Shown: one piece after another, positions 1 through 32,000 of the stretch
How the letters are laid out: the number at the start of each line of letters is the position of its first letter
How positions within the stretch are numbered: position 1 is the first letter of the stretch
Origin: Planctopirus limnophila DSM 3776
Lineage (GTDB): Bacteria; Planctomycetota; Planctomycetia; Planctomycetales; Planctomycetaceae
Assembly (NCBI RefSeq): GCF_000092105.1
Contig: NC_014148.1
Location: 2,040,001 to 2,072,000 of the forward strand
Direction: 5' to 3'
Length of the DNA stretch: 32,000 nt
Notes under the pieces: model-generated
Told to the model about the DNA's origin: nothing
The model's input: only the letters and a program-made list of their open reading frames with translations
Database searches by the model: none
Program-made: the position numbers and the translations under genes

Positions 1-561
1 AGGTGATGAGGCGGAAATGCGAGGATTGGGATACAACCCCGCTTGCACAGTGGCTCCCTGTGCCGATTGAATCTTGCGGAAAGCCGTCGTGAGCCTTGGG
101 TGATACATCTCAGCGAAAGTCGACAAATCTTCCAGAGAGTAGACATTCTGCTGAGGAAGGATTGCAATTTCGGCAGTCCCCGGAGAAATCTCATAAGAGG
201 TCACGTCTTTGTAGGAAGCCGCTTCATCAGGAGCTGGCGGAACCGGAGGAACACGAGATGTGCCTGCAGGCATTTCCAGAGAAACCTGCTCCAGCGGCTG
301 ATGAGCTTCCTCTGAGACATCTTGAGACGCGACTTTGTGATCCTGATTTTCAGCAGGCTGCTTTTGAGCAGCTTCAGAGGTGGCTCGCACTGGTTTGAGC
401 CAGCGCCACAGCTTCCCCTTAGGAGCTGGCTCTGACGCCACTGCGATCAGCGGCAAAAACTGCAGAAGAATCAGCGATGTCAGTACGACACATCTTTGGA
501 GGCGAACCTGAGCCAGGCCGCACCGTCGTAACGACAGCTTTTTCGTGAAAACATTCAGCAT
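1..561 (-). CDS. TolC-family outer-membrane efflux factor (CzcC-like), N-terminal 187 codons; the gene continues beyond the window start
   Basis: It is missing from the ORF track because it has no stop in the window. Reading the reverse complement from ATG 561..559 stays open for all 187 codons down to base 1. The product starts MLNVFTKKLSLRRCGLAQVRLQRCVVLTSLILLQFLPLIAVASEP, a signal-like stretch. A P/E/Q-rich spacer follows. It then reads YSLEDLSTFAEMYHPRLTTAFRKIQSAQGATVQAGLYPNPRISASSP, which is the usual opening block of TolC/OEP proteins. It lies 98 nt downstream of the RND pump on the same strand. Confidence 0.7.
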   Translation of the reverse strand, partial: MLNVFTKKLSLRRCGLAQVRLQRCVVLTSLILLQFLPLIAVASEPAPKGKLWRWLKPVRATSEAAQKQPAENQDHKVASQDVSEEAHQPLEQVSLEMPAGTSRVPPVPPAPDEAASYKDVTSYEISPGTAEIAILPQQNVYSLEDLSTFAEMYHPRLTTAFRKIQSAQGATVQAGLYPNPRISASSP

Positions 562-659
562 TTCTGGCCTCCCTGCCAAAATCTCAAAGGAGATATCGAT
601 CCGTCAGGTTCGCGCAATTCATTTCAGGCGTTCATGACGGCACATCCGCCACAATCGAT

Positions 660-3600
660 TCAGGAATGCATCTCAGCAACTGGATTGTGATTACTCATCG
701 TGGGTAAAGCCTGTTCTTCCGAGGTGACCTGTGGGATTTCGAACCACCGGTAAATCGCTGGCAACACCAACAATGTCAGTGCCGTACACGTGACTAAACC
801 ACCGATCACGACAGTGGCTAAAGGCCTTTGAACTTCAGCTCCAGCGCTCCCAGAGACCGCCATGGGTACAAAGCCGAGTGCCCCGCAAATCGCGGTCATG
901 AATACAGGTCTCAATCGATCCATCGCCCCGGTCACCACTGCGGTTCTGGAATCCAGGCCATGCAGATACAGATGCCGGATATGTTCGATCAGCACGACAC
1001 CGTTCATCACGGCAATGCCAAACAAGGCGATGAAGCCCACGCCTGCCGAGATCGAAAATGGCATCCCCCGCAACCAGAGGGCAAAGATCCCTCCAGTCGC
1101 AGCGATAGGCACATTCAGGTAGATCAGCAGAGTCAGTCGCACAGATCCAAAGGTCACATAGAGCAGCGAGAAAATCAGAAAGAGCGCCACCGGTACGGCA
1201 ACTGCCAGACGCGCAGAAGCCTGCTGCAGATTCTCGAACTGCCCACCCCATTCGAGTGCATATCCGGGTGGCAGTTTGATCTGCTGATCGACAATCTTCT
1301 GAGCTTCGGCCACAAAGCCACCCAGATCTCGGCCGCGTACATTGCATTGAATGAGTAATCGGCGACGAATCGAATCTCGACTGATCTCTGAGGGCCCGTC
1401 TTCCAACCGGATATCAGCCAGTTGTGAGACAGGAATCTGCCGACCCTGAGGATCAGAAATTTTGAGTTCTTTCAGTTGATCAATATCCACCCGCCATTGA
1501 GGGGCCAGTCGCACCTGCATCGGGAATCGCTTCTGGCCCTCAAACACTTCTCCGACAGGGACGCCCCCCACGGAACTGATTGCAGCCAGCACATCGCTGG
1601 AGTTAATGCCGTAACGGGAAATGGCATCACGCCGAATGATGACTCGCAGATACGGCAATCCAGCAACCTGTTGAGCCTGAACATCGGCCGCGCCGGGAAC
1701 CTGACTGAGAACCCGGACAATTTTGTCTCCTTCGAGTTTAAGTGTGTTCAGATCGTCTCCAAACAGACTGAGACCGATATCGGATCGCACACCAGCCACC
1801 AGTTCCTGAACTCGCAGTTCAATCGGTTGAGTAAAGCTGAACGAGTTGCTGGGGACCGATTTTTCCAGAGCCTCCTGCATCTGTTCAATCAACGTGTTTT
1901 TCTCAATCGCTTCAGGCCACTCATGAACGGGTTTCATGCGCACGAAAACATCGGTCTGATGCACACCCATGGGGTCGTTGGCAATTTCCGGACGGCCGGT
2001 TTTCGAGATAACCGATTCCACCTGCGGGAACTGGAGCAACGTGCGCTCCATGGCTTTGGTCATTTCGATTGAAGCTTCTAAAGAGACGCTCGGAAGCCGT
2101 GTGGCTTGAATGGCGATATCGCCTTCATCCAGCTTGGGGACAAATTCGACGCCAAAGCCCAGCGAAACCAGCACGCTGGCCACAAACAAGAGAACTGCTC
2201 CACTGAGCATGAGCACGGGCCGGGCCATCGAAAAATGGAGCATCGGCTCATAAGCAGCTTTTAACCACCGGACAAGAAATGTTTCTTTCGAACTGATGTT
2301 TCGAGCCAGAAATAGTGAAGCCATCACAGGCATCACAGTCACAGCCAGGATCAATGCGCCGGTGAGTGCTGACATGAAGGTAAACGCCATGGGTCGGAAC
2401 ATCTTCCCCTCGACACCTTCCAGACTCAGGATGGGCAGGAAGACAATGATCACAATAATTCCCGCAAACAGAATCGGAGTTCCCACCTCCTTTGCCGATG
2501 CGACGAAGACTTCTTTGGGAACGCGTTTGCTCCCCGTGGTCTGCTGGTATCGGCTTGCTGTGCGGACAGCATTCTCGATCATCACCACGGCACCATCGAC
2601 AATCACACCGAAGTCAACGGCACCCAGGCTCATCAGGTTGGCCGAGACACCGGCGAGCGACATAGCGATCAGTGCAAACATGGCGGAGAGGGGAATTGCC
2701 GAGGCCACAATCAGGCCGGCGCGGACATCGCCCAGGAGCAGAAAGAGCATGATCACCACCAGCAGCACGCCCACGCCGATGTTCTCAGCAATCGTATGGA
2801 TCGTCTTTTCGACCAGCTCCGTCCGGTCGTAGAACGTGTCGATGTAGACACCTTCCGGCAATGTTTTTTCGATAGCATGAATCTTTTCTTTGACATCTTC
2901 GACAACCTGCCTGGAGTTGCCCCCCATGATCATCATGACCATGCCCGTCACCGCCTCACGGTTTCCATCACGAGTGACTGCGCCTTGTCTGAGCATGGGG
3001 GCGAATTGAACATTGGCAATATCGGAAATGCGAATTGCCGTTCCATCGCTGCGGGCTTCTAAGACAATCCGGCGAATATCATCCAGTGAGGTGACAAGTC
3101 CTTCGCCGCGGATCAGGCGCTGTTCGCTGCCATGAGCAATGTAGCCACCACCAGCATTGGCGTTGTTTTCTTCCAGAGCCTGGAAAACGCGACTCAGACT
3201 GATGCCATAATTCAGAAGTTTGTGGGGATCGACCTGAATCTCGTAAGTTTTCAGTTCACCGCCAAAAGTATTGACTTCGATCACGCCGGGAATGCTTCGA
3301 AGCTGAAAGGCAATTTGCCAGTCCAGAATGGTGCGAAGATCCATCAGGCTGTGATTGAAGCCCGGTTTGGAGCGAACTTCGAACTGATAGATTTCACTCA
3401 TGCCGGTGGCAATGGGCCCCATCTGCGGGTCACCCATTCCTGGTGGTATGTTCTGCCGGGCCTGGAGCAACCTTTCATTGACCAGATTGCGAGCCCAGTA
3501 GATATCCGTGCCATCCTGAAATGCAACGGTGACTGCCGAAAGACCAATGCGGCTGATCGAGCGAATTTCCTGAATGCGGGGCAGGCCGCTCATGGCGTTT

Positions 3601-3809
3601 TCCACAGGAAACGTAATGAACTGCTCGACCTCGACGGGCCCTAAAGCCGGTGAGACTGTCAGAATCTGTACCTGGACATTGGTCAGATCAGGGACGGCAT
3701 CAAGTGGTAGTCTTGATGCGGAGACAACACCTGCTCCGAACAAAATAATTGCCAGGAGCATGACGATGAAGCGATTTTCCATCGCCCAGGAAATGACATG
3801 GTTGACCAT
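660..3809 (-). CDS. czcA: Heavy-metal efflux RND pump, CusA/CzcA family (1049 aa)
   Basis: The ORF is full length. The N-terminus MVNHVISWAMENRFIVMLLAIILFGAGV...LPLDAVPDLTNVQVQI is typical of HME-RND pumps. The TM4 segment VDFGVIVDGAVVMIENAV carries the DFG-DGA-VEN signature associated with divalent-cation (Zn/Co/Cd/Ni type) HME-RND pumps. The length and the two large periplasmic loops fit the 12-TM RND layout. Confidence 0.95.
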   Translation of the reverse strand: MVNHVISWAMENRFIVMLLAIILFGAGVVSASRLPLDAVPDLTNVQVQILTVSPALGPVEVEQFITFPVENAMSGLPRIQEIRSISRIGLSAVTVAFQDGTDIYWARNLVNERLLQARQNIPPGMGDPQMGPIATGMSEIYQFEVRSKPGFNHSLMDLRTILDWQIAFQLRSIPGVIEVNTFGGELKTYEIQVDPHKLLNYGISLSRVFQALEENNANAGGGYIAHGSEQRLIRGEGLVTSLDDIRRIVLEARSDGTAIRISDIANVQFAPMLRQGAVTRDGNREAVTGMVMMIMGGNSRQVVEDVKEKIHAIEKTLPEGVYIDTFYDRTELVEKTIHTIAENIGVGVLLVVIMLFLLLGDVRAGLIVASAIPLSAMFALIAMSLAGVSANLMSLGAVDFGVIVDGAVVMIENAVRTASRYQQTTGSKRVPKEVFVASAKEVGTPILFAGIIVIIVFLPILSLEGVEGKMFRPMAFTFMSALTGALILAVTVMPVMASLFLARNISSKETFLVRWLKAAYEPMLHFSMARPVLMLSGAVLLFVASVLVSLGFGVEFVPKLDEGDIAIQATRLPSVSLEASIEMTKAMERTLLQFPQVESVISKTGRPEIANDPMGVHQTDVFVRMKPVHEWPEAIEKNTLIEQMQEALEKSVPSNSFSFTQPIELRVQELVAGVRSDIGLSLFGDDLNTLKLEGDKIVRVLSQVPGAADVQAQQVAGLPYLRVIIRRDAISRYGINSSDVLAAISSVGGVPVGEVFEGQKRFPMQVRLAPQWRVDIDQLKELKISDPQGRQIPVSQLADIRLEDGPSEISRDSIRRRLLIQCNVRGRDLGGFVAEAQKIVDQQIKLPPGYALEWGGQFENLQQASARLAVAVPVALFLIFSLLYVTFGSVRLTLLIYLNVPIAATGGIFALWLRGMPFSISAGVGFIALFGIAVMNGVVLIEHIRHLYLHGLDSRTAVVTGAMDRLRPVFMTAICGALGFVPMAVSGSAGAEVQRPLATVVIGGLVTCTALTLLVLPAIYRWFEIPQVTSEEQALPTMSNHNPVAEMHS

Positions 3810-3878
3810 CGAAAGATCCCCGAAGACTGAAGCCCGACTTTTGGCTTGTTGCGCATACTTTCAGATTCGTCGAAAAAA

Positions 3879-5417
3879 CTATTCGCCCAATAGATCAGCC
3901 AGCATCCGTGACTTCAGAGCAAAGCCACCATCAGTCACCACTTTGTCGCCTTCACCCAGGCCGGAGAGAATTTCAACCGAAGTAGTATTTCGACGGCCCG
4001 TTACCACAACGCGACGATCAAACTGATCAGCATCAGCATGAACGAAAACGAAAGTCTTGCCTTCGTAATCCTGCAGAGCAGCTAAAGGGACTTGCAGGAC
4101 TTCAGAAGAGCTGAGATTGGGCAGTTCGATACTCACGAACATGCCGGGCTTGAGAAGTCCTTCAGCGTTATCGGCCATGGCCCGCATTGAAAGAGTCCTG
4201 GTGCTTTCCTGCACGACATCACCCGTGTAGAAGATGGTGGCTTCGAACAATCGGCCTGGCCACGCTTCACTGCGAAGCCGAATCTTTTGATCCTTCAGTT
4301 GGGAGAGCATCGGGAGGTGTGATTCGTAGATATCTGCCGAGACCCACACCGTCGAAAGATCGGCGATCGTGAGAATTTGCCGTTCGGGCCCCACGCGCTC
4401 CATGAGCACGACATCTTTGGAAATCACCGTTCCATCAAAGGGGGCCACGACCGGGTAGTGAGCCAGATTCTCACCCATTTCGGAGGGATCAATCTCTTTC
4501 AGATCATGGTCGGTAAAGCCCAGGATTTTTAAATTCGTCTCGGCCACAGCGATCGTCGTCTGCAACTCTTTGACGGATTGTGTCGACAGCCGGGATGCCT
4601 GGATGACATCCTGCGACGTCTGTTCGAGCAGTGCCTGTAGGATGGCCTTTGTGGCTTTCACGTCGGTTTCGGCATCGAGAAGTTGCTTGGCGGGGACAGC
4701 ACCTGTACCGGAAAGTGGCGCCAGCCTTTGGGTTTGAGATTGAGCCCTGATCGCTGCCAGATAAGCATTCATGAGGGTTTGCCGATGCTCTCCCATGGTT
4801 CGTTCTTTGAGAGCCGTTTCAATATTTTCAATGGCGGCTTCGGAACGAATCATTTCAATGAGCGACAAGGTATTCTGGCTGATTTCCTGGGCCCAGCGAT
4901 CCCGAGCCATGGCAAATTCGAGTTTTAGGCGATCTTGAAAGAGCTGCAGTTTTCCTTGGCCGACTTCTTTACTTTGGACCACTACGAGAAGATCTCCCTG
5001 ACGAACTTTCTGGCCAAATCGCACTCGCACATCATCGACTCGCCCTTCGACGAGTGGAAAGACATGGGCCAGTTTGTCTTCGTTCAGTGAGATTTTCCCC
5101 GTGAGAGTGATGGCTTCATCAAGCGGGCCTTTCTGCACAGATCCAATCGCAATGCCAGCCGCCTTCCACATCTCCTGGGGGAAATCGACCTGTGAGATTT
5201 CTGGAGCTTCTCCAGCAGGCTCAGTGTTCGATTTGTGGGCAGGCAGATCGGTTTTCGCATGAGTCTCAGGCTTTTGTAAGACCCGGTTTCGTAACTCAGG
5301 AGATAGAACGAACGCAGCAATTCCCAGAGCAACGATGAGGACTGCCGTTATCGCCGCTGTTTTTTGTTTGAGCCAGACAGGCGTAGTCATGGAAAACATT
5401 CCCCAATAAAAATTCAC
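3879..5417 (-). CDS. Efflux RND periplasmic adaptor subunit (membrane fusion protein, CzcB/CusB-like, 512 aa)
   Basis: There is an N-terminal TM anchor (AAITAVLIVALGIAAFVL). The lipoyl/barrel motifs are VFPLVEGRVDDVRVRFGQKVRQGDLLVVVQS and VVAPFDGTVISKDVVLMERV, and the C-terminal block is VVVTGRRNTTSVEILSGLGEGDKVVTDGGFALKS. It sits immediately upstream of the pump. Confidence 0.9.
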   Translation of the reverse strand: MNFYWGMFSMTTPVWLKQKTAAITAVLIVALGIAAFVLSPELRNRVLQKPETHAKTDLPAHKSNTEPAGEAPEISQVDFPQEMWKAAGIAIGSVQKGPLDEAITLTGKISLNEDKLAHVFPLVEGRVDDVRVRFGQKVRQGDLLVVVQSKEVGQGKLQLFQDRLKLEFAMARDRWAQEISQNTLSLIEMIRSEAAIENIETALKERTMGEHRQTLMNAYLAAIRAQSQTQRLAPLSGTGAVPAKQLLDAETDVKATKAILQALLEQTSQDVIQASRLSTQSVKELQTTIAVAETNLKILGFTDHDLKEIDPSEMGENLAHYPVVAPFDGTVISKDVVLMERVGPERQILTIADLSTVWVSADIYESHLPMLSQLKDQKIRLRSEAWPGRLFEATIFYTGDVVQESTRTLSMRAMADNAEGLLKPGMFVSIELPNLSSSEVLQVPLAALQDYEGKTFVFVHADADQFDRRVVVTGRRNTTSVEILSGLGEGDKVVTDGGFALKSRMLADLLGE

Positions 5418-5515
5418 CAGACGAAGTCATGTGTTCGTCGATCCATCAAATCCGGACGGGCCGTTCGCCTGGAATGTCGAATCAGATCCGTCTGACAGAT
5501 CATTCAAGGCGAAGC

Positions 5516-5737
5516 TCACGAGGTGCTGTGCGAAGCACTCCATCGGGCACTCAAGGCCAGATCTTTGAAGCGGTCGAAAAGAATCGCGGTCAACAGTTGC
5601 CAAGCCAATGCGTGATTGCACGCACTACCTGGGCTGTCCGGCTGAACGAGAAAGACATGCTGAAGGGCAGCACGCTGTTCAACCTGCCAAGTCGCGAACT
5701 GATGAACCATTAAAAAATGGAGAGTCGCTGTGGACAT
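5516..5737 (-). CDS. Small hypothetical ORF (73 aa) between the His-rich ORF and the adaptor gene
   Basis: It is in the same frame as 5756..6280 and starts 18 nt after that ORF's double stop. I recognised no motif. Operon position is the only support. Confidence 0.2.
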   Translation of the reverse strand: MSTATLHFLMVHQFATWQVEQRAALQHVFLVQPDSPGSACNHALAWQLLTAILFDRFKDLALSARWSASHSTS

Positions 5738-5755
5738 CAGGGGATGTCGAGATCA

Positions 5756-6280
5756 TCAGCAGTTCAAGCGTGCGACGATGGCGACTTGTACCGAAGAATG
5801 GCCGACATCCCGAAGGGCGGTCAATTCTTGATAGCACCAATTCGGCGAAAATGAGGCCAGATCACCGTTCAGGTCATGCTTCTGTAAATGACTTGGCCAG
5901 ATGGGCAGGGCGAGGATTAATCCTGCCGAGTCTGAGATTCGTTCCGTCACAACGCAGGGCAGGAGTTGTTGGATTGATGGATGAGGCACCGGAGTCTCAC
6001 CCTCAGCTTCCAGAGGGAAACCGAAGTGCCAATGAAAACCGAGCTGTCCCGCATGAGCATCGCCACTGTGATACCGGGCGATATGCTCAGCGGCTCCAGC
6101 CACTCCATGATCGTGAGAATGCCCCCATCCCGCCTGGGACAAAAGTGCCCCGAGGACCAGGTAAACCTTCAGCAAGGTCACTGCTGATGATCGGTGATGG
6201 CAGATGGCTCTCACGACCAGATAAACTCCCGGAAGTTCAACACTTCTTTTACTGTAGAAATCGAATACCCATGCCGTCAA
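5756..6280 (-). CDS. Hypothetical His-rich protein upstream of the efflux operon, possibly a periplasmic metal-binding protein; the true start may be internal
   Basis: The ORF contains a hydrophobic signal-like stretch (LLKVYLVLGALLSQAGWG). It is followed by the His-rich block HSHDHGVAGAAEHIARYHSGDAHAGQLGFHWHFGF. It ends in a double TGA TGA. The overlapping plus-strand ORF 5608..6291 is Arg/Pro-rich and looks like an antisense artefact. I recognised no family. Confidence 0.35.
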   Translation of the reverse strand: MTAWVFDFYSKRSVELPGVYLVVRAICHHRSSAVTLLKVYLVLGALLSQAGWGHSHDHGVAGAAEHIARYHSGDAHAGQLGFHWHFGFPLEAEGETPVPHPSIQQLLPCVVTERISDSAGLILALPIWPSHLQKHDLNGDLASFSPNWCYQELTALRDVGHSSVQVAIVARLNC

Positions 6281-6695
6281 TCTCCAATTGAAATTCTGAT
6301 GGAATGTCAGCCAAATCGATTTTCGGTGGCTTCAAACAACCATATCACCGCAAAGAAGTGATCTTTGTCGAACTCGCGACACGCCTTGAGTATGCCTCCT
6401 GAGAGCGATTTCTTCTGCTATCGATGTTGCAAGGATTGCCTTTGCGGCTCTCTGCATCTATTCGGCGGAATCAGCCACTCACGCCATTAACCCAAGATTG
6501 CCTGGCTTGATCCTGAAGAGATTGTCTTCCCACCTGAGAAACTGATTCCATGATAAAATTTGTTACAGTCAGTTATCTGCGATGTCGTACCAACGCCTAT
6601 CCTGCAGCCTGGTCATGCATTTCGAACATCTCGAATAACAGACTGTTTCGATGGGCAACGGGAAGGAATCTTGAGATTCAGTGAGCTAAGGAGTC

Positions 6696-7565
6696 ATGTT
6701 GGATTTTCGAACGGAGGCCCCAGAGTGGCGAGAAAAACTTTTGAGTGAGACCCCGCTGAAAGAAGTGGAGATCTGGGAATCTTTGTCTTCGACAAATACC
6801 AGATCACTCGAAATTGCTCGCGATCCTGACTTGAAAACACCGGCACTGGTGTGGGCCCTGGAGCAGACAGCCGGGCGGGGCAGGGCGGGGAAAACCTGGC
6901 TCAGCAGCACAGGTTCGCTGACCTTATCGCTGATTGTGGAAATTGACACACGCTTATTGGCACGTCGTGACTGGTTCTATCTGGCACTCAAGAGCGGCAT
7001 GGCCGTTTGCGATACCATTCGCTCTTTTTGCCCGACAGGTGCGATTGGAGTGAAATGGCCCAACGATGTTTTCGTGGGTGATCAGAAAATTGCAGGGGTC
7101 CTTGTCGAAACTCCCAGCCAGACGCAACTTCTGGCAAATCAACATGCTCAGCGCGTGGTGATCGGGATCGGCGTGAATGTGAATAACGACATCTCAGATG
7201 TCGCCCGAAAGTCGCTGGATCGAGACGCTGTCAGTTTACAACAACTCTTTCCGTTTGAAGCCGTCGCGTTAATCACGTTTACCACCGAGCTTTCCAAACG
7301 AGTCCTTCAGGAACTGACCACCTTTTCCGCAGAGAAAACGATTGCCGATCGTTGGGGCGAATACTGTTTGCTCACGGGCCAACTGGTGGAATGGCAGACT
7401 TTTGAGCAGGAGAGCGACCCTGTAGTTCTTACTGGCATTTGCCAGGGGATAACATCATGTGGCGAACTGCGAATTCAGAAATCAGATGGCTCAGAAGTAC
7501 TGGCCAATCGAGGCTCGATCAGGTGGCTTCCCCGAGTCAACACTGTTCGCAAAAAACACTTTTGA
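6696..7565 (+). CDS. birA: Biotin--[acetyl-CoA-carboxylase] ligase (group I BirA with no N-terminal HTH, 289 aa)
   Basis: The biotin-binding motif is GRGRAGKTWLSSTGSLTLSLIV, and the second motif is GVKWPNDVFVGDQKIAGVLVE. AAGGAG lies a few nt upstream of the ATG at 6696. Confidence 0.9.
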   Translation: MLDFRTEAPEWREKLLSETPLKEVEIWESLSSTNTRSLEIARDPDLKTPALVWALEQTAGRGRAGKTWLSSTGSLTLSLIVEIDTRLLARRDWFYLALKSGMAVCDTIRSFCPTGAIGVKWPNDVFVGDQKIAGVLVETPSQTQLLANQHAQRVVIGIGVNVNNDISDVARKSLDRDAVSLQQLFPFEAVALITFTTELSKRVLQELTTFSAEKTIADRWGEYCLLTGQLVEWQTFEQESDPVVLTGICQGITSCGELRIQKSDGSEVLANRGSIRWLPRVNTVRKKHF

Positions 7566-7962
7566 AGTGAGAAAACAGAGGTACACCAAAATTTCGCCGA
7601 AAGGGCTTTAATATTTCTGGAGAAAGTGCGATAAAACCTGAGGTTGTGGAAGTACGGTCTTCTGCAACGGGAAGACGATGAACGAAGCGGCTGGTTCATG
7701 AGTTGGTTTGATGGGCTGAAAGGCCAGCAATAATCAACAAGTGCTCTCTCCGCAAGCTTTGAACGCGTATCGATGCGAGGCCTCAGTTTTTGCTCGGTTG
7801 GGTCGAGAAAAGACAGTTTCCAAGCGAACGAGTCGGCGATCTGGTTTGCAGTCAATCTGAATCTTCCACATCTCCCCGCAACTTCGCGGTGAGGTCAATG
7901 AACTGTCTGTTGAGTTTTGAGTATCTGTTCGGGAACCCCCCAGGGGTTCGCAAAGGAAGACT

Positions 7963-8403
7963 ATGGCCAAGAATTTGTATGTTGGAAACCTGCCTTACGG
8001 CACGACTGCAGACGATCTGCGAGAAGCATTTTCCGAGCATGGCACGGTAACGCGAGCGCAGGTGGTATCGGATCGCGAAACTGGTCGTTCACGTGGATTT
8101 GGTTTTGTGGAAATGAGCGATGGTGCTGAGCGCGCCGTAGAAGCCATGAATGGTGCAGAATTCCAGGGCCGCACCCTGACTGTGAATGAAGCCCGTCCAC
8201 GCGAAGAGCGGGGTGGTGGTGGCGGTGGTGGTTATGGCGGCGGTGGTGGAGGTGGTTACGGTGGCGGCGGCGGCGGTCGTCCCCGTAGTGGCGGCGGTGG
8301 TGGTTATGGCGGCGGTGGCGGCGGCTACGGCGGCGGTGGTGGAGGTGGTGGTTATGGTGGTGGCGGCGGTGGCTACGGCGGTGGTGGTGGCGGTCGCTAC
8401 TAA
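7963..8403 (+). CDS. RRM-domain RNA-binding protein with a Gly/Tyr-rich C-terminal tail (146 aa)
   Basis: RNP2 is LYVGNL and RNP1 is RGFGFVEM. The product [51 protein letters not shown] has the classic bacterial Rbp layout. The tail is (G5-8Y)n with RPRSG in the middle. Confidence 0.95.
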
Positions 8404-8557
8404 ACCCGCACTTGGACACCCAATCGCTTCATCAAATCAACTTTGAAAACGCCATGTTTCACTCGGCAGTTTCAAACCTGATCTTTTCTGCAAACAATCT
8501 CATTCACGACATCTCTCTGAATGAATCTGATCCTTTGCGGGATCCTTGATGATCTTC

Positions 8558-8600
8558 AAAAGCCCGCTACCAACCCAACTGGTAGTGGGCTTTTTCTATT
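8558..8600 (+). terminator. Rho-independent terminator candidate for the RRM gene
   Basis: AGCCCGCTACC (8561-8571) pairs with GGTAGTGGGCT (8581-8591) over 11 bp including one G-T. The loop is 9 nt. TTTTTCTATTT follows. Confidence 0.6.
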
Positions 8601-8843
8601 TCACGGTCCTTTGGTCTCGAACATCCTCTGTTGATCCAACCCAAATTCAGCAGCGTCTTCTCCGCTGGTCCGCGATTCAAAGAAGCTCTCGGAGGAATCC
8701 TCTTGCGCATTTTTCACCAAGGCACTATAACTTCCTGTAGAATTCAAATTGGTTTGAGTGATCCAAGTTCGATGAGGCACATTGATTTCTGCATGTGGAA
8801 TGCATCTTGAATCGGCGTGCCGGGAAGCAGGACGGAAGACAAT

Positions 8844-9734
8844 ATGGGCCTGGGTTCACGCGATTACTTTCGCGATGGCGATAACGATCTGGAATGGAAT
8901 TCCGATGCCCCTGGGGTACGCGGCATTATCATCACCACGCTGGTCGCGCTGATTCTTCAACTCGTCTGGACAGTTCCGGTACCCGGCGGGCTCGATCGGG
9001 AATCTTTGCTCGACCGCTGGCTCGAGATGGATACGTCGGCTGTACTTTCCGGTCAGATCTGGCGACTCGTCACGTATGCTTTCCTGCACGGCCTGAGCCC
9101 CTGGCACTTCATTTTCAACATGCTCTTCCTGTGGTGGTTCGGCCCCACACTCGAACGCATGTACGGCACGCGGGAATTCATTGCTTTCTATCTCTCGGCT
9201 GCTGTGGCAGCCGCACTGGGTGGAGTAGCGTGGGATCTCAGCATGCAGGATTCCAGCAAGATTGTGGGAGCTTCCGGAGCCGTTCTCGCCACGACCATGC
9301 TCTATACGATGCACTTTCCCAAGCAGCCGATTGGCCTCTTTTTTGGTCTGCTGACAGTGGAAATGCGTGTCCTCATGGCCTTTCTCGTATTCCTCGACGG
9401 CTTCTATGCACTGGCTCAATGGGGCGGACGCATGGGAGGGACAGGAGTGGCCCATCCCGCTCACCTGTTGGGTGTGGCGTTTGGTTGGGCCTATTTTCAC
9501 TTCAACTGGAAGATTTCCGGCCTGCTGAACATCTTCGAAAGCCTGCAGGAACGCTGGAAAATCTACCGTGCCCGCAAGCGACTCAAAGTCTTTTCCCCCG
9601 AACCCAGTTCACCTCTGGAAGAAGATGTGGATCGAATTCTCGCGAAAATTCACGAGCAGGGAGAAGCTTCTCTCACACCCAAAGAGCGTGAGATACTCAC
9701 AAAAGCTTCCCGGGCTTATCGTGAACGTCGCTGA
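8844..9734 (+). CDS. Rhomboid-family intramembrane serine protease
   Basis: The motifs are YAFLHGLSPWHFIFNMLFLWWFG (H-x4-H-x3-N), the catalytic GASGAV and the downstream AHLLG. Several TM helices are present. The ATG at 8844 (MGLGSRDYFRD) is preferred. The ORF track begins at GTG 8817, which is an alternative start. Confidence 0.88.
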   Translation: MGLGSRDYFRDGDNDLEWNSDAPGVRGIIITTLVALILQLVWTVPVPGGLDRESLLDRWLEMDTSAVLSGQIWRLVTYAFLHGLSPWHFIFNMLFLWWFGPTLERMYGTREFIAFYLSAAVAAALGGVAWDLSMQDSSKIVGASGAVLATTMLYTMHFPKQPIGLFFGLLTVEMRVLMAFLVFLDGFYALAQWGGRMGGTGVAHPAHLLGVAFGWAYFHFNWKISGLLNIFESLQERWKIYRARKRLKVFSPEPSSPLEEDVDRILAKIHEQGEASLTPKEREILTKASRAYRERR

Positions 9735-9854
9735 TGGTATCAAGATTCAGGCATCAGATTCCCGAATCCCGATTCAGCACACCATTAAACTCGCCCCTCA
9801 TTTGCGAAACAGGCGATCTGCCGCATAACATCATTGTTCTCCGAAGCGTTCCAT

Positions 9855-9928
9855 GTCCCCGTAGCTCAGCTGGATAGAGCGACGGTTTCCTAAACCGTAG
9901 GTCGCGCGTTCGAATCGCGCCGGGGGCA
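9855..9928 (+). tRNA. tRNA-Arg (anticodon CCT)
   Basis: I folded it by hand. The acceptor stem is GTCCCCG/CGGGGGC. The D arm is GCTC-AGCTGGATA-GAGC. The anticodon arm is ACGGT-TTCCTAA-ACCGT with CCT at positions 34-36. The variable loop is AGGTC. The T arm is GCGCG-TTCGAAT-CGCGC and the discriminator is A. It is 74 nt with no encoded CCA. Confidence 0.93.
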
Positions 9929-10059
9929 TTTGTCCTAACCCTTTCCGAATGCTGGACTTAGCGTATTTGCCTGTGTCGGGCAGTCGTGACGGAACGAAAT
10001 CAACCGCCTCGCCCTTTCTGTGCCCCTCTGGGTTCAATTACGGCAAGTAAAACGCATCC

Positions 10060-10126
10060 TGGCGGCGTAAGCCCCATTCATCGCAATACAATTGGCTTCA
10101 TACGCCGCCACAAAGCCCGAAAGGGC
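10060..10126. terminator. Hairpin cluster between tRNA-Arg and the 3' end of argJ, a possible bidirectional terminator
   Basis: TGGCGGCGTA (10060-10069) and TACGCCGCCA (10101-10110) form a perfect 10-bp stem. A GCCC-GAAA-GGGC tetraloop hairpin lies at 10115-10126, and on the minus strand TTTG follows it. The T-runs are weak. Confidence 0.3.
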
Positions 10127-10137
10127 ACCGAGAGAGC

Positions 10138-11331
10138 TTACGTTGTGTAGTCGGCGTTGAGGGCGACGTATTCTTTAGTGAGGTCGCTGGTCCAGAAGCG
10201 AATGCTTCCGTTCCCGTGAGTCAGTCGCAGATCGATGTGGATGTCGCGATTTTCTCGCATCGATTTCGAAGCAAAAGCGGCGTCAAAAGCCAGCGGGACA
10301 CCAGCTTCGTACAAGGCAATGCCATTGACCCACAACGAAACATCTTCTTCCTTGAGGGGCACGCCCGCATAACCGGCAGCGGATACAATGCGGCCCCAGT
10401 TCGGATCGGCCCCGCAGATCGCCGTCTTCACCAAGGCACTGTCTGCCACGGTCTTGGCGATTCTGAACGCTTCTTCTCGTGATCGGCAGCCCGTCACATC
10501 GATGGTCACAAAATGAGAGGCCCCTTCGGCGTCCTTGATGATCAGTTGAGCCAGTTCCATGGCCACATCAGCGACCGCCTTGGAGAACAGAACTTTCGCC
10601 TCGCCGCCGGTGCAGTCAACTTGAGAAAGCCCATTTGCCAGCAGAATGACCGAATCGCTGGTGCTTTCGTGACCATCGACGCTGATGCAGTTAAAGCTGT
10701 CGGCCACTGCCGCAGAAAGTGCTTCCTGCAGAACTTCCGGCGAAGACTTGGCATCGGTCATAATAACGCCGAGCATGGTGGCCATGTTGGGGGCGATCAT
10801 TGCGGCCCCTTTGCACACGCCCGTAATGCGGACGCTTCCTCCCGCCAGGTGCAGCTCGCGCGTGACCTGTTTGGGAAAGGTGTCTGTCGTCATGATCGAG
10901 CGGGCAGCTTTGTCGAATGATTCGGTCGTTGGGGAAAGCTGCTGGCCCGCGACTCCAATAGCCGTGACAATTTTCTCAATAGGCAGCAGCCGCCCAATCA
11001 CGCCGGTGGAACAAACGAGGATATCCTCGCCCGGGCAACCAATGGCCTGGCCCACCGCTGTCGCCATTGCCTCGGCATCACGAATCCCCTGCTCGCCGGT
11101 GCAGGCGTTGGCATTCCCCGCATTGATCACCACACCCCTCGCCGTTCCCCGAGGCAAACGCTCACGGGAAACCTTGACTGGGGCTCCGCACACCAGATTT
11201 GTCGTGAATACGCCAGCAGCCGCACACGGTGCCTCGGAAATAAAGAGCGCCAAGTCCAGCCGGCTGGTTCCCGGCTTCACACCAGCTTCCACAGCAGCAG
11301 TCTGAAATCCGGCAGGCAATGGTGTCGTCAT
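10138..11331 (-). CDS. argJ: Bifunctional glutamate N-acetyltransferase / amino-acid acetyltransferase ArgJ
   Basis: The autoproteolytic-site block is PNMATMLGVIMTDA. The N-terminus MTTPLPAGFQTAAVEAGVKPG...DLALF is typical of ArgJ. The ATG at 11331 is preferred. The track ORF extends to a GTG at 11385. Confidence 0.92.
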   Translation of the reverse strand: MTTPLPAGFQTAAVEAGVKPGTSRLDLALFISEAPCAAAGVFTTNLVCGAPVKVSRERLPRGTARGVVINAGNANACTGEQGIRDAEAMATAVGQAIGCPGEDILVCSTGVIGRLLPIEKIVTAIGVAGQQLSPTTESFDKAARSIMTTDTFPKQVTRELHLAGGSVRITGVCKGAAMIAPNMATMLGVIMTDAKSSPEVLQEALSAAVADSFNCISVDGHESTSDSVILLANGLSQVDCTGGEAKVLFSKAVADVAMELAQLIIKDAEGASHFVTIDVTGCRSREEAFRIAKTVADSALVKTAICGADPNWGRIVSAAGYAGVPLKEEDVSLWVNGIALYEAGVPLAFDAAFASKSMRENRDIHIDLRLTHGNGSIRFWTSDLTKEYVALNADYTT

Positions 11332-11828
11332 GAAATCAATCTTTCGGCGGAAGTTGAACGCAGCGTTTCCAGTAGACCCGATCACAGAGTTCTACCAAAC
11401 CGGAAATGGTTTGTCAGATGACCTGACGGCACCTGATGAGATCGCAGCGTCGATTAAGGTTCACTTCTGCAAGTCCGGAAATGTTACGCCTTCCATGAAT
11501 TGAGATCGCTCTGCGTGCCATGTGCTGTGTGCCATGCTTGCAGCTCTGGGCAAGCATGTTTTCCCAGCCAACAACGCGCTGTTGTTTCCCGGGGACCGTA
11601 TCAGCACTCCCACAGCATGACGGCTCTCGAGAGGCACTTTCTCTGGGGTGATTTCCTCGGGAAGTATGCCAGCCCAGCCCGCCAGGATCTGGCCATCGAA
11701 TCGACACATTTTTCCATAATCGATGAGGCAGCAGTCCGCTTTATAGTGTACAGACGCAACCCTTATGATAAGCTCTGTGCGACGATGCGGGCAGAACTGA
11801 GAATCCTTTCTCGAATGAGGGTAGCAGC

Positions 11829-12329
11829 ATGGAAAAAGTCATTCCCCGGGCAGAGCACAAGTGGTTGCAGAACATCGCTGGGAACTGGACTTATGAGTTG
11901 GAATGCTCCATGGGGCCGGATCTCACACCCGAGAAATCATCCGGTCCGATGTCTGCCCGCATGCTGGGTGATGTCTGGGTCGTGATGGAATCAGAGTCCA
12001 AGGCCCCACAGAGCGGCGAGACAGTTCACAGTGTGTGGACATTGGGCTTTGATCCCCAGAAAGAGCGAGTTGTCGGCTCTTTCGTCTGCTCCGTGATGAC
12101 CTACTTCTGGACCTATAATGGCAAGATCGATTTTGATAGCAACACGATGACTCTCGATGCCCCAGGCCCGGGTTTTGGTGATCCTTCCAGGATTGTCGAC
12201 TATCAGGATATTATTCAGTTCATTGACCAGGATTACTTCGTTCTCAGGTCACAAATGAAGCTGGAAAGCGGAGAATGGGTCCCCTTCATGCGCGGCGACT
12301 ACCGCCGCACGCCAAAAACTATCGACTGA
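11829..12329 (+). CDS. DUF1579-like protein (166 aa)
   Basis: The N-terminus EHKWLQNIAGNWTYELECSMGPD and the size match my recollection of DUF1579 proteins, which are common in Planctomycetota and Acidobacteria. This is a family-level call only. Confidence 0.75.
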   Translation: MEKVIPRAEHKWLQNIAGNWTYELECSMGPDLTPEKSSGPMSARMLGDVWVVMESESKAPQSGETVHSVWTLGFDPQKERVVGSFVCSVMTYFWTYNGKIDFDSNTMTLDAPGPGFGDPSRIVDYQDIIQFIDQDYFVLRSQMKLESGEWVPFMRGDYRRTPKTID

Positions 12330-13438
12330 TATCCGTCATCTCTTTGTAGGGTGCAAGAAGTTCCGACGGATTGCACCAACTTTCTACTATCAATACAAAA
12401 ACCCGGCAGCCACTGTCACCAGTCACCGCCGGGCTCATTAAAGTATATTTACAATAAACAGATCTACGGCATCATCAGAGCGCAACTTGAGGGTCATCCA
12501 TCGAAGTCACCTTCGAGGGATCCATCTGTGGTCTTGAATGACAATCGCTCACCAACCTCTGAGAACCTGAACTGTCACTGGGGATTCTGAGATTACACCC
12601 AGTTAACACATTCAGGCGCGTCTGTCTCTCAAGTGAGCCGCATGATCCAAAGTGAACTTTGTGTCATTCAGCAGGCCAGAAAAAACGAACCAGAGAAAAC
12701 AAACCAGAGAACAGTGTCGGTCTCTCGAATTCGAGTTGAGAGCGCAAGATGGCTCTCAAACCGGAGGGCGTCGTTCAACCCCCTCCAGCGTTCCGGCTCC
12801 AAATCAGCCGCAGATCGAAAGACATCATCCGGATTGCAACTGGAATCACACATTCCACCCGCAAGGCGCGCCAGCGATGTCCTTCTACCCTAACCAGAGA
12901 TGTTGCGCCGGAAACTATGGCAGGGTGGCCCAGACGTGGCTTTGAACGTCTGGGTGACATTTGTCACAAGAAATTCACATCAACACATAGCATGATCGGG
13001 TTGAGTATTTGATTCACCTTACCCGCTTCCTCCGCGCGTGGTGAACTTGGCATTGCCGCTGGCATACAACCAGCAGCCATACATATAACAAATCCTGCCA
13101 CCTTTGATTTCTATGGTCGCACTCAGAATCGCCATCTTCGACACCCTGCGAGACTGATTCACTCCGGCCGGAAGTGTTGGTTTCTATCCAGTTGCCGTAG
13201 CCTGCGAGGTCGCCCCACAGATTGGTGGTGGAATCCTGTGACCGGCTGCGGTCACCGATGACCACTTCTTCCGTGAGAGAACCGGCTTTGGTCCGGGATC
13301 GCCCTGACTCTGGGTGATCTCGTAGTGCAGACCAAAACCAGAGGACGCCAGACCAAACGTCATCTCGGTATGGAGATCGTCAGCCTGGGATGTCCCTGAG
13401 CCCACGTTGGACGCCACTTGATGGGTGGTACCCAAAAA

Positions 13439-13496
13439 CCCCCTGTGGTGAAGCCACCCCGGTAGAAATCAGAATTTCAACCGGGGCCACCCTGCG
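13439..13496 (+). repeat. Hairpin repeat, type 2, copy D
   Basis: The sequence is CCCCCTGTGGTGAAGCCA-CCCCGGTAGAAAT-CAGA-ATTTCAACCGGGG-CCACCCTGCG. The stem has 13 positions with one mismatch. It is about 80% identical to 17693-17750. It lies 40 nt downstream of the stop of the minus-strand gene 13537..13935. Confidence 0.8.
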
Positions 13497-13536
13497 GTAC
13501 CACCTCAAGATCGAATGTCTACACTCTCTATAATAA

Positions 13537-13935
13537 TCATCCTATGGACATATCAACTGACTTACAAACGAAATAATTATCAAGAGACCTGAAATCGGCG
13601 GGTACATTTCGAGCATCACATGCAGATCCAAAATCAATAAATACTTTTTCATCGTGAAACAAAAAAAAGACTTCGTCGCGAATATTCGCATAATCATAAT
13701 CTGCATTATATTTATACTTAATCTCTGTCGTCTCGTGCAGAGAAAGCTTAATTCTCTCGAAATTCTTGTTACGATGATTTTCACATAACATGAAAATCTC
13801 CACAAGCTGACCGGGCAGTGAATAGTCCTTGCTTACAATTGACACAGATATGATCTCCGCGTCATGAAACCCATGGTATGTATCCATGACATCATCAATA
13901 TTCGACTTTAATAATTCGATACACATATTAATCAA
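13537..13935 (-). CDS. Putative immunity protein for the upstream toxin (132 aa), very AT-rich
   Basis: It starts 5 nt after the stop of the 679-aa ORF on the same strand. My hand count over 13541-13660 gives about 34% G+C, against about 54% in the surroundings. The motif YHGFHDAEIISVSI recalls the FHDAE motif I associate with the Imm50 family; this is from memory and unverified. Confidence 0.65.
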   Translation of the reverse strand: MINMCIELLKSNIDDVMDTYHGFHDAEIISVSIVSKDYSLPGQLVEIFMLCENHRNKNFERIKLSLHETTEIKYKYNADYDYANIRDEVFFLFHDEKVFIDFGSACDARNVPADFRSLDNYFVCKSVDMSIG

Positions 13936-13940
13936 CCCGA

Positions 13941-15980
13941 TCAGTTTCTCTGTGGAACTGGAATTACACCCTGTGGCAACATCTGCCAGTCAGGCGGTAT
14001 CAGAGGGTCAGTCAGCTTTAGGTGAGGTGCGCCTGGTCCATGACCTGATCTAGGACTTCCAGGAATTGTAAACAAACGGCCCTCCCTATCCTTCCAGTCA
14101 ATATGGGCAATCGCCTCTCCTCTTTCATTGAAAATTGTAGTTTGTACAGCCCGACCGTCCCTTGACAGTCTTATATGAATAGAGTTCGGGTGAGCGCCTG
14201 TCAGCTTTGGATACTCAGTTCCAATAAACACTGGCCTATTTGAGGTGCTATTTTCCGGTATTTGTGTCAACTTCTTCCGACGCTTATTTAGTTCATATGT
14301 TTTATATTCTTCTCGTGAACTAAAAGTATACAGTCCATCAGACGACTTCCATTCAAGACGCCCGTCTCCAATAAGCTGGAAGTCTATGGTTTTCTCAGGA
14401 TCAGGTGTTCTTCGTTGATTTTCCGCACGCTGAAAGAAGCTTTTCAGCTTCTCACCTGCTGCCTTAGTCTTGGGCCCTGAAGGAACAACTGTCTTGATTT
14501 TTGCCAGAGTTGCTTCGGCTTTCAACCCGGCTGCAACTTTGTCTGCTCCGGCAGTGAGCAGCGAGAAGAACACGATCCCCAGAACCCGCCCGTGCACATA
14601 TGCTCGGGTGACAGGGTCATTGTTGTACTGCTCAAACCCCTGCATGATCGAGTCGGCAATTTTTTTAGCTTCCCTGGCGACGTCAATCAGTTCTTGGCTT
14701 AAAATCCCAGTTAGCTCGTCGAACTTTCCATCCCAAAGTTTCTTCTGGGTGTCTTCATCAAGACCCGTATATTCGTAATACAGGCTGCCATAATGCTGAA
14801 CAGTGGCTGTTGTCGAAGAGACAGTGTCATGGGCCAGAACCGTGTAGCCGATTGCCGGATGAATAACAAATAGCGAGCCGTAATAGAGAGCATCGGGTGC
14901 TGCTTCGGCAAGGCCATTCAGCGCTCCTCCTACGCTATCGACCCAGAACCCTTGCATAAATCCATCAAAATACGCTCCAGAAACCTCCAATGCACTGGGA
15001 GGCTCGTTAGGATTATTGTTAAGCGGTGGTGTGCCATTCTGGCTGAAAATATAGTCATATGCCGTGAGCAGTGAGAATCCATACCAGTCATTTCGCTCTT
15101 GAAGAATCTGCGGCAACTGCAGAGCGTTCATCCGGTAAACTTTGCCACCCACCGTCCGTGACAACCCACGCCCTTCGACATATGTGGCAATGTACTCCCC
15201 TTTCTTGTCATAAATCTGATAGATACTTCCACCCGTTTGAGTCACCTGGAAGAATTTGGCAATCCCTCGTAATCCGTTCTTCAGATCCGACGGCAACGTC
15301 TCGATATCGACCCCATTGGCAGTTTTTTCGCCCACGGATGTCGGCTTTTTGACTTCACCGACTTCTTGCAGCACGGGGACATCGACAGACGGTCTGTACG
15401 GGGCGCGGTCAATCAGTGTGCCCAGGTCGTGTTCGTTGCGATTGAGGAGATCGCGGATGTGGGGATTGCTTTGCTGTTCGGCCAATCTCTCGTACGCCCG
15501 ATCCATGGCATTCCGGCTGGCTTGACCCACTTCATTGCCGGGAGCCACTGGATTCGAGGGTGTGTAGGAGCCACCTTCTGAACCACTGGCGGACTGCTCT
15601 TCTTCCAGTCGGTTCTGATCGGCACTCTTGGCAGCGGGGGCTTCATCGGGAGGTGTCTGGTTGGCCTGGCTTTGGGCCTGTTGCTGGGCGGCGTAGGCTT
15701 GCTGCTGGATCGAATCATAGCTGGGGCCGCCGTATTCGCTGCGCTGCGGTGTTTCGTTTTCGGCAGGCTTGTGATCCCAGTAATCGATCCGCCAATCCCC
15801 CGTGCGGTCGTTCTCGTAGTATTTGTAATACTGTGTATCACTGGCCCAGCCTTCACTCGACAGGTGCCAGTCACCCAGATACGAGGGTTCATAGCCTCCC
15901 ATCGCGTTGGTGAAAGCTTGAGGGATGAACGGCAGGTTGTAATAATTGTACGGAGCCAGTGCCTGATTGATCAGGCTCAT
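13941..15980 (-). CDS. Polymorphic-toxin-like protein without RHS/YD core or signal peptide (679 aa)
   Basis: The N-terminus is aromatic-rich (YNYYNLPFIPQAF...YYKYYENDRTGDWRIDYWDH). A Q/A/S-rich linker follows, then a central region and a hydrophobic helix (VLGIVFFSLLTAGADKVAAGLKA). The last 110 aa or so are a small domain (VFIGTEYPKLTGAHPNSIHIRLSRDGRAVQTTIFNERGEAIAHIDWKDREGRLFTIPGSPRSGHGPGAPHLKL). G+C drops visibly in the 3' third. A small AT-rich gene follows directly. Confidence 0.7.
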   Translation of the reverse strand: MSLINQALAPYNYYNLPFIPQAFTNAMGGYEPSYLGDWHLSSEGWASDTQYYKYYENDRTGDWRIDYWDHKPAENETPQRSEYGGPSYDSIQQQAYAAQQQAQSQANQTPPDEAPAAKSADQNRLEEEQSASGSEGGSYTPSNPVAPGNEVGQASRNAMDRAYERLAEQQSNPHIRDLLNRNEHDLGTLIDRAPYRPSVDVPVLQEVGEVKKPTSVGEKTANGVDIETLPSDLKNGLRGIAKFFQVTQTGGSIYQIYDKKGEYIATYVEGRGLSRTVGGKVYRMNALQLPQILQERNDWYGFSLLTAYDYIFSQNGTPPLNNNPNEPPSALEVSGAYFDGFMQGFWVDSVGGALNGLAEAAPDALYYGSLFVIHPAIGYTVLAHDTVSSTTATVQHYGSLYYEYTGLDEDTQKKLWDGKFDELTGILSQELIDVAREAKKIADSIMQGFEQYNNDPVTRAYVHGRVLGIVFFSLLTAGADKVAAGLKAEATLAKIKTVVPSGPKTKAAGEKLKSFFQRAENQRRTPDPEKTIDFQLIGDGRLEWKSSDGLYTFSSREEYKTYELNKRRKKLTQIPENSTSNRPVFIGTEYPKLTGAHPNSIHIRLSRDGRAVQTTIFNERGEAIAHIDWKDREGRLFTIPGSPRSGHGPGAPHLKLTDPLIPPDWQMLPQGVIPVPQRN

Positions 15981-16060
15981 GGGATTCGAGAAGGTGACAT
16001 TCCATTCCGCCAGATCGTGAGCGGTACCACTTTCAAACGAACCGGCAAATTCACCTCAGG

Positions 16061-17224
16061 CTATGCAGGGACGCATTCCATAATCTGGGGGTCGATGAGG
16101 CGTGTCGGGATCACGCGCTGCAGGTGGAGACCGGAATCCGCACACAGCCGTGCGAACTCATCAAAAGTGCGCGAACAACCCCAGGTGGCGGCATACTGAT
16201 GCAGATCGAAAAGACTGCGGACAATCTCACCCGGTGCGACGTTATGATCCACCGAACCTTCGACAATCAGCAGTTTCGAGTGTGCCGACATCGCCCGTCG
16301 GATATTCGATAGAATCTTGCGGACACTCTCGTCATCCCAGTCGTGCAGGACATGCTTGATCGTATAGAGATCTCTGCCTGCGGGTACTTCCTCAAAAAAG
16401 TTCCCCACGAGATGTTCGGCTCGATCTGCCACACCTTTTCCGCAAAACATCTCGCCAGCAGCCGCATGAGTTTCCTGGCGATCATAAACCGCTCCAGAAA
16501 CATGCGGGGCTGCACGCAACATGGCCGCTAAAAAGGCACCGCGCCCGCCACCAATGTCGATGAGTGTCTTTACATTCGAGAAGTCGCAGCATTTCGCCAC
16601 TTCATCGACACAAAGTTCCGTCCAGCGTCCGCAGGCGACATCATGGAGTTCACAAGTCCCGGGATGTTCGGCCATCACTTCCCAGCAGGTCTTATGATAG
16701 ACGAACCGCGTCAGTGGTTCTCCAGCCCGGATAGCATCTGGTAATTGAGACATGACGGGAACCTGAATACGGTCGACCAGTTCGACCCAGGCAGCAAAAG
16801 GTTGCCTCCCCTGGCTTGTATATTCACGGCCTAGTGGGCCAATGGAATAGATGTCGTGAACGTCACGATCAATGAAATGCATGGCCAGGAGTGGTCGCAA
16901 GATATGTACTAAGGAGTGCGCATCAACCTGCAGAGTCTCTGCGAGTTCCTCCAGTGATTGCGGGCGTTTGAGCAGAGCTTCAAACCCTCCTAGTCGCACC
17001 ATGGCGGCAACTGCTCCAAACATGATCGGCAGTTGGGAGACCAGAAATGCCATACTTTCTGAGTTCCACCGCACAAAACGACGTACCACGCGGCGATGCA
17101 GCCAATCTCCGATCCGCTCCAGCCAGCTCCGCGAGACAGGCACGATTTCGTATGCTGGGACGTGGTTGAATTTCCGAAACAGTTCAGGCCGAACGACTGA
17201 AACCGGGGCATGAGTAGTCGCCAT
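16061..17224 (-). CDS. Class I SAM-dependent O-methyltransferase (family-2 type with N-terminal dimerisation/winged-helix region, 387 aa)
   Basis: The SAM-binding motif is LIDIGGGRGAFLAAMLRAAPHVSGAVYDRQ. The downstream blocks are DLYTIKHVLHDWDDE and LLIVEG. The N-terminal region LEELAETLQVDAHSLVHILRPLLAMHFI is typical of this family. Confidence 0.88.
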   Translation of the reverse strand: MATTHAPVSVVRPELFRKFNHVPAYEIVPVSRSWLERIGDWLHRRVVRRFVRWNSESMAFLVSQLPIMFGAVAAMVRLGGFEALLKRPQSLEELAETLQVDAHSLVHILRPLLAMHFIDRDVHDIYSIGPLGREYTSQGRQPFAAWVELVDRIQVPVMSQLPDAIRAGEPLTRFVYHKTCWEVMAEHPGTCELHDVACGRWTELCVDEVAKCCDFSNVKTLIDIGGGRGAFLAAMLRAAPHVSGAVYDRQETHAAAGEMFCGKGVADRAEHLVGNFFEEVPAGRDLYTIKHVLHDWDDESVRKILSNIRRAMSAHSKLLIVEGSVDHNVAPGEIVRSLFDLHQYAATWGCSRTFDEFARLCADSGLHLQRVIPTRLIDPQIMECVPA

Positions 17225-17558
17225 AGCACACCTGCATGAAATGAGTTCAAGCTGACAAGTCCAGCTCTACTTGATGGACATCATTTCACGCTATACAGCA
17301 TTCTCCATCACTTACAAGACGACAATTTCCGGCCATATCCTTGAATTCGCACATATGGCAACTTCTGCGGATCACACCGATTATTCCGTTTCTCTGTTTC
17401 AGAAAAACTACCTAGCTCTATTCGGCGAGATCCTGCCACGCGACGACTCGAATCGACAAGAGAGAGTATTTATGAGTTTGAAGGCTTCCAATTGGGCCGA
17501 TGGGAACCATGCAATTAGAAGTCGAAAGCAATCTTTCACCTCGCTGGCAATTCAGAAG

Positions 17559-17611
17559 GGTGGCACAGGTTGGTCGGCGGCGACCTACCTGTGTGCCGCA
17601 GGCAGAAGAGG
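17559..17611 (-). repeat. Hairpin repeat, type 1, copy F (inverted relative to copies A-C)
   Basis: GGTGGCACAGGTTGGTCGGCGGCGACCTACCTGTGTGCCGCAGGCAGAAGAGG aligns with the reverse complement of 30405-30457. The first 14 nt are identical, and the GCGACCT, GTGTGCC and GAGAAG-like blocks are shared. Confidence 0.75.
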
Positions 17612-17692
17612 CTGACGGCACCAGGCAGCGAGCCAGTCTCGCTCCCGGTATGAAATCAGAGTGGCCTGAATGGTCGTTGACAGGGAATGAAA

Positions 17693-17750
17693 CCTCTTGT
17701 GGCTTTGCCATCCCGGTAGAAATCGGAATTTCAACCGAGGCCACCTTGCG
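17693..17750 (+). repeat. Hairpin repeat, type 2, copy E
   Basis: The sequence is CCTCTTGTGGCTTTGCCAT-CCCGGTAGAAAT-CGGA-ATTTCAACCGAGG-CCACCTTGCG. It lies about 90 nt downstream of the uvrA-fusion stop. It is the direct-orientation partner of 13439-13496. Confidence 0.8.
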
Positions 17751-17812
17751 TCGTAGCTCGACTTGTGGAAAAGGTGTTGAGATCTCCATCAAGCCCAATT
17801 CAATCTCGCTAA

Positions 17813-17833
17813 CCTCTTGTGACGTTGCCACCC
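17813..17833 (+). repeat. Left-arm-only fragment of the hairpin repeat family (copy G)
   Basis: CCTCTTGTGACGTTGCCACCC matches CCTCTTGTGGCTTTGCCATCCC at 17693. It lies 5 nt from the stop codon at 17839-17841. Confidence 0.5.
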
Positions 17834-17838
17834 AACAA

Positions 17839-20800
17839 TTAAATTCCACCCAGCTTCTTCAACAGCTTCAATAGCGTCGGTTTCTTCACCTGATCGGCTG
17901 TCACGAAGCTGAGTTTGATGACTTGTTCGCCATCCGAGTTGGTTTCAATCGCGGGGTCTTCACCCAGGTCGCGGATTTCTCCCAGGGTGATGGGTTTGCT
18001 GCCGGCGGTTCCTGCAGGGGCGAAGAGTTCAAGATCGAGGCTGCCAGTGCGTTTCGTAATGATGTTCGCCAGGACGCGGGGCTTCGCACCGGCTTTGGCG
18101 TCTGCCTTGGCAGGAACCACGCGGTACTTCACCAGCATCTTCTGCGTCCAGTCAACTTCCGCCGCCGGGAAGGTGGTCTCCATCAATTCAAACAGAGCCT
18201 CGGCAACGGCCGGTTCCCAGAGCACTTTCCCCTTCAAAAAACCTTTCCGCATGACGTGCCATTTGCGACCCAGTTTCTTCCAGGGCATCAGGTCTTCGGG
18301 ATTCGACGCCTCGGCTTTTTCGCCCAGCGAAAGATAGCTGGCCAGTGCCTCTTTGAAGAAGCTGGCGAAGGCAGGTGTGGCGACATCATCAGCCTTCGCC
18401 AGAGAGATCGTGACCTCCTGCAAGCCCCCCGCCATAGCCTTCACCCGGACTCGCTCGGCCCGGTTGTAAATGGGGAGTTCATCGAGATCGTCGATATCGA
18501 GAAGATCGAGAGATTCAGCGAGTTCCGTCTGGTCGAACGTCCCCTTCGCCACGCGGAACTTGGCCTGCAGCAGCCATTCATCGCCCGTCAGTGCATGAAT
18601 AAACCAGCTGGGAATCCCTTTCGATTTAGCTTCAATCACACTGCGATCATTCCAGACAACAGTGACGCCTGAATCCTCCTCTAACGGTTCAAAGATCGTT
18701 TCCAGAAGCGAGACAGGCCATTTCGCAGGACGACCCGAATTGGCCAGGTGATCGACCAGATGCCACTTGCGGCCATCGACCTCCCAGGGCATTTTGGCAC
18801 TCTTGCCGAGCGACTTGAGATCAAGATCATCCCGTCGGCGCGCGAGGGCGGCCTTCGCATCAAAGACTTCGCGGGCTCCCTTGCGGCTCGCTTCCAGAAC
18901 CGGGGCGAGACATTGAGCAGTCAACGAGACATGCTGCTGAGGATTTTTCTTCGATGGGTCATCATCTGGAACTTCCCCTTGAGCGATGCGGACGAGATCT
19001 TCAGGAGTTCCCGTCGCCACGATGTAGCCCCCTTCGCTGCCGGCAGCGGGGCCGAGATCAACAATCCAGTCGCAGGTTTTGATCACATCGAGGTTGTGTT
19101 CAATGACGACGACGGTATTCCCCGCATCGACCAGGCTTTGCAGGATCTTGAGCAGCTTGCGGATATCATCAAAATGGAGGCCTGTCGTTGGCTCATCCAG
19201 CAGGTAAAGGGTGCTGCCAGTACTGGGACGGGCGAGTTCAGCCGCGAGCTTGACGCGCTGGGCCTCGCCGCCGGAAAGGGTCGGCGCAGGCTGGCCGAGG
19301 GTCAGATAACCGAGACCAATCGCATCAAGAACTGCCAGCGGCCCGCGAATTTTGGGGAAGCTCTCAAACAACTTGACGGCTTCGGAAATGGGCATCTCAA
19401 GCACATCGGCAATGTTCTTCCCCTGGAACTTGACCGCCAGAGTTTCAGGATTGTAGCGGCGTCCGTGGCAGGTATCGCACTCGACCCAGAGATCGGGGAG
19501 GAAGTGCATTTCAATGAGTTTCTGGCCATTCCCTTCGCAGGTCTCGCAGCGACCACCAGCCCGGTTGAAGCTGAAGCGGGCGGGTCGATATCCGCGCACC
19601 TTTGATTCAGGAAGATGAGCAAACAGCTCACGAATGTGTTCGAAGACGCCTGTATAAGTCGCGGGGTTGGAGGCAGGGGTGTTTCCGAGTGGCTGCTGAT
19701 CGACAACAATCAACTTGCTGAGGTAATCCAGCCCGAGAAGTTCATCGTATGGCCCGGGCTGTTCGCTCGAACGATGCAGTTTGCGGGCAATGGCTTTGCC
19801 GAGAGTGTCGGCGATCAAGGAGCTTTTGCCACTTCCGGACACACCCGTGATGGCTGTCAGTGCCCCCAGAGGAATCCGCAAATCAACATTGCGAAGATTG
19901 TTCTGGCGGGCCCCAATCAACTCCAGCCAGAAGAGAGGCTTGCTTGCAGAAGCCTTGGTTGTGGCTGCCACCTGAGCCTTGGCCTTCCCTTTCGTCGCAG
20001 CACCTGATTTCGCCCGATCAACTGGTGCCTGGCTTCTGCCAAACCTCGCAGGGACACGGCGTTCGGTCGGAACGAGAATATCTTCCTTAAGAGAGAGAAA
20101 TCTGCCCGTGAGCGAGTCGTCGCAGTGTTCGATCTCGTGTGGTGTTCCTTCCGCTGTGACAAGGCCACCCAACCTGCCAGAACCGGGGCCGAAATCGTAC
20201 AATCGATCGGCGGCTGCGAGAACTTCGCGATCATGCTCGACGAGCACCACAGTGTTGCCAAGATCGCGCAGCTTCTTCAGTGCCTGCAGCAGACGCCCGT
20301 TATCGCTGGGATGCAGCCCGATGGTCGGTTCATCGAGAACATACAGCACACCTGTCAACGCCCGGCCCAACTGACCCGCTAATCGAATCCGCTGGCTTTC
20401 TCCGCCGGATAGCGTCGGAAGTGTGCGGCTCAAGGTGAGGTAATGCAGACCGACATCAACCAGAAAATCAAGGCGACCAGCCCCTTCTTCCAGCAGGTCT
20501 CCCGCGATCTTCTGTTGGGTTTTGTTGAGTGTAAGTCCATGCAGAAACTCTTGAGCTTTATTGAGTGGCAATTCGCACAACTGCTGCAAAGTCTTCCCTT
20601 GCAGGCGCACGGCAGAGGCATCTTCTCTCAAGCGGCTGCCACTGCATGAAGAGCAGGGAACTTCACCAATCAAATCGAACAGCGATTGGCGGAATGAGTA
20701 CGAAACGCGTGAGGCTTCTTCGAGAGCCGGGTACAGCCCTTTGAACTGGAAGCGGTATTTGACGGCTTGATCGGCCGTGGATGATTTCTTCGATTTCGCT

Positions 20801-23800
20801 GCTGCTTTGGTGCTCGACTTTTTGGCCGCTGCGGGCTGAGCCACCTGGTAAACCGTGAACCACTGCTCGCCAGCCCCGAAGAGAACCAGTCGCTGCTCAG
20901 CCGGTTCGAGCTGATTAAATGGCGTGTCGAGCGAAAGGCCGACTCCCCGGCTCAGGGCGTCCAACAGTTCGAACATTGCGGGAGATTGCCGAGGGTCTGG
21001 CCAGGCCGAAATGGCTCCTTCGCGTAAAGTTCGTGTGGGATCACCAATGAGAGCCGCAAGGTTCGTGCCCTGCTGAGTGCCCAGACCTTCACAGCTTTCG
21101 CACCATCCCAAGGGACTGTTGAACGAGAAGTTGTGTGGTGCCAATGTCTCAAAACTTCTGCCGCATTGCGAGCAGGCACGAAACAGACTGAAGGGCTGAA
21201 CTTTCCACGAGTTCTCCGGCTTGTCGTCATCGACGAAGGCGACACGAATCACGCCTTTGCCCTGATCAAAGGCTGCCTCGACAGAATCAGCCAGACGGCG
21301 GCGGCTGCCCGAGGCAATCGTGACGCGATCAATGACAATTTCGACGACATGCTTTCGCCGGCGGTCGATTTCGGGAACTTCTTCCAGTCGATAGGTGGTG
21401 CCGTCCACACGTACCCGGCTGAAGCCCTGTTCTTTCAGCCGTTCCCACACTTTGGCGTACTGCTGGCCAACGGGAACTTCCTGCGGTGCCAGAACCAGCA
21501 GTCTGGTGCCTTCCGGCTTGGCCATGAGGAGATCGATCACATCGTCGGTGGTTTGCGATTCCACCGCGATGCGACAGTCGGGGCAATGTTGCGTTCCCAG
21601 GCGGGCATAGAGGACACGCAGATAATCGTAAATTTCCGTCGTGGTGCCGACCGTCGAGCGCGGCGTGTGGCCGACCGTCTTCTGCTCAATCGCAATCGAA
21701 GGCTGAAGACCGTGAATATGCTCGACTTTGGGCTTGGGCATCTGACCAAGAAACTGCCGGGCATACGACGAAAGGGACTCGACGTATCGCCGCTGGCCTT
21801 CCGCGTAGAGCGTATCCATGGCGAGTGACGTTTTGCCGGAACCACTGGGGCCACAGAAGACACTCATCTGATCGCGAGGGATATCGAGACTGATTTTCTG
21901 CAGGTTGTGCTGGGAGGCCCCGCGAATGACGATGTTGGTCTGTGCTTCACGGTCTTGCTGCTTGAGTGGCAAAGCTGCTTGCCAGCGGGAAGGTGAAGCG
22001 ACTTTTGTCTCAGGAGGAAAAGTTCGAGCCACACTTTTTTGTGGCATCTCAACCACGTGATCTGCCGTGCTTTTGCGTCTTTTCTTCGTTCCCTGCCCCT
22101 TGCCAGTGGAGGTGGCTGCGGACCCCAGTGAAACGGGCTGAGATATTGATCGACCGCTCGCCTCAAGGACTCTGGCCAGAAAGCGACCCGTGTATGAGGC
22201 CTCACATTGGGCCACCATTTCTGGTGTCCCCTGTGCGATAATCCTGCCACCACCTTTGCCACCTTCGGGCCCCAGATCGATCACCCAGTCGGCCGTCTTG
22301 ATGACATCAAGATTATGCTCCACGACAATGACGGTATTCCCGGCATCCACAAAGCCATGCAACACCCGCAGCAGGTGGGCGATATCAACGAAGTGCAGGC
22401 CAGTTGTCGGTTCGTCGAGAATGTAGACGGTTTTGCCAGTGCTGCGTTTGCCAAGTTCTTTCGCGAGTTTAATCCGCTGAGCTTCACCACCAGAGAGGGT
22501 AGGAGAGGGCTGCCCCAGCTTGATGTAGTCGAGGCCCACATCGTGCAAAGTCTGCAGCAGATTTTTGATCTTGGGGAGGTTTTCAAAATGTTCAAGTGCC
22601 GTCTGAACATCCATATCGAGGACTTCAGCAATGTTCTTACCCTTGAAACGCACCTCCAGCGTCTCTTTATTAAATCGGCGTCCCTGGCAGACCGGGCAGG
22701 TCACCCAGATATCGGCAAGAAAGTCCATTTCAAGCTTGTTCGAACCATGCCCTTCGCAGGCCTCGCAACGACCGCCAGGGACGTTAAAACTGAAGCGTCC
22801 CGGCTTAAACCCGCGGGTTTTAGAATCGGGAAGTTGTGTGTAAAGATCACGAATCAGGTCGAAGAGTTTGACATAGGTGGTAGGGTTCGACCGGGGTGTA
22901 CGACCAATCGGTGACTGATCAATATCGATGGCCTTATCGACCAATGCGAGATTGTCAAAACTCTGATGAGCACCGGGAGCACCTTCACCAAGATTGACTT
23001 CGCGATTGAGCAGCGGCCACAGAATATCGTTAATCAGCGAGCTCTTCCCTGAACCGGAAACACCGGTCACGCAGATGAACTTCCCCAGTGGAAACTCGAC
23101 ATCGACATTTTGCAGGTTGTGATGCGTGCAACCTTGTATCGAGATGGATGTTCCTATTCCTGAGCGACGTGTTTCGCGGATTTCGATCTGCTTGCGGCCG
23201 GAGAGATAAGCTCCCGTTTCACTTTCTTCATTCGCCAGAAGTGCCTCAAGACTCCCTTCATGAACAACTTTTCCACCACGAACACCGGGGCCGGGGCCAA
23301 AGTCGATAATGTGATCGGCAGCCTTCATCGTTTCATCGTCATGCTCCACCACGATCACGGTATTACCCTGATCGCGAAGATCCTGCAGGCTCCCCAGCAG
23401 CATTTCGTTATCGCGAGGGTGCAGGCCAATCGATGGTTCATCGAGAATATAAACCACACCCACAAGGCCACAGCCAATCTGCCCAGCCAGACGAATCCGC
23501 TGACTTTCTCCACCACTGAGCGTCGGTGCCGTCCGATCCAGCGCGAGGTAATCGAGACCGCAGCGCAAAAGAAAACCCAGGCGGCCACGAATCTCTTTAA
23601 GAACTTCTTCAGCGATATATTGCGAAGTCGGATCCAGATCGAGCTGTTCAAAAAACTCGAAAGCTTCACCCACACTGAGATGGCAAACCCCAGGAAGTGA
23701 CAGACGCTGTTTTTTCGCCTGGGAAGCCGCCGATGAGGAACCGCTGCGTGCTATCGCCGGCGTAGTCATCTCCAATGCTTGGCTGGAGATAAAATAGTTG

Positions 23801-25143
23801 CAGGCCTGAGCGTTGAGTCGCGAACCGTGGCAAGTGCTGCACCCCACGACTTCCATATACTTTTCAAGCTGCCTGCGGCGCATCGGGTTTTTGGCTTTAC
23901 GGTACTCTTCGAGCAGTTCGCGGACATAGCCTGTGTACTTCCCACCATGCTTCCACACTCCGCCCGAGTGCTTGAAACTGTACGTCACATGCTGATTGCC
24001 CAGCCCATCCAGGAAGAGATCGCGCGCCCCCTGGGGCAGTTCATTCCACGGGGTTTTCAGGAACTCACCGGGCTTGAGGCTCAGTGTTTTTTCAATCGCC
24101 GCAGCCACGCCATCAATGAGATGCCTGCGCCAACGGCCCAGCTTGGAAAGTTTACCTGAAAGTGCGAGTGCTCCCTTCTGGATAGAAAGGGATTCATCGG
24201 GAATGAGCCGATCAAGTAAAAAATCGTGCCGCATCCCGAGACCGTTGCAGTCGGCACACATCCCTTGAGGGCTGTTGAAACTGAAAAGTTGCGGCGAGGG
24301 AGGATCGTAACTGATACCGCAATGGGTGCAGGCATAAGCCGTGGCAAAAAACTGTTCGCTCGGATTCTCCTGAGACGGCGAATCGTCTTCACTCTGAATA
24401 GCGGCAGAGAGGAATTCTTCGGGAGAATCCTGCAAAACAATGAGTTGCCCATTCGCCAGTTTGAGCGCATTTTCTACAGCTTCGGCCACACGCTGGCGAG
24501 TCGATTTCCCGGCCACCAGGCGGTCAATCACCACATCAATCGTGTGCTTCATCTGCTTATCAAGCTGCAGACTTTCGCTCAGCGAAATGAATTTGCCATC
24601 AACCCTGGCGCGGAGATAACCCTGCTTGAGAAGATCAACGAAAAGATCCTTAAACTCACCCTTCTGACGCTGAATGAGTGGTGCCAGGATCTGAAACTTT
24701 GTTCCGGCAGGTAAAATGAGAATCTGCTCGACGATGTTCTCAGGAGACTGGGAAGTGATCGGGCGATGGCATTGGTGGCATTCGGCTTGGCCAACCCGGG
24801 CAAACAGCACTCGCAGGTAATCGTATATCTCGGTGATCGTACCCACGGTACTGCGCGGATTTCGACCAGCCGTTTTCTGTTGAATCGAGATCGAAGGAGC
24901 CAGCCCGGTGATCGAATCGACATCCGGCTTGGGCATCGATCCCAGGAATTGCCTCGCGTACGTCGAGAGGGATTCGATGTACCGCCGTTGACCTTCGGCG
25001 TAGAGCGTATCAAAGGCGAGAGAGCTCTTGCCCGAGCCACTGACGCCCGTCATAACAATCAGTTTGTTCTTGGGCAAAACCAGGCTGACGTCACGCAGAT
25101 TATGTTCTCGGGCACCACGAATCGTGATTTCAGATCTGGTCAT
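17839..25143 (-). CDS. uvrA: Tandem UvrA-UvrA fusion protein with extra C-terminal region (2434 aa, four ABC ATPase modules)
   Basis: Unit 1 is residues 1-995 (22159..25143). It begins [16 protein letters not shown]...[36 protein letters not shown]. It carries [12 protein letters not shown] with [11 protein letters not shown], then [27 protein letters not shown] and [11 protein letters not shown]. Unit 2 is residues 1069-2085 (18889..21939). It begins [16 protein letters not shown]...[36 protein letters not shown]. It carries [12 protein letters not shown] with [11 protein letters not shown], then [27 protein letters not shown] and [11 protein letters not shown]. Both units keep the CxxC zinc modules and the segments at the positions of the UvrB-binding and insertion domains. 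The reading frame is uninterrupted. Confidence 0.95.
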
Positions 25144-25851
25144 GAATGGCTCAGAGGGTTAGCTGGCGTCAACTGAATCGGCATGGCTGGCATTGCCAGG
25201 TTCAGAATTTCGAGAAGCGAAATGATTTTGAGGATCCCTCGGCCAAAAGAGTGCAGGATGCGGAAGCCGATCGATCCCCAGAACAAGTGAAGTTTAGCGC
25301 GACTGCCCAGAAAATTCGCCGCCAAGGGGCAAAGATTTCACACATCACCCATCCCAACCGTAAGAAAAGCGATTGGAGAATAAACGTATGCCGTCGAACA
25401 TCTGCCTCGTTTGAGCATCAAACGGTCGTATCATCAGCCATTCATCACCTCAAATGCCGATGAAAACCGACAATGTGTGTAACCCGCCCGCATGACAATG
25501 GCACACGATCAGTGTTTGATTCCGGTGACTGGTACCCGTCGGTAGCTCCCGGCACCGGCTTTGAATGCTGACTGGAAACTCTTCTTCCCTTGGGTGATGG
25601 ATTTCCTTCAAGACACAAAAACTTCTTCTCCAATTCGGAAATGACAAATGATTCCACAATTGAATACCGAAATTTGACGGAATGAGGACTCCCCAACGGC
25701 TGCGGGGATGTCTATAACTGATGATTGATAAAAGTTTTTCGTTATCGAATCCGGGTACTATGGAAACAATAAGTTCCCGCAGAGAGTCTCCGAAGATTCT
25801 TTGAGACAAAGTCGCAACAACATTTTGTGACCCTGGAAGGTTATCGCTGGT

Positions 25852-27114
25852 ATGGACTCTGCAGGTACTGCCCGTGATGCGTTATCCGCTGCGATGGTTG
25901 AACGCGTACAGGGATTGCGTCTACCGCCACCCCCTGCCAATGCGGGAATCAACGCTTCCACCTCGATTGCCTGGCTGATTGCCACACTATCGATTTCTGG
26001 TTTCGTGTTTATCTTCCTGTTCGCCTTTGTCTACCAGGTGGGTGGCCCTCGCGGCAGCAATGCCCCAGCCTCGACGACCGTCGCTGGTGATGGGAAGACC
26101 ACAACTGCGGGGTCCAAAAAGGATCCCTCAGCTCCTGCAAACAGTGATGCCCGTCCCGTCGACGCTGCTGCTGTCGATCCGGAAGCGATGGTGCTCTTGT
26201 CACAGGGTTATATCATCCCGGAACAGCAGATTCTGGTCAGCCCGCAGGTGAGTGGCCGGATTATTGAATTGAACGTCAAGGAAGGAACTCGCGTGGAAAA
26301 AGGATTCGTCCTCGCGAAACTGGAACCCACGGAATATCGGGCTGATTATGAAGGAGCCAGAGCCAACGTGGCTGCTGCTGAAGCCAGGCTGGCTGAGTTG
26401 CGTGAAGGAAACCGGCCCGAGGAAATCGCTCAAGCTCAGGCCGAACTGGGCGAAGCCAAAGCGACATTAAAACAGCTGGAACAAACCTTCCGCCGCAATG
26501 CCGAGCTCTACGGACAAAAGATTCTCAACAAGCAGGAGTTTGAAGATTCGGAGTCACTGCTCATGGCCCAGGCCCAGCGCGTGCTCAAGCTGGAAGCGAT
26601 GGTCAAGCTGGCCGAAGATGGCTTCCGTAAAGAGCGGAAACTGGAAGGTGAAGCGAACCTGCATAAAGCGATGGCAGAACTGGAAAGAGCCAAGTGGCGC
26701 CTGGATAACTGCACGATCGCGGCACCAATCTCCGGCACGATTCTGAAGAAAAATGCCGAAGAGGGGAACATTGTGAACCCCGTAGCTTTCAATGGCTCTT
26801 TCAGTTTGTGCGACCTGGCCGATCTTTCGAAGCTCGAAGTCGATCTGACCATTCAGGAACGGGATATTTCGAAGGTTTTCCCGGGCCAGAAATGCAAAGT
26901 CCGTTCGGAAGCTTTTCCCGATCGCGCTTACGACGGTGTGGTCTCACGATTGATGCCCATTGCAGACAGAGCCAAAGGGGCCATTCCTGTTCGTGTGGCG
27001 ATCAGTGTCCCAGCCGATGAAGAGGGCATGTACCTGAAGCCCGAAATGAGTGCCCAGGTGACGTTCTATGCCGGAAAAGCAGAAACAAAACCTGCCACGA
27101 TGAGTGCCGAATAA
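25852..27114 (+). CDS. HlyD/MacA-type periplasmic adaptor (membrane fusion protein, 420 aa) with no transporter partner in the window
   Basis: There is an N-terminal TM anchor (IAWLIATLSISGFVFIFLFAFVY). The lipoyl motif is ILVSPQVSGRIIELNVKEGTRVEKGFVLAKLE. A long coiled coil follows (ANVAAAEARLAELREGNRPEEIAQAQAELGEAKATLKQLE). The remaining blocks are TIAAPISGTILKKNAEEGNIV and the beta-barrel tail. Confidence 0.9.
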   Translation: MDSAGTARDALSAAMVERVQGLRLPPPPANAGINASTSIAWLIATLSISGFVFIFLFAFVYQVGGPRGSNAPASTTVAGDGKTTTAGSKKDPSAPANSDARPVDAAAVDPEAMVLLSQGYIIPEQQILVSPQVSGRIIELNVKEGTRVEKGFVLAKLEPTEYRADYEGARANVAAAEARLAELREGNRPEEIAQAQAELGEAKATLKQLEQTFRRNAELYGQKILNKQEFEDSESLLMAQAQRVLKLEAMVKLAEDGFRKERKLEGEANLHKAMAELERAKWRLDNCTIAAPISGTILKKNAEEGNIVNPVAFNGSFSLCDLADLSKLEVDLTIQERDISKVFPGQKCKVRSEAFPDRAYDGVVSRLMPIADRAKGAIPVRVAISVPADEEGMYLKPEMSAQVTFYAGKAETKPATMSAE

Positions 27115-27127
27115 TTCGCCAGATGGC

Positions 27128-27161
27128 GGGTGACCCCGACCGTCTCGCGGTTGGGTCACCC
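27128..27161 (+). terminator. Stem-loop just after the adaptor gene stop, a possible terminator
   Basis: GGGTGACCC (27128-27136) and GGGTCACCC (27153-27161) form a perfect 9-bp stem with a 16-nt loop. No T-run follows, so any terminator function is uncertain. Confidence 0.3.
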
Positions 27162-27391
27162 GGCGACAAGATGCCACACCCTGCGCGTGCCATGTTCGAA
27201 CACTTCGAATTAAGCAGAGCAATGTTTTGCTGGTAACCTTTGGGCATCAGGGAAAATTGTCCATCGACGATGAACCGTGTTTGATGCAGGTCATCCGGCT
27301 CTCCGGCTGATGGTGCACCTCGGTGAGGATTGACACGCAACGGCATGGGCTGTCGTGAGACTAAACAGCCTCTGGGCCCCTCTCTCCATGT

Positions 27392-27772
27392 TCACTCACC
27401 AACGCACCCTCTTGTGCCGCTGGCAGGCGGGTCGCTCGACGACCACGAGCAATCTGTACCACCCTGCGAAGTTAGGATTGGTGGCTCAGGCGTGCATTCG
27501 ATCGTGGGTTTGACTTGGCAGGTTTGTATTGCTGTTGCGGGGATGCTGATGTTCGCGGACAGGTTTCCTGGCGGTGTGGTCAGGGTTGTTGATCCCAGCG
27601 TAGCGCCGGATTGATCCTTCACCATGACGAGAGTGGGGGTGTCGTCGCTGGAATCACGGTAAACGGTGGCGGTGAGGGTGAGGTTGCCGGTGGCGGGTTT
27701 CAGGAGGGGGACCAGGGGGAAGCTGGCGGAGGGTGTGGCGGGGTTGGGGGTTTCGACAGTTCGTGTGGTCAT
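27392..27772 (-). CDS. Doubtful small T/P/S-rich ORF (126 aa); its 3' end is supplied by repeat copy A
   Basis: The beta-strand-like segment GNLTLTATVYRDSSDDTPTLVMVKDQSGATLGSTTLTTPPGNLSANISIPATAI looks protein-like. However, the whole region is C-rich and purine-poor on this strand, and that bias alone keeps frames open. The same frame is stop-free upstream to 27994 without any start codon. Confidence 0.25.
   Translation of the reverse strand: MTTRTVETPNPATPSASFPLVPLLKPATGNLTLTATVYRDSSDDTPTLVMVKDQSGATLGSTTLTTPPGNLSANISIPATAIQTCQVKPTIECTPEPPILTSQGGTDCSWSSSDPPASGTRGCVGE
27407..27468 (+). repeat. Hairpin repeat, type 1, copy A
   Basis: The sequence is CCCTCTTGTGCCGCTGGCAGGCGGGTCGCTCGACGACCACGAGCAATCTGTACCACCCTGCG. 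It shares its left arm and the GGTCGCTCGA core with copies B and C. It shares the right arm CCACCCTGCG with the type 2 copies. Confidence 0.75.
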
Positions 27773-27968
27773 GGGAGAGGCTTTTCGGGAATGGGGTGGG
27801 GAAAGGAGCGGGAGAGAAGGGGTTGGGGATGGGTTTGGTTCGAGGTGGATGGGGGAGGGAGTTGTGAAGAGCGGAAGGGAAATGGGAGAGGAAAAGAAAC
27901 CGGCCGCCAGGGATGACGGCCGGGGTTGAGGGGGTGGGGATGGAAATGGGTCAGGAAGGAAGTCTGAG
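27773..27968. repeat. Strongly strand-asymmetric low-complexity tract, G-rich on plus and C/T-rich on minus
   Basis: My hand count is about 103 G against about 17 C in 196 nt of the plus strand. Most of the C lies in one hairpin. G-runs are numerous, for example GGGGTTGAGGGGGTGGGGATGGAAATGGG at 27922-27950 and GGGAATGGGGTGGGGAAAGGAGCGGG at 27787-27812. The bias continues to about 27600. Confidence 0.85.
27886..27925 (-). terminator. Rho-independent terminator candidate on the minus strand, inside the C-rich tract
   Basis: On the minus strand CCGGCCG-tcatccctgg-CGGCCGG (27923-27900) is followed by TTTCTTTTCCTCT. It lies downstream of the orphan cassette's small gene. Confidence 0.45.
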
Positions 27969-28044
27969 TCGTTTTGAACTGGGTTCAGGTGGAGTCAGTG
28001 GGTTTCAGCAGGTCGCAGAAGAGACACTCGCTGGCCAACCAATA

Positions 28045-28098
28045 CCTCTTGTGCAGTTGGCATACAGGTCGCTCGAAGACGAGCAAGCTGTGCCACAC
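28045..28098 (+). repeat. Hairpin repeat, type 1, copy B
   Basis: The sequence is CCTCTTGTGCAGTTGGCATACAGGTCGCTCGAAGACGAGCAAGCTGTGCCACAC. It lies 36 nt downstream of the stop of minus-strand gene 28134..28442. Confidence 0.8.
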
Positions 28099-28133
28099 AG
28101 CATGCAAAGCCAAGATTGGGCCAGTCGGTCTGA

Positions 28134-28442
28134 TCAATTCCACACAAAACCACCAAATGCAAATGCCACATCATGAAGTCTAACCCAGTTTCGAATCTCC
28201 CACATGATCGCCTCTGGCTTCTCTTGGGGTTGGCTATCCAGGAACTCTTGAAGCAAGTCACGGATATTGTGGGCAACTTCACTACCGGTAACGCCTTGCA
28301 CCTCGCTTAGCGACTGGGCTAGAGAGGACATGCTTGGCTCTGATTGAATGCGACGTTTGAGCAATAGGTAATACTCAAGCTTCACCCCGTATAGTTCCAT
28401 AACATACTGGTGAATATCCGGCTTTTTGCGTGATCGTTTCAA
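28134..28442 (-). CDS. Small protein following the orphan RHS toxin (102 aa); putative immunity protein
   Basis: It starts at TTG 23 nt after the toxin stop on the same strand, with an alternative ATG at 28400 (MELYG). It has no signal peptide and is acidic. The segment SLAQSLSEVQGVTGSEVAHNIRD is loosely HTH-like. Support comes from position only. Confidence 0.45.
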   Translation of the reverse strand: MKRSRKKPDIHQYVMELYGVKLEYYLLLKRRIQSEPSMSSLAQSLSEVQGVTGSEVAHNIRDLLQEFLDSQPQEKPEAIMWEIRNWVRLHDVAFAFGGFVWN

Positions 28443-28465
28443 CTGTTATCTCCATGATTTGACAG

Positions 28466-30289
28466 TCAGTCAACTCGGTGTATTTCAAGACCTGATGGGT
28501 CTTCAACGTATATTTCGGGCCAGCCTCCCGGTCGTCCAATCGGATTATCTTCCGCTTTCTCAGCGGGCTGGATTCTAAATTTCTTACGAGGAATTTCCGC
28601 AGAAACAGTCCAGTCCGGCGTCGAGTTTCCAGCTGGAATTCCATATCGTTCATTAAAATTTGGAATGGTATCTGGGCGATTGTATGTCCAATAGCTGCCA
28701 TCTGGCTTGTTAAAGCCTGTCGTCCCTGATCGATAACAAGTCAACGATTTTGGGGTTTTGGGAATGCAGCAGGCTGCAATCTTCGGTAGCGTGCTTCGAA
28801 TGTTTCGAACAACTTCCCCAGCGCGTTTGTAGACGCTTTTTCCTATCGCGCTGAAACCACCGACGTCATTGACAGAATCCCTGACCAGATCCTTGGCCAT
28901 CTTGCAGCACTGGCCGTTTCGCTCCAAGCAATCCGAAAAATTATTGCTACTCCAGAGCTCTGACAATTCGGGCTTTAGTTGAGATTCCAAGAATTCCCAC
29001 ATCTTCTTCAACGCCTGGATTTCTCGGAGCCCTGAATAGACATCCCATGCCAGCCAGGCAGCGGCGATTATGTCCCCAATAGGTAGTGGGCCATCTGCTG
29101 CAAGCAAGATGGCTGATCGCGCTCCAGCTTTTAACGCACGTTTTCCAACTAGTGCTGCAATTTTTACTGACAACACTTGGAAAAGCGCCTCCCCGAAGGC
29201 TGCTCCCATATTACACCCGGCCAATCCAAGAGGATCGATCAAAGCCAGTGGGCGCCCGCTAACGTAAGAATAAAGATTGTTGCCTTCATCGAGGATATGT
29301 GGGTCACGAACCAGCCAGCCGATTAGTACGTGAAGCTGTCGGTATCGCACACAATACAAAGAGGTGTTTGTGTCAAAACGGTAGCCTGCATACAGTGTCT
29401 CCCATTCTAGAATATTTCCCGTCAAGCTAAAGGCGTCGTCTAGGAATGTGGCCATTCCGTAAGCGTCGTATTCGTATCTTGCATGAACAACGCCATCTGC
29501 TGCGACGACTACACTCGTATTCCAGTTGTCTTCTTGAAGTGAGTAGTGTCGAACAGCAGGAGGTTCGTCACTAATGATGCTTCGATCGCGTAGGATGAGG
29601 TCGTCCAGATACCTGGCTCCCCACACGAAGTGACTATTCGTACCTTCCAGTACACCTTTTAGTTCTTCAACACACTGCCAGGCATCGGTGAAGTAGGCGT
29701 GGGTGGTTTCATCGAGGGCGCCGGAGTTGTAGTTTTTGACGACGACTCGGAAGTTTCTCGCGTCGTATTGGTATTCGGCGACGGTTTCTAACGTGCTGGA
29801 GACTTCTTCCTCCAGTTTGACCAACCGGTTCCAGGCGTCGTAGGTGGCCGTGTAGGCTTCGTCCATCTGTTTGGGTTTGGGAATCGTGGTCATGTTGCCG
29901 ACGGCGTTGTAGGCCGGGTCGGCCCAGGCGCTGCCCACCGTGTTGGTGATGTCTGTGATTTCATTCACTGGGTTGGCAGTGCGTTCCTGTTCGATACTCC
30001 AGGTGGAGCCGTTATCGCTTTGCTTAAACCCTTCCCAGTTGCCAGTGGGGTCGAGGTTCCAATCCTGCTTGAACGCGGTGGATGCCAGAGCGGTTTGGGT
30101 GCCGTTGAGTGTGCCGCGGTGGGCGGTCTTTAACCGCTGGAGGCCGTCGTAGGTGTAGAGCCAGTCGTATTGGGCACTGTGGGCGGTGGCGATAGGGTTC
30201 TTCCGCCAGATGCGGTTCGAGGCGCGGTCGTAGCCGTACTTGATGCGGTCGAGATCGGTCCCCGCTTTGTGCCAGCGGTTGTCCTTCAC
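28466..30289 (-). CDS. Orphan, 5'-truncated RHS repeat protein fragment: about 356 aa of YD-repeat/RHS core plus a 251-aa C-terminal toxin region
   Basis: The YD repeats are YGYDRASNRI, YTYDGLQRL, ATYDAWNRLV, YQYDARNFRV and YEYDAYGMA. The core end is YAGYRFDTNTSLYCVRYRQLHVLIGWLVRDPHILDEGNNLYSYVSGRPLALIDPLGL, with DPLGL ending at 29222. The frame stays YD-like upstream of the GTG start (FFRLDRFGRVKDNRW) but meets a TAA about 14 codons further up. The usual >1000-aa N-terminal RHS shell is therefore absent. Confidence 0.85.
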   Translation of the reverse strand: MKDNRWHKAGTDLDRIKYGYDRASNRIWRKNPIATAHSAQYDWLYTYDGLQRLKTAHRGTLNGTQTALASTAFKQDWNLDPTGNWEGFKQSDNGSTWSIEQERTANPVNEITDITNTVGSAWADPAYNAVGNMTTIPKPKQMDEAYTATYDAWNRLVKLEEEVSSTLETVAEYQYDARNFRVVVKNYNSGALDETTHAYFTDAWQCVEELKGVLEGTNSHFVWGARYLDDLILRDRSIISDEPPAVRHYSLQEDNWNTSVVVAADGVVHARYEYDAYGMATFLDDAFSLTGNILEWETLYAGYRFDTNTSLYCVRYRQLHVLIGWLVRDPHILDEGNNLYSYVSGRPLALIDPLGLAGCNMGAAFGEALFQVLSVKIAALVGKRALKAGARSAILLAADGPLPIGDIIAAAWLAWDVYSGLREIQALKKMWEFLESQLKPELSELWSSNNFSDCLERNGQCCKMAKDLVRDSVNDVGGFSAIGKSVYKRAGEVVRNIRSTLPKIAACCIPKTPKSLTCYRSGTTGFNKPDGSYWTYNRPDTIPNFNERYGIPAGNSTPDWTVSAEIPRKKFRIQPAEKAEDNPIGRPGGWPEIYVEDPSGLEIHRVD

Positions 30290-30404
30290 GCGGCCAAAGC
30301 GATCGAGGCGGAAAAAGCCACTGCTGGAGGATTAGCCCCAGCAGTGGGAAAAAACTTCACGTCAATTGTCAAAGAGCAGAGAGATCAGGATGGAGGAGGC
30401 AAAA

Positions 30405-30457
30405 CTTCTCGTGCCGCTGGCACACAGGTCGCTCGATAACGAACAACCTGTGCCACC
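30405..30457 (+). repeat. Hairpin repeat, type 1, copy C
   Basis: The sequence is CTTCTCGTGCCGCTGGCACACAGGTCGCTCGATAACGAACAACCTGTGCCACC, with stem GGCACACAGGT / ACCTGTGCC. It lies between the stop of 30523..31074 and the truncated 5' edge of the orphan RHS fragment. Confidence 0.8.
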
Positions 30458-30522
30458 GAGCGGGTGGAAAATGTGGTGGTAGGCAACTGAGAAACAAAGG
30501 CAGGATGTAGCCTGCACTACGG

Positions 30523-31074
30523 TTAATCTCTCTCACCAATTTTGCCGTGTTTGTTAACTTCCAAAACGAATCTGCTTTCTCTTTCGGTTGTAATTTCGGC
30601 TATCGCACGCTGAGCGTATGAAACAAGAGTTTCATGCGATACTCCCGATCGACTGGCAGAATTCCATCTGTTTTCTATTTCCGCGGAAGCATCATTGAAG
30701 CCTCTTTCATAAAACTCAAACATCACGCCGTTGGATTGACCCGAATGAAACAAAAGTCGTTCGGTATTTCCTGCAATCTTGTTTTCAAGCGACGCTTGCC
30801 ATCCATAGAAGTGGCCTTCATACCAGTCAGATTTTCCAAGACGAAGAATTGGTGGCTTCTGTCCATCTTTGTCGCTATTTGATACGATACTAGTTGGAGG
30901 GATGTCTGAGGGAGCTGTTAAATCTTGCGGATAGGAGAAAATGATTTCTCGGTCTTCTCCTCGTGTCTGTCTGCCGCTTGACGTGTCGCATCCTGTCTGT
31001 ATGAACGCTGTCAGCGCAAACGCCATTGAAAGACATCGGCCATATTTACAAAAACTATTTACTCTTGTTTGCAT
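30523..31074 (-). CDS. Putative lipoprotein-type immunity protein for the upstream RHS toxin (183 aa from ATG 31074)
   Basis: MQTRVNSFCKYGRCLSMAFALTAFIQTGC looks like a signal peptide with an imperfect lipobox (QTGC). GGGGAG lies 6 nt upstream of the ATG at 31074. The start overlaps the last 20 nt of the toxin gene, which suggests translational coupling. The track ORF extends to 31176 inside the toxin gene. Confidence 0.55.
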   Translation of the reverse strand: MQTRVNSFCKYGRCLSMAFALTAFIQTGCDTSSGRQTRGEDREIIFSYPQDLTAPSDIPPTSIVSNSDKDGQKPPILRLGKSDWYEGHFYGWQASLENKIAGNTERLLFHSGQSNGVMFEFYERGFNDASAEIENRWNSASRSGVSHETLVSYAQRAIAEITTERESRFVLEVNKHGKIGERD

Positions 31075-32000
31075 TCGCATCTCCCCATTCGGCTTGGCAA
31101 ACTGCACAGTAGGCAATCTCATTGAATCGCTTGTTATCTTCGTAAGATTTGATCTTCTCCTTAAACTCTTTGTCATTCTTCCTGAGAACTACCATTGGGT
31201 TAACGTTTCCAAATCCATTGTTTGCGTGATACCAAAGTGCATCATCAGGGTTGAAGTAGAAAAAGTCAAAATTGAAGTAGTCTCCAGCTGATGCAGGGGG
31301 CCTTGAGAGAATAGCGTTCCAGGTTTTCTTGCCATTCAGCGAGAATTTTCCATTTTTTTCATTAATTGCAATTTCACGAGCCCCTCCTGGAGTGCCGTTG
31401 TTCCAGACAATGGCTATCAATCTCGCTTCAGTTCTTGTTCCGTAAATGTTTGTTCCAAATCCTTTGCAACATTCTTTGGTTTCGTTCATGTCCTTCATTC
31501 GCAGTCGCGCCTGTTCAGGATCACGGTAGCAATGTTGTAAATCTGGCAAAAACCCGTCTCGGAGCTCGAATCCGCTTGGGTTGAGTGTGTATCCGGGGAA
31601 GCCGAGCATGCAGAAAGTTACGCCAATGCAGCCGGCTTGTGCAGTATTTATAAAGTGGCCCTTTGGGATTGATGTTTTCACAAGTTGAAAGTTTTTATTC
31701 TGCCATTGAGATAGGGTATCCCATGGGAGCAGATTTTCTGACCATTCGTCCCACCATTGATCAACTGTCAAAACATCAAGACCATAAGGGTCAATAGTGT
31801 TCAATTGATTGACACGCTCATAGAGGGAGAGTCCGTCGACGTATCTCAATGGATCTCTTCGTGTCCATTTCCCTAACTTGAAATGCAAACATCGGTAGCG
31901 GGAATCATAAATCTTTGTGTGCAGATCGTAATGTGAGCCTCCGTATGCGACGATCCATTTGTTTGTGTTAGCTGAAGATGAGAAAATTAGATCTAGTTGT
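31055..32000 (-). CDS. C-terminal end of an RHS repeat protein (continues beyond the window end) with a 240-aa Cys/His-containing toxin domain
   Basis: The frame is open from base 31999 with no stop upstream of the track's TTG. It reads ...WIVAYGGSHYDLHTKIYDSRYRCLHFKLGKWTRRDPLRYVDGLSLYERVNQLNTIDPYGL, which is the RHS-associated core end; DPYGL ends at 31778. The CT domain contains NTAQAGCIGVTF and DALWYHANNG. Confidence 0.85.
   Translation of the reverse strand, partial: QLDLIFSSSANTNKWIVAYGGSHYDLHTKIYDSRYRCLHFKLGKWTRRDPLRYVDGLSLYERVNQLNTIDPYGLDVLTVDQWWDEWSENLLPWDTLSQWQNKNFQLVKTSIPKGHFINTAQAGCIGVTFCMLGFPGYTLNPSGFELRDGFLPDLQHCYRDPEQARLRMKDMNETKECCKGFGTNIYGTRTEARLIAIVWNNGTPGGAREIAINEKNGKFSLNGKKTWNAILSRPPASAGDYFNFDFFYFNPDDALWYHANNGFGNVNPMVVLRKNDKEFKEKIKSYEDNKRFNEIAYCAVCQAEWGDANANKSK

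Follow-up and report, generated by a model that had tools for sequence, protein, structure and literature searches.

Polymorphic toxins are normally classed by their N-terminal trafficking domain, and the cell envelope and secretion repertoire of the Planctomycetes are poorly understood. In their description of polymorphic toxin systems, Zhang et al. 2012 (PMC3482391) listed eight trafficking types and described the toxin domain Ntox24 as an all-beta domain with conserved Y, H, and H residues, predicted to be a metal-independent RNase. The same study lists Imm50 as an Ntox24 partner and reports Imm50 in planctomycetes. We analyzed the Plim_1593/Plim_1592 gene pair of Planctopirus limnophila DSM 3776 in a stretch of 32,000 nt (contig NC_014148.1, positions 2,040,001–2,072,000; hereafter, the window), and found its nearest overall likeness among these polymorphic toxin systems, in the PT-HINT class. 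As in polymorphic toxins, the Plim_1593 family has a conserved N-terminal part, a variable C-terminal tip, and an immunity gene next to it, and the locus contains a low-G+C, swappable tip-immunity cassette with mosaic recombination breakpoints. As in the PT-HINT class, Plim_1593 paralogues carry PT-HINT and AHH domains; unlike that class, Plim_1593 itself has no HINT domain and its 5' end is lost. In contrast to the published trafficking types, no signal peptide, FilH/TPS, PAAR/RHS, WXG/LXG, PVC, TcdB/TcaC, MuF, or PrsW element is recognizable. The initial annotation of this DNA, made from the letters alone, had proposed a toxin and immunity pair of polymorphic-toxin type, and homology, tip polymorphism, and tip-immunity linkage all support this proposal. 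The pair is an ordinary polymorphic toxin-immunity cassette, of which this copy is truncated, and it likely represents a single allele at a polymorphic toxin locus specific to Planctopirus, with a toxin copy that is probably attenuated or displaced and an intact immunity gene.

Plim_1593 is a 679-aa ORF with an ATG start (13941..15980, minus strand; ORF list, 100% match to P0001) that is 5'-truncated relative to its family. These boundaries agree with the initial annotation, and all of the peptide strings quoted there were found in the translation. Upstream of it are an O-methyltransferase gene (Methyltransf_2, E 2.5e-32) and a uvrA-like gene. Based on the family alignment, the predicted model, and selection, the first 230 residues form a constant region (aa 1–230; 15291..15980, minus strand), and a recombination breakpoint at about 15290 marks its boundary with variable region 1 (aa 231–330; 14991..15290, minus strand). 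Variable region 1 is a beta domain with helices on either side (model pLDDT 90–96); P0002 is the only relative that shares it, with high divergence (dN 0.67). Variable regions 1 and 2 together make up a fast-evolving pre-toxin region (aa 231–520). Variable region 2 (aa 331–520; 14421..14990, minus strand) is a helical pre-toxin domain that also occurs, at low identity, in P0002, P0004, and P0005, where it stands directly before PT-HINT. It holds a hydrophobic helix (aa 466–484), and the TAG motif noted earlier in this helix proved to be conserved as T[AE]G among the aligned sequences; the suggested kinship with PT-TG modules did not hold, given that PT-TG (PF14449) was absent in Pfam scans of P0001 (E ≤ 1) and of P0002, P0004, and P0005 (E ≤ 0.01). 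A Lys/Arg-rich linker follows (aa 521–579; 14244..14420, minus strand), at which the low-G+C cassette begins, and it occupies the place of the PT-HINT domain in the paralogues. PT-HINT (PF07591) was absent from P0001 in the Pfam scan, and is present in P0002, P0004, P0008, and L013 and weak in P0005. The protein ends in the toxin tip (aa 580–679; 13944..14243, minus strand), an Ntox24-like all-beta domain. Scans of Plim_1593 and Plim_1592 against Pfam, NCBIfam, PHROGs, and PADLOC gave nothing significant; weak matches to Arrestin_C, DUF7244, and Ntox33 were below threshold and were set aside.

Homologues of the N-terminal part with different C-terminal tips, as foreseen in the initial annotation, were found in Planctopirus relatives. 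The relatives are near-identical to Plim_1593 over aa 1–125 to 1–230 and then diverge: P0003 carries an AHH nuclease tip (E 1e-12), P0002 and P0004 have PT-HINT and unrelated ends, and P0005 has another end. P. hydrillae-like strains have different cassettes between identical flanks at this locus, with three cassettes across the window, L001, and L013. L013 and L001 share 98.8% identity as far as the HINT domain; L013 then has a different tip, its cassette includes an Imm42 immunity gene (E 1e-9), and downstream of the cassette its identity to L001 and the window is again about 90%. Base composition follows the same boundaries. G+C content and GC3 are low from about 14420 to 13537 (linker: 40%; tip: 48.5%, GC3 0.35; Plim_1592: 35.6%, previously counted by hand as about 34%), compared to 57% for aa 1–230, 58.6% in the DNA immediately downstream, and 53% over the whole window. 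The G+C drop reported earlier in the 3' part of the toxin gene is therefore real, but it starts near 14420 and is narrower than the extent of 13941–14650 first given. The dip over tip and immunity gene is repeated in 4 of 5 other loci. These G+C data and the exchanged cassettes at the same locus support the idea that the tip and immunity gene are a swappable low-G+C cassette. The linker, tip, and immunity gene would have arrived together as such a cassette, with exchange taking place between a left flank (the constant region) and a right flank (a hairpin and a toxin 5' fragment, described below). The locus is a clear case, found in nature, of one cassette being replaced by another while both flanks are conserved.

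An exhaustive HMMER search gave 75 matches to Plim_1593, 72 of which cover only aa ~546–678. The tip matches lie at the extreme C-terminus of their proteins, usually with ≤8 residues after them, behind RHS, PAAR, PT-HINT, or PT-TG fronts. When the tips were isolated, Ntox24 (PF15529) was the sole Pfam family matched (24 of 73 phmmer-detected tips at E ≤ 0.01, best E 3e-6). The Plim_1593 tip itself has no Ntox24 match at E ≤ 10, and its link to this family runs via the homologues. The AlphaFold2 model of the tip (pLDDT 96.1) is all-beta, with five strands and two short helical turns. Shared features with Ntox24 are this predicted fold and the RHS and HINT carriers, and the His/Tyr positions conserved among the tips may be another; a difference is that the Plim_1593 tip belongs, with P0008–P0011, to a short subgroup without the ‘HG..APSGHG’ insert. 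Judged by its sequence relatives, the tip represents no new style of domain but a divergent form related to Pfam Ntox24, and the small His-containing toxin tip recognized in the initial annotation is supported in this form. H626, H647, and H653 are retained in Plim_1593, whereas Y602 is replaced by His and Y617 by Phe. Position 635 is Arg (R635; CGT, 14076–14078) where His stands in 72 of the 73 relatives, making this Arg unique among the 73, although the substitution may be tolerated. PDB sequence searches with the tip and the tip profile gave no match, nor did Foldseek with the tip model against PDB below E 0.4, leaving a confident tip model without a solved structural relative. A BFVD structure search with the tip returned only weak phage matches, one of which is named minor capsid protein; these may be in keeping with the link to MuF that Zhang et al. 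noted (PMC3482391). By analogy with other polymorphic toxins, the tip would be the lethal part, a predicted metal-independent RNase. Our literature search found no toxicity, RNase activity, or neutralisation for members of this tip/immunity family.

The cognate immunity gene Plim_1592 (13537..13935, minus strand) encodes 132 aa when read from a TTG at 13935, 5 nt after the toxin stop, as given in the initial annotation. In GenBank the product is annotated as 129 aa, from an ATG at 13926 that lies 14 nt beyond the toxin stop, and the N-termini of homologues fit this ATG better than the TTG. A homologous small gene is present directly downstream of the tip homologues in 9/9 other loci examined. 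A Plim_1592 homologue directly follows the closest tip, P0008, and genes of 119–142 aa follow the tip homologues in L008, L009, L010, L011, L012, L014, and L015. The small proteins of L008–L012 align with Plim_1592, that of L014 is tied to the family by hhalign, and that of L015 only by a motif in common, recognized on visual inspection. Comparison of the two immunity subfamilies with hhalign gave a probability of 96% (E 2.5e-9), and comparison against the Rahnella protein gave 97% (E 8e-11). A stand-alone immunity homologue, P0007, occurs in other contigs with no toxin alongside. By analogy with other polymorphic toxins, Plim_1592 would protect the producer and its kin by blocking the tip. 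Three 57-nt BLAST matches link the start of the immunity gene to L001.

The initial annotation had associated this gene with Imm50 (PF15594). Plim_1592 is like Imm50 in being the partner of an Ntox24-type tip and in its size of ~129 aa, the same as the Salmonella Imm50 protein (PMC10469887). Unlike Imm50, however, it belongs to a family without an HMM match: none was obtained at E ≤ 10 in the eight members scanned (P0006, P0007, and the proteins of L005, L008, L009, L010, L011, and L012), and the assignment is not upheld. A plasmid tblastn for annotated Imm50 relatives recovered only ‘hypothetical protein’ entries, the RefSeq relatives of Plim_1592 are likewise annotated as hypothetical, and a PDB sequence search with the immunity profile gave no match. 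Plim_1592 represents an immunity family that appears to lack annotation and whose members are tightly linked to Ntox24-like tips in bacteria ranging from Planctomycetes to Proteobacteria.

At the other end of the protein, the constant region consists of a small aromatic beta domain (aa 38–85; pLDDT 92–95) and a Q/A/E-rich helical linker. Its DNA is 94.5% identical to P. hydrillae, with 38 synonymous and 2 non-synonymous differences (dS 0.30, dN/dS 0.012), and the region is under very strong purifying selection. In agreement with the initial annotation, there is no hydrophobic core like that of a signal peptide (maximum Kyte-Doolittle 19-residue mean of 0.36 in the first 40 residues) and no recognizable trafficking domain in Plim_1593 (no Pfam or NCBIfam match), and its N-terminal part matched no known trafficking or housekeeping family. 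Aa 1–230 had no match in Pfam, NCBIfam, PHROGs, PADLOC, or PDB, a PDB sequence search with aa 1–520 gave no match, and Foldseek with the full Plim_1593 model against PDB gave none below E 0.4. Trafficking domains were also absent from P0002–P0005 (Pfam), and no secretion signal or apparatus was found for Plim_1593. The constant region is a lineage-specific protein segment, tightly conserved in amino acid sequence, that is common to toxins with unrelated tips and unlike the known trafficking types. By analogy with other polymorphic toxins, it would direct export or presentation; at the family level it may be an undescribed export module, and for Plim_1593 it is a candidate only. A more specific proposal, which we regard as doubtful, is that the constant region together with a ~170-residue head (Ser/Thr/Gly/aromatic-rich in P0003 and P0004) is a trafficking module of an undescribed, Sec-independent planctomycete export or delivery route. 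If the constant region is an export module, it would offer a way to study protein delivery from Planctomycetes to their competitors.

This head is missing from Plim_1593. Homology to the longer relatives extends 25 codons 5' of the Plim_1593 ATG, up to a stop codon, and translation, tblastn, and DNA alignment define an in-frame remnant of the upstream constant region (15981..16058, minus strand) that consists of a TGA (16056–16058) and then 25 codons (GEFAGSFESGTAHDLAEWNVTFSNP). The homology begins at ~16049–16052, ~12 nt after the TAG stop of the O-methyltransferase gene (16061–16063). By tblastn, position 16052 of the window corresponds to residue 172 of P0004 and residue 24 of P0002, and the junction was also placed by DNA alignment with L001 and L013. 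Because the frame is homologous to longer relatives 5' of the ATG, the apparent N-terminus of Plim_1593 is a truncation point. The P. ephydatiae relatives carry ~170 more N-terminal residues than the Plim_1593 frame, and P0003 and P0004 have ~195 residues ahead of the Met that aligns to M1, which is a Met conserved in all relatives; the native module is therefore longer. The sequence features on which the initial annotation based an unusual front end are present, but this is not an intact native N-terminus, being a copy without ~170 residues. The first ~170 codons of the DSM 3776 copy would have been lost at the junction with the O-methyltransferase gene. A genome scan and a metagenome scan yielded one locus each, both on contigs that end inside the repeated 5' region.

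The lost 5' end, the missing PT-HINT domain, and the His-to-Arg change in the tip suggest that Plim_1593 is probably an attenuated or displaced copy, a loss of activity that we infer from sequence comparison. Similar to Rhs/CdiA orphans, Plim_1593 is 5'-truncated, keeps part of the constant region, and has its own immunity gene next to it, and repeated toxin-gene pieces lie beside the cassettes. Unlike these orphans, it has no full-length main gene upstream, its start codon and a long ORF under constraint are retained, and the repeated piece downstream of Plim_1592 is the 5' end of a gene and not a core-plus-tip. How far the loss of function extends can be read in two opposite ways. Plim_1593 could be a dead relic, non-functional and at most a recombination reservoir, with the immunity gene kept against neighbours that have active toxins. 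The truncation, the absent PT-HINT domain, the substitutions at the best-conserved positions of the tip (Y602H, Y617F, and the unique H635R), the adjoining frameshifted toxin fragment that evolves nearly neutrally, and the immunity homologue that stands without a toxin would all fit a relic. We nevertheless consider it rather unlikely that the gene is dead, given that a 2,040-nt open frame is preserved, that 2 non-synonymous differences were observed over 230 codons where tens would be expected in a pseudogene at this dS, and that methyltransferase and uvrA-like genes, not the full-length main gene of Rhs/CdiA orphans, lie upstream.

The open frame of 2 kb, the conserved Met start, and the constrained constant region mean that Plim_1593 may be fully functional despite its truncation. 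Taken to its full extent, this would make it a complete, active toxin whose aromatic-rich N-terminus and Q/A linker are a self-sufficient, undescribed export or delivery module. Beyond the extreme purifying selection and the intact ORF, the confident small beta fold, the unmatched sequence of aa 1–230, and its sharing among toxins with different tips are consistent with such a module, as is a survey in which many T6SS-related genes were found in R. baltica alone and not in P. limnophila (PMC5394234). We find this unlikely: homology passes through the ATG to a stop codon next to the neighbouring gene, the residues ahead of the conserved Met in P0003 and P0004 point to a longer native module, and gene conversion from intact paralogues could also maintain the strong constraint. 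Very improbable, finally, is an intracellular toxin-antitoxin (addiction or abortive-infection) module in place of an exported weapon. Ntox24 also occurs in apparent type II toxin-antitoxin systems (Zhang et al. 2012, PMC3482391) and no export signal was found here, but a 580-residue N-terminal region common to PT-HINT/AHH polymorphic toxins is the wrong architecture, the closest tip relatives are all on RHS, PAAR, or HINT proteins, and there was no PADLOC match.

On the right-hand side, the variable cassette is bounded by a conserved flank made up of a hairpin and a pseudogene fragment. The 60-nt hairpin (13436..13496, minus strand) lies directly after the immunity gene and is in the same position in L001 and L013 of P. 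hydrillae; it matched neither a tRNA nor an Rfam family. The pseudogene fragment (13131..13417, minus strand; VASNVGSGTSQADDL...SESVSQGVEDG) corresponds to the opening ~86–96 codons of a family toxin at full length. Loss of 1 nt from a G run at 13304/13305 puts it out of frame, and compared to L001 it shows 7 synonymous and 15 non-synonymous differences (dN/dS 0.69). Because of the frameshift and this ratio, we rejected the possibility that the fragment is a small gene from which the missing head is supplied in trans. We also set aside, as too thinly supported, a shufflon-like, site-specific join at the recurrent ‘GWSESVS’ breakpoint, with only 2–3 independent junctions observed and ~85 intervening codons absent from the window. 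A second copy of the hairpin is located at 17690–17750.

In Planctopirus limnophila DSM 3776, the 679-aa toxin gene Plim_1593 (13941–15980, minus strand; 100% identity to the database protein) is followed by the small gene Plim_1592 (13537–13935, minus strand). Together they make up a true polymorphic toxin-immunity cassette, in which the tip is Ntox24-like and the immunity family is unclassified (possibly Imm50-related). The initial annotation had proposed such a pair, and the proposal holds given the tip, its linkage to the small gene, and the cassette exchange described below; every peptide string quoted there was found. A TTG start would place Plim_1592 5 nt past the toxin stop, and the annotated ATG at 13926, 14 nt past the stop, is the better fit to the N-termini of its homologues. 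The suspected drop in G+C was confirmed by segment values (aa 1–230: 57%; aa 521–579: 40%; aa 580–679: 48.5%, GC3 0.35; Plim_1592: 35.6%; DNA just downstream: 58.6%), with a low block extending from ~14420 to 13537.

When 1.84 billion representative proteins were searched exhaustively with HMMER, 75 matched, query included. The N-terminal part of Plim_1593 was matched, besides the query, only by two Planctopirus proteins (P0002 and P0005), and 72 of the 75 matches cover only residues ~546–678, around the tip (aa 580–679). These 72 matches sit at the very C-terminal end of their proteins (typically ≤8 residues beyond), whose fronts include PT-HINT (10 proteins), RHS repeats (6), PAAR (3), and PT-TG (2). 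Such a position behind such fronts is characteristic of polymorphic-toxin tips. Taken in isolation, the tips match a single Pfam family, Ntox24 (PF15529; 24/73 at E ≤ 0.01, best 3e-6); the Plim_1593 tip itself had no match in the Pfam scan. An AlphaFold2 model of the tip, based on a 73-sequence alignment, is all-beta (mean pLDDT 96.1), in agreement with the description of Ntox24 as ‘all-beta; Y, H, H’ by Zhang et al. 2012 (PMC3482391), who predicted a metal-independent endoRNase. No experimental test of this prediction was found in the searchable literature. Foldseek comparison of the tip model to solved structures returned no neighbour (best E 0.43). Weak matches of the model to siphovirus proteins, one named minor capsid protein, may fit the reported MuF association.

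Comparative evidence for an immunity function of Plim_1592 comes from conservation of the pair across phyla. The nearest tip relative (P0008: 64% identity, PT-HINT plus tip) has a 133-aa Plim_1592 homologue directly downstream. A 119–142-aa gene also follows each of the more distant tip toxins, namely the RHS proteins P0016 and P0020, the PAAR-RHS protein P0025, P0017, the RHS-HINT protein P0077, a Rahnella plasmid RHS protein, and a Caballeronia RHS fragment. Small downstream proteins at five tip-bearing loci (L008–L012) are alignable with Plim_1592, and the near and far immunity subfamilies are related in profile-profile comparison (probability 96%, E 2.5e-9, 122 columns), as is the Rahnella small protein (hhalign: 97%, E 8e-11); for the Caballeronia protein, the only tie to the family is a common motif recognised on visual inspection. 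The adjacency and the profile scores indicate that an Ntox24-like tip and a ~129-aa Plim_1592-type protein are a conserved pair. Membership of the small gene in Imm50, as first guessed, was not borne out: none of eight immunity-family members scanned matched Imm50 or another Pfam family at E ≤ 10, and plasmid relatives are named hypothetical in RefSeq. Distant kinship with Imm50 is possible, because Imm50 and Imm53 appear among the partners of Ntox24 in Zhang et al. 2012 (PMC3482391), and one Imm50 protein from Salmonella likewise has 129 aa (PMC10469887). The one close relative of Plim_1592 (P0007, 43% identity) occurs alone, with no toxin gene adjoining, on three Logan contigs (L002 933–1319, L003 1156–1542, L004 222–608) next to a proS 3' end and a gene for a 168-aa Cys-rich membrane protein, and looks like an orphan immunity gene.

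Among 5.8 billion proteins, no more than four others have the N-terminal region of Plim_1593, all from Planctopirus. According to Pfam, these end in PT-HINT plus an unknown end (P0002, P. hydrillae, 858 aa; P0004, P. ephydatiae, 1013 aa), an AHH nuclease (P0003, P. ephydatiae, 734 aa), or a weak PT-HINT and another end (P0005, Plim_1444, 997 aa). They are near-identical to the start of Plim_1593 and then part at ~aa 63, 125, 200, and 230, resulting in a mosaic. Beyond Met1 of Plim_1593, they extend by 47 residues (P0002 and P0005) or ~195 residues (P0003 and P0004). In-frame codons 5' of the Plim_1593 ATG encode GEFAGSFESGTAHDLAEWNVTFSNP, matching these extensions, back to a TGA (16056–16058), and the homology stops at ~16049–16052, ~12 nt from the TAG of the O-methyltransferase gene (16061–16063). 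Homology that continues past the ATG to the TGA and ends near this gene identifies Plim_1593 as a 5'-truncated copy. The reported lack of a delivery domain is therefore partly a truncation artefact, although neither a signal peptide (by inspection) nor a Pfam domain is present in the longer heads of P0003 and P0004 either. The idea of a novel delivery module at the N-terminus of this ORF finds no support in the form proposed, since this N-terminus is a truncation point; at the family level, the constant region (aa 1–230) of these Planctopirus-specific toxins is undescribed, and we consider it rather unlikely to be a new export or delivery module.

Codons 1–230 differ from the P. hydrillae locus (L001) by 38 synonymous and 2 non-synonymous changes (dS 0.30, dN 0.004, dN/dS 0.012), pointing to very strong protein-level constraint on the constant region, including its seemingly low-complexity linker. 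Past codon 230, divergence leaps to saturation (dN about 0.7), and this jump places a sharp recombination boundary at ~15290. On the other side, a ~60-nt hairpin (13436–13496, minus strand; −38.8 kcal/mol, z −3.3; core GGTGGCCCCGGTTGAAATTCTGATTTCTACCGGGGTGGC) lies directly after Plim_1592, with a P. hydrillae copy in the matching position (L001 3073–3135) and a second copy in the window just after the uvrA-like gene (17690–17750, minus strand). The element has no Rfam or tRNA match and may act as a terminator or represent a family of intergenic repeats. After it comes a toxin 5' fragment (13131–13417), which corresponds to the opening ~90 codons of a further toxin of the family and is frameshifted by the loss of 1 nt from a G run. 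Its near-neutral evolution (dN/dS 0.69) marks this fragment as a remnant rather than a gene. Hairpin and fragment also follow the immunity gene in L001 and in a metagenome contig (L013), with ~90% identity. As far as the HINT domain, L013 matches L001 at 98.8% identity. Beyond it, L013 has another tip with an Imm42 immunity gene, and its similarity to L001 and the window resumes at the hairpin. The comparison reveals three alleles with three cassettes between the same two flanks, and the exchange of tips among homologues suggested by the initial annotation is thus directly visible.

Short ORFs (107–172 aa) in Planctopirus assemblies encode the first ~65–115 toxin-family residues followed by unrelated sequence (e.g., P0080–P0085; L007 6544–6891; L001 3151–3510; L013 3233–3571). 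Most break after ‘GWSESxS’, with P0080 reaching ~115 residues and P0085 ending at ~65, and related contigs often terminate inside the toxin 5' repeat. The ~0.8 kb that separates the toxin 5' fragment from the DUF1579 gene (12330–13130) contains short overlapping ORFs only, has no homology to L001 or L013, and may be what is left of a former toxin or immunity cassette. BLASTN also gave 57-nt matches of the Plim_1592 start (13847–13903) to the P. hydrillae toxin gene at three sites (L001 239–295, 950–1006, 1173–1229), all with the same statistics (80.7% identity, E 8e-9), which may be an artefact.

The full-length AlphaFold2 model (mean pLDDT 67) comprises a confident small beta domain in the aromatic-rich segment (aa 38–85), moderately confident helices in the Q/A/E-rich linker, a confident beta-plus-helix domain (aa 220–300), a mostly helical domain of lower confidence (aa 330–520), and the confident tip; a Foldseek search of the PDB with the whole model found nothing. 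The helical domain aligns with the segment directly before PT-HINT in P0002, P0004, and P0005. Within it, T[AE]G is conserved in 4/4 proteins in a hydrophobic helix (aa 466–484, Kyte-Doolittle 1.66); Pfam PT-TG is unmatched. The HINT domain itself is absent from Plim_1593, replaced by a basic 60-residue linker.

In the working proposed here, which is modelled on other polymorphic toxin systems, the constant region would mediate export or presentation, the pre-toxin helical region (plus HINT in paralogues) would aid release or entry, the tip would kill, by a predicted RNase activity, and Plim_1592 would neutralise it. Neither a Sec-type signal nor a marker of T5SS, T6SS, or T7SS is present; in a published survey, many T6SS-related genes were reported only in R. 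baltica among three planctomycetes including P. limnophila (PMC5394234). Regarding this copy, residue 635 is His in 72 sequences of the tip alignment and Arg only in Plim_1593 (CGT at 14076–14078, a single transition from CAT). At two further positions where Tyr is near-invariant, this copy has His (602) and Phe (617), whereas it keeps H626, D628, H647, and H653. In the tip model, residues 626 and 635 are placed on successive strands, and we infer that they belong to a putative active site; Arg at 635 is possibly disabling. Because it lacks both the head and the HINT domain and carries H635R, Plim_1593 is probably attenuated or displaced, with Plim_1592 intact. A fully functional toxin stays plausible given the open 2-kb frame and the low dN/dS. 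Constraint this strong on the constant region speaks against a pseudogene that died long ago and fits a conserved interaction (e.g., with a putative export apparatus); alternatively, gene conversion by intact paralogues could account for the conservation.

Other genes were noticed on these sequences. The window encodes an AcrB-type RND pump with an HlyD-type membrane-fusion partner (660–5417, minus strand) and a second HlyD-family gene (25852–27114, plus strand), with nothing tying them to the toxin locus. A contig with one toxin 5' fragment (L007) encodes a Cas4-Cas1 fusion and Cas2 (573–2731) and, just upstream of the fragment, a 216-aa HEAT-repeat protein; HEAT repeats are a known immunity type. 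The 2434-aa ORF at 17839–25143 (minus strand) is an unusual fused double UvrA, with two tandem UvrA-like units (ABC/UvrA motifs near the start and near residue ~1040) and a ~400-residue C-terminal extension.

What the first reader, a model, noticed from the sequence alone, without database searches (positions are those of the whole stretch)
17839..25143. Two complete UvrA proteins fused head-to-tail in one 2434-aa ORF
Canonical UvrA is about 940-1000 aa and acts as a homodimer. Here one uninterrupted frame encodes two full units, residues 1-995 and 1069-2085. Each unit has both Walker A motifs, both LSGGE(S/A)QR signatures, both Walker B motifs (LDEP), the Cys4 zinc modules, and sequence at the positions of the UvrB-binding and insertion domains. 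All four nucleotide-binding sites look catalytically intact. The units have diverged (GVSGSGKSS versus GPSGSGKTS in the first Walker A, and different insertion domains), so this is not a recent assembly-type duplication. The units are joined by an 83-aa or so basic S/T/K-rich linker ([14 protein letters not shown], 21940-22158). Unit 2 carries histone-H1-like Lys/Ala/Ser inserts: [19 protein letters not shown] near 20770-20840 and [18 protein letters not shown] near 19935-20010. A covalent pseudo-dimer would allow the two halves to specialise in damage sensing or UvrB loading. I know of no experimental work on this architecture.
Basis: partly seen in the sequence, partly recalled or inferred. 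Interest (0 to 1): 0.75.

Follow-up and report, generated by a model that had tools for sequence, protein, structure and literature searches.

The report
Planctomycete double-length UvrA repair protein
This gene really does encode two complete copies of the DNA-damage sensor UvrA joined in one chain, plus an unnoticed extra tail domain, but the fusion is the normal form of UvrA in planctomycete bacteria, has been noted in print, and has not been studied biochemically.

Summary
Window 17839-25143 (-) is one uninterrupted 2434-aa ORF with two full class I UvrA units. Each unit alone passes NCBI's UvrA equivalog cut-offs. Each has two intact ATPase sites, three Cys4 modules, a UvrB-binding domain and an insertion domain.

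It is not an artefact. More than 120 protein clusters at 59-67% identity cover the whole length. At least 516 species-level genome loci of Planctomycetales and Pirellulales carry the same gene. Of the 80 kept, those that reach the whole gene mostly show one uninterrupted frame. All four Walker A and B motifs are invariant in 165 full-length members.

It is not new as a kind. [quoted passage not shown] RefSeq annotates these genes as UvrA. Other double-length UvrAs exist in Burkholderiaceae, and NCBIfam holds a 1809-position model.

It is a tandem pair of homologous alpha/beta modules with no Pfam, NCBIfam or PDB relative.

The basic linker and the "H1-like" inserts are hypervariable low-complexity loops.

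Most likely this is the lineage's housekeeping excision-repair sensor, working as a single-chain pseudo-dimer. That pairing is inferred, not shown.

The parts
17839..25143 (-). Complete ORF (2434 codons plus stop) of the fused double UvrA
   Evidence: There are full-length orthologues at 59-67% identity and one at 99%.
22159..25143 (-). UvrA unit 1 (aa 1-995), class I type. Walker A is GVSGSGKSS at aa 33 and 694.
   Evidence: NF001503 1330.8 bits and TIGR00630 1262.1 bits, both above cut-off. PDB UvrA chains match at E=0. Motifs.
24430..24750 (-). Unit 1 UvrB-interaction domain (aa 132-238)
   Evidence: PF17760, 127.2 bits, profile positions 1-107 of 109. It also matches the isolated UvrA interaction-domain chains 3fpn_A and 4dfc_B at about 6e-21.
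23860..24213 (-). Unit 1 insertion (DNA-binding) domain (aa 311-428)
   Evidence: PF17755, 51.4 bits, profile positions 3-110 of 110.
21940..22158 (-). Inter-unit linker (aa 996-1068, 73 aa, net charge +8). It contains the basic stretch [14 protein letters not shown] (22069-22110) and a conserved RWQ motif (21970-21990) just before unit 2.
   Evidence: No family hit. Among 118 orthologues the equivalent segment is 17-87 aa (median 41), has net charge 0 to +13, and is 67% S/T/P/A/G/K/Q.
18889..21939 (-). UvrA unit 2 (aa 1069-2085), class I type. Walker A is GPSGSGKTS at aa 1098 and GVSGSGKSS at aa 1767.
   Evidence: NF001503 1211.7 bits and TIGR00630 1185.6 bits, both above cut-off. PDB UvrA chains match at about 1e-291. 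GPSGSGK[ST]S marks unit 2 in 163 of 163 family members.
21232..21555 (-). Unit 2 UvrB-interaction domain (aa 1197-1304)
   Evidence: PF17760, 114.2 bits, profile positions 1-108 of 109.
20776..21054 (-). Unit 2 insertion domain (aa 1364-1435; only profile positions 4-74 of 110 are matched), followed by the Lys/Ala/Ser-rich insert [19 protein letters not shown] (aa 1438-1456, 20776-20832)
   Evidence: PF17755, 50.3 bits. Coordinates.
19939..19992 (-). Low-complexity basic insert [18 protein letters not shown] (aa 1718-1735) in the loop between the two ATPase modules of unit 2
   Evidence: This loop is hypervariable in length and sequence among orthologues. The Walker B-I to Walker A-II spacing is 133-230 aa in unit 2, against a median of 128 in unit 1.
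18310..18804 (-). Tail module A (aa 2114-2278), starting with the conserved motif [12 protein letters not shown]
   Evidence: Conserved in the 26-sequence alignment A1. The AlphaFold2 model has pLDDT 88.2. Homologous to module B: hhalign probability 97.6%, E 4e-12.
17842..18309 (-). Tail module B (aa 2279-2434), starting with the conserved motif [18 protein letters not shown]
   Evidence: No Pfam or NCBIfam family, no PDB sequence match, and no Foldseek PDB match at E <= 0.001.

Best explanation
The ORF is the planctomycete form of uvrA. It is the damage-sensing subunit of UvrABC nucleotide excision repair, with the two protomers of the usual UvrA2 homodimer encoded in one chain of about 2434 aa.

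Shown:
- Both units are complete class I UvrAs, each with its own UvrB-binding domain, insertion domain and three zinc modules.
- All four ATPase sites are under strong purifying selection.
- Unit 1 and unit 2 each form their own clade with matching internal branching. The fusion is therefore single, old and vertically inherited.
- The gene also carries a conserved C-terminal tail made of two homologous alpha/beta modules.

Inferred:
- The two units pair with each other within the chain through the flexible basic linker. This would give a pseudo-heterodimer with one DNA-binding groove.
- That pseudo-dimer would recruit up to two UvrB molecules and hand the lesion to one of them, as canonical UvrA2 does.
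- Because the halves are no longer identical, they are free to diverge in function. Fixed unit-specific substitutions exist.
- The tail is probably a protein-protein interaction or localisation module peculiar to this lineage. It is itself a covalent pseudo-dimer.
For: ORF and motifs.

Class I identity of each unit:
- Each unit passes the UvrA equivalog cut-offs alone.
- PF17760 and PF17755 are present in both units.
- Both units retain about 85-95% of the residues that are invariant in eight class I references, in most UvrA domains (fewer in the poorly conserved insertion domain).
- Both units match class I PDB chains far better than class II chains (2vf7, 7sh1).

Conservation across the family:
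- In 165 full-length members, Walker A and B of all four sites are essentially invariant. Signatures are LSGGE, apart from four members with LSNGE at site 3.
- More than 120 clusters cover 100% of the query at 59-67% identity, with lengths of 2300-2850 aa.
- At least 516 genome loci were found. In most loci that reach the whole gene, a single frame holds four Walker A motifs.

Origin: the unit 1 clade (71% bootstrap) and the unit 2 clade (100%) have congruent topology inside the class I radiation.

[quoted passage not shown] It identified UvrA, UvrB, UvrC and UvrD of Tuwongella immobilis by LC-MS/MS.

Tail: it is conserved, folds confidently (pLDDT 88.2) and is an internal duplication.
Against: - Intramolecular pairing of the two units was not tested. 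The structure tool is limited to 1200 aa and returns no coordinates, so no interface could be examined.
- I could not search any whole genome for a second, single-length uvrA or for uvrB and uvrC. 'Housekeeping, sole UvrA' therefore rests on the paper's wording and on the family's ubiquity.
- No uvrB or uvrC is in the window. The neighbours are efflux, ArgJ and methyltransferase genes.
- The shortest orthologous linkers, 17 aa by my strict definition, might be too short for a canonical head-to-head arrangement unless the terminal segments are flexible.
- The tail has no known relative, so its role is a guess.
Confidence: 0.6

Rival explanations
1. The fused chain does not fold back on itself. 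Instead, two chains associate (unit 1 with unit 1 and unit 2 with unit 2, or crosswise). This would give a dimer of doubles with eight ATPase sites and two DNA-binding grooves, or an open filament-like assembly.
For: Canonical UvrA dimerises through a symmetric interface, and both units keep nearly all class I invariant residues. Each could therefore still self-pair. Some orthologues have very short linkers (minimum 17 aa). In T. immobilis, UvrA was found only in the SDS-soluble fraction, unlike E. coli UvrA. That would fit larger assemblies.
Against: Nothing direct. A flexible basic linker is present in every member. Unit-specific fixed substitutions over a long history are what a fixed unit 1:unit 2 heterodimer would produce. 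Covalent linkage strongly favours intramolecular pairing through high local concentration (general principle, inference).
Confidence: 0.22
2. Only one half acts as the excision-repair sensor. The other half, most likely unit 2 with the tail, has taken on a different job. It could be a class II-like protein that binds drugs or lesions independently of UvrB, or a regulatory or tethering module.
For: - Unit 2 is the more divergent half (1211.7 against 1330.8 bits on NF001503).
- It carries fixed changes at class I invariant positions. These include two in the UvrB-binding domain (E. coli K159 to G and G160 to Q) and variable loss of R695 and R698 in signature domain II.
- Its insertion domain matches only part of the profile and is followed by a low-complexity insert.
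- It is contiguous with the novel tail.
Against: - Unit 2 keeps the UvrB-binding domain (114 bits), Zn module 1 and the insertion domain. Class II UvrAs lack the UvrB-binding domain and Zn module 1 (class II definition quoted in PMC9328131).
- It groups with class I, not class II.
- Its two ATPase sites are as invariant as those of unit 1.
- It passes the class I equivalog cut-off on its own.
Confidence: 0.13
3. The long ORF is an artefact. Two adjacent uvrA genes would have been merged by a sequencing or assembly error in the linker.
For: None found.
Against: - The same uninterrupted architecture appears in more than 120 independent protein clusters. These come from NCBI, JGI, ENA and Logan and include complete chromosomes and cultured Schlesneria.
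- Most of the 80 kept genome loci that reach the whole gene show the same single frame.
- Where a locus has a broken frame, the break lies inside a unit, never at the linker.
- An independent assembly (SRR27476755) that is 97.3% identical in DNA carries the same ORF.
- The protein was detected in a related planctomycete.
Confidence: 0.02

Closest known systems
Fused double UvrA of Planctomycetes, as noted in PMC8567305 (Tuwongella immobilis subcellular proteome, Fig. 13) and annotated as 'excinuclease ABC subunit UvrA' in, for example, Schlesneria paludicola (P0037, 2501 aa)
   Same: Same architecture from end to end: unit 1, basic linker, unit 2, then the two-module tail. Identity to named relatives is 59-67% over 100% of the length. 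All motifs are shared.
   Different: This is a different, unnamed Planctomycetaceae lineage. The nearest relative apart from a 99% identical Logan contig is 67% identical. The low-complexity inserts and the linker sequence are specific to it. The paper describes only the two-gene fusion, not the tail.
Canonical class I UvrA (E. coli b4058, 940 aa; Geobacillus 2R6F/3UWX; M. tuberculosis 3ZQJ)
   Same: Each unit has the full class I domain set. Each is about 50% identical to class I proteins of other phyla. Each passes the class I equivalog models.
   Different: Two units sit in one polypeptide instead of forming a homodimer. The units differ from each other (43-48% identity). There is an extra 349-aa tail and there are basic low-complexity loops.
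Double-length UvrA on Burkholderiaceae megaplasmids (Ralstonia solanacearum 1945 aa, L083; Mycetohabitans endofungorum 1975 aa, L082)
   Same: One ORF with four Walker A, four signature and four Walker B motifs, annotated as uvrA.
   Different: Independent origin. Its units do not group with the planctomycete units, and its unit 1 falls beside class II sequences. There is no C-terminal tail: only about 100 aa follow the last Walker B. It lies on a secondary replicon. From general knowledge, that suggests an accessory paralogue beside a chromosomal uvrA; I did not check this here.
NCBIfam NF001885 (PRK00635), a 1809-position 'excinuclease ABC subunit A' equivalog. From memory this is the Chlamydiaceae double-length UvrA; I did not verify that here.
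   Same: A curated family of roughly double-length UvrA proteins. The query aligns to it at 1322 bits.
   Different: The score is far below the family cut-off of 3054. Both halves of the query align best to the first half of that model. The query is not a member.
Class II UvrA (D. radiodurans UvrA2 2VF7; Ecm16 7SH1; DrrC)
   Same: Same ABC-ATPase core.
   Different: Class II proteins lack the UvrB-binding domain and the first zinc module (PMC9328131). Both units here have them. Both units score much lower against class II chains than against class I chains.

Membership tests
Class I UvrA (TIGR00630 / NF001503) | Whole-protein HMM score above the curated equivalog cut-off | tested here: met
   Unit 1 scores 1330.8 and 1262.1 bits and unit 2 scores 1211.7 and 1185.6 bits, against cut-offs of 1147 and 729.8.
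Class I UvrA (TIGR00630 / NF001503) | Two ABC ATPase modules per unit, each with Walker A, signature, Walker B and H-loop | tested here: met
   Four of each motif at the expected spacing. They are invariant across 165 family members.
Class I UvrA (TIGR00630 / NF001503) | UvrB-binding domain and first zinc module (absent from class II) | tested here: met
   PF17760 scores 127 and 114 bits. CxxC pairs are at aa 122/272 and 1187/1324.
Class I UvrA (TIGR00630 / NF001503) | Insertion (DNA-binding) domain | tested here: met
   PF17755 scores 51.4 bits in unit 1 (profile 3-110) and 50.3 bits in unit 2 (profile 4-74 only, followed by a low-complexity insert).
Class I UvrA (TIGR00630 / NF001503) | Single unit of about 940-1000 aa that works as a homodimer | tested here: not met
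   Two non-identical units in one 2434-aa chain. The oligomeric state was not testable.
Class I UvrA (TIGR00630 / NF001503) | Damage recognition, UvrB loading and UV resistance | not testable with these tools
   No biochemical or genetic data exist for this protein. There is only proteomic detection of the T. immobilis homologue.
Planctomycete fused double UvrA (PMC8567305; RefSeq 'excinuclease ABC subunit UvrA' of about 2300-2850 aa) | Two uvrA units in one ORF, orthologous over the full length to annotated Planctomycetota proteins | tested here: met
   120 listed hits at 59-99% identity, nearly all with 100% coverage. They include Schlesneria paludicola and Planctomycetaceae MAGs.
Planctomycete fused double UvrA (PMC8567305; RefSeq 'excinuclease ABC subunit UvrA' of about 2300-2850 aa) | Conserved two-module C-terminal tail with the PW(E/K)xxGRKWH motifs (a feature defined here, not in the literature) | tested here: met
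   Present in the query and in all 120 homologues, which have 430-560 aa after the last Walker B apart from one partial sequence. Alignment. At least 516 genome loci.
NF001885 / PRK00635 double-length UvrA | Score at or above the curated cut-off of 3054 bits | tested here: not met
   1322.4 bits.
Class II UvrA (UvrA2 / DrrC / Ecm16) | Absence of the UvrB-binding domain and the first zinc module | tested here: not met
   Both are present in both units. Neither unit groups with class II in the tree.
Secretion-chaperone-like alpha/beta fold (type III secretion chaperones), considered for the tail | Significant structural match to a solved member | tested here: inconclusive
   The best Foldseek hit is SycH 4gf3_A at E 6.2e-3, with TM 0.39 on the target and 0.17 on the query. 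Several other secretion chaperones and Arp2/3 p34 follow at E 0.01-0.4. No hit reaches E <= 0.001.

The most novel reading that the evidence does not exclude
The protein may be a natural single-chain UvrA heterodimer whose two halves have become functionally non-equivalent. For example, only one half might load the UvrB that stays on the damaged strand. Its C-terminal tandem-module tail, a domain family with no known relatives, might couple the repair sensor to another planctomycete-specific partner or compartment. If so, it would be a ready-made asymmetric UvrA for asking how a symmetric UvrA2B2 complex yields an asymmetric pre-incision complex. PMC11985968 lists that as an open problem.
Probability: 0.3. 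Interest if true: 0.55.

Novelty: new member of a known kind. Interest (0 to 1): 0.35.

Why it matters
In standard bacterial excision repair, a symmetric UvrA2 dimer binds two UvrB molecules but only one UvrB ends up on the damaged strand. How that symmetry is broken is still debated (PMC11985968).

A lineage that has kept a covalently fused pair of non-identical UvrA units for a very long time offers a natural construct. Each of the four ATPase sites and each UvrB-binding domain could be mutated separately, which is awkward with a homodimer.

The conserved, fold-confident and so far unclassified C-terminal tail is a small new domain family attached only to this protein. It is worth a Pfam entry and a pull-down.

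As a genome-scan finding, however, the gene is the ordinary, already annotated uvrA of its phylum. It is not a new system.

Tried and rejected
1. Artefact check. I looked for stops or frameshifts at the linker in 80 related genome loci. Broken frames occur only at scattered positions inside units and never at the linker, so they look like sequencing errors. Rejected.

2. Tail identity.
- Pfam and NCBIfam gave nothing.
- A PDB sequence profile search gave nothing at E <= 10.
- Foldseek against the PDB gave only weak hits to secretion-chaperone-like folds.
- Profile comparison with E. coli YjbR (the neighbour of E. coli uvrA) gave no relation: probability 0.2%.
- Scanning all 26 tail sequences against Pfam at E <= 10 gave a weak HTH_32 hit in 8 of 26 (best E 0.0021). 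It was absent from the query and was not seen in six members rescanned individually. I treat it as noise.

3. Stand-alone tail proteins. The 1.84-billion representative library gave 621 hits. The ones I inspected start inside UvrA sequence or are contig fragments. None is a convincing independent protein or a fusion to another family.

4. Origin of the duplication. The neighbour-joining tree does not resolve whether units 1 and 2 are sisters, because deep nodes have 2-19% bootstrap support. I can only say that the fusion predates the sampled Planctomycetia.

5. Second uvrA, uvrB and uvrC in the same genome. This could not be done.

6. Full-length structure or docking of the tail on unit 2. I did not attempt this. 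The predictor is limited to 1200 aa and returns neither coordinates nor PAE, so interfaces could not be read.

7. Literature. Searches for tandem-duplicated or 'class III/IV' UvrA found nothing beyond PMC8567305. Goosen & Moolenaar 2008 and Marszalkowska 2013, which classify UvrA homologues, are not in the library.

8. Promoter and terminator scan around the gene. Counts were below the shuffle expectation and nothing was usable.


Full report
**Observation.** Window 17839-25143 on the minus strand is one ORF of 2434 codons with an ATG start and no internal stop. Its N-terminus, [16 protein letters not shown], matches the canonical UvrA start. Pattern matching finds these motifs:
- four Walker A motifs, at aa 33, 694, 1098 and 1767;
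- four LSGGE signatures, at aa 542, 883, 1578 and 1956;
- four Walker B motifs and four H-loops;
- twelve CxxC pairs, which gives three Cys4 modules per unit.

Scanned separately, aa 1-995 score 1330.8 bits on NF001503 and 1262.1 on TIGR00630. Residues 1069-2085 score 1211.7 and 1185.6. The curated equivalog cut-offs are 1147 and 729.8. Pfam finds a UvrB-interaction domain (127 and 114 bits) and an insertion/DNA-binding domain (51 and 50 bits) in each unit. The linker defined by those coordinates is 73 aa, not about 83.

The ORF continues for 349 aa after unit 2 (aa 2086-2434, window 17842-18888).
- This tail has no Pfam or NCBIfam match and no PDB sequence match, even as a 26-sequence profile at E <= 10.
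- It is nevertheless conserved. All 120 listed homologues but one partial sequence have 430-560 aa after the last Walker B, where a normal UvrA has about 100.
- The alignment shows two near-invariant motifs, (K)MPWExDGRKWH and (L)TPWKxLGRKWHxxRKGF. It also shows many invariant Trp, Gly and Phe residues.
- AlphaFold2 with that alignment gives a confident model (mean pLDDT 88.2, pTM 0.61). It contains two similar helix/four-strand/helix/two-strand/helix modules.
- A profile-profile comparison of module A (aa 2114-2278) with module B (aa 2279-2434) gives 97.6% probability and E 4e-12 over 134 columns. The tail is therefore itself a tandem duplication.
- Foldseek against the PDB finds nothing at E <= 0.001. 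The best hits are type III secretion chaperones (SycH at E 6e-3, target TM 0.39) and other proteins of that general alpha/beta fold. This is suggestive only.
- A HMMER search of 1.84 billion representative proteins finds only 621 hits. The ones I inspected are this same protein or fragments of it. The domain looks restricted to this UvrA family.

**Is it real?** A search of 5.8 billion clustered proteins returns one 99% identical protein and more than 119 clusters at 59-67% identity. Almost all cover 100% of the query and are 2300-2850 aa long. Where named, they are called excinuclease ABC subunit UvrA of Planctomycetota, Planctomycetaceae or Schlesneria, and they include cultured strains and complete chromosomes.

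Those kept are labelled Planctomycetaceae, Schlesneria, Planctomicrobium, Thalassoglobus, Pirellulaceae and Lacipirellulaceae.

Most of the 80 kept loci that reach the whole gene have a single frame with four Walker A motifs. The few broken frames are interrupted inside a unit, never at the linker, as expected of sequencing errors. An independent assembly (SRR27476755) that is 97.3% identical in DNA carries the same ORF. The artefact explanation is rejected.

**Is it known?** Yes, as a kind.
[quoted passage not shown] It reports LC-MS/MS detection of UvrA, B, C and D of Tuwongella immobilis. All were found only in the SDS-soluble fraction, whereas the E. coli proteins were in the Tris-soluble fraction.
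- Double-length UvrAs also exist elsewhere. Examples are Ralstonia solanacearum (1945 aa) and Mycetohabitans endofungorum (1975 aa), both on megaplasmids and annotated as uvrA.
- NCBIfam holds a 1809-position equivalog model, NF001885. The query hits it at 1322 bits, far below the cut-off of 3054. The Ralstonia protein does not reach that cut-off either. From memory NF001885 is the chlamydial UvrA; I did not verify this.
- I found no biochemical or genetic study of any fused UvrA. The two reviews that classify UvrA homologues are not in the searchable library.

**Relationship of the two units.**
- By BLASTP the units are 43% identical to each other over their full length.
- Unit 1 is 48-52% identical to class I UvrA of Actinomycetota, Bacillota, Pseudomonadota, Bacteroidota and Fusobacteriota. 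For unit 2 the figure is 45-47%.
- I built a neighbour-joining tree on 904 trimmed columns with eight class I references, three class II references and the Burkholderiaceae doubles. Planctomycete unit 1 sequences form one clade (71% bootstrap) and unit 2 sequences another (100%). The two clades have the same internal groupings, and both lie inside the class I radiation and away from class II.
- The deep nodes are unresolved (2-19%). I therefore cannot say whether the two units are sisters.
- The Burkholderiaceae units fall elsewhere, so that fusion arose independently.
- The planctomycete fusion is thus single, older than the sampled Planctomycetia, and vertically inherited.

**State of each unit.**
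- Of the positions that are invariant in the eight class I references, the query's unit 1 and unit 2 each keep about 85-95% in most domains. In the insertion domain, which has only five such positions, they keep three and four.
- Across 165 full-length family members, the Walker A and B motifs of all four sites are essentially invariant. The signatures are LSGGE, except for four members with LSNGE at site 3. Unit 2 is marked by GPSGSGK(S/T)S in 163 of 163 members.
- Unit 2 has fixed differences at class I invariant positions. These include E. coli K159 to G and G160 to Q in the UvrB-binding domain, and variable loss of R695 and R698 in signature domain II. Unit 1 has its own set of differences.
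- Neither half is degenerate. Both are under strong constraint, and they are consistently different from each other.

**Linker and inserts.**
- The segment between the units is 17-87 aa among 118 orthologues (median 41). Its net charge is 0 to +13, and it is two-thirds S/T/P/A/G/K/Q. Its only conserved element is an RWQ motif just before unit 2.
- They are best described as basic, probably disordered loops. A contribution to non-specific DNA affinity is possible but is only inferred.

**Mechanism.** The most likely reading (confidence about 0.6) is that this is the lineage's excision-repair damage sensor, working as a single-chain pseudo-dimer.
- Shown: the architecture, its conservation, the class I character of both units with two UvrB-binding domains, the intact ATPase sites, and expression of the fused form in a relative.
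- Inferred: unit 1 and unit 2 pair within one chain, the complex binds up to two UvrB and hands over the lesion as in canonical UvrA2B2, and the tail mediates a lineage-specific interaction.
- Recent structures indicate that each UvrB contacts the UvrB-binding domain of one protomer and signature domain II of the other. They also indicate that the UvrA dimer interface loosens before hand-off (PMC11985968). A flexible tether would still allow such hinge opening.
- Rivals: a dimer of doubles (0.22), functional divergence of unit 2 plus the tail away from repair (0.13), and an artefact (0.02).

**Context.** The neighbours are unrelated housekeeping or transport genes: an RND pump with its adaptor, ArgJ, a lipoate/biotin ligase-family protein, an O-methyltransferase and a second HlyD-type adaptor. 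No uvrB or uvrC is in the window. No usable promoter or terminator signal was found.

**Verdict.** It is the ordinary, already annotated and already remarked form of uvrA in this phylum, so I class it as a new member of a known kind.

What remains of interest is the lack of any functional study of a natural single-chain UvrA heterodimer, and the unclassified two-module tail described here. Interest is 0.35.

Noticed in passing
window 17842-18888 (-): The C-terminal 349 aa of the ORF form a conserved domain. It is confidently folded (pLDDT 88) and consists of two homologous alpha/beta modules. It has no Pfam, NCBIfam or PDB relative and seems to occur only at the end of planctomycete double UvrAs.
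   Followed up: yes
window 21970-21990 (-): A short RWQ motif just upstream of unit 2 is the only conserved element of an otherwise hypervariable basic linker. It could be an N-terminal extension that packs on unit 2.
   Followed up: partly
window 17839-17876, compared with L094:9812-12867: A 97.3% identical contig from another sample (SRR27476755) loses homology about 35 nt before the uvrA stop codon. Downstream it carries an RHS/YD-repeat gene, where the window has an O-methyltransferase. This looks like a strain-level rearrangement breakpoint at the 3' end of uvrA. It also changes the last few residues (2440 aa against 2434 aa).
   Followed up: partly
window 28466-30289 (-): A 607-aa ORF with YD-repeat-like sequence, a DPLGLAG motif and a distinct C-terminal region. 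It looks like the core and toxin end of an Rhs-type polymorphic toxin. It has no Pfam hit at E <= 0.001.
   Followed up: no
window 27115-28465: A stretch of about 1.3 kb with no ORF longer than about 126 aa and a strong GC-skew spike (+0.285 in 27001-28000). It may be a degraded gene or a non-coding region.
   Followed up: no
window 8212-8394: An imperfect (GGT/GGC)n array. It has period 3, 9 or 48 and about 180 nt, and would encode a glycine-rich stretch on the + strand. It overlaps a 152-aa ORF on the - strand.
   Followed up: no
window 9855-9928 (+): A tRNA gene (Rfam RF00005, 65 bits), upstream of the ArgJ gene.
   Followed up: no
window 660-5417 (-) and 25852-27114 (+): An RND efflux pump (AcrB family, 1049 aa) with a HlyD-type adaptor. 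A second HlyD-type adaptor gene is divergently placed directly upstream of uvrA.
   Followed up: no
L083:4986-10823 (+) and L082:2989-8916 (+): The Ralstonia solanacearum and Mycetohabitans endofungorum megaplasmids each carry an independently evolved double-length uvrA (1945 and 1975 aa, four ATPase sites, no tail). Its first unit groups near class II UvrA.
   Followed up: partly
L047, L049, L051 (genome-contig hits): Loci with the planctomycete double UvrA tail come from MAGs labelled Deltaproteobacteria and Candidatus Kuenenia. Either the MAGs are mislabelled or contaminated by binning, or the gene ranges more widely.
   Followed up: no

What the first reader, a model, noticed from the sequence alone, without database searches (positions are those of the whole stretch)
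17842..18888. Internally duplicated unknown module with an MPW-x3-GRKWH motif at the C-terminus of the UvrA fusion
About 350 more residues follow the second UvrA unit, which ends near ...CLAPVLEA. They form two related modules starting at residues 2118 and 2286, a period of 168 aa. The first begins [37 protein letters not shown]. The second begins [36 protein letters not shown]. Each continues into a beta-rich region and ends with an amphipathic helix. I cannot place this module in any family from memory. It sits on a DNA-damage sensor, so it could be a DNA-end or lesion reader, or a partner-recruitment domain.
Basis: seen in the sequence. Interest (0 to 1): 0.6.

Follow-up and report, generated by a model that had tools for sequence, protein, structure and literature searches.

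The report
Duplicated unknown domain on planctomycete UvrA
The giant double-length DNA-damage sensor UvrA of Planctopirus limnophila ends in two copies of a well-folded domain that matches no described family, is conserved on this protein in hundreds of planctomycete species, and has an unknown role in DNA repair.

Summary
The ORF at 17839..25143 (-) encodes a 2434-aa protein identical to Planctopirus limnophila UvrA (ADG67428.1). It holds two complete class-I UvrA units (43% identical to each other) followed by a 349-aa tail, aa 2086-2434 (nt 17842-18888).

The tail is a 32-aa conserved connector plus two homologous modules that start at aa 2118 and aa 2286. Each module opens with P-W-x3-G-x2-W-H. 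The duplication is significant: Smith-Waterman z = 12.5 (0 of 2000 shuffles), and profile-profile E = 2e-16 with probability 98.7%.

AlphaFold2 models are confident (pLDDT 92-93). Each module reads as a short Trp-rich cap, then alpha-beta4-alpha-beta2-long alpha.

No library places the module: Pfam, NCBIfam, PHROGs, PADLOC, PDB sequences, Foldseek against PDB and Foldseek against BFVD all gave nothing significant. Only sub-threshold fold resemblances recur, to type III secretion chaperones and to the phage T4 MotA DNA-binding domain.

The module pair was found in at least 586 species genomes, essentially all labelled Planctomycetota. It was always at the end of a double UvrA, always in two copies, and never convincingly stand-alone. 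It is under purifying selection: 45% and 34% identity for the two modules, against 17% for the inter-unit linker.

Function is inferred only. I favour a non-catalytic, pseudo-dimeric binding platform for DNA or a repair partner. This is a new, lineage-specific variant of a known protein and is moderately interesting.

The parts
17839..25143 (-). uvrA ORF, 2434 aa plus stop codon. Identical to Planctopirus limnophila DSM 3776 ADG67428.1 / WP_013109859.1, 'excinuclease ABC, A subunit'.
   Evidence: NCBIfam NF001503 at 2535 bits (cut-off 1147)
22162..25143 (-). UvrA unit 1 (aa 1-994). Complete class-I UvrA with two Walker A motifs, two LSGGE signatures, CxxC zinc modules, and the UvrA_inter and UvrA_DNA-bind domains.
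21919..22161 (-). Inter-unit linker (aa 995-1075). Poorly conserved, median 17% identity among 51 full-length orthologues.
18889..21918 (-). UvrA unit 2 (aa 1076-2085). 43% identical to unit 1 over 1069 columns. Ends with ...CLAPVLEA.
18793..18888 (-). Conserved connector (aa 2086-2117). Consensus r..FD.........GD......G..AK. Lower model confidence (pLDDT 63-75).
18289..18792 (-). Module 1 (aa 2118-2285). A Trp/His-rich cap, then alpha-beta4-alpha-beta2-long alpha. The better conserved copy, with an acidic loop L.L..L.DLDELP.YG. Net charge -13 in this protein.
18760..18792 (-). Motif [11 protein letters not shown] of module 1 (aa 2118-2128). P, W, W and H are invariant across both modules.
17842..18288 (-). 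Module 2 (aa 2286-2434). Same topology, without the acidic loop. Has a basic cap, [20 protein letters not shown]. Net charge +8 in this protein.
18256..18288 (-). Motif [11 protein letters not shown] of module 2 (aa 2286-2296).

Best explanation
Shown: the last 349 residues of this tandem (covalently 'dimerised') UvrA are a conserved connector plus two homologous copies of an autonomous alpha/beta domain of about 150-170 aa. This domain pair is a lineage-specific, selectively maintained part of the UvrA of Planctomycetota. It belongs to no described family.

Inferred mechanism: the two copies pack as an intramolecular pseudo-dimer. They act as a non-catalytic accessory binding platform hanging from the C-terminus of UvrA unit 2. 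From my knowledge of solved UvrA-DNA structures such as 3PIH, that is the end of the protein next to ATP-binding domain II and the C-terminal zinc finger that line the DNA groove.

I commit to an auxiliary DNA contact as the most likely role. The conserved basic cap of module 2 (PWK.LGRKWH..RKGF..GK) would contact the backbone. The highly conserved Trp/His/Arg/Glu surface of module 1 would act as a second recognition surface. Together they would help the fused UvrA hold or position DNA during damage search and hand-over to UvrB.

Confidence that it is a real, folded, duplicated, conserved and unclassified domain pair is at least 0.95. Confidence in the DNA-contact mechanism is about 0.35. The confidence field (0.35) refers to the mechanism.
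For: Real and duplicated:
- (E = 2e-16; z = 12.5).

Folded:
- AlphaFold2 pLDDT 92.2 and pTM 0.73 for the whole tail; pLDDT 93.2 and pTM 0.87 for module 1.
- A pTM of 0.73 for a two-domain chain suggests a defined mutual packing. This is an inference, because no PAE was available.

Conserved and specific:
- At least 586 species genomes, nearly all labelled Planctomycetota.
- In 80 fetched loci the match lies about 2050-2350 aa into ORFs of 2340-2630 aa that carry 3-4 Walker A motifs. It is always followed by about 305-320 aa holding both modules.
- The 346 relatives in the 1.84-billion-protein library, judged from the 150 best that are listed and the long ones I read or scanned against Pfam, are UvrA tails or fragments.
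- The profile search found only UvrA fragments, including Phycisphaerae.

Purifying selection:
- Module 1 is 45% and module 2 is 34% identical across 51 full-length orthologues, against 17% for the inter-unit linker.

DNA hint:
- T4 MotA C-terminal dsDNA-binding domain recurs among the best fold matches (1kaf: probability 0.98, TMt 0.53-0.55 with the whole tail; 0.57/0.47 with module 1; MotA proteins again in BFVD).
- Module 2 is net positive in 21 of 26 orthologues, with a conserved K/R-rich cap.
- Six conserved Trp and two conserved His in module 1.
- The two-fold duplication fits a two-fold symmetric ligand, either dsDNA or the UvrA pseudo-dimer.
Against: - No fold match reaches significance. 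The best E-values are 3.6e-3 to 4.6e-3, TM-scores are 0.55 or lower, and rmsd is 5-10 A.
- Type III secretion chaperones, which bind peptides and not DNA, rank as high as MotA or higher.
- Module 1 is acidic in this protein (-13) and its net charge varies from -11 to +8 among orthologues. That is not what a generic DNA binder looks like.
- No known DNA-binding family was detected by sequence.
- Gene neighbourhood gives no hint.
- I could not inspect model coordinates, so which conserved residues are exposed is inferred only from strand periodicity.
Confidence: 0.35

Rival explanations
1. Partner-docking platform. The pseudo-dimer works like a type III secretion chaperone dimer. It binds an extended peptide of another protein (UvrB, UvrC, Mfd, RNA polymerase or a planctomycete-specific factor), or one of UvrA's own Lys/Ala-rich loops. 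In this way it recruits or regulates partners rather than touching DNA.
For: - SycH is the top hit for module 1 (4gf3: E = 4.6e-3, probability 0.92).
- Several other class-I chaperones recur in both PDB searches (1ttw, SpcU, CesT, SycN/YscB, AvrPphF ORF1, VecA). So does Arp2/3 subunit ARPC2, a tandem duplication of a similar fold.
- From general knowledge, these chaperones act as dimers. That fits a tandem duplication.
- Module 1 is acidic with a conserved acidic loop.
- In Tuwongella immobilis all UvrABCD subunits fractionate differently from E. coli, in the SDS fraction (PMC8567305). That is compatible with extra interactions.
Against: - The fold matches are not significant (TMt 0.38-0.41, rmsd 7-10 A).
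- No Tir-chaperone-clan Pfam model hits any of 52 module sequences at E <= 10.
- No conserved neighbouring gene that could encode a partner was found in 64 loci.
Confidence: 0.3
2. Intramolecular structural or regulatory element. The two modules dock symmetrically onto the two fused UvrA units, one module per unit. They stabilise or gate the head-to-head arrangement that free UvrA achieves by dimerisation. An example would be autoinhibition, with the acidic loop of module 1 acting as a DNA mimic.
For: - The stoichiometry is two UvrA units plus two modules in every complete ORF examined.
- The module was never found on a single-length UvrA.
- There is a conserved acidic loop in module 1 and a basic cap in module 2.
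- The connector between unit 2 and module 1 is conserved.
Against: - Both modules lie after unit 2 rather than one after each unit. The duplication is therefore not a by-product of the uvrA duplication.
- There is no structural model of the full-length protein.
- The surface of module 1 is more conserved than a pure spacer or brace would need.
Confidence: 0.17
3. Small-ligand-binding or catalytic domain. The invariant His, Thr, Arg and Glu residues on the sheet of module 1 (R82, E86, H98, T101, R112, R146 and E158 in tail numbering) would form an active or ligand site. Module 2 would be a degenerate copy.
For: - Module 1 keeps many more conserved polar residues than module 2.
- Mean column identity is 56% for module 1 against 44% for module 2. 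This asymmetry is typical of an active copy paired with a degenerate copy.
Against: - No similarity to any enzyme family by sequence or fold.
- No metal-binding or nucleophile motif is recognisable.
- The conserved charged residues could equally be inter-strand salt bridges or contacts with the Trp-rich cap.
Confidence: 0.1
4. Not a functional feature: a degenerate spacer, an annotation read-through or an assembly artefact.
For: Two metagenome-assembled contigs separate the tail from the gene, one by an in-frame TAG and one by a frameshift.
Against: - The identical 2434-aa protein occurs in the finished P. limnophila genome and in independent assemblies.
- Hundreds of species keep the reading frame and both modules.
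- Model confidence is high and purifying selection is evident.
- The TAG in L084 falls inside the canonical UvrA C-terminal helix region, not at the module boundary. It therefore looks like an error or a pseudogene.
Confidence: 0.02

Closest known systems
Class I UvrA (E. coli, Geobacillus stearothermophilus 2r6f, Thermotoga maritima 3pih, Mycobacterium tuberculosis 3zqj)
   Same: Each of the two units has the full class-I architecture: two ABC ATP-binding domains, signature domains, zinc modules, the UvrB-binding domain (UvrA_inter) and the insertion domain (UvrA_DNA-bind). NCBIfam NF001503 and TIGR00630 score far above their cut-offs.
   Different: Canonical UvrA is about 940 aa, works as a non-covalent dimer and ends at the position of '...APVLEA'. 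Here two units are fused in one chain and followed by a 349-aa tail with no counterpart in any solved UvrA. PDB matches of profile A1 stop at profile position 120, which is the ABC part.
Double-length UvrA of Planctomycetes as described in PMC8567305 (Tuwongella immobilis proteome study), and the chlamydial long UvrA model NF001885 (PRK00635)
   Same: [quoted passage not shown] That paper states this is general for Planctomycetes.
   Different: The text and figure legend that I read annotate domains with Pfam only and do not mention a C-terminal domain pair. The protein here scores 1322 bits against NF001885, whose cut-off is 3054, so it is not that equivalog. Whether chlamydial long UvrA has any tail was not tested.
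Phage T4 MotA C-terminal 'double-wing' dsDNA-binding domain (PDB 1kaf, 5jlt)
   Same: Small alpha/beta domain with an antiparallel sheet flanked by helices. It is a recurrent best-probability Foldseek match (probability up to 0.98, TMt up to 0.55, rmsd 5-6 A) in PDB and BFVD.
   Different: E-values of 0.03-0.18 are not significant. Identity is 6-10%. The module is 50-60 aa longer, with a Trp-rich N-terminal cap and a long C-terminal helix. No Pfam hit to a MotA model.
Class I type III secretion chaperones (SycH 4gf3/1ttw, CesT 5wez/5z38, SpcU 3tu3) and the secretion-chaperone-like fold in general
   Same: The order of secondary-structure elements (alpha-beta3-alpha-beta2-alpha) is similar to the module's alpha-beta4-alpha-beta2-alpha. 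These chaperones function as dimers, which parallels the tandem duplication. SycH is the top Foldseek hit for module 1 (E = 4.6e-3, probability 0.92).
   Different: TMt is only 0.38-0.41 and rmsd is 7-10 A. The module has one extra strand. There is no sequence-level signal. The context is cytoplasmic DNA repair, not secretion.
YjbR/MmcQ family (PF04237), whose E. coli gene lies next to uvrA
   Same: From my memory of the literature, YjbR has a MotA-C-terminal-like fold and is annotated as DNA-binding. E. coli yjbR ends 35 bp from the uvrA stop codon, in convergent orientation.
   Different: hhalign of both module profiles against E. coli YjbR gives probability below 1%. No PF04237 hit in 52 module sequences. 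No YjbR structure is among the top 50 Foldseek matches.

Membership tests
Class I UvrA (NCBIfam NF001503 / TIGR00630) | Whole-protein score above the curated cut-off | tested here: met
   NF001503 scores 2535 bits (cut-off 1147). TIGR00630 scores 2439 bits (cut-off 730)..
Class I UvrA (NCBIfam NF001503 / TIGR00630) | Two ABC ATP-binding domains per unit, each with Walker A and an LSGGE signature, plus CxxC zinc modules | tested here: met
   GVSGSGKS at aa 33, 694 and 1767, plus GPSGSGKT in unit 2 read from the translation. LSGGE at aa 542, 883, 1578 and 1956. Six CxxC pairs per unit.
Class I UvrA (NCBIfam NF001503 / TIGR00630) | UvrB-binding domain and insertion (DNA-binding) domain, which distinguish class I from class II UvrA | tested here: met
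   PF17760 UvrA_inter (E = 3e-71) and PF17755 UvrA_DNA-bind (E = 6e-28), two stretches each..
Chlamydial long UvrA (NCBIfam NF001885, PRK00635) | Whole-protein score above the curated cut-off | tested here: not met
   1322 bits against a cut-off of 3054..
   hhalign E = 2e-16 over 140 columns. Smith-Waterman z = 12.5, and z = 5.4 without the motif.
T4 MotA C-terminal double-wing domain | Significant sequence or profile match | tested here: not met
   No MotA Pfam model hit in 52 module sequences at E <= 10. No PDB sequence hit.
T4 MotA C-terminal double-wing domain | Significant structural superposition | tested here: inconclusive
   Foldseek E = 0.03-0.18, probability 0.57-0.98, TMt 0.47-0.55, rmsd 5.3-6.0 A. 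MotA proteins in BFVD at E = 0.08-0.4.
T4 MotA C-terminal double-wing domain | Sequence-specific dsDNA binding | not testable with these tools
   Needs a gel-shift assay or a structure with DNA.
Type III secretion class I chaperones (Tir-chaperone clan) | Significant sequence or profile match | tested here: not met
   No CesT, SycE, YbjN or similar Pfam hit in 52 module sequences at E <= 10.
Type III secretion class I chaperones (Tir-chaperone clan) | Significant structural superposition | tested here: inconclusive
   Best hit is SycH 4gf3: E = 4.6e-3, probability 0.92, but TMt 0.38 and rmsd 10 A.
YjbR/MmcQ (PF04237) | Profile match to the family or to E. coli YjbR | tested here: not met
   hhalign probability 0.1% and 0.4%. 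No PF04237 hit. A family-level profile-profile comparison was not run.
Any Pfam-A / NCBIfam / PHROGs / PADLOC family | Hit on aa 2086-2434 | tested here: not met
   Only scattered single-member hits at E >= 0.045.

The most novel reading that the evidence does not exclude
The module pair is a new domain family, possibly a new fold variant. It would give planctomycete nucleotide excision repair a function absent from the textbook UvrABC system. Examples are a built-in second lesion or DNA-structure reader, or a docking site for a lineage-specific repair or chromatin partner. It would have evolved together with the covalent fusion of the UvrA dimer. It would then be a handle on why this phylum rebuilt an otherwise almost invariant bacterial repair protein.
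Probability: 0.25. Interest if true: 0.65.

Novelty: new variant of a known kind. Interest (0 to 1): 0.45.

Why it matters
UvrA is one of the most conserved and best-studied bacterial repair proteins, and its architecture is nearly invariant. In Planctomycetota the dimer has been fused into one chain. This analysis shows that the fusion always carries an extra, confidently folded, duplicated domain pair that no database names.

If the tail binds DNA or a partner, it defines a lineage-specific layer of damage recognition or hand-over. It would also supply a new domain family for annotation; at present hundreds of genomes simply read 'excinuclease ABC subunit A'.

P. limnophila is genetically tractable, and uvrB is non-essential in its Tn-seq data (PMC10632474 supplement). 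The question can therefore be tested directly by truncation.

If the tail is only a structural brace, the finding stays a modest annotation improvement.

Tried and rejected
1. Family assignment by sequence gave nothing. Pfam and NCBIfam were run on the whole protein and on the tail. Pfam was run on each of 26 + 26 orthologous module sequences at E <= 10; this returned only scattered single hits (SsgA 0.089, DUF1801 0.096, Tudor 0.08). PHROGs and PADLOC returned nothing.

2. PDB sequence searches gave nothing usable. Profile A1 matched only through its ABC-domain columns. The module profiles A2, A3 and A4 gave nothing better than E = 0.12.

3. Fold searches had no hit at E <= 1e-3. LAGLIDADG meganuclease, MscS, kinase and glutamate dehydrogenase matches have TM-scores of 0.1-0.2 and rmsd of 15-27 A, so I rejected them as string-level noise.

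4. The search for stand-alone or differently fused copies found none. This covers an exhaustive phmmer run against 1.84 billion representatives, a profile search with both modules combined, Pfam architecture of the longer hits, and reading of the candidates. All are UvrA tails or fragments. P0114 is an MnmE-UvrA chimera, probably a mis-call.

5. Two apparently separate tail genes on long contigs turned out to be something else. One is a frameshift overlap and the other an in-frame TAG inside the UvrA C-terminal helix. I rejected these as natural gene fission.

6. The YjbR lead (gene adjacent to E. coli uvrA) was rejected by hhalign.

7. A WGR-domain idea (W..GR.W) was rejected: no PF05406 hit and the motif spacing differs.

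8. Gene context was uninformative. Neighbours in the window are unrelated (AcrB/HlyD efflux, ArgJ, rhomboid, O-methyltransferase). No conserved downstream gene was found in 64 loci.

9. Literature searches found the tandem-uvrA statement only and nothing on the tail.

10. I ran no further search on a YjbR family profile. The expected yield was low.
Full report
**What is there**

The window holds one very long ORF on the minus strand, 17839..25143, 2434 codons. An exact look-up identifies it as the 'excinuclease ABC, A subunit' of Planctopirus limnophila DSM 3776 (ADG67428.1 / WP_013109859.1). Orthologues 91-98% identical occur in P. hydrillae and P. ephydatiae.

NCBIfam and Pfam show two complete class-I UvrA units. 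A self-BLAST aligns aa 3-996 with aa 1068-2086 at 43% identity. Each unit has its Walker A motifs, LSGGE signatures and CxxC zinc modules. The fusion of two uvrA genes in Planctomycetes is already in the literature (PMC8567305). That text annotates domains with Pfam only and does not mention a C-terminal domain.

**Check of the observation**

- 'CLAPVLEA' ends unit 2 at aa 2085.
- [11 protein letters not shown] starts at aa 2118 and [11 protein letters not shown] at aa 2286, a period of 168 aa.
- Nt 17842-18888 equals aa 2086-2434.

The two halves are related well beyond chance.
- BLASTP gives 39 bits, with a pairwise E of 3e-9.
- The Smith-Waterman score is 95, against 30 +/- 5 for 2000 shuffles (z = 12.5).
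- After removing the shared 16-residue motif the score is still z = 5.4.
- Profiles of 26 orthologous copies of each half align over 140 columns, with hhalign probability 98.7% and E = 2e-16.
- A joint MAFFT alignment shows what both copies share: P-W-x3-G-x2-W-H, then G, W, L, W, V, T and L at fixed positions.

**Anatomy**

AlphaFold2 with a 63-sequence alignment gives a confident model of the tail: mean pLDDT 92.2 and pTM 0.73. Only the first 30 residues, the connector, fall to 63-75. Module 1 alone gives pLDDT 93.2 and pTM 0.87.

Each module has two short helices that carry the PW...WH motif, a longer helix, four antiparallel strands, a helix, two more strands and a long C-terminal amphipathic helix.

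The two modules differ in three respects.
- Module 1 has an extra conserved acidic loop (L.L..L.DLDELP.YG) between the middle helix and strand 5. Module 2 lacks it.
- Module 1 is the better conserved copy, with 56% mean column identity against 44% for module 2. It keeps many invariant or nearly invariant polar and aromatic residues: W35, W42, H43, W57, R82, E86, W95, H98, T101, W105, R112, Y141, R146, Q157 and E158 in tail numbering.
- Module 2 keeps a basic cap (PWK.LGrKWH..rkGfp) and is net positive in 21 of 26 orthologues. The net charge of module 1 ranges from -11 to +8 among orthologues and is -13 here.

From strand periodicity, several of the conserved charged residues of module 1 would lie on one face of the sheet. 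I could not inspect coordinates, so this is inference.

**Distribution**

Of these, 586 were confirmed by tblastn. The 80 best are all from Planctomycetota-labelled genomes or MAGs (Planctomycetaceae, Schlesneria, Planctomicrobium, Thalassoglobus, Fuerstiella, Pirellulales, Anatilimnocola), apart from a few oddly labelled MAGs.

In these loci the match lies about 2050-2350 codons into ORFs of 2340-2630 codons with 3-4 Walker A motifs wherever the contig allows. It is always followed by about 305-320 codons holding both modules.

An exhaustive phmmer search of 1.84 billion representative proteins found 346 relatives. The 150 listed are UvrA tails, full-length double UvrAs or gene-call fragments. 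A profile built from both modules together found only further fragments, including some from Phycisphaerae.

Two contigs that seem to encode the tail as a separate gene are explained otherwise. One shows a frameshift overlap. The other shows an in-frame TAG that lies inside the canonical UvrA C-terminal helix, not at the module boundary. So the module is known only on the tandem UvrA of Planctomycetota and always as a pair.

Across 51 full-length orthologues the median identity to the query is as follows:

| Segment | Median identity |
|---|---|
| UvrA unit 1 | 67% |
| UvrA unit 2 | 63% |
| Inter-unit linker | 17% |
| Connector | 41% |
| Module 1 | 45% |
| Module 2 | 34% |

The tail is therefore under purifying selection but evolves faster than the ATPase core.

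**What it resembles**

No sequence library places it: Pfam, NCBIfam, PHROGs, PADLOC and PDB sequences. Foldseek against 350,542 PDB chains and against BFVD gives no hit at E <= 1e-3 with either model.

Two kinds of small alpha/beta domain recur just below threshold.
- Class I type III secretion chaperones: SycH at E = 4.6e-3 and probability 0.92, but TMt 0.38; also CesT, SpcU, SycN/YscB and VecA. The tandem-duplicated Arp2/3 subunit ARPC2 appears too.
- The C-terminal dsDNA-binding domain of phage T4 MotA: probability up to 0.98, TMt up to 0.55, rmsd 5-6 A.

From memory, E. coli YjbR shares the MotA-like fold. I found that its gene sits 35 bp from the uvrA stop codon, in convergent orientation. 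However, hhalign of both module profiles against YjbR is negative, with probability below 1%. I therefore file the module under no known family. The resemblance is at most at the level of general architecture.

**How it most likely works**

Shown: this is a folded, duplicated, conserved, lineage-specific appendage of a covalently fused UvrA dimer.

Inferred: the two copies form an intramolecular pseudo-dimer. The pTM of 0.73 for the two-domain chain and the dimeric habit of the nearest folds point that way. The pair would serve as a non-catalytic binding platform at the C-terminal end of unit 2. In solved UvrA-DNA complexes that end neighbours the DNA-binding groove (established knowledge, not tested here).

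I favour an auxiliary DNA contact, at about 0.35. The reasons are the MotA-like hits, the basic cap of module 2, the abundance of conserved Trp and His, and a two-fold repeat that matches a two-fold ligand.

The rivals are:
- A chaperone-like docking site for a partner or for UvrA's own Lys/Ala-rich loops (about 0.30).
- An intramolecular brace or autoregulatory element, one module per UvrA unit (about 0.17).
- A ligand-binding or catalytic role for module 1, with module 2 degenerate (about 0.10).
- An artefact or spacer, which is excluded.

Gene neighbourhood gives no help. Neighbours in the window are unrelated, and no downstream gene is conserved in 64 loci.

**Novelty and verdict**

The tandem UvrA is known. 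The C-terminal duplicated domain pair appears to be undescribed and unclassified in the libraries and papers available here.

It is a new variant of a known kind: UvrA with a novel accessory domain family. It is real and widespread within one phylum, and its function is unknown but testable in a tractable organism. I rate interest at 0.45. It is worth a domain-family description and a truncation experiment, but on present evidence it does not change how nucleotide excision repair is understood.

Noticed in passing
window 20749-20853 (aa 1431-1465) and 19924-20028 (aa 1706-1740), minus strand: There are two Lys/Ala/Ser/Thr-rich low-complexity inserts inside UvrA unit 2, for example [19 protein letters not shown] and [25 protein letters not shown]. 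They are reminiscent of histone-H1-like tails. Relatives carry much longer versions: P0126 has about 270 aa before ATP-binding domain II. Some also have a 40-60 aa Lys-rich insert inside module 1, after its first long helix.
   Followed up: partly
window 21919-22161 (aa 995-1075), minus strand: The linker between the two UvrA units is essentially unconserved (median 17% identity in 51 orthologues). The connector before module 1 is conserved (41%, with invariant-like FD...GD...G).
   Followed up: partly
window 28466-30289 (-) and 13941-15980 (-): Two large ORFs (607 and 679 aa) have no Pfam hit and lie in lower-GC stretches (0.47-0.49). The 607-aa ORF contains an RHS-core-end-like 'IDPLGLAG' followed by an unknown C-terminal region and small downstream ORFs. 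This looks like a polymorphic toxin plus immunity arrangement.
   Followed up: no
window 27001-28000: There is a strong positive GC skew (+0.285) and GC of 0.585, with no ORF above 126 aa, no tandem repeat and no Rfam hit. This is unexplained.
   Followed up: partly
window 9854-9929 (+): tRNA-Arg (anticodon CCT). It is the only RNA gene found in the window.
   Followed up: yes
L082 (E. coli K-12 NC_000913.3 4270658-4273871): E. coli yjbR (PF04237) ends 35 bp from the uvrA stop codon, in convergent orientation. No detectable relation to the planctomycete modules.
   Followed up: yes
L084 7953-7955 and L083 8001-8041: In two metagenome-assembled genomes the tail is called as a separate gene. L084 has an in-frame TAG just before 'SWTGEMLAPVL'. 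L083 has a 41-nt frame overlap. These are probably sequencing errors or pseudogenes, not natural fission.
   Followed up: partly
L035, L050, L062: Contigs carrying the double UvrA with the tail are labelled 'Candidatus Kuenenia sp.' and 'Deltaproteobacteria bacterium'. Their tails are 44-48% identical to the query, like those of Planctomycetaceae. The bins may therefore be mislabelled or contaminated.
   Followed up: no
window 11829-12329 (+): A DUF1579 protein (E = 1.7e-53), followed by about 1.2 kb (12330-13536) without any ORF of 100 aa or more.
   Followed up: no

Follow-up and report, generated by a model that had tools for sequence, protein, structure and literature searches.

The open reading frame at 28466-30289 on the minus strand of the window (the whole stretch of 32,000 nucleotides that was analysed) is Plim_1600 of Planctopirus limnophila DSM 3776 (100% match), a real 5'-truncated RHS fragment with its own tip and a small partner gene. 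With that partner, Plim_1599, it probably represents the second and more deeply truncated module of a two-module orphan array; the first module consists of Plim_1602 and Plim_1601. The array lies in a housekeeping neighbourhood and is detached from any full-length rhs gene. The best explanation, and one held here to be probable, is that it constitutes a silent reservoir of tips with retained immunity. Orphan toxin-tip cassettes are an accepted route of weapon diversification in enterobacterial Rhs and CDI systems; to our knowledge, RHS delivery and competition are essentially unstudied in Planctomycetota, and a literature search for Rhs orphans in Planctomycetes or Planctopirus brought up no earlier description. 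The locus displays the storage-cassette logic of the enterobacteria in Planctomycetota, with three departures from the textbook: the arrays are detached, the exchanged unit extends far into the shell and takes in the self-cleavage domain, and each stub carries a conserved structured module. The parts of the array are as follows, in the direction of transcription.

31055-32000, minus strand: 3' end of Plim_1602, which totals 753 aa and is the array's first orphan, placed by homology to ADG68886.1.
30523-31176, minus strand: small gene that follows Plim_1602 and is Plim_1601 by position; a candidate for the immunity gene of the array's first module, conserved in P. hydrillae L001.
30404-30457, minus strand: copy C of the E element, a 55-nt imperfect hairpin repeat, recognized by repeat comparison; it begins the 150-nt module.
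30348-30403, minus strand: leader of the orphan 5' module, non-coding, as the alignment shows 1-nt indels between copies.
30318-30347, minus strand: hairpin H2, a 12-bp stem followed by CTTTTTCC, terminator-like by its fold, with the in-frame TAA (30332-30334) in the loop.
28466-30289, minus strand: the orphan RHS frame Plim_1600, truncated core plus toxin tip, identified by its Plim_1600 and TIGR03696 matches.
29675-30309, minus strand: conserved core fragment and candidate recombination handle, equivalent to residues ~1427-1639 of ADG68886.1, delimited by identity and GC.
29222-29674, minus strand: the divergent, low-GC last 151 shell residues, with Rhs_assc_core (29222-29470) and DPLGL (29222-29236), delimited by identity and GC3.
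28469-29221, minus strand: the toxin region (CT), 251 aa, with HMMER homologues.
28134-28442, minus strand: partner gene Plim_1599, 102 aa, with a TTG start and, 14 codons further in, an alternative ATG.
28044-28096, minus strand: E element copy B, 38 nt past the partner stop, where similarity to L001 resumes (28062); right boundary of the replaced cassette.
27531-28043, minus strand: conserved 'tail', recognized by comparison of loci, with copies after orphan arrays in several different places.
27408-27462, minus strand: E element copy A, found by repeat comparison, where the tail homology stops.

As annotated, Plim_1600 has 607 aa, a GTG start and a TGA stop. The initial annotation had described a truncated core of 356 residues that ends in DPLGL and is followed by a tip of its own, and this description stands. 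The core terminus RPLALIDPLGL, which has the PxxxxDPxGL motif, ends at aa 356, with DPLGL at aa 352-356 (nt 29222-29236), and aa 274-356 cover the TIGR03696 Rhs_assc_core model fully (positions 1-76; 36.7 bits against a cut-off of 32.5 bits, E = 4e-9). PF05593 (RHS/YD repeats) reaches 16 bits on the fragment against a 22-bit cut-off; the full-length protein ADG68886.1 (2003 aa; P0125), with whose residues 1433-1790 the residues 1-356 of Plim_1600 align, passes that model at E = 7e-15. A strict search for Yx[YF]Dxx[G/S/N] finds three YD repeats (aa 18, 173 and 272), and the five counted originally are reached by adding two degenerate ones, YTYDGLQ and ATYDAWN. About 1,430 shell residues of an ADG68886.1-type protein are missing, together with the N-terminal plug/delivery region; an incomplete shell is the state expected for an orphan rhs fragment. 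The frame is intact over its 607 codons, and the 402 cassette-specific codons (aa 206-607) are uninterrupted.

Where does the conserved part of the core end? The stretch at 29675-30309 (~635 nt) shows 86-91% nucleotide identity over ~580-640 nt to five other core copies, all of them related-species DNA from P. hydrillae and a metagenome-assembled genome (MAG), with exact-match runs of 80-128 nt, and the matches to all five stop at 29675-29683. At the protein level, aa 1-205 are ~90% identical to Plim_1602 (P0122) and to ADG68886.1 (89.9% to the latter), and dN/dS in this fragment is 0.05-0.12. Homology and composition both change sharply at 29675: GC is 0.59 and GC3 0.80 in 29675-30289, and 0.48 and 0.46 in 29222-29674, with values of 0.50 and 0.47 in the CT and of 0.47 and 0.50 in the partner gene. 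The last 151 core residues are 40-42% identical to Plim_1602 and ADG68886.1 and at most 52% identical to any homologue retrieved, and among the related core copies there is no nucleotide match to 29222-29674. Beyond 29675 lies a compositionally foreign tip of 1.5 kb, and, judged by homology and composition, the last 151 core residues, Rhs_assc_core included, belong to this swapped tip, together with the 251-aa CT and the small gene after it.

Several statements of the initial annotation need to be narrowed accordingly. G+C richness, claimed for all of 29222-30289, is true of 29675-30289 and false of 29222-29674, where the composition is that of the CT and the partner. A core stretch of high similarity to other RHS cores of the lineage is indeed retained, but this candidate homology for recombination spans 29675-30309 and not 29222-30333. 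The RYRxLH...G..W..RDP motif is indeed found at both core ends; because it is located in the divergent part of the core, it is no evidence of the common lineage that had been read from it.

Does the fragment possess a start of its own? The frame upstream of the GTG is open for 14 codons and then meets a TAA at 30332-30334, as was first reported, but only the last seven of these codons (LDRFGR) are RHS-derived, with nucleotide homology to other cores beginning at 30309; the remaining seven and the TAA fall within the hairpin at 30318-30347. The annotated GTG cannot be kept as a real start. It is an internal Val codon of a GRVKD motif; the corresponding codon is GTC in the syntenic orphan of P. 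hydrillae and elsewhere GTA or GTG, in internal positions. The suggestion that the TAA might be a sequencing error is answered by the identical junction in the same P. hydrillae orphan. What is present is a 5'-truncated core fragment without a conserved translation start of its own, the mark of an orphan rhs module. The leader was also considered as a conserved N-terminus, which is ruled out by the 1-nt indels between copies and by the lack of a conserved start codon.

A full-length main RHS gene had been presumed upstream of position 32000. The gene found there is Plim_1602, an orphan-type fragment of 753 aa, whose homology to ADG68886.1 starts at residue 1291-1292. Its segment at 31055-32000 is 96% identical in nucleotides to P. 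hydrillae L001. Orthologues of Plim_1602 in P. hydrillae and one MAG are preceded by an alpha/beta hydrolase gene and not by RHS, and L001 has no other RHS sequence in the 9.4 kb upstream. ADG68886.1, the one full-length RHS found, is about 1,450 genes (protein accessions) away, a distance that assumes that accession numbers follow gene order. No full-length rhs gene of the same orientation stands immediately before Plim_1600. The window contains no T6SS or vgrG genes. Plim_1601, the small gene of the first module, likely starts at the ATG at 31089 or a few codons upstream, overlapping the toxin stop; its sequence has a lipobox-like IQTGC, and it is conserved in L001 at 11667-12320.

A point of interest is the tip of Plim_1600, whose putative toxin domain belongs to a family found again on full-length RHS proteins, with neither a Pfam model nor a structural match. 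In the CT, a helical, hydrophobic N-terminal half precedes this putative toxin domain of an undescribed family, which takes up the C-terminal ~80 aa (about 28469-28714). Exhaustive HMMER searches returned P0130, with 46% identity across the entire CT, and matches of the C-terminal domain in the full-length RHS proteins P0133, P0144, P0147 and P0135; a domain of this type forms the C-terminus of a 1865-aa RHS protein, among others. The domain in Plim_1600 retains the invariant residues of the family. By these homologies the domain is probably a real RHS payload elsewhere, and toxicity is predicted. Searches of Pfam, NCBIfam and PADLOC brought up no meaningful match for the CT or Plim_1599 and no family for Plim_1601 (217 aa). 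An AF2 model of the toxin domain built from the alignment has a pLDDT of 80, and the single-sequence model of the whole CT is poor (pLDDT 46). Foldseek comparison of the toxin-domain model with the PDB yielded no significant fold match; PARP10/14 ART-domain hits, at E about 2-4, were discounted. From the order of motifs, a TNT/ART-like toxin is tentatively suspected.

The small partner frame at 28134-28442 that had been proposed is an annotated gene, Plim_1599, which begins 24 nt past the toxin stop and, judged from position only, is a candidate immunity gene. It does not align with the gene adjoining P0130, the 46%-identical toxin. A full-length homologue, 74% identical, stands without a toxin among small genes on metagenome contigs (L009-L012), and an ankyrin-repeat gene and a DUF5684 gene are among its neighbours.

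Are tips in fact exchanged? Strain-to-strain rearrangement had been named as a check, and the tip and its partner are found replaced between strains both here and at a second locus. The window is 96% identical to P. hydrillae L001 up to 30314, and similarity resumes within E copy B, at 28062; the L001 orphan is truncated at the same junction but differs in the rest of its core and in its tip. An in-frame stop is present in the syntenic P. hydrillae orphan. At the second locus, L004 and L007 are 95-100% identical across flank and module and 89-95% identical within the core; over the tip and immunity gene the figure drops to less than 50%, and it rises again at E. The flanks of L004 and L007 are near-identical, yet the core dS is 0.55, which suggests the alternative that cores were re-imported together with their tips from functional donors. 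At both loci compared, the left breakpoint lies inside the core fragment and the right one at E or the tail. The orphan P0004 of L007 (738 aa) is 98.3% identical to residues 1291-2003 of ADG68886.1; a tip that P. limnophila carries on its full-length gene is thus found on an orphan in another strain. The same situation has been described for enterobacterial rhs (PMC3150448). Array members also include 3'-truncated remnants (L002, L003 and L005).

The boundaries of the cassettes are rich in structure. A 150-nt module made up of E, leader and H2 stands at the 5' edge of all nine orphans examined. H2 sits where the module meets the core, which it abuts at two different positions among the orphans; it is kept with compensatory changes in 9/9, and the structure of E is likewise conserved with compensatory changes. 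E hairpins in direct orientation stand on either side of every cassette. Within the tail are a terminator-like hairpin (27900-27923) and the 5' portion of an open reading frame (27392-27772) that is truncated, and the entire array with its tail is found at several unrelated loci. The E element itself is dispersed in many copies in intergenic regions, mostly just after genes, and makes up the 5' portion of longer, composite repeats, of which there are at least three classes. It shows a strong enrichment at the boundaries of RHS cassettes in the sampled DNA, a sample biased towards RHS loci; it also flanks unrelated small genes and one unrelated intergenic site. A scan of metagenome contigs found E on three contigs, all of one MAG. 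E is not RHS-specific, and for this reason its role as a right-hand anchor may be incidental. An Rfam search of 27000-32000 (E-value of 1 or less) gave one chance snoRNA match only. A sigma-70-type scan, whose models do not include planctomycete promoter types, detected no promoter-like site on the minus strand of 28443-30520; the sole such site nearby on that strand, at 28442-28413, is inside the start of Plim_1599.

How might such a cassette function? As it stands it would not be translated, as it has no conserved start and is preceded by three hairpins, two of them terminator-like, and as the ~1,430 shell residues and the N-terminal delivery region are missing. It could instead act as a reservoir for RecA-type recombination or gene conversion, in which the core stretch would anchor the left side and either E or the tail the right, and the outcome would be a tip and immunity gene grafted onto a full-length rhs. 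The great distance of the full-length gene weighs against this, since grafting would need gene conversion in place of the simple deletion seen in Salmonella. Plim_1599 might meanwhile protect against neighbours that deploy the same toxin. Counting against silence, the intact 607-codon frame and the dN/dS of 0.05-0.12 would also fit a translated gene.

A wider proposal can be put forward only tentatively. RHS tips of Planctopirus might be kept in portable, hairpin-bounded storage cassettes that have spread to several chromosomal loci, far from the one gene that expresses them. On this view the 150-nt module, with its structure, is functional and not a frozen accident: it could insulate or silence the stub and, with the downstream E or tail, provide a second homology arm for long-range gene conversion; the exchanged unit would go beyond the part after DPxGL and include the last ~60-150 shell residues with the autoproteolysis domain. 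Such a storage cassette would begin with the E-leader-H2 module, continue with the stub of the core, the tip and the immunity gene, and extend as far as the following E. Should the E repeats and the hairpin module prove to guide or insulate exchange, they would offer a new handle on the long-distance shuffling of polymorphic toxins.

Other explanations have to be weighed against a silent reservoir. The toxin gene could be a decaying leftover of displacement, where selection keeps only Plim_1599 against toxins of neighbours. The Plim_1599 homologue that lacks any toxin in its run of small genes, the in-frame stop in the syntenic P. hydrillae orphan and the 3'-truncated remnants are what such decay predicts, and poly-immunity arrays beside Rhs loci are cited in the literature. 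The codons for aa 206-607 are, however, uninterrupted, the toxin domain keeps its invariant residues, and tips do pass between orphan and full-length genes, so that a relic is possible but rather doubtful. Could the toxin be made from within? An internal promoter or start might yield a toxic C-terminal product with Plim_1599 as its antitoxin, in the manner of a type II toxin-antitoxin (TA) pair. Salmonella provides the precedent, with internal transcription start sites and toxic internal products (PMC7043789), and both the frame and its partner are intact here. This is nevertheless improbable: the sigma-70-type scan of 28443-30520, which does not cover planctomycete types, shows no promoter-like site on the minus strand, and, unlike in Salmonella, the region before DPLGL is not conserved with other copies.

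Fragments of 600-750 aa might also be stand-alone translated RHS proteins that complete a shell with a separate partner, as in TcC/TcB, and so combine tips at the protein level. Hundreds of homologues of 500-1000 aa exist in Planctomycetaceae, the core fragment has a low dN/dS and many orphan frames are open through the leader. Many of the short homologues are contig-end fragments, however, and a common N-terminal boundary for the 500-1000-aa homologues is rejected, as the starts of homology scatter from residue 884 to 1453 of ADG68886.1. A conserved start codon, a signal peptide and an N-terminal domain are all absent, 1-nt indels in the leader break the frame, and the same core occurs in an unsplit 2003-aa form; this makes a stand-alone protein very unlikely. 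Site-specific shuffling, in which E and H2 are recombination sites (attC or REP/RAYT-like) for a dedicated recombinase, deserves no more credence. It would account for the directly oriented E hairpins around every cassette, for the structural conservation of both hairpins by compensatory changes, for the two positions at which H2 meets the core and for the occurrence of array and tail at several unrelated loci. Yet no recombinase gene is found within 10 kb in L001 or L004, and E is also present beside unrelated small genes and at an unrelated intergenic site. The left breakpoints fall at variable positions within the core, with a gradual decay of identity, a pattern typical of homologous recombination; neither an adjacent recombinase nor breakpoints exactly at the hairpins, as in an integron, are seen.

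The silent reservoir that is preferred here has close counterparts. The enterobacterial orphan rhs-CT/rhsI 'silent cassettes' (Dickeya dadantii rhsC locus, Yersinia pseudotuberculosis, Salmonella Typhimurium rhs-orphan) are likewise 5'-truncated rhs sequences without an initiation signal, share with Plim_1600 the PxxxxDPxGL core end, a distinct CT and a small downstream gene, and resemble the Planctopirus orphans in that tips vary between strains within conserved flanks. They are situated directly downstream of full-length rhs, whereas the Planctopirus array is detached. Divergence in the enterobacteria is abrupt right after DPxGL, but in Plim_1600 it sets in ~150 residues before DPLGL; Plim_1602 and ADG68886.1 diverge, as determined by eye, ~60 residues before DPxGL. 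Only the Planctopirus orphans have a common structured 150-nt module before them and a hairpin repeat after them. Orphan cdiA-CT/cdiI arrays of CDI systems are comparable as tandem truncated toxin-tip/immunity pairs that keep short upstream coding homology. Their toxin fragments have no initiation signals and their immunity genes may be expressed; they lie downstream of cdiBAI, and the scaffold is a CdiA filament with a VENN motif in place of the RHS shell with DPxGL.

The Salmonella rhs main/orphan TA modules (Starsta et al. 2020, PMC7043789) also combine an orphan rhs fragment, a CT and an immunity gene, and by analogy a function without delivery is conceivable for Plim_1600. In Salmonella this function depends on an internal promoter, conserved and common to the main and orphan genes, that lies 89 nt before the PxxxxDPxGL-coding sequence (PMC7043789), whereas the equivalent region of Plim_1600 is non-conserved and showed no promoter-like site. 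REP-like palindromic repeats, for their part, are similar to E in that the latter is an imperfect hairpin of ~55 nt, intergenic and multicopy; they differ in that no RAYT-type transposase is seen, and in that E is found within longer composite repeats.

The minus-strand ORF 28466..30289, which runs from GTG to TGA and encodes 607 aa, matches Planctopirus limnophila DSM 3776 Plim_1600 ('YD repeat protein' in the annotation) at 100%. Residues 274-356 match the whole of TIGR03696, the NCBIfam model of the RHS repeat-associated core domain, at 36.7 bits (cut-off 32.5 bits), and residues 352-356 are DPLGL. The fragment itself scores below the threshold of Pfam RHS_repeat; ADG68886.1, a 2003-aa RHS protein of P. 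limnophila whose residues 1433-1790 align to Plim_1600 residues 1-356, passes that model. PDB sequence matches (TccC3, YenC2, Tse15, teneurin) are weak and concern the core end only. Fourteen open codons lie 5' of the GTG, preceded by a TAA at 30332-30334. Coordinates, ORF, DPLGL, open codons and TAA are all as the initial annotation had them; Plim_1600 is a real feature whose kind was correctly recognised, with three details corrected here. The 'GTG start' is the Val codon of a GRVKD motif and is GTC in the syntenic orphan, and we infer that the fragment is not translated as such.

Is the upstream gene the main RHS gene, as had been supposed? The ORF cut by the window edge at 32000 reaches down to 31055 and is part of Plim_1602 (753 aa in total), whose similarity to ADG68886.1 starts only at residue 1291-1292, with the sequence FDAATSGN; what precedes it reads MKFTPPAGDHSPAGV and is not RHS sequence. 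A Planctopirus hydrillae contig (L001) has 96% nucleotide identity to 30314-32000, and an alpha/beta hydrolase gene precedes the Plim_1602 orthologue both there and in a MAG (L014); the 9.4 kb upstream of the orthologue in L001 hold no other RHS sequence. Plim_1602 is therefore itself an orphan-type fragment and not the main gene. ADG68886.1 is the only full-length RHS identified in the strain, and its accession is 1,451 numbers from that of Plim_1602, an order that suggests a large genomic distance. The tips of the two proteins look related, with common GC(I/V)G(V/L)T and NFD(F/Y) motifs, and neither has a family match. The small gene of this first module (30523-31176, minus strand) overlaps the Plim_1602 stop and has a lipobox-like N-terminus (…AFALTAFIQTGC).

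Homology within Plim_1600 ends abruptly. Residues 1-205 are 90-92% identical to Plim_1602, ADG68886.1 and the P. hydrillae copies, whereas residues 206-356 reach at most 52% identity to any of 127 gathered proteins (40-42% to the two P. limnophila proteins). At the nucleotide level, 30309-29675 is matched by five related copies (86-91% identity), with exact runs of 80-128 nt, longer than RecA-type recombination needs. These matches all stop at 29675-29683, and no match to the related copies is found from there down to 28096. Composition shifts at the same place: GC and GC3 are 0.59 and 0.80 in the conserved stretch (29675-30309), against 0.48 and 0.46 in the remaining core, 0.50 and 0.47 in the toxin region after DPLGL (CT) and 0.47 and 0.50 in the partner gene Plim_1599. 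A homology handle had been proposed for all of 29222-30333; since both matches and GC-rich composition break near 29675, the putative handle shrinks to about 635 nt. The final 151 residues of the shell, Rhs_assc_core domain included, belong to the foreign tip, so the shared RYR-x-LH motif, earlier read as a mark of common lineage, is uninformative. The retained core is itself mosaic, with the first ~27 residues of Plim_2663 type and residues ~28-205 of the main type.

The borders of the cassettes carry repeated, structured elements, located in the window as follows.

30404-30457, minus strand: imperfect hairpin repeat of about 55 nt (E)
30318-30347, minus strand: 12-bp hairpin (H2), followed by CTTTTTCC
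28044-28096, minus strand: E, imperfect hairpin repeat of about 55 nt
27408-27462, minus strand: E, imperfect hairpin repeat of about 55 nt
17560-17611, plus strand: E, imperfect hairpin repeat of about 55 nt, the fourth copy

No E copy is expected in the window by chance. In every retrieved locus one E stands before each orphan and another after each immunity gene. The dispersed repeat (consensus GGTGGCACAGGTTGCTCGTCTTCGAGCGACCTGTGTGCCAGCGGCAC) is REP-like and without an Rfam match; longer composite repeats of at least three classes have it as their 5' part. E is not RHS-specific: three small, unrelated genes on contig L013 each have a copy behind them (714-759, 1771-1815 and 2735-2778). Upstream of all nine orphans examined, E begins one homologous module of ~150 nt, consisting of E, a leader and H2. 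Seven copies have H2 directly against core residue 1291; in Plim_1600 and its P. hydrillae counterpart it adjoins residue ~1426. The TAA lies in the H2 loop. In the E and H2 hairpins, pairing across copies is 90% (slid controls, 36-46%), and compensatory changes occur at six pairs (shuffles, 2.3 +/- 1.0); the copies are related, and only about two independent events lie behind H2. Between copies the leader differs by one-nucleotide indels, and the orphans have no conserved start codon. The 236-nt intergenic region 5' of Plim_1600 folds into three hairpins (z-score -3.2), two of them terminator-like. On the 3' side of the last cassette, a very C-rich (coding strand) tail of ~0.5 kb (28043-27531, minus strand) is common to arrays at different loci (L001, L002, L004, L007; 86-88% identity). 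It contains a terminator-like hairpin (27900-27923), and its end lies in the beginning of ORF 27392-27772, from a gene (MTTRTVETPNPATPS...) of 226 aa in L002, truncated to 126 codons in the window, 88 in L004 and 44 in L001.

Comparison between strains reveals exchange of tips. The syntenic P. hydrillae locus (L001) has the first module, then the same E element, leader and hairpin as the window, and an orphan truncated at the same point as Plim_1600 (…GLDHFGRVKDNRWHKAGTDLDRIKYGYD…). There follow a core remainder resembling Plim_2663, interrupted by an in-frame stop, and a tip unrelated to that of Plim_1600; similarity resumes at 28062, within the E repeat 3' of Plim_1599. A second, independent pair lies 3' of a polysaccharide deacetylase gene, in P. 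hydrillae (L004) and MAG GCA_006365015.1 (L007). The two agree at 95-100% over flank and 5' module and at 89-95% over the core; across tip and immunity gene their identity tails off to less than 50%, and at E it rises again. Core truncation, a sharp mosaic boundary and, at two loci, tip replacement between strains are thus shown. One tip is orphan-borne in one strain and attached to a full-length gene in a different one: the L007 orphan P0004 (738 aa) and residues 1291-2003 of ADG68886.1 share 98.3% identity. Two further P. hydrillae contigs (L002 1-2073, L003 1-2190) begin 23 codons past the orphan boundary, at residue 1314 of the full-length protein, so the assembly is interrupted at the margin of the repeated core; the two copies may be orphans or full-length 3' ends.

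The CT (residues 357-607) has almost no relatives. A word-indexed search of 5.8 billion proteins returned an identical fragment only; an exhaustive HMMER search gave one match over the full CT (P0130, 46% identity) and ~20 further proteins sharing its helical N-terminal half or its C-terminal domain of ~80 aa. This domain (28469-28714, minus strand; P0131-P0148) has an invariant R, G-x-P, GG and C-terminal P, in the pattern (F/Y)R.G...YG(L/I)P..N...PDW...GG..E. Because a 1865-aa RHS protein and other RHS fragments end in it, it probably behaves as a true polymorphic-toxin payload; besides full-length RHS proteins, small secreted ones carry it. No Pfam model covers it, and its confident AF2 model (pLDDT 80) has no significant PDB neighbour. 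The motif order is reminiscent of an ART/TNT-type NAD-using toxin, an assignment that no test supported. The metagenome contig of P0130 (L008, 1349-3169) is itself an orphan array: P0130 retains only ~40 core residues, with a 143-aa gene behind it and then another core stub, whose start corresponds roughly to residue 1486 of the full-length protein. Stub length therefore varies widely in the lineage.

What might such modules do? Most likely, Plim_1600 and Plim_1599 would store a toxin tip and immunity pair, graftable onto a full-length rhs gene by homologous recombination. The 635-nt core stretch could serve as one recombination arm, E or the tail possibly as the other, and Plim_1599 may give protection meanwhile. 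Site-specific shuffling at the hairpins is a rival reading. A stand-alone short RHS is another, and the low dN/dS of the core stretch (0.05-0.12 at dS 0.3-0.7) at first sight favours translation of the stubs. At the deacetylase locus, however, flanks and module are near-identical yet core dS is 0.55, so cores seem to have been imported together with their tips from functional donors, which explains the low ratio without translation of stubs. Internal TA-like expression, as in Salmonella (PMC7043789), is a further rival.

The modules might also be relics in which immunity alone is selected, a reading compatible with storage and grafting. The small partner, annotated as Plim_1599, has a full-length homologue (74% identity, same TTG start) that stands toxin-less among small genes on four metagenome contigs (L009-L012). 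It resembles orphan immunity genes, the immunity function being suggested by position. The run of same-strand genes around it (L009 133-1538, also L010-L012) comprises an ankyrin-repeat gene, a DUF5684 gene and ORFs of 69 and 65/102 aa, and has the appearance of a poly-immunity array.

Plim_1600/Plim_1599 would correspond functionally to the orphan rhs-CT/rhsI module as defined for Enterobacteria. In enterobacterial orphans divergence begins right after DPxGL (PMC3150448), whereas the foreign tip of Plim_1600 already covers the last 151 shell residues. It differs also in not being adjacent to a full-length gene, a customary feature, and in its conserved structured 5' module. No account of RHS orphans in Planctomycetes or Planctopirus turned up in full-text literature searches. 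In Planctomycetaceae metagenomes, short RHS fragments from this lineage are plentiful (907 matches, with scattered truncation points), which suggests a widespread phenomenon in the family.

The rest of the window is housekeeping (an RND pump, two HlyD-type proteins, ArgJ, a rhomboid protein, lipoate ligase and a doubled UvrA), with no secretion apparatus. The doubled UvrA is a 2434-aa ORF (17839-25143, minus strand) with two complete tandem UvrA units; UvrA_inter and UvrA_DNA-bind each match twice, several ABC ATPase sites are present, and ~500 further C-terminal residues have no family match.

Follow-up and report, generated by a model that had tools for sequence, protein, structure and literature searches.

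A probable RHS toxin-immunity module of Planctopirus limnophila with a microbial transglutaminase-type toxin domain and a predicted exported lipoprotein partner

At one end of a 32,000-nt stretch of the Planctopirus limnophila DSM 3776 genome (NC_014148.1:2040001-2072000; hereafter the window), we identified two overlapping genes that probably constitute an RHS polymorphic toxin-immunity module. Plim_1602, an RHS gene, carries a C-terminal toxin domain (CT) of the microbial transglutaminase (MTG) type, and Plim_1601, annotated as a lipoprotein, would encode an exported immunity protein against a toxin that acts in the envelope. All the features described within these two genes are on the minus strand. 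Each gene has an annotation in the source genome as well as homologs elsewhere, which marks both as genuine genes rather than chance open reading frames. RHS toxins followed by an immunity gene are an already known and ordinary kind of module. Microbial transglutaminases are familiar from industry as secreted protein cross-linkers, and an antibacterial use would be new for them. No paper linking the MTG family to RHS toxins was found in the literature searched, and the sole toxin precedent found for the family is EAT14, a cargo of an eCIS.

The RHS carrier and its toxin domain

Translated from 31999 to 31055, the coding end of Plim_1602 reads ...YDSRYRCLHFKLGKWTRRDPLRYVDGLSLYERVNQLNTIDPYGL, after which come exactly 240 codons, closed by a TAG stop (31057..31055). 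The 3' end of the RHS repeat/core occupies 31778..32000 and is closed by a DPYGL motif (31792..31778), where the match to the RHS-associated core model TIGR03696 also ends (E 9.4e-8; 32.5 bits, exactly the curated cut-off). In the full protein (P0038), the RHS_repeat model PF05593 scores 25.2 bits against a cut-off of 22. The translation and the TIGR03696 match bear out the original prediction of an RHS tip followed by a 240-aa CT. That prediction had also anticipated that a full RHS gene, secretion signal at its N-terminus included, would be recovered upstream. About 1.3 kb of the gene lies past the window end, with its start at about position 33316, and the whole protein is only 753 aa; it begins MKFTPPAGDHSP..., its N-terminus is not hydrophobic and carries no such signal, and no delivery, secretion or plug domain is recognisable in its 753 residues. 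Plim_1602 opens mid-RHS, with residue 310 aligning with residue 1070 of the 1491-aa homolog P0018, and corresponds approximately to residues 760-1491 of this full-length protein, about half a full RHS in size. It falls short of a full-length RHS shell, which we took to exceed about 1200 aa and to have a plug at the N-terminus together with a domain for delivery or secretion. The upstream neighbor, Plim_1603, is annotated as a "YD repeat protein". Neither in the window nor in the corresponding P. hydrillae locus did we see PAAR, VgrG or T6SS genes or a full-length main rhs gene; a 2434-aa open reading frame considered for the latter role is a multi-UvrA protein.

The CT (31777..31058; residues 514-753 of Plim_1602) belongs, by homologs, profile and predicted fold, to the microbial (Streptomyces/Kutzneria-type) transglutaminase family, PF09017. 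A phmmer search of 1.84 billion representative sequences returned 25 matches, about 21 of them genuine, and at least 12 of the homologs directly follow an RHS core tip, one of these in a full-length 1491-aa RHS protein. Searched against PDB sequences, a profile of 18 family members matched the Kutzneria enzyme KalbTG (5m6q, E 4.6e-22) and the S. mobaraensis MTG (1iu4, E 4.7e-17), together with 9ihs and 3iu0 (both E ~5e-17), and nothing else. The CT by itself matches no Pfam family at E <= 0.1, which is below the 25-bit gathering threshold of PF09017, so its membership is assigned through transitive and profile evidence: 6 of the 18 members match PF09017, and two of these, P0010 (48.1 bits) and P0017 (30.5 bits), lie above the cut-off. 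When NCBIfam and Pfam were run on the CT and on Plim_1601, the RHS core was the sole match. An AlphaFold2 model of the CT (pLDDT 80, pTM 0.81) recovered three MTG structures as its top Foldseek matches in the PDB (6gmg, 3iu0 and 9ihs; probability 1.00, query TM-score 0.50-0.51), and the next match had an E-value of 0.034, leaving MTG as the only significant fold. The TM-score between CT and MTG is just 0.50, for lengths of 240 and 330 aa.

Models of the Transglut_core type in Pfam matched neither the CT nor its 17 homologs, and the Pfam, homolog and Foldseek searches revealed no resemblance to NlpC/P60 or any other amidase family. The original prediction had offered papain-like, NlpC/P60-like and transglutaminase-like folds for a Cys/His enzyme, a range that the profile and Foldseek results narrow to MTG; an NlpC/P60 or papain-type amidase was ruled out because MTG alone was matched by both sequence and fold. 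A word-indexed homology search returned zero matches with the CT and only 10 proteins, a distant sub-clade, with the 18-member profile, and a metagenome scan with a four-sequence CT alignment found no match.

The residues expected of an MTG active site are present in the CT, in the C-D-H order of MTG. In MTG itself, the aspartate fills the catalytic role of the usual histidine (PMC10318531, citing Kashiwagi 2002). Cys50 of the CT, which is Cys563 in Plim_1602 numbering and the predicted nucleophile, is encoded at 31630..31628 within the segment NTAQAGCIGVTF; its AGCIGVT motif aligns with YGCVGVT around MTG Cys64, and the position is Cys in all 14 homologs that cover it. Asp171 (Asp684 of Plim_1602; NFDFF, 31265..31267) aligns with MTG Asp255 (NFDYG) and, with Asp in 17 of 17 homologs, is the best conserved of the partner residues. 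His184 (His697; LWYHANNG, 31226..31228) aligns with MTG His274 (WTHGNH); this position is His in 12 of 17 homologs and Gly in the other five, three of which have a His three residues farther on. Across the profile alignment, the corresponding motifs are GC[IV]GVT for Cys64, NFD[FY] for Asp255 and W.HAN for His274. We therefore predict, from these motifs, that Cys563, Asp684 and His697 form the catalytic triad of Plim_1602. The Cys and His picked out in the original prediction do align with MTG Cys64 and His274, as fold prediction and profile searches of the CT bring out, although the Asp in NFDFF had been overlooked. The CT further contains a cluster of four cysteines (span 31097..31531), namely C83 (31531..31529), C103 (31471..31469), C224 (31108..31106) and C227 (31099..31097), which is kept in every homolog of the RHS clade; C83, C103 and C224 are replaced together in the P0022 clade. 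The KalbTG alignment covers C83 and C224 and has Cys at neither, and MTG is unaligned at all four positions. These cysteines could form two disulfides or a zinc site.

The partner gene and its association with the toxin

Plim_1601 (30523..31074) encodes a predicted 183-aa lipoprotein that we propose as the cognate immunity protein. It overlaps the end of the toxin reading frame by 20 nt (31074..31055), and at the junction (31055..31086) a GGGGAG sequence (31086..31081) is followed by a 6-nt spacer and the ATG (31074..31072), just as the original prediction described. The 183-aa start is that of the NCBI annotation and aligns with the starts of homologs 53-56% identical to Plim_1601; a longer 217-aa start of the same open reading frame was rejected, as the shorter one fits both the homologs and the annotation. 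The N-terminus, MQTRVNSFCKYGRCLSMAFALTAFIQTGC, has basic residues (R4, K10 and R13), then a 12-residue hydrophobic stretch, then QTGC; the 11 residues LSMAFALTAFI have a mean Kyte-Doolittle value of 2.14. By sequence and hydrophobicity, residues 1-29 (30988..31074) form a predicted signal peptide with a lipobox-like end (...AFIQTG-C29; Cys codon 30990..30988), and the putatively lipidated Cys29 is followed by Asp at +2 and a linker rich in Ser, Gly, Thr and Arg. The canonical lipobox [LVI][ASTVI][GAS]C is not matched by this Q-T-G-C, which has Gln at -3 (His in P0002), so the imperfect lipobox of the original prediction is seen here as well; TGC is invariant across three close homologs (IQTGC, THTGC and TQTGC). 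The UniRef name of the protein is "Lipoprotein". From its sequence and these comparisons, Plim_1601 is predicted to be exported by a lipoprotein-type signal peptide. Plim_1601 has no relatives in Pfam or the PDB, where a profile of the immunity family gave chance-level matches, and its structure prediction, made from three sequences, is unusable (pLDDT 41).

Plim_1601 is most likely the cognate, exported immunity protein of the toxin, as judged from its pairing and its homologs. P0005, the closest toxin homolog outside Planctopirus (37% identity; locus L013), is overlapped at its end by a gene homologous to Plim_1601 (BLASTP E 5.9e-7; hhalign 96.4%, E 1.2e-9) with an N-terminal membrane or signal segment. 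The genes downstream of other MTG-like toxins encode a canonical lipoprotein (...VAISSC; L012), a signal-peptide protein (L007), a leucine-rich repeat (LRR) protein with a signal or anchor (L008) and a small membrane protein (L006). We compared six loci, the window and five others with a readable downstream gene, and in all six the gene following the MTG-like CT has an export-type start, be it a lipobox, a signal peptide or a membrane segment. Overlap of the downstream gene also occurs elsewhere, by 25 nt in L013, 1 nt in L012 and 11 nt in the P0007 contig. The remaining close homologs, which share 53-56% identity with Plim_1601, stand alone beside a ParE-like pair rather than beside a toxin, and a metagenome scan with the immunity alignment returned solely this ParE-adjacent context.

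Published Tn-seq data set the two genes apart. Plim_1601 has an insertion index of 0.020, compared with 0.072 for Plim_1602 and 0.054 for Plim_1600 (neighbors 0.054-0.075), a depletion of about 3.6-fold, whereas insertions are tolerated in the toxin gene and in every gene downstream; Plim_1600 and Plim_1597-1599 are non-essential. In the 552 bp of Plim_1601, about 11 insertion sites were observed where about 30-40 would be expected (Poisson P 6e-5 to 2e-8). The Tn-seq study classed Plim_1601 as "unclear", with "essential" in 4 of 12 parameter settings. The same asymmetry recurs at Plim_1045/1046 and Plim_1049/1050, where a small gene poor in insertions adjoins a YD-repeat gene that is non-essential, and it is what would be predicted for an active toxin-immunity pair. 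Together with the L013 pair and the export-type starts in five other loci, it lends support to the original idea of an overlapping, exported immunity gene. Sequence comparison with the P. hydrillae orthologs further suggests that both the CT (pN/pS ~0.14) and Plim_1601 (~0.16) are under purifying selection, these ratios being drawn from few substitutions.

A genome scan for relatives of the locus found P. hydrillae only. There, the first module is 96% identical at the nucleotide level and the gene upstream is unrelated, and the toxin ortholog, in strain JC280, has a premature stop (TGG to TGA at Trp182), just before the His; a second P. hydrillae locus has a similar core (88%) and a different CT. 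In P. limnophila, two terminator-like hairpins found by pattern scan are predicted to close the two-gene unit: a weaker one directly after the Plim_1601 stop (30515..30500, minus strand) and, before the next RHS fragment begins, a strong one (30318..30347, minus strand; a 12-bp stem then CTTTTTCC; fold energy -22.3 kcal/mol, z-score -2.95). That fragment, the 607-aa Plim_1600 (28466..30289, minus strand; TIGR03696 36.7 bits), is shorter and appears to be an orphan-like second module. Its CT differs from that of Plim_1602 and has no match in Pfam or the PDB, its candidate partner open reading frames (28134..28442 and 28375..28701) have no export signal, and in P. hydrillae its cassette has been swapped for one with another CT.

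Mode of action and alternative readings

By analogy with MTG-family chemistry, the active-site Cys would attack the side-chain amide of a peptide-bound glutamine, releasing ammonia and leaving a thioester intermediate. Reaction of the thioester with an amine would give an isopeptide cross-link and reaction with water a deamidation; plain hydrolysis of an amide bond may also occur. Plim_1601 is probably co-translated with the toxin gene, and as a lipoprotein it would be anchored in a membrane facing the periplasm, where it would bind and neutralize the toxin. If so, the periplasm or envelope of the target cell would be where the toxin acts, and action outside the cytoplasm is a reasonable inference. 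The original prediction called the envelope biology of the phylum debated, a view that is now dated, since the cell plan of P. limnophila has been described as Gram-negative (PMC5394234).

It is unlikely, in our judgment, that the toxin instead works in the cytoplasm, as most RHS toxins and EAT14 do, with Plim_1601 either not exported or not a true immunity protein. The lipobox is imperfect, homologs of Plim_1601 are found away from toxins, Plim_1602 has no signal peptide, and EAT14, whose C-terminal domain is PF09017, kills E. coli and yeast from inside the cell; no export signal is mentioned for its expression in E. coli (PMC11297309), so a cytoplasmic target is possible for the MTG fold. 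Against this, the export-type starts occur in six of six loci, one of them in a homolog of Plim_1601, whereas the candidate partners of the unrelated neighboring Plim_1600 CT lack an export signal, and the characterized MTG enzymes act outside the cytoplasm, as secreted, extracellular proteins. The half-length carrier, its mid-RHS start and the second orphan-like fragment beside it could mark a silent, decaying orphan RHS fragment, the Tn-seq depletion of Plim_1601 being noise or the sign of an unrelated role; the premature stop and unrelated upstream gene in P. hydrillae and the "unclear" Tn-seq class fit such a reading. We consider it quite improbable, as the low pN/pS values of both genes speak against decay, the depletion is confined to Plim_1601 and its asymmetry recurs at two other YD-repeat loci, and Plim_1603, just upstream, could supply the part absent from Plim_1602.

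A further, less likely possibility concerns the reaction and not the module: the same Cys-Asp-His machinery may serve a hydrolase, either a peptidase or amidase, acting for instance on peptidoglycan stem peptides, or a pure glutamine deamidase, rather than a cross-linker. Most known effectors that act in the periplasm and have lipoprotein or periplasmic immunity are cell-wall amidases, such as those of the Tae/Tai pairs, and a sister polymorphic toxin in L008 has a protein-glutaminase domain (PF18626). The authors of the EAT14 study were unable to exclude protease activity (PMC11297309), and Zhang et al. (2012) noted that transglutaminase-fold toxins may be thiol peptidases (PMC3482391). The solved relatives of the CT, in contrast, are all true transglutaminases, and the searches for NlpC/P60 and other amidase similarity described above returned none. 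From sequence alone, the transglutaminase and hydrolase outcomes are not separable.

Returning to the preferred reading of an RHS module with an MTG-type toxin and an envelope target, we can extend it only speculatively to delivery. The half-size Plim_1602 may be an active weapon, perhaps forming a two-part cage with Plim_1603 by analogy with TcB/TcC, that carries a Streptomyces-type transglutaminase to the periplasm of competitors or siblings, where it would cross-link or deamidate envelope proteins or peptidoglycan-linked glutamine. If this doubtful picture is correct, Plim_1601 and the partners of the two other YD-repeat genes would be conditionally essential "hypothetical" genes. More generally, several of the "essential or unclear hypothetical" Tn-seq genes of P. 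limnophila may encode immunity against active RHS toxins. The MTG domain appears as a recurrent RHS cargo (at least 12 homologs) whose partner genes consistently encode predicted exported proteins, a combination that points to envelope-located, glutamine-directed killing and a new immunity family. Plim_1602 and Plim_1601 also offer an experimental way into RHS toxin delivery in the planctomycete phylum.

Relation to known systems

The closest characterized relatives of the CT are the MTG of S. mobaraensis (1IU4, 3IU0) and the KalbTG of K. albida (5M6Q), which it resembles in profile, fold, the GC[IV]GVT motif and C-D-H order. Both are made as zymogens, secreted by Sec and bearing a pro-peptide at the N-terminus, whereas the Plim_1602 CT is an RHS cargo with a separate immunity gene; it is also shorter (240 against about 330 aa) and has the additional four-Cys cluster. 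In its genetic layout, the locus is similar to the classical rhs loci of Enterobacteria (Salmonella, E. coli and Dickeya) and their orphan rhs-CT/immunity modules, which likewise have a DPxGL core, variable CTs and a downstream immunity gene, as well as tandem shorter fragments homologous to the core and cassettes that are swapped between close relatives. It differs from them in that the full-length main gene, PAAR, VgrG and T6SS are not seen in the window or at the P. hydrillae locus, and in that the half-size Plim_1602 seems, by Tn-seq, to be active. The Tae/Tai amidase pairs of T6SS offer an analogy only: they too combine a Cys-nucleophile enzyme with an exported immunity protein whose location predicts the compartment of the toxin, but the fold here is MTG and not of the NlpC/P60 type, the carrier is an RHS protein rather than a free effector, and the T6SS context is absent.

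Transglutaminase-type thiol enzymes have been described before in polymorphic toxin systems, including ones that have RHS repeats, as the Tox-TGase domains of Zhang et al. (2012; PMC3482391). That study described Tox-TGase along with inactive N-terminal transglutaminase domains, and assigned them the active site of a papain-like peptidase, in which C, H and D form a conserved triad (PMC3482391); we read the Tox-TGase domains as having the animal-type transglutaminase core. Unlike these Cys-His-Asp domains, the Plim_1602 CT has C-D-H order and no transglutaminase-core Pfam match, and matches MTG only. The nearest functional precedent is EAT14, an eCIS-associated Chitinophaga rupis toxin whose C-terminal domain is PF09017 (Mol Syst Biol 2024, PMC11297309). 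Each of the substitutions C298A, D397A and H410A abolishes killing, and EAT14 acts as an intracellular toxin in E. coli, yeast and human cells (PMC11297309); the Asp-to-His spacing, 13 residues between D397 and H410, is the same in the CT. EAT14 is loaded into its contractile injection system by way of a DUF4157 N-terminus, and the available part of its report does not mention an immunity gene (PMC11297309), whereas the Plim_1602 toxin is RHS-borne, has a predicted exported partner and is presumably antibacterial.

The toxin domain of Plim_1602

The RHS core tip of Plim_1602 (31999..31778, minus strand), with DPYGL at its end, matches TIGR03696 (E 9.4e-8, score at the curated cut-off), which bears out the RHS tip of the original prediction. 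Behind it lies a C-terminal toxin domain (CT) of 240 codons (31777..31058, minus strand; TAG stop 31057..31055) that contains both motifs named beforehand, NTAQAGCIGVTF and LWYHANNG. Neither Pfam nor a word-indexed search, queried directly, matched the CT alone. With phmmer, run exhaustively against 1.84 billion representatives, 25 matches emerged, about 21 of them genuine, and at least 12 homologs sit directly behind an RHS tip, one being a full-length RHS of 1491 aa. The motifs GC[IV]G[VL]T, NCY, ECC, NFDF, W.HAN, and C..C are conserved in an 18-sequence alignment.

Against the PDB, the profile of this alignment matched just four distinct sequences, the best being Kutzneria albida transglutaminase (KalbTG; 5m6q, E 4.6e-22) and the remaining three Streptomyces mobaraensis transglutaminase (E ~5e-17). 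C50, D171, and H184 of the CT are paired with Cys64, Asp255, and His274 of microbial transglutaminase (MTG), so the proposed nucleophile Cys and the His were correctly placed. Two CT homologs exceed the Pfam threshold of the MTG family PF09017, and a Foldseek search of the PDB with an AlphaFold2 model of the CT (pLDDT 80, pTM 0.81) gave significant matches to MTG entries only (probability 1.00, TMq 0.5). The HMM and fold searches that had been called for thus both arrive at MTG. D171 is kept in 17/17 homologs, and the position of His184 is Gly in 5/17. A Cys-Asp-His order with Asp as the key partner is the MTG hallmark (PMC10318531); judged by its alignment, the CT family has this order, and the predicted fold is of the MTG type. 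Of the folds first proposed, transglutaminase-like therefore stands, narrowed to the microbial type, and NlpC/P60 is ruled out, since MTG alone was matched by profile and fold search. The animal-type transglutaminase core (Tox-TGase of Zhang et al. 2012, PMC3482391) is likewise ruled out by the MTG type and Cys-Asp-His order.

Four further cysteines, C83, C103, C224, and C227 (31097-31531, minus strand), are kept in all RHS-clade homologs; the first three are replaced together in the clade of homolog P0022, and KalbTG, in which only the C83 and C224 positions are aligned, has Cys at neither. The set could form disulfides or a zinc site, and disulfides would fit periplasmic action of the toxin.

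A partner gene with a predicted export signal and its insertion pattern

The partner gene (31074..30523, minus strand), whose product shares 100% identity with Planctopirus limnophila DSM 3776 Plim_1601, overlaps the toxin gene by 20 nt, has GGGGAG 6 nt upstream of its ATG, and begins with MQTRVNSFCKYGRCLSMAFALTAFIQTGC, all as predicted. This N-terminus is lipoprotein-like, with a non-canonical Gln at -3, and the TGC is unchanged in two homologs of 53-56% identity. The homologs in this range (L001-L004 and L010, metagenomic contigs) are standalone genes that may be orphan immunity genes. Each has its own ~335-bp spacer upstream, with a ParE-like toxin/antitoxin pair on one side and an ankyrin/beta-propeller-like gene on the other.

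The nearest toxin homolog outside Planctopirus, an RHS tip fragment with 37% identity (P0005), is overlapped at its end by 25 nt by a 190-aa gene. BLASTP (E 5.9e-7) and hhalign (96.4%, E 1.2e-9) identify this gene as a homolog of Plim_1601, and it has a membrane or signal segment at its N-terminus. Downstream of a full-length RHS-MTG protein (P0018), and overlapping its gene by 1 nt, lies the gene of a canonical lipoprotein of 120 aa (...VAISSC). The genes behind three distant MTG-like toxins encode a protein with a signal peptide, an LRR protein with a signal/anchor segment, and a small membrane protein. Every gene examined downstream of an MTG-like toxin carries an export signal; the candidate partners of Plim_1600, whose CT is unrelated, show none.

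In a published Tn-seq study of P. limnophila (PMC10632474), Plim_1601 has an insertion index of 0.020 and the class 'unclear', being 'essential' under 4/12 parameter settings; the index is 0.072 for Plim_1602, 0.054 for Plim_1600, and 0.075-0.159 for Plim_1597-1599. By our count, Plim_1601 has ~11 insertion sites against ~30-40 expected (Poisson P 6e-5 to 2e-8). Where a toxin gene tolerates insertions and the gene behind it is depleted of them, the pattern is that of an active toxin-immunity pair. This asymmetry is repeated at Plim_1045/1046 and Plim_1049/1050, where non-essential YD-repeat genes (0.067, 0.082) each adjoin an 'essential hypothetical' gene (0.010, 0.008); two more essential hypotheticals, Plim_1605 and Plim_1606, lie close to the YD-repeat gene Plim_1603 (PMC10632474). 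All of these hypothetical genes may serve RHS immunity, an interpretation not raised in the main text of that study, where 'immunity', 'antitoxin', and 'YD repeat' are absent. The co-inherited pair, the export signals downstream, and the Tn-seq asymmetry support an overlapping exported immunity gene; the original observation holds, and its interpretation gains support and precision.

The carrier and the neighboring cassette

A long RHS gene with an N-terminal secretion signal was expected and not found: by cluster look-up, Plim_1602 has only 753 aa, starts mid-repeat (MKFTPPAGDHSP...) without a hydrophobic N-terminus, and corresponds to about the C-terminal half of a complete RHS protein. Plim_1603, the next gene past the end of the window, bears the annotation 'YD repeat protein' (PMC10632474); Plim_1602 may form a split RHS with it or be an orphan. 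T6SS, PAAR, and VgrG genes are absent among the remaining genes of the window, which are housekeeping and efflux genes. The ORF at 17839..25143 (minus strand) was ruled out as the main rhs gene; three stretches of its 2434-aa product, Plim_1595, match UvrA models (NF001503, 2535 bits), about two and a half UvrA units in a single fused protein.

The orthologous module of P. hydrillae JC280 (96% nucleotide identity) has an alpha/beta-hydrolase gene upstream and a TGG-to-TGA change at Trp182 of the toxin, two codons ahead of the catalytic His (10544-10546 of its contig L005; window 31232-31234). The lipoprotein gene is intact and, like the sequence after the TGA, nearly identical, and the second cassette is exchanged for a different CT; another P. 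hydrillae locus joins the same core (88%) to yet another CT. Between the two species, pN/pS is 0.14 for the CT and 0.16 for Plim_1601, from few substitutions. Because both are under purifying selection, the stop either inactivated the gene very recently or reflects an error in the draft assembly.

Downstream of Plim_1601, two terminator-like hairpins (30515..30500 and 30347..30318, minus strand), one strong and ahead of Plim_1600, precede that shorter RHS fragment (30289..28466, minus strand; 607 aa by cluster look-up). Its CT of ~250 aa has no Pfam or PDB relative, and the small ORFs after it (28134-30289 with Plim_1600) are without export signals. Plim_1600 and its neighbors are non-essential in Tn-seq (PMC10632474), and a silent orphan module fits.

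Proposed function and related toxin systems

We consider it probable that Plim_1602/1601 forms a toxin-immunity module of the RHS type, with an MTG-type thiol enzyme as cargo that acts in the target-cell envelope. The cargo would form a glutaminyl-thioester with its substrate and would then cross-link, deamidate, or hydrolyse it there, and in the producer the membrane-tethered periplasmic lipoprotein would block the toxin. Hydrolase rather than cross-linking chemistry is a tentative variant, compatible with this model. Action of the toxin in the cytoplasm is unlikely, set beside the export signals of the partners; that the module is a silent, decaying orphan, as the half-size carrier and the P. 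hydrillae stop might suggest, is improbable indeed alongside the insertion signature of an active pair and the purifying selection. The pair is of moderate interest for its connection to the Tn-seq data and for a carrier of half the usual size.

RHS polymorphic toxins are a known kind; new here are a cargo family, MTG, previously untied to RHS, and the proposed immunity family of Plim_1601. Our literature search found no paper linking microbial transglutaminase to RHS toxins. In a distant MTG-like branch (L007 4430-5714; L008 222-3784; P0029-P0031), a conserved 'NEPRDxxGRWTTGG' junction replaces the RHS tip, and a gene neighboring the L008 member has the identical junction ahead of a protein-glutaminase domain (PF18626). 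These two glutamine-modifying families thus seem to be exchangeable cargo of another polymorphic toxin system. A precedent is EAT14 of Chitinophaga rupis, which is carried by an eCIS and contains a PF09017 domain: it kills E. coli and yeast, killing depends on Cys, Asp, and His, and its Asp-to-His spacing of 13 is the same as in the Plim_1602 CT (PMC11297309).
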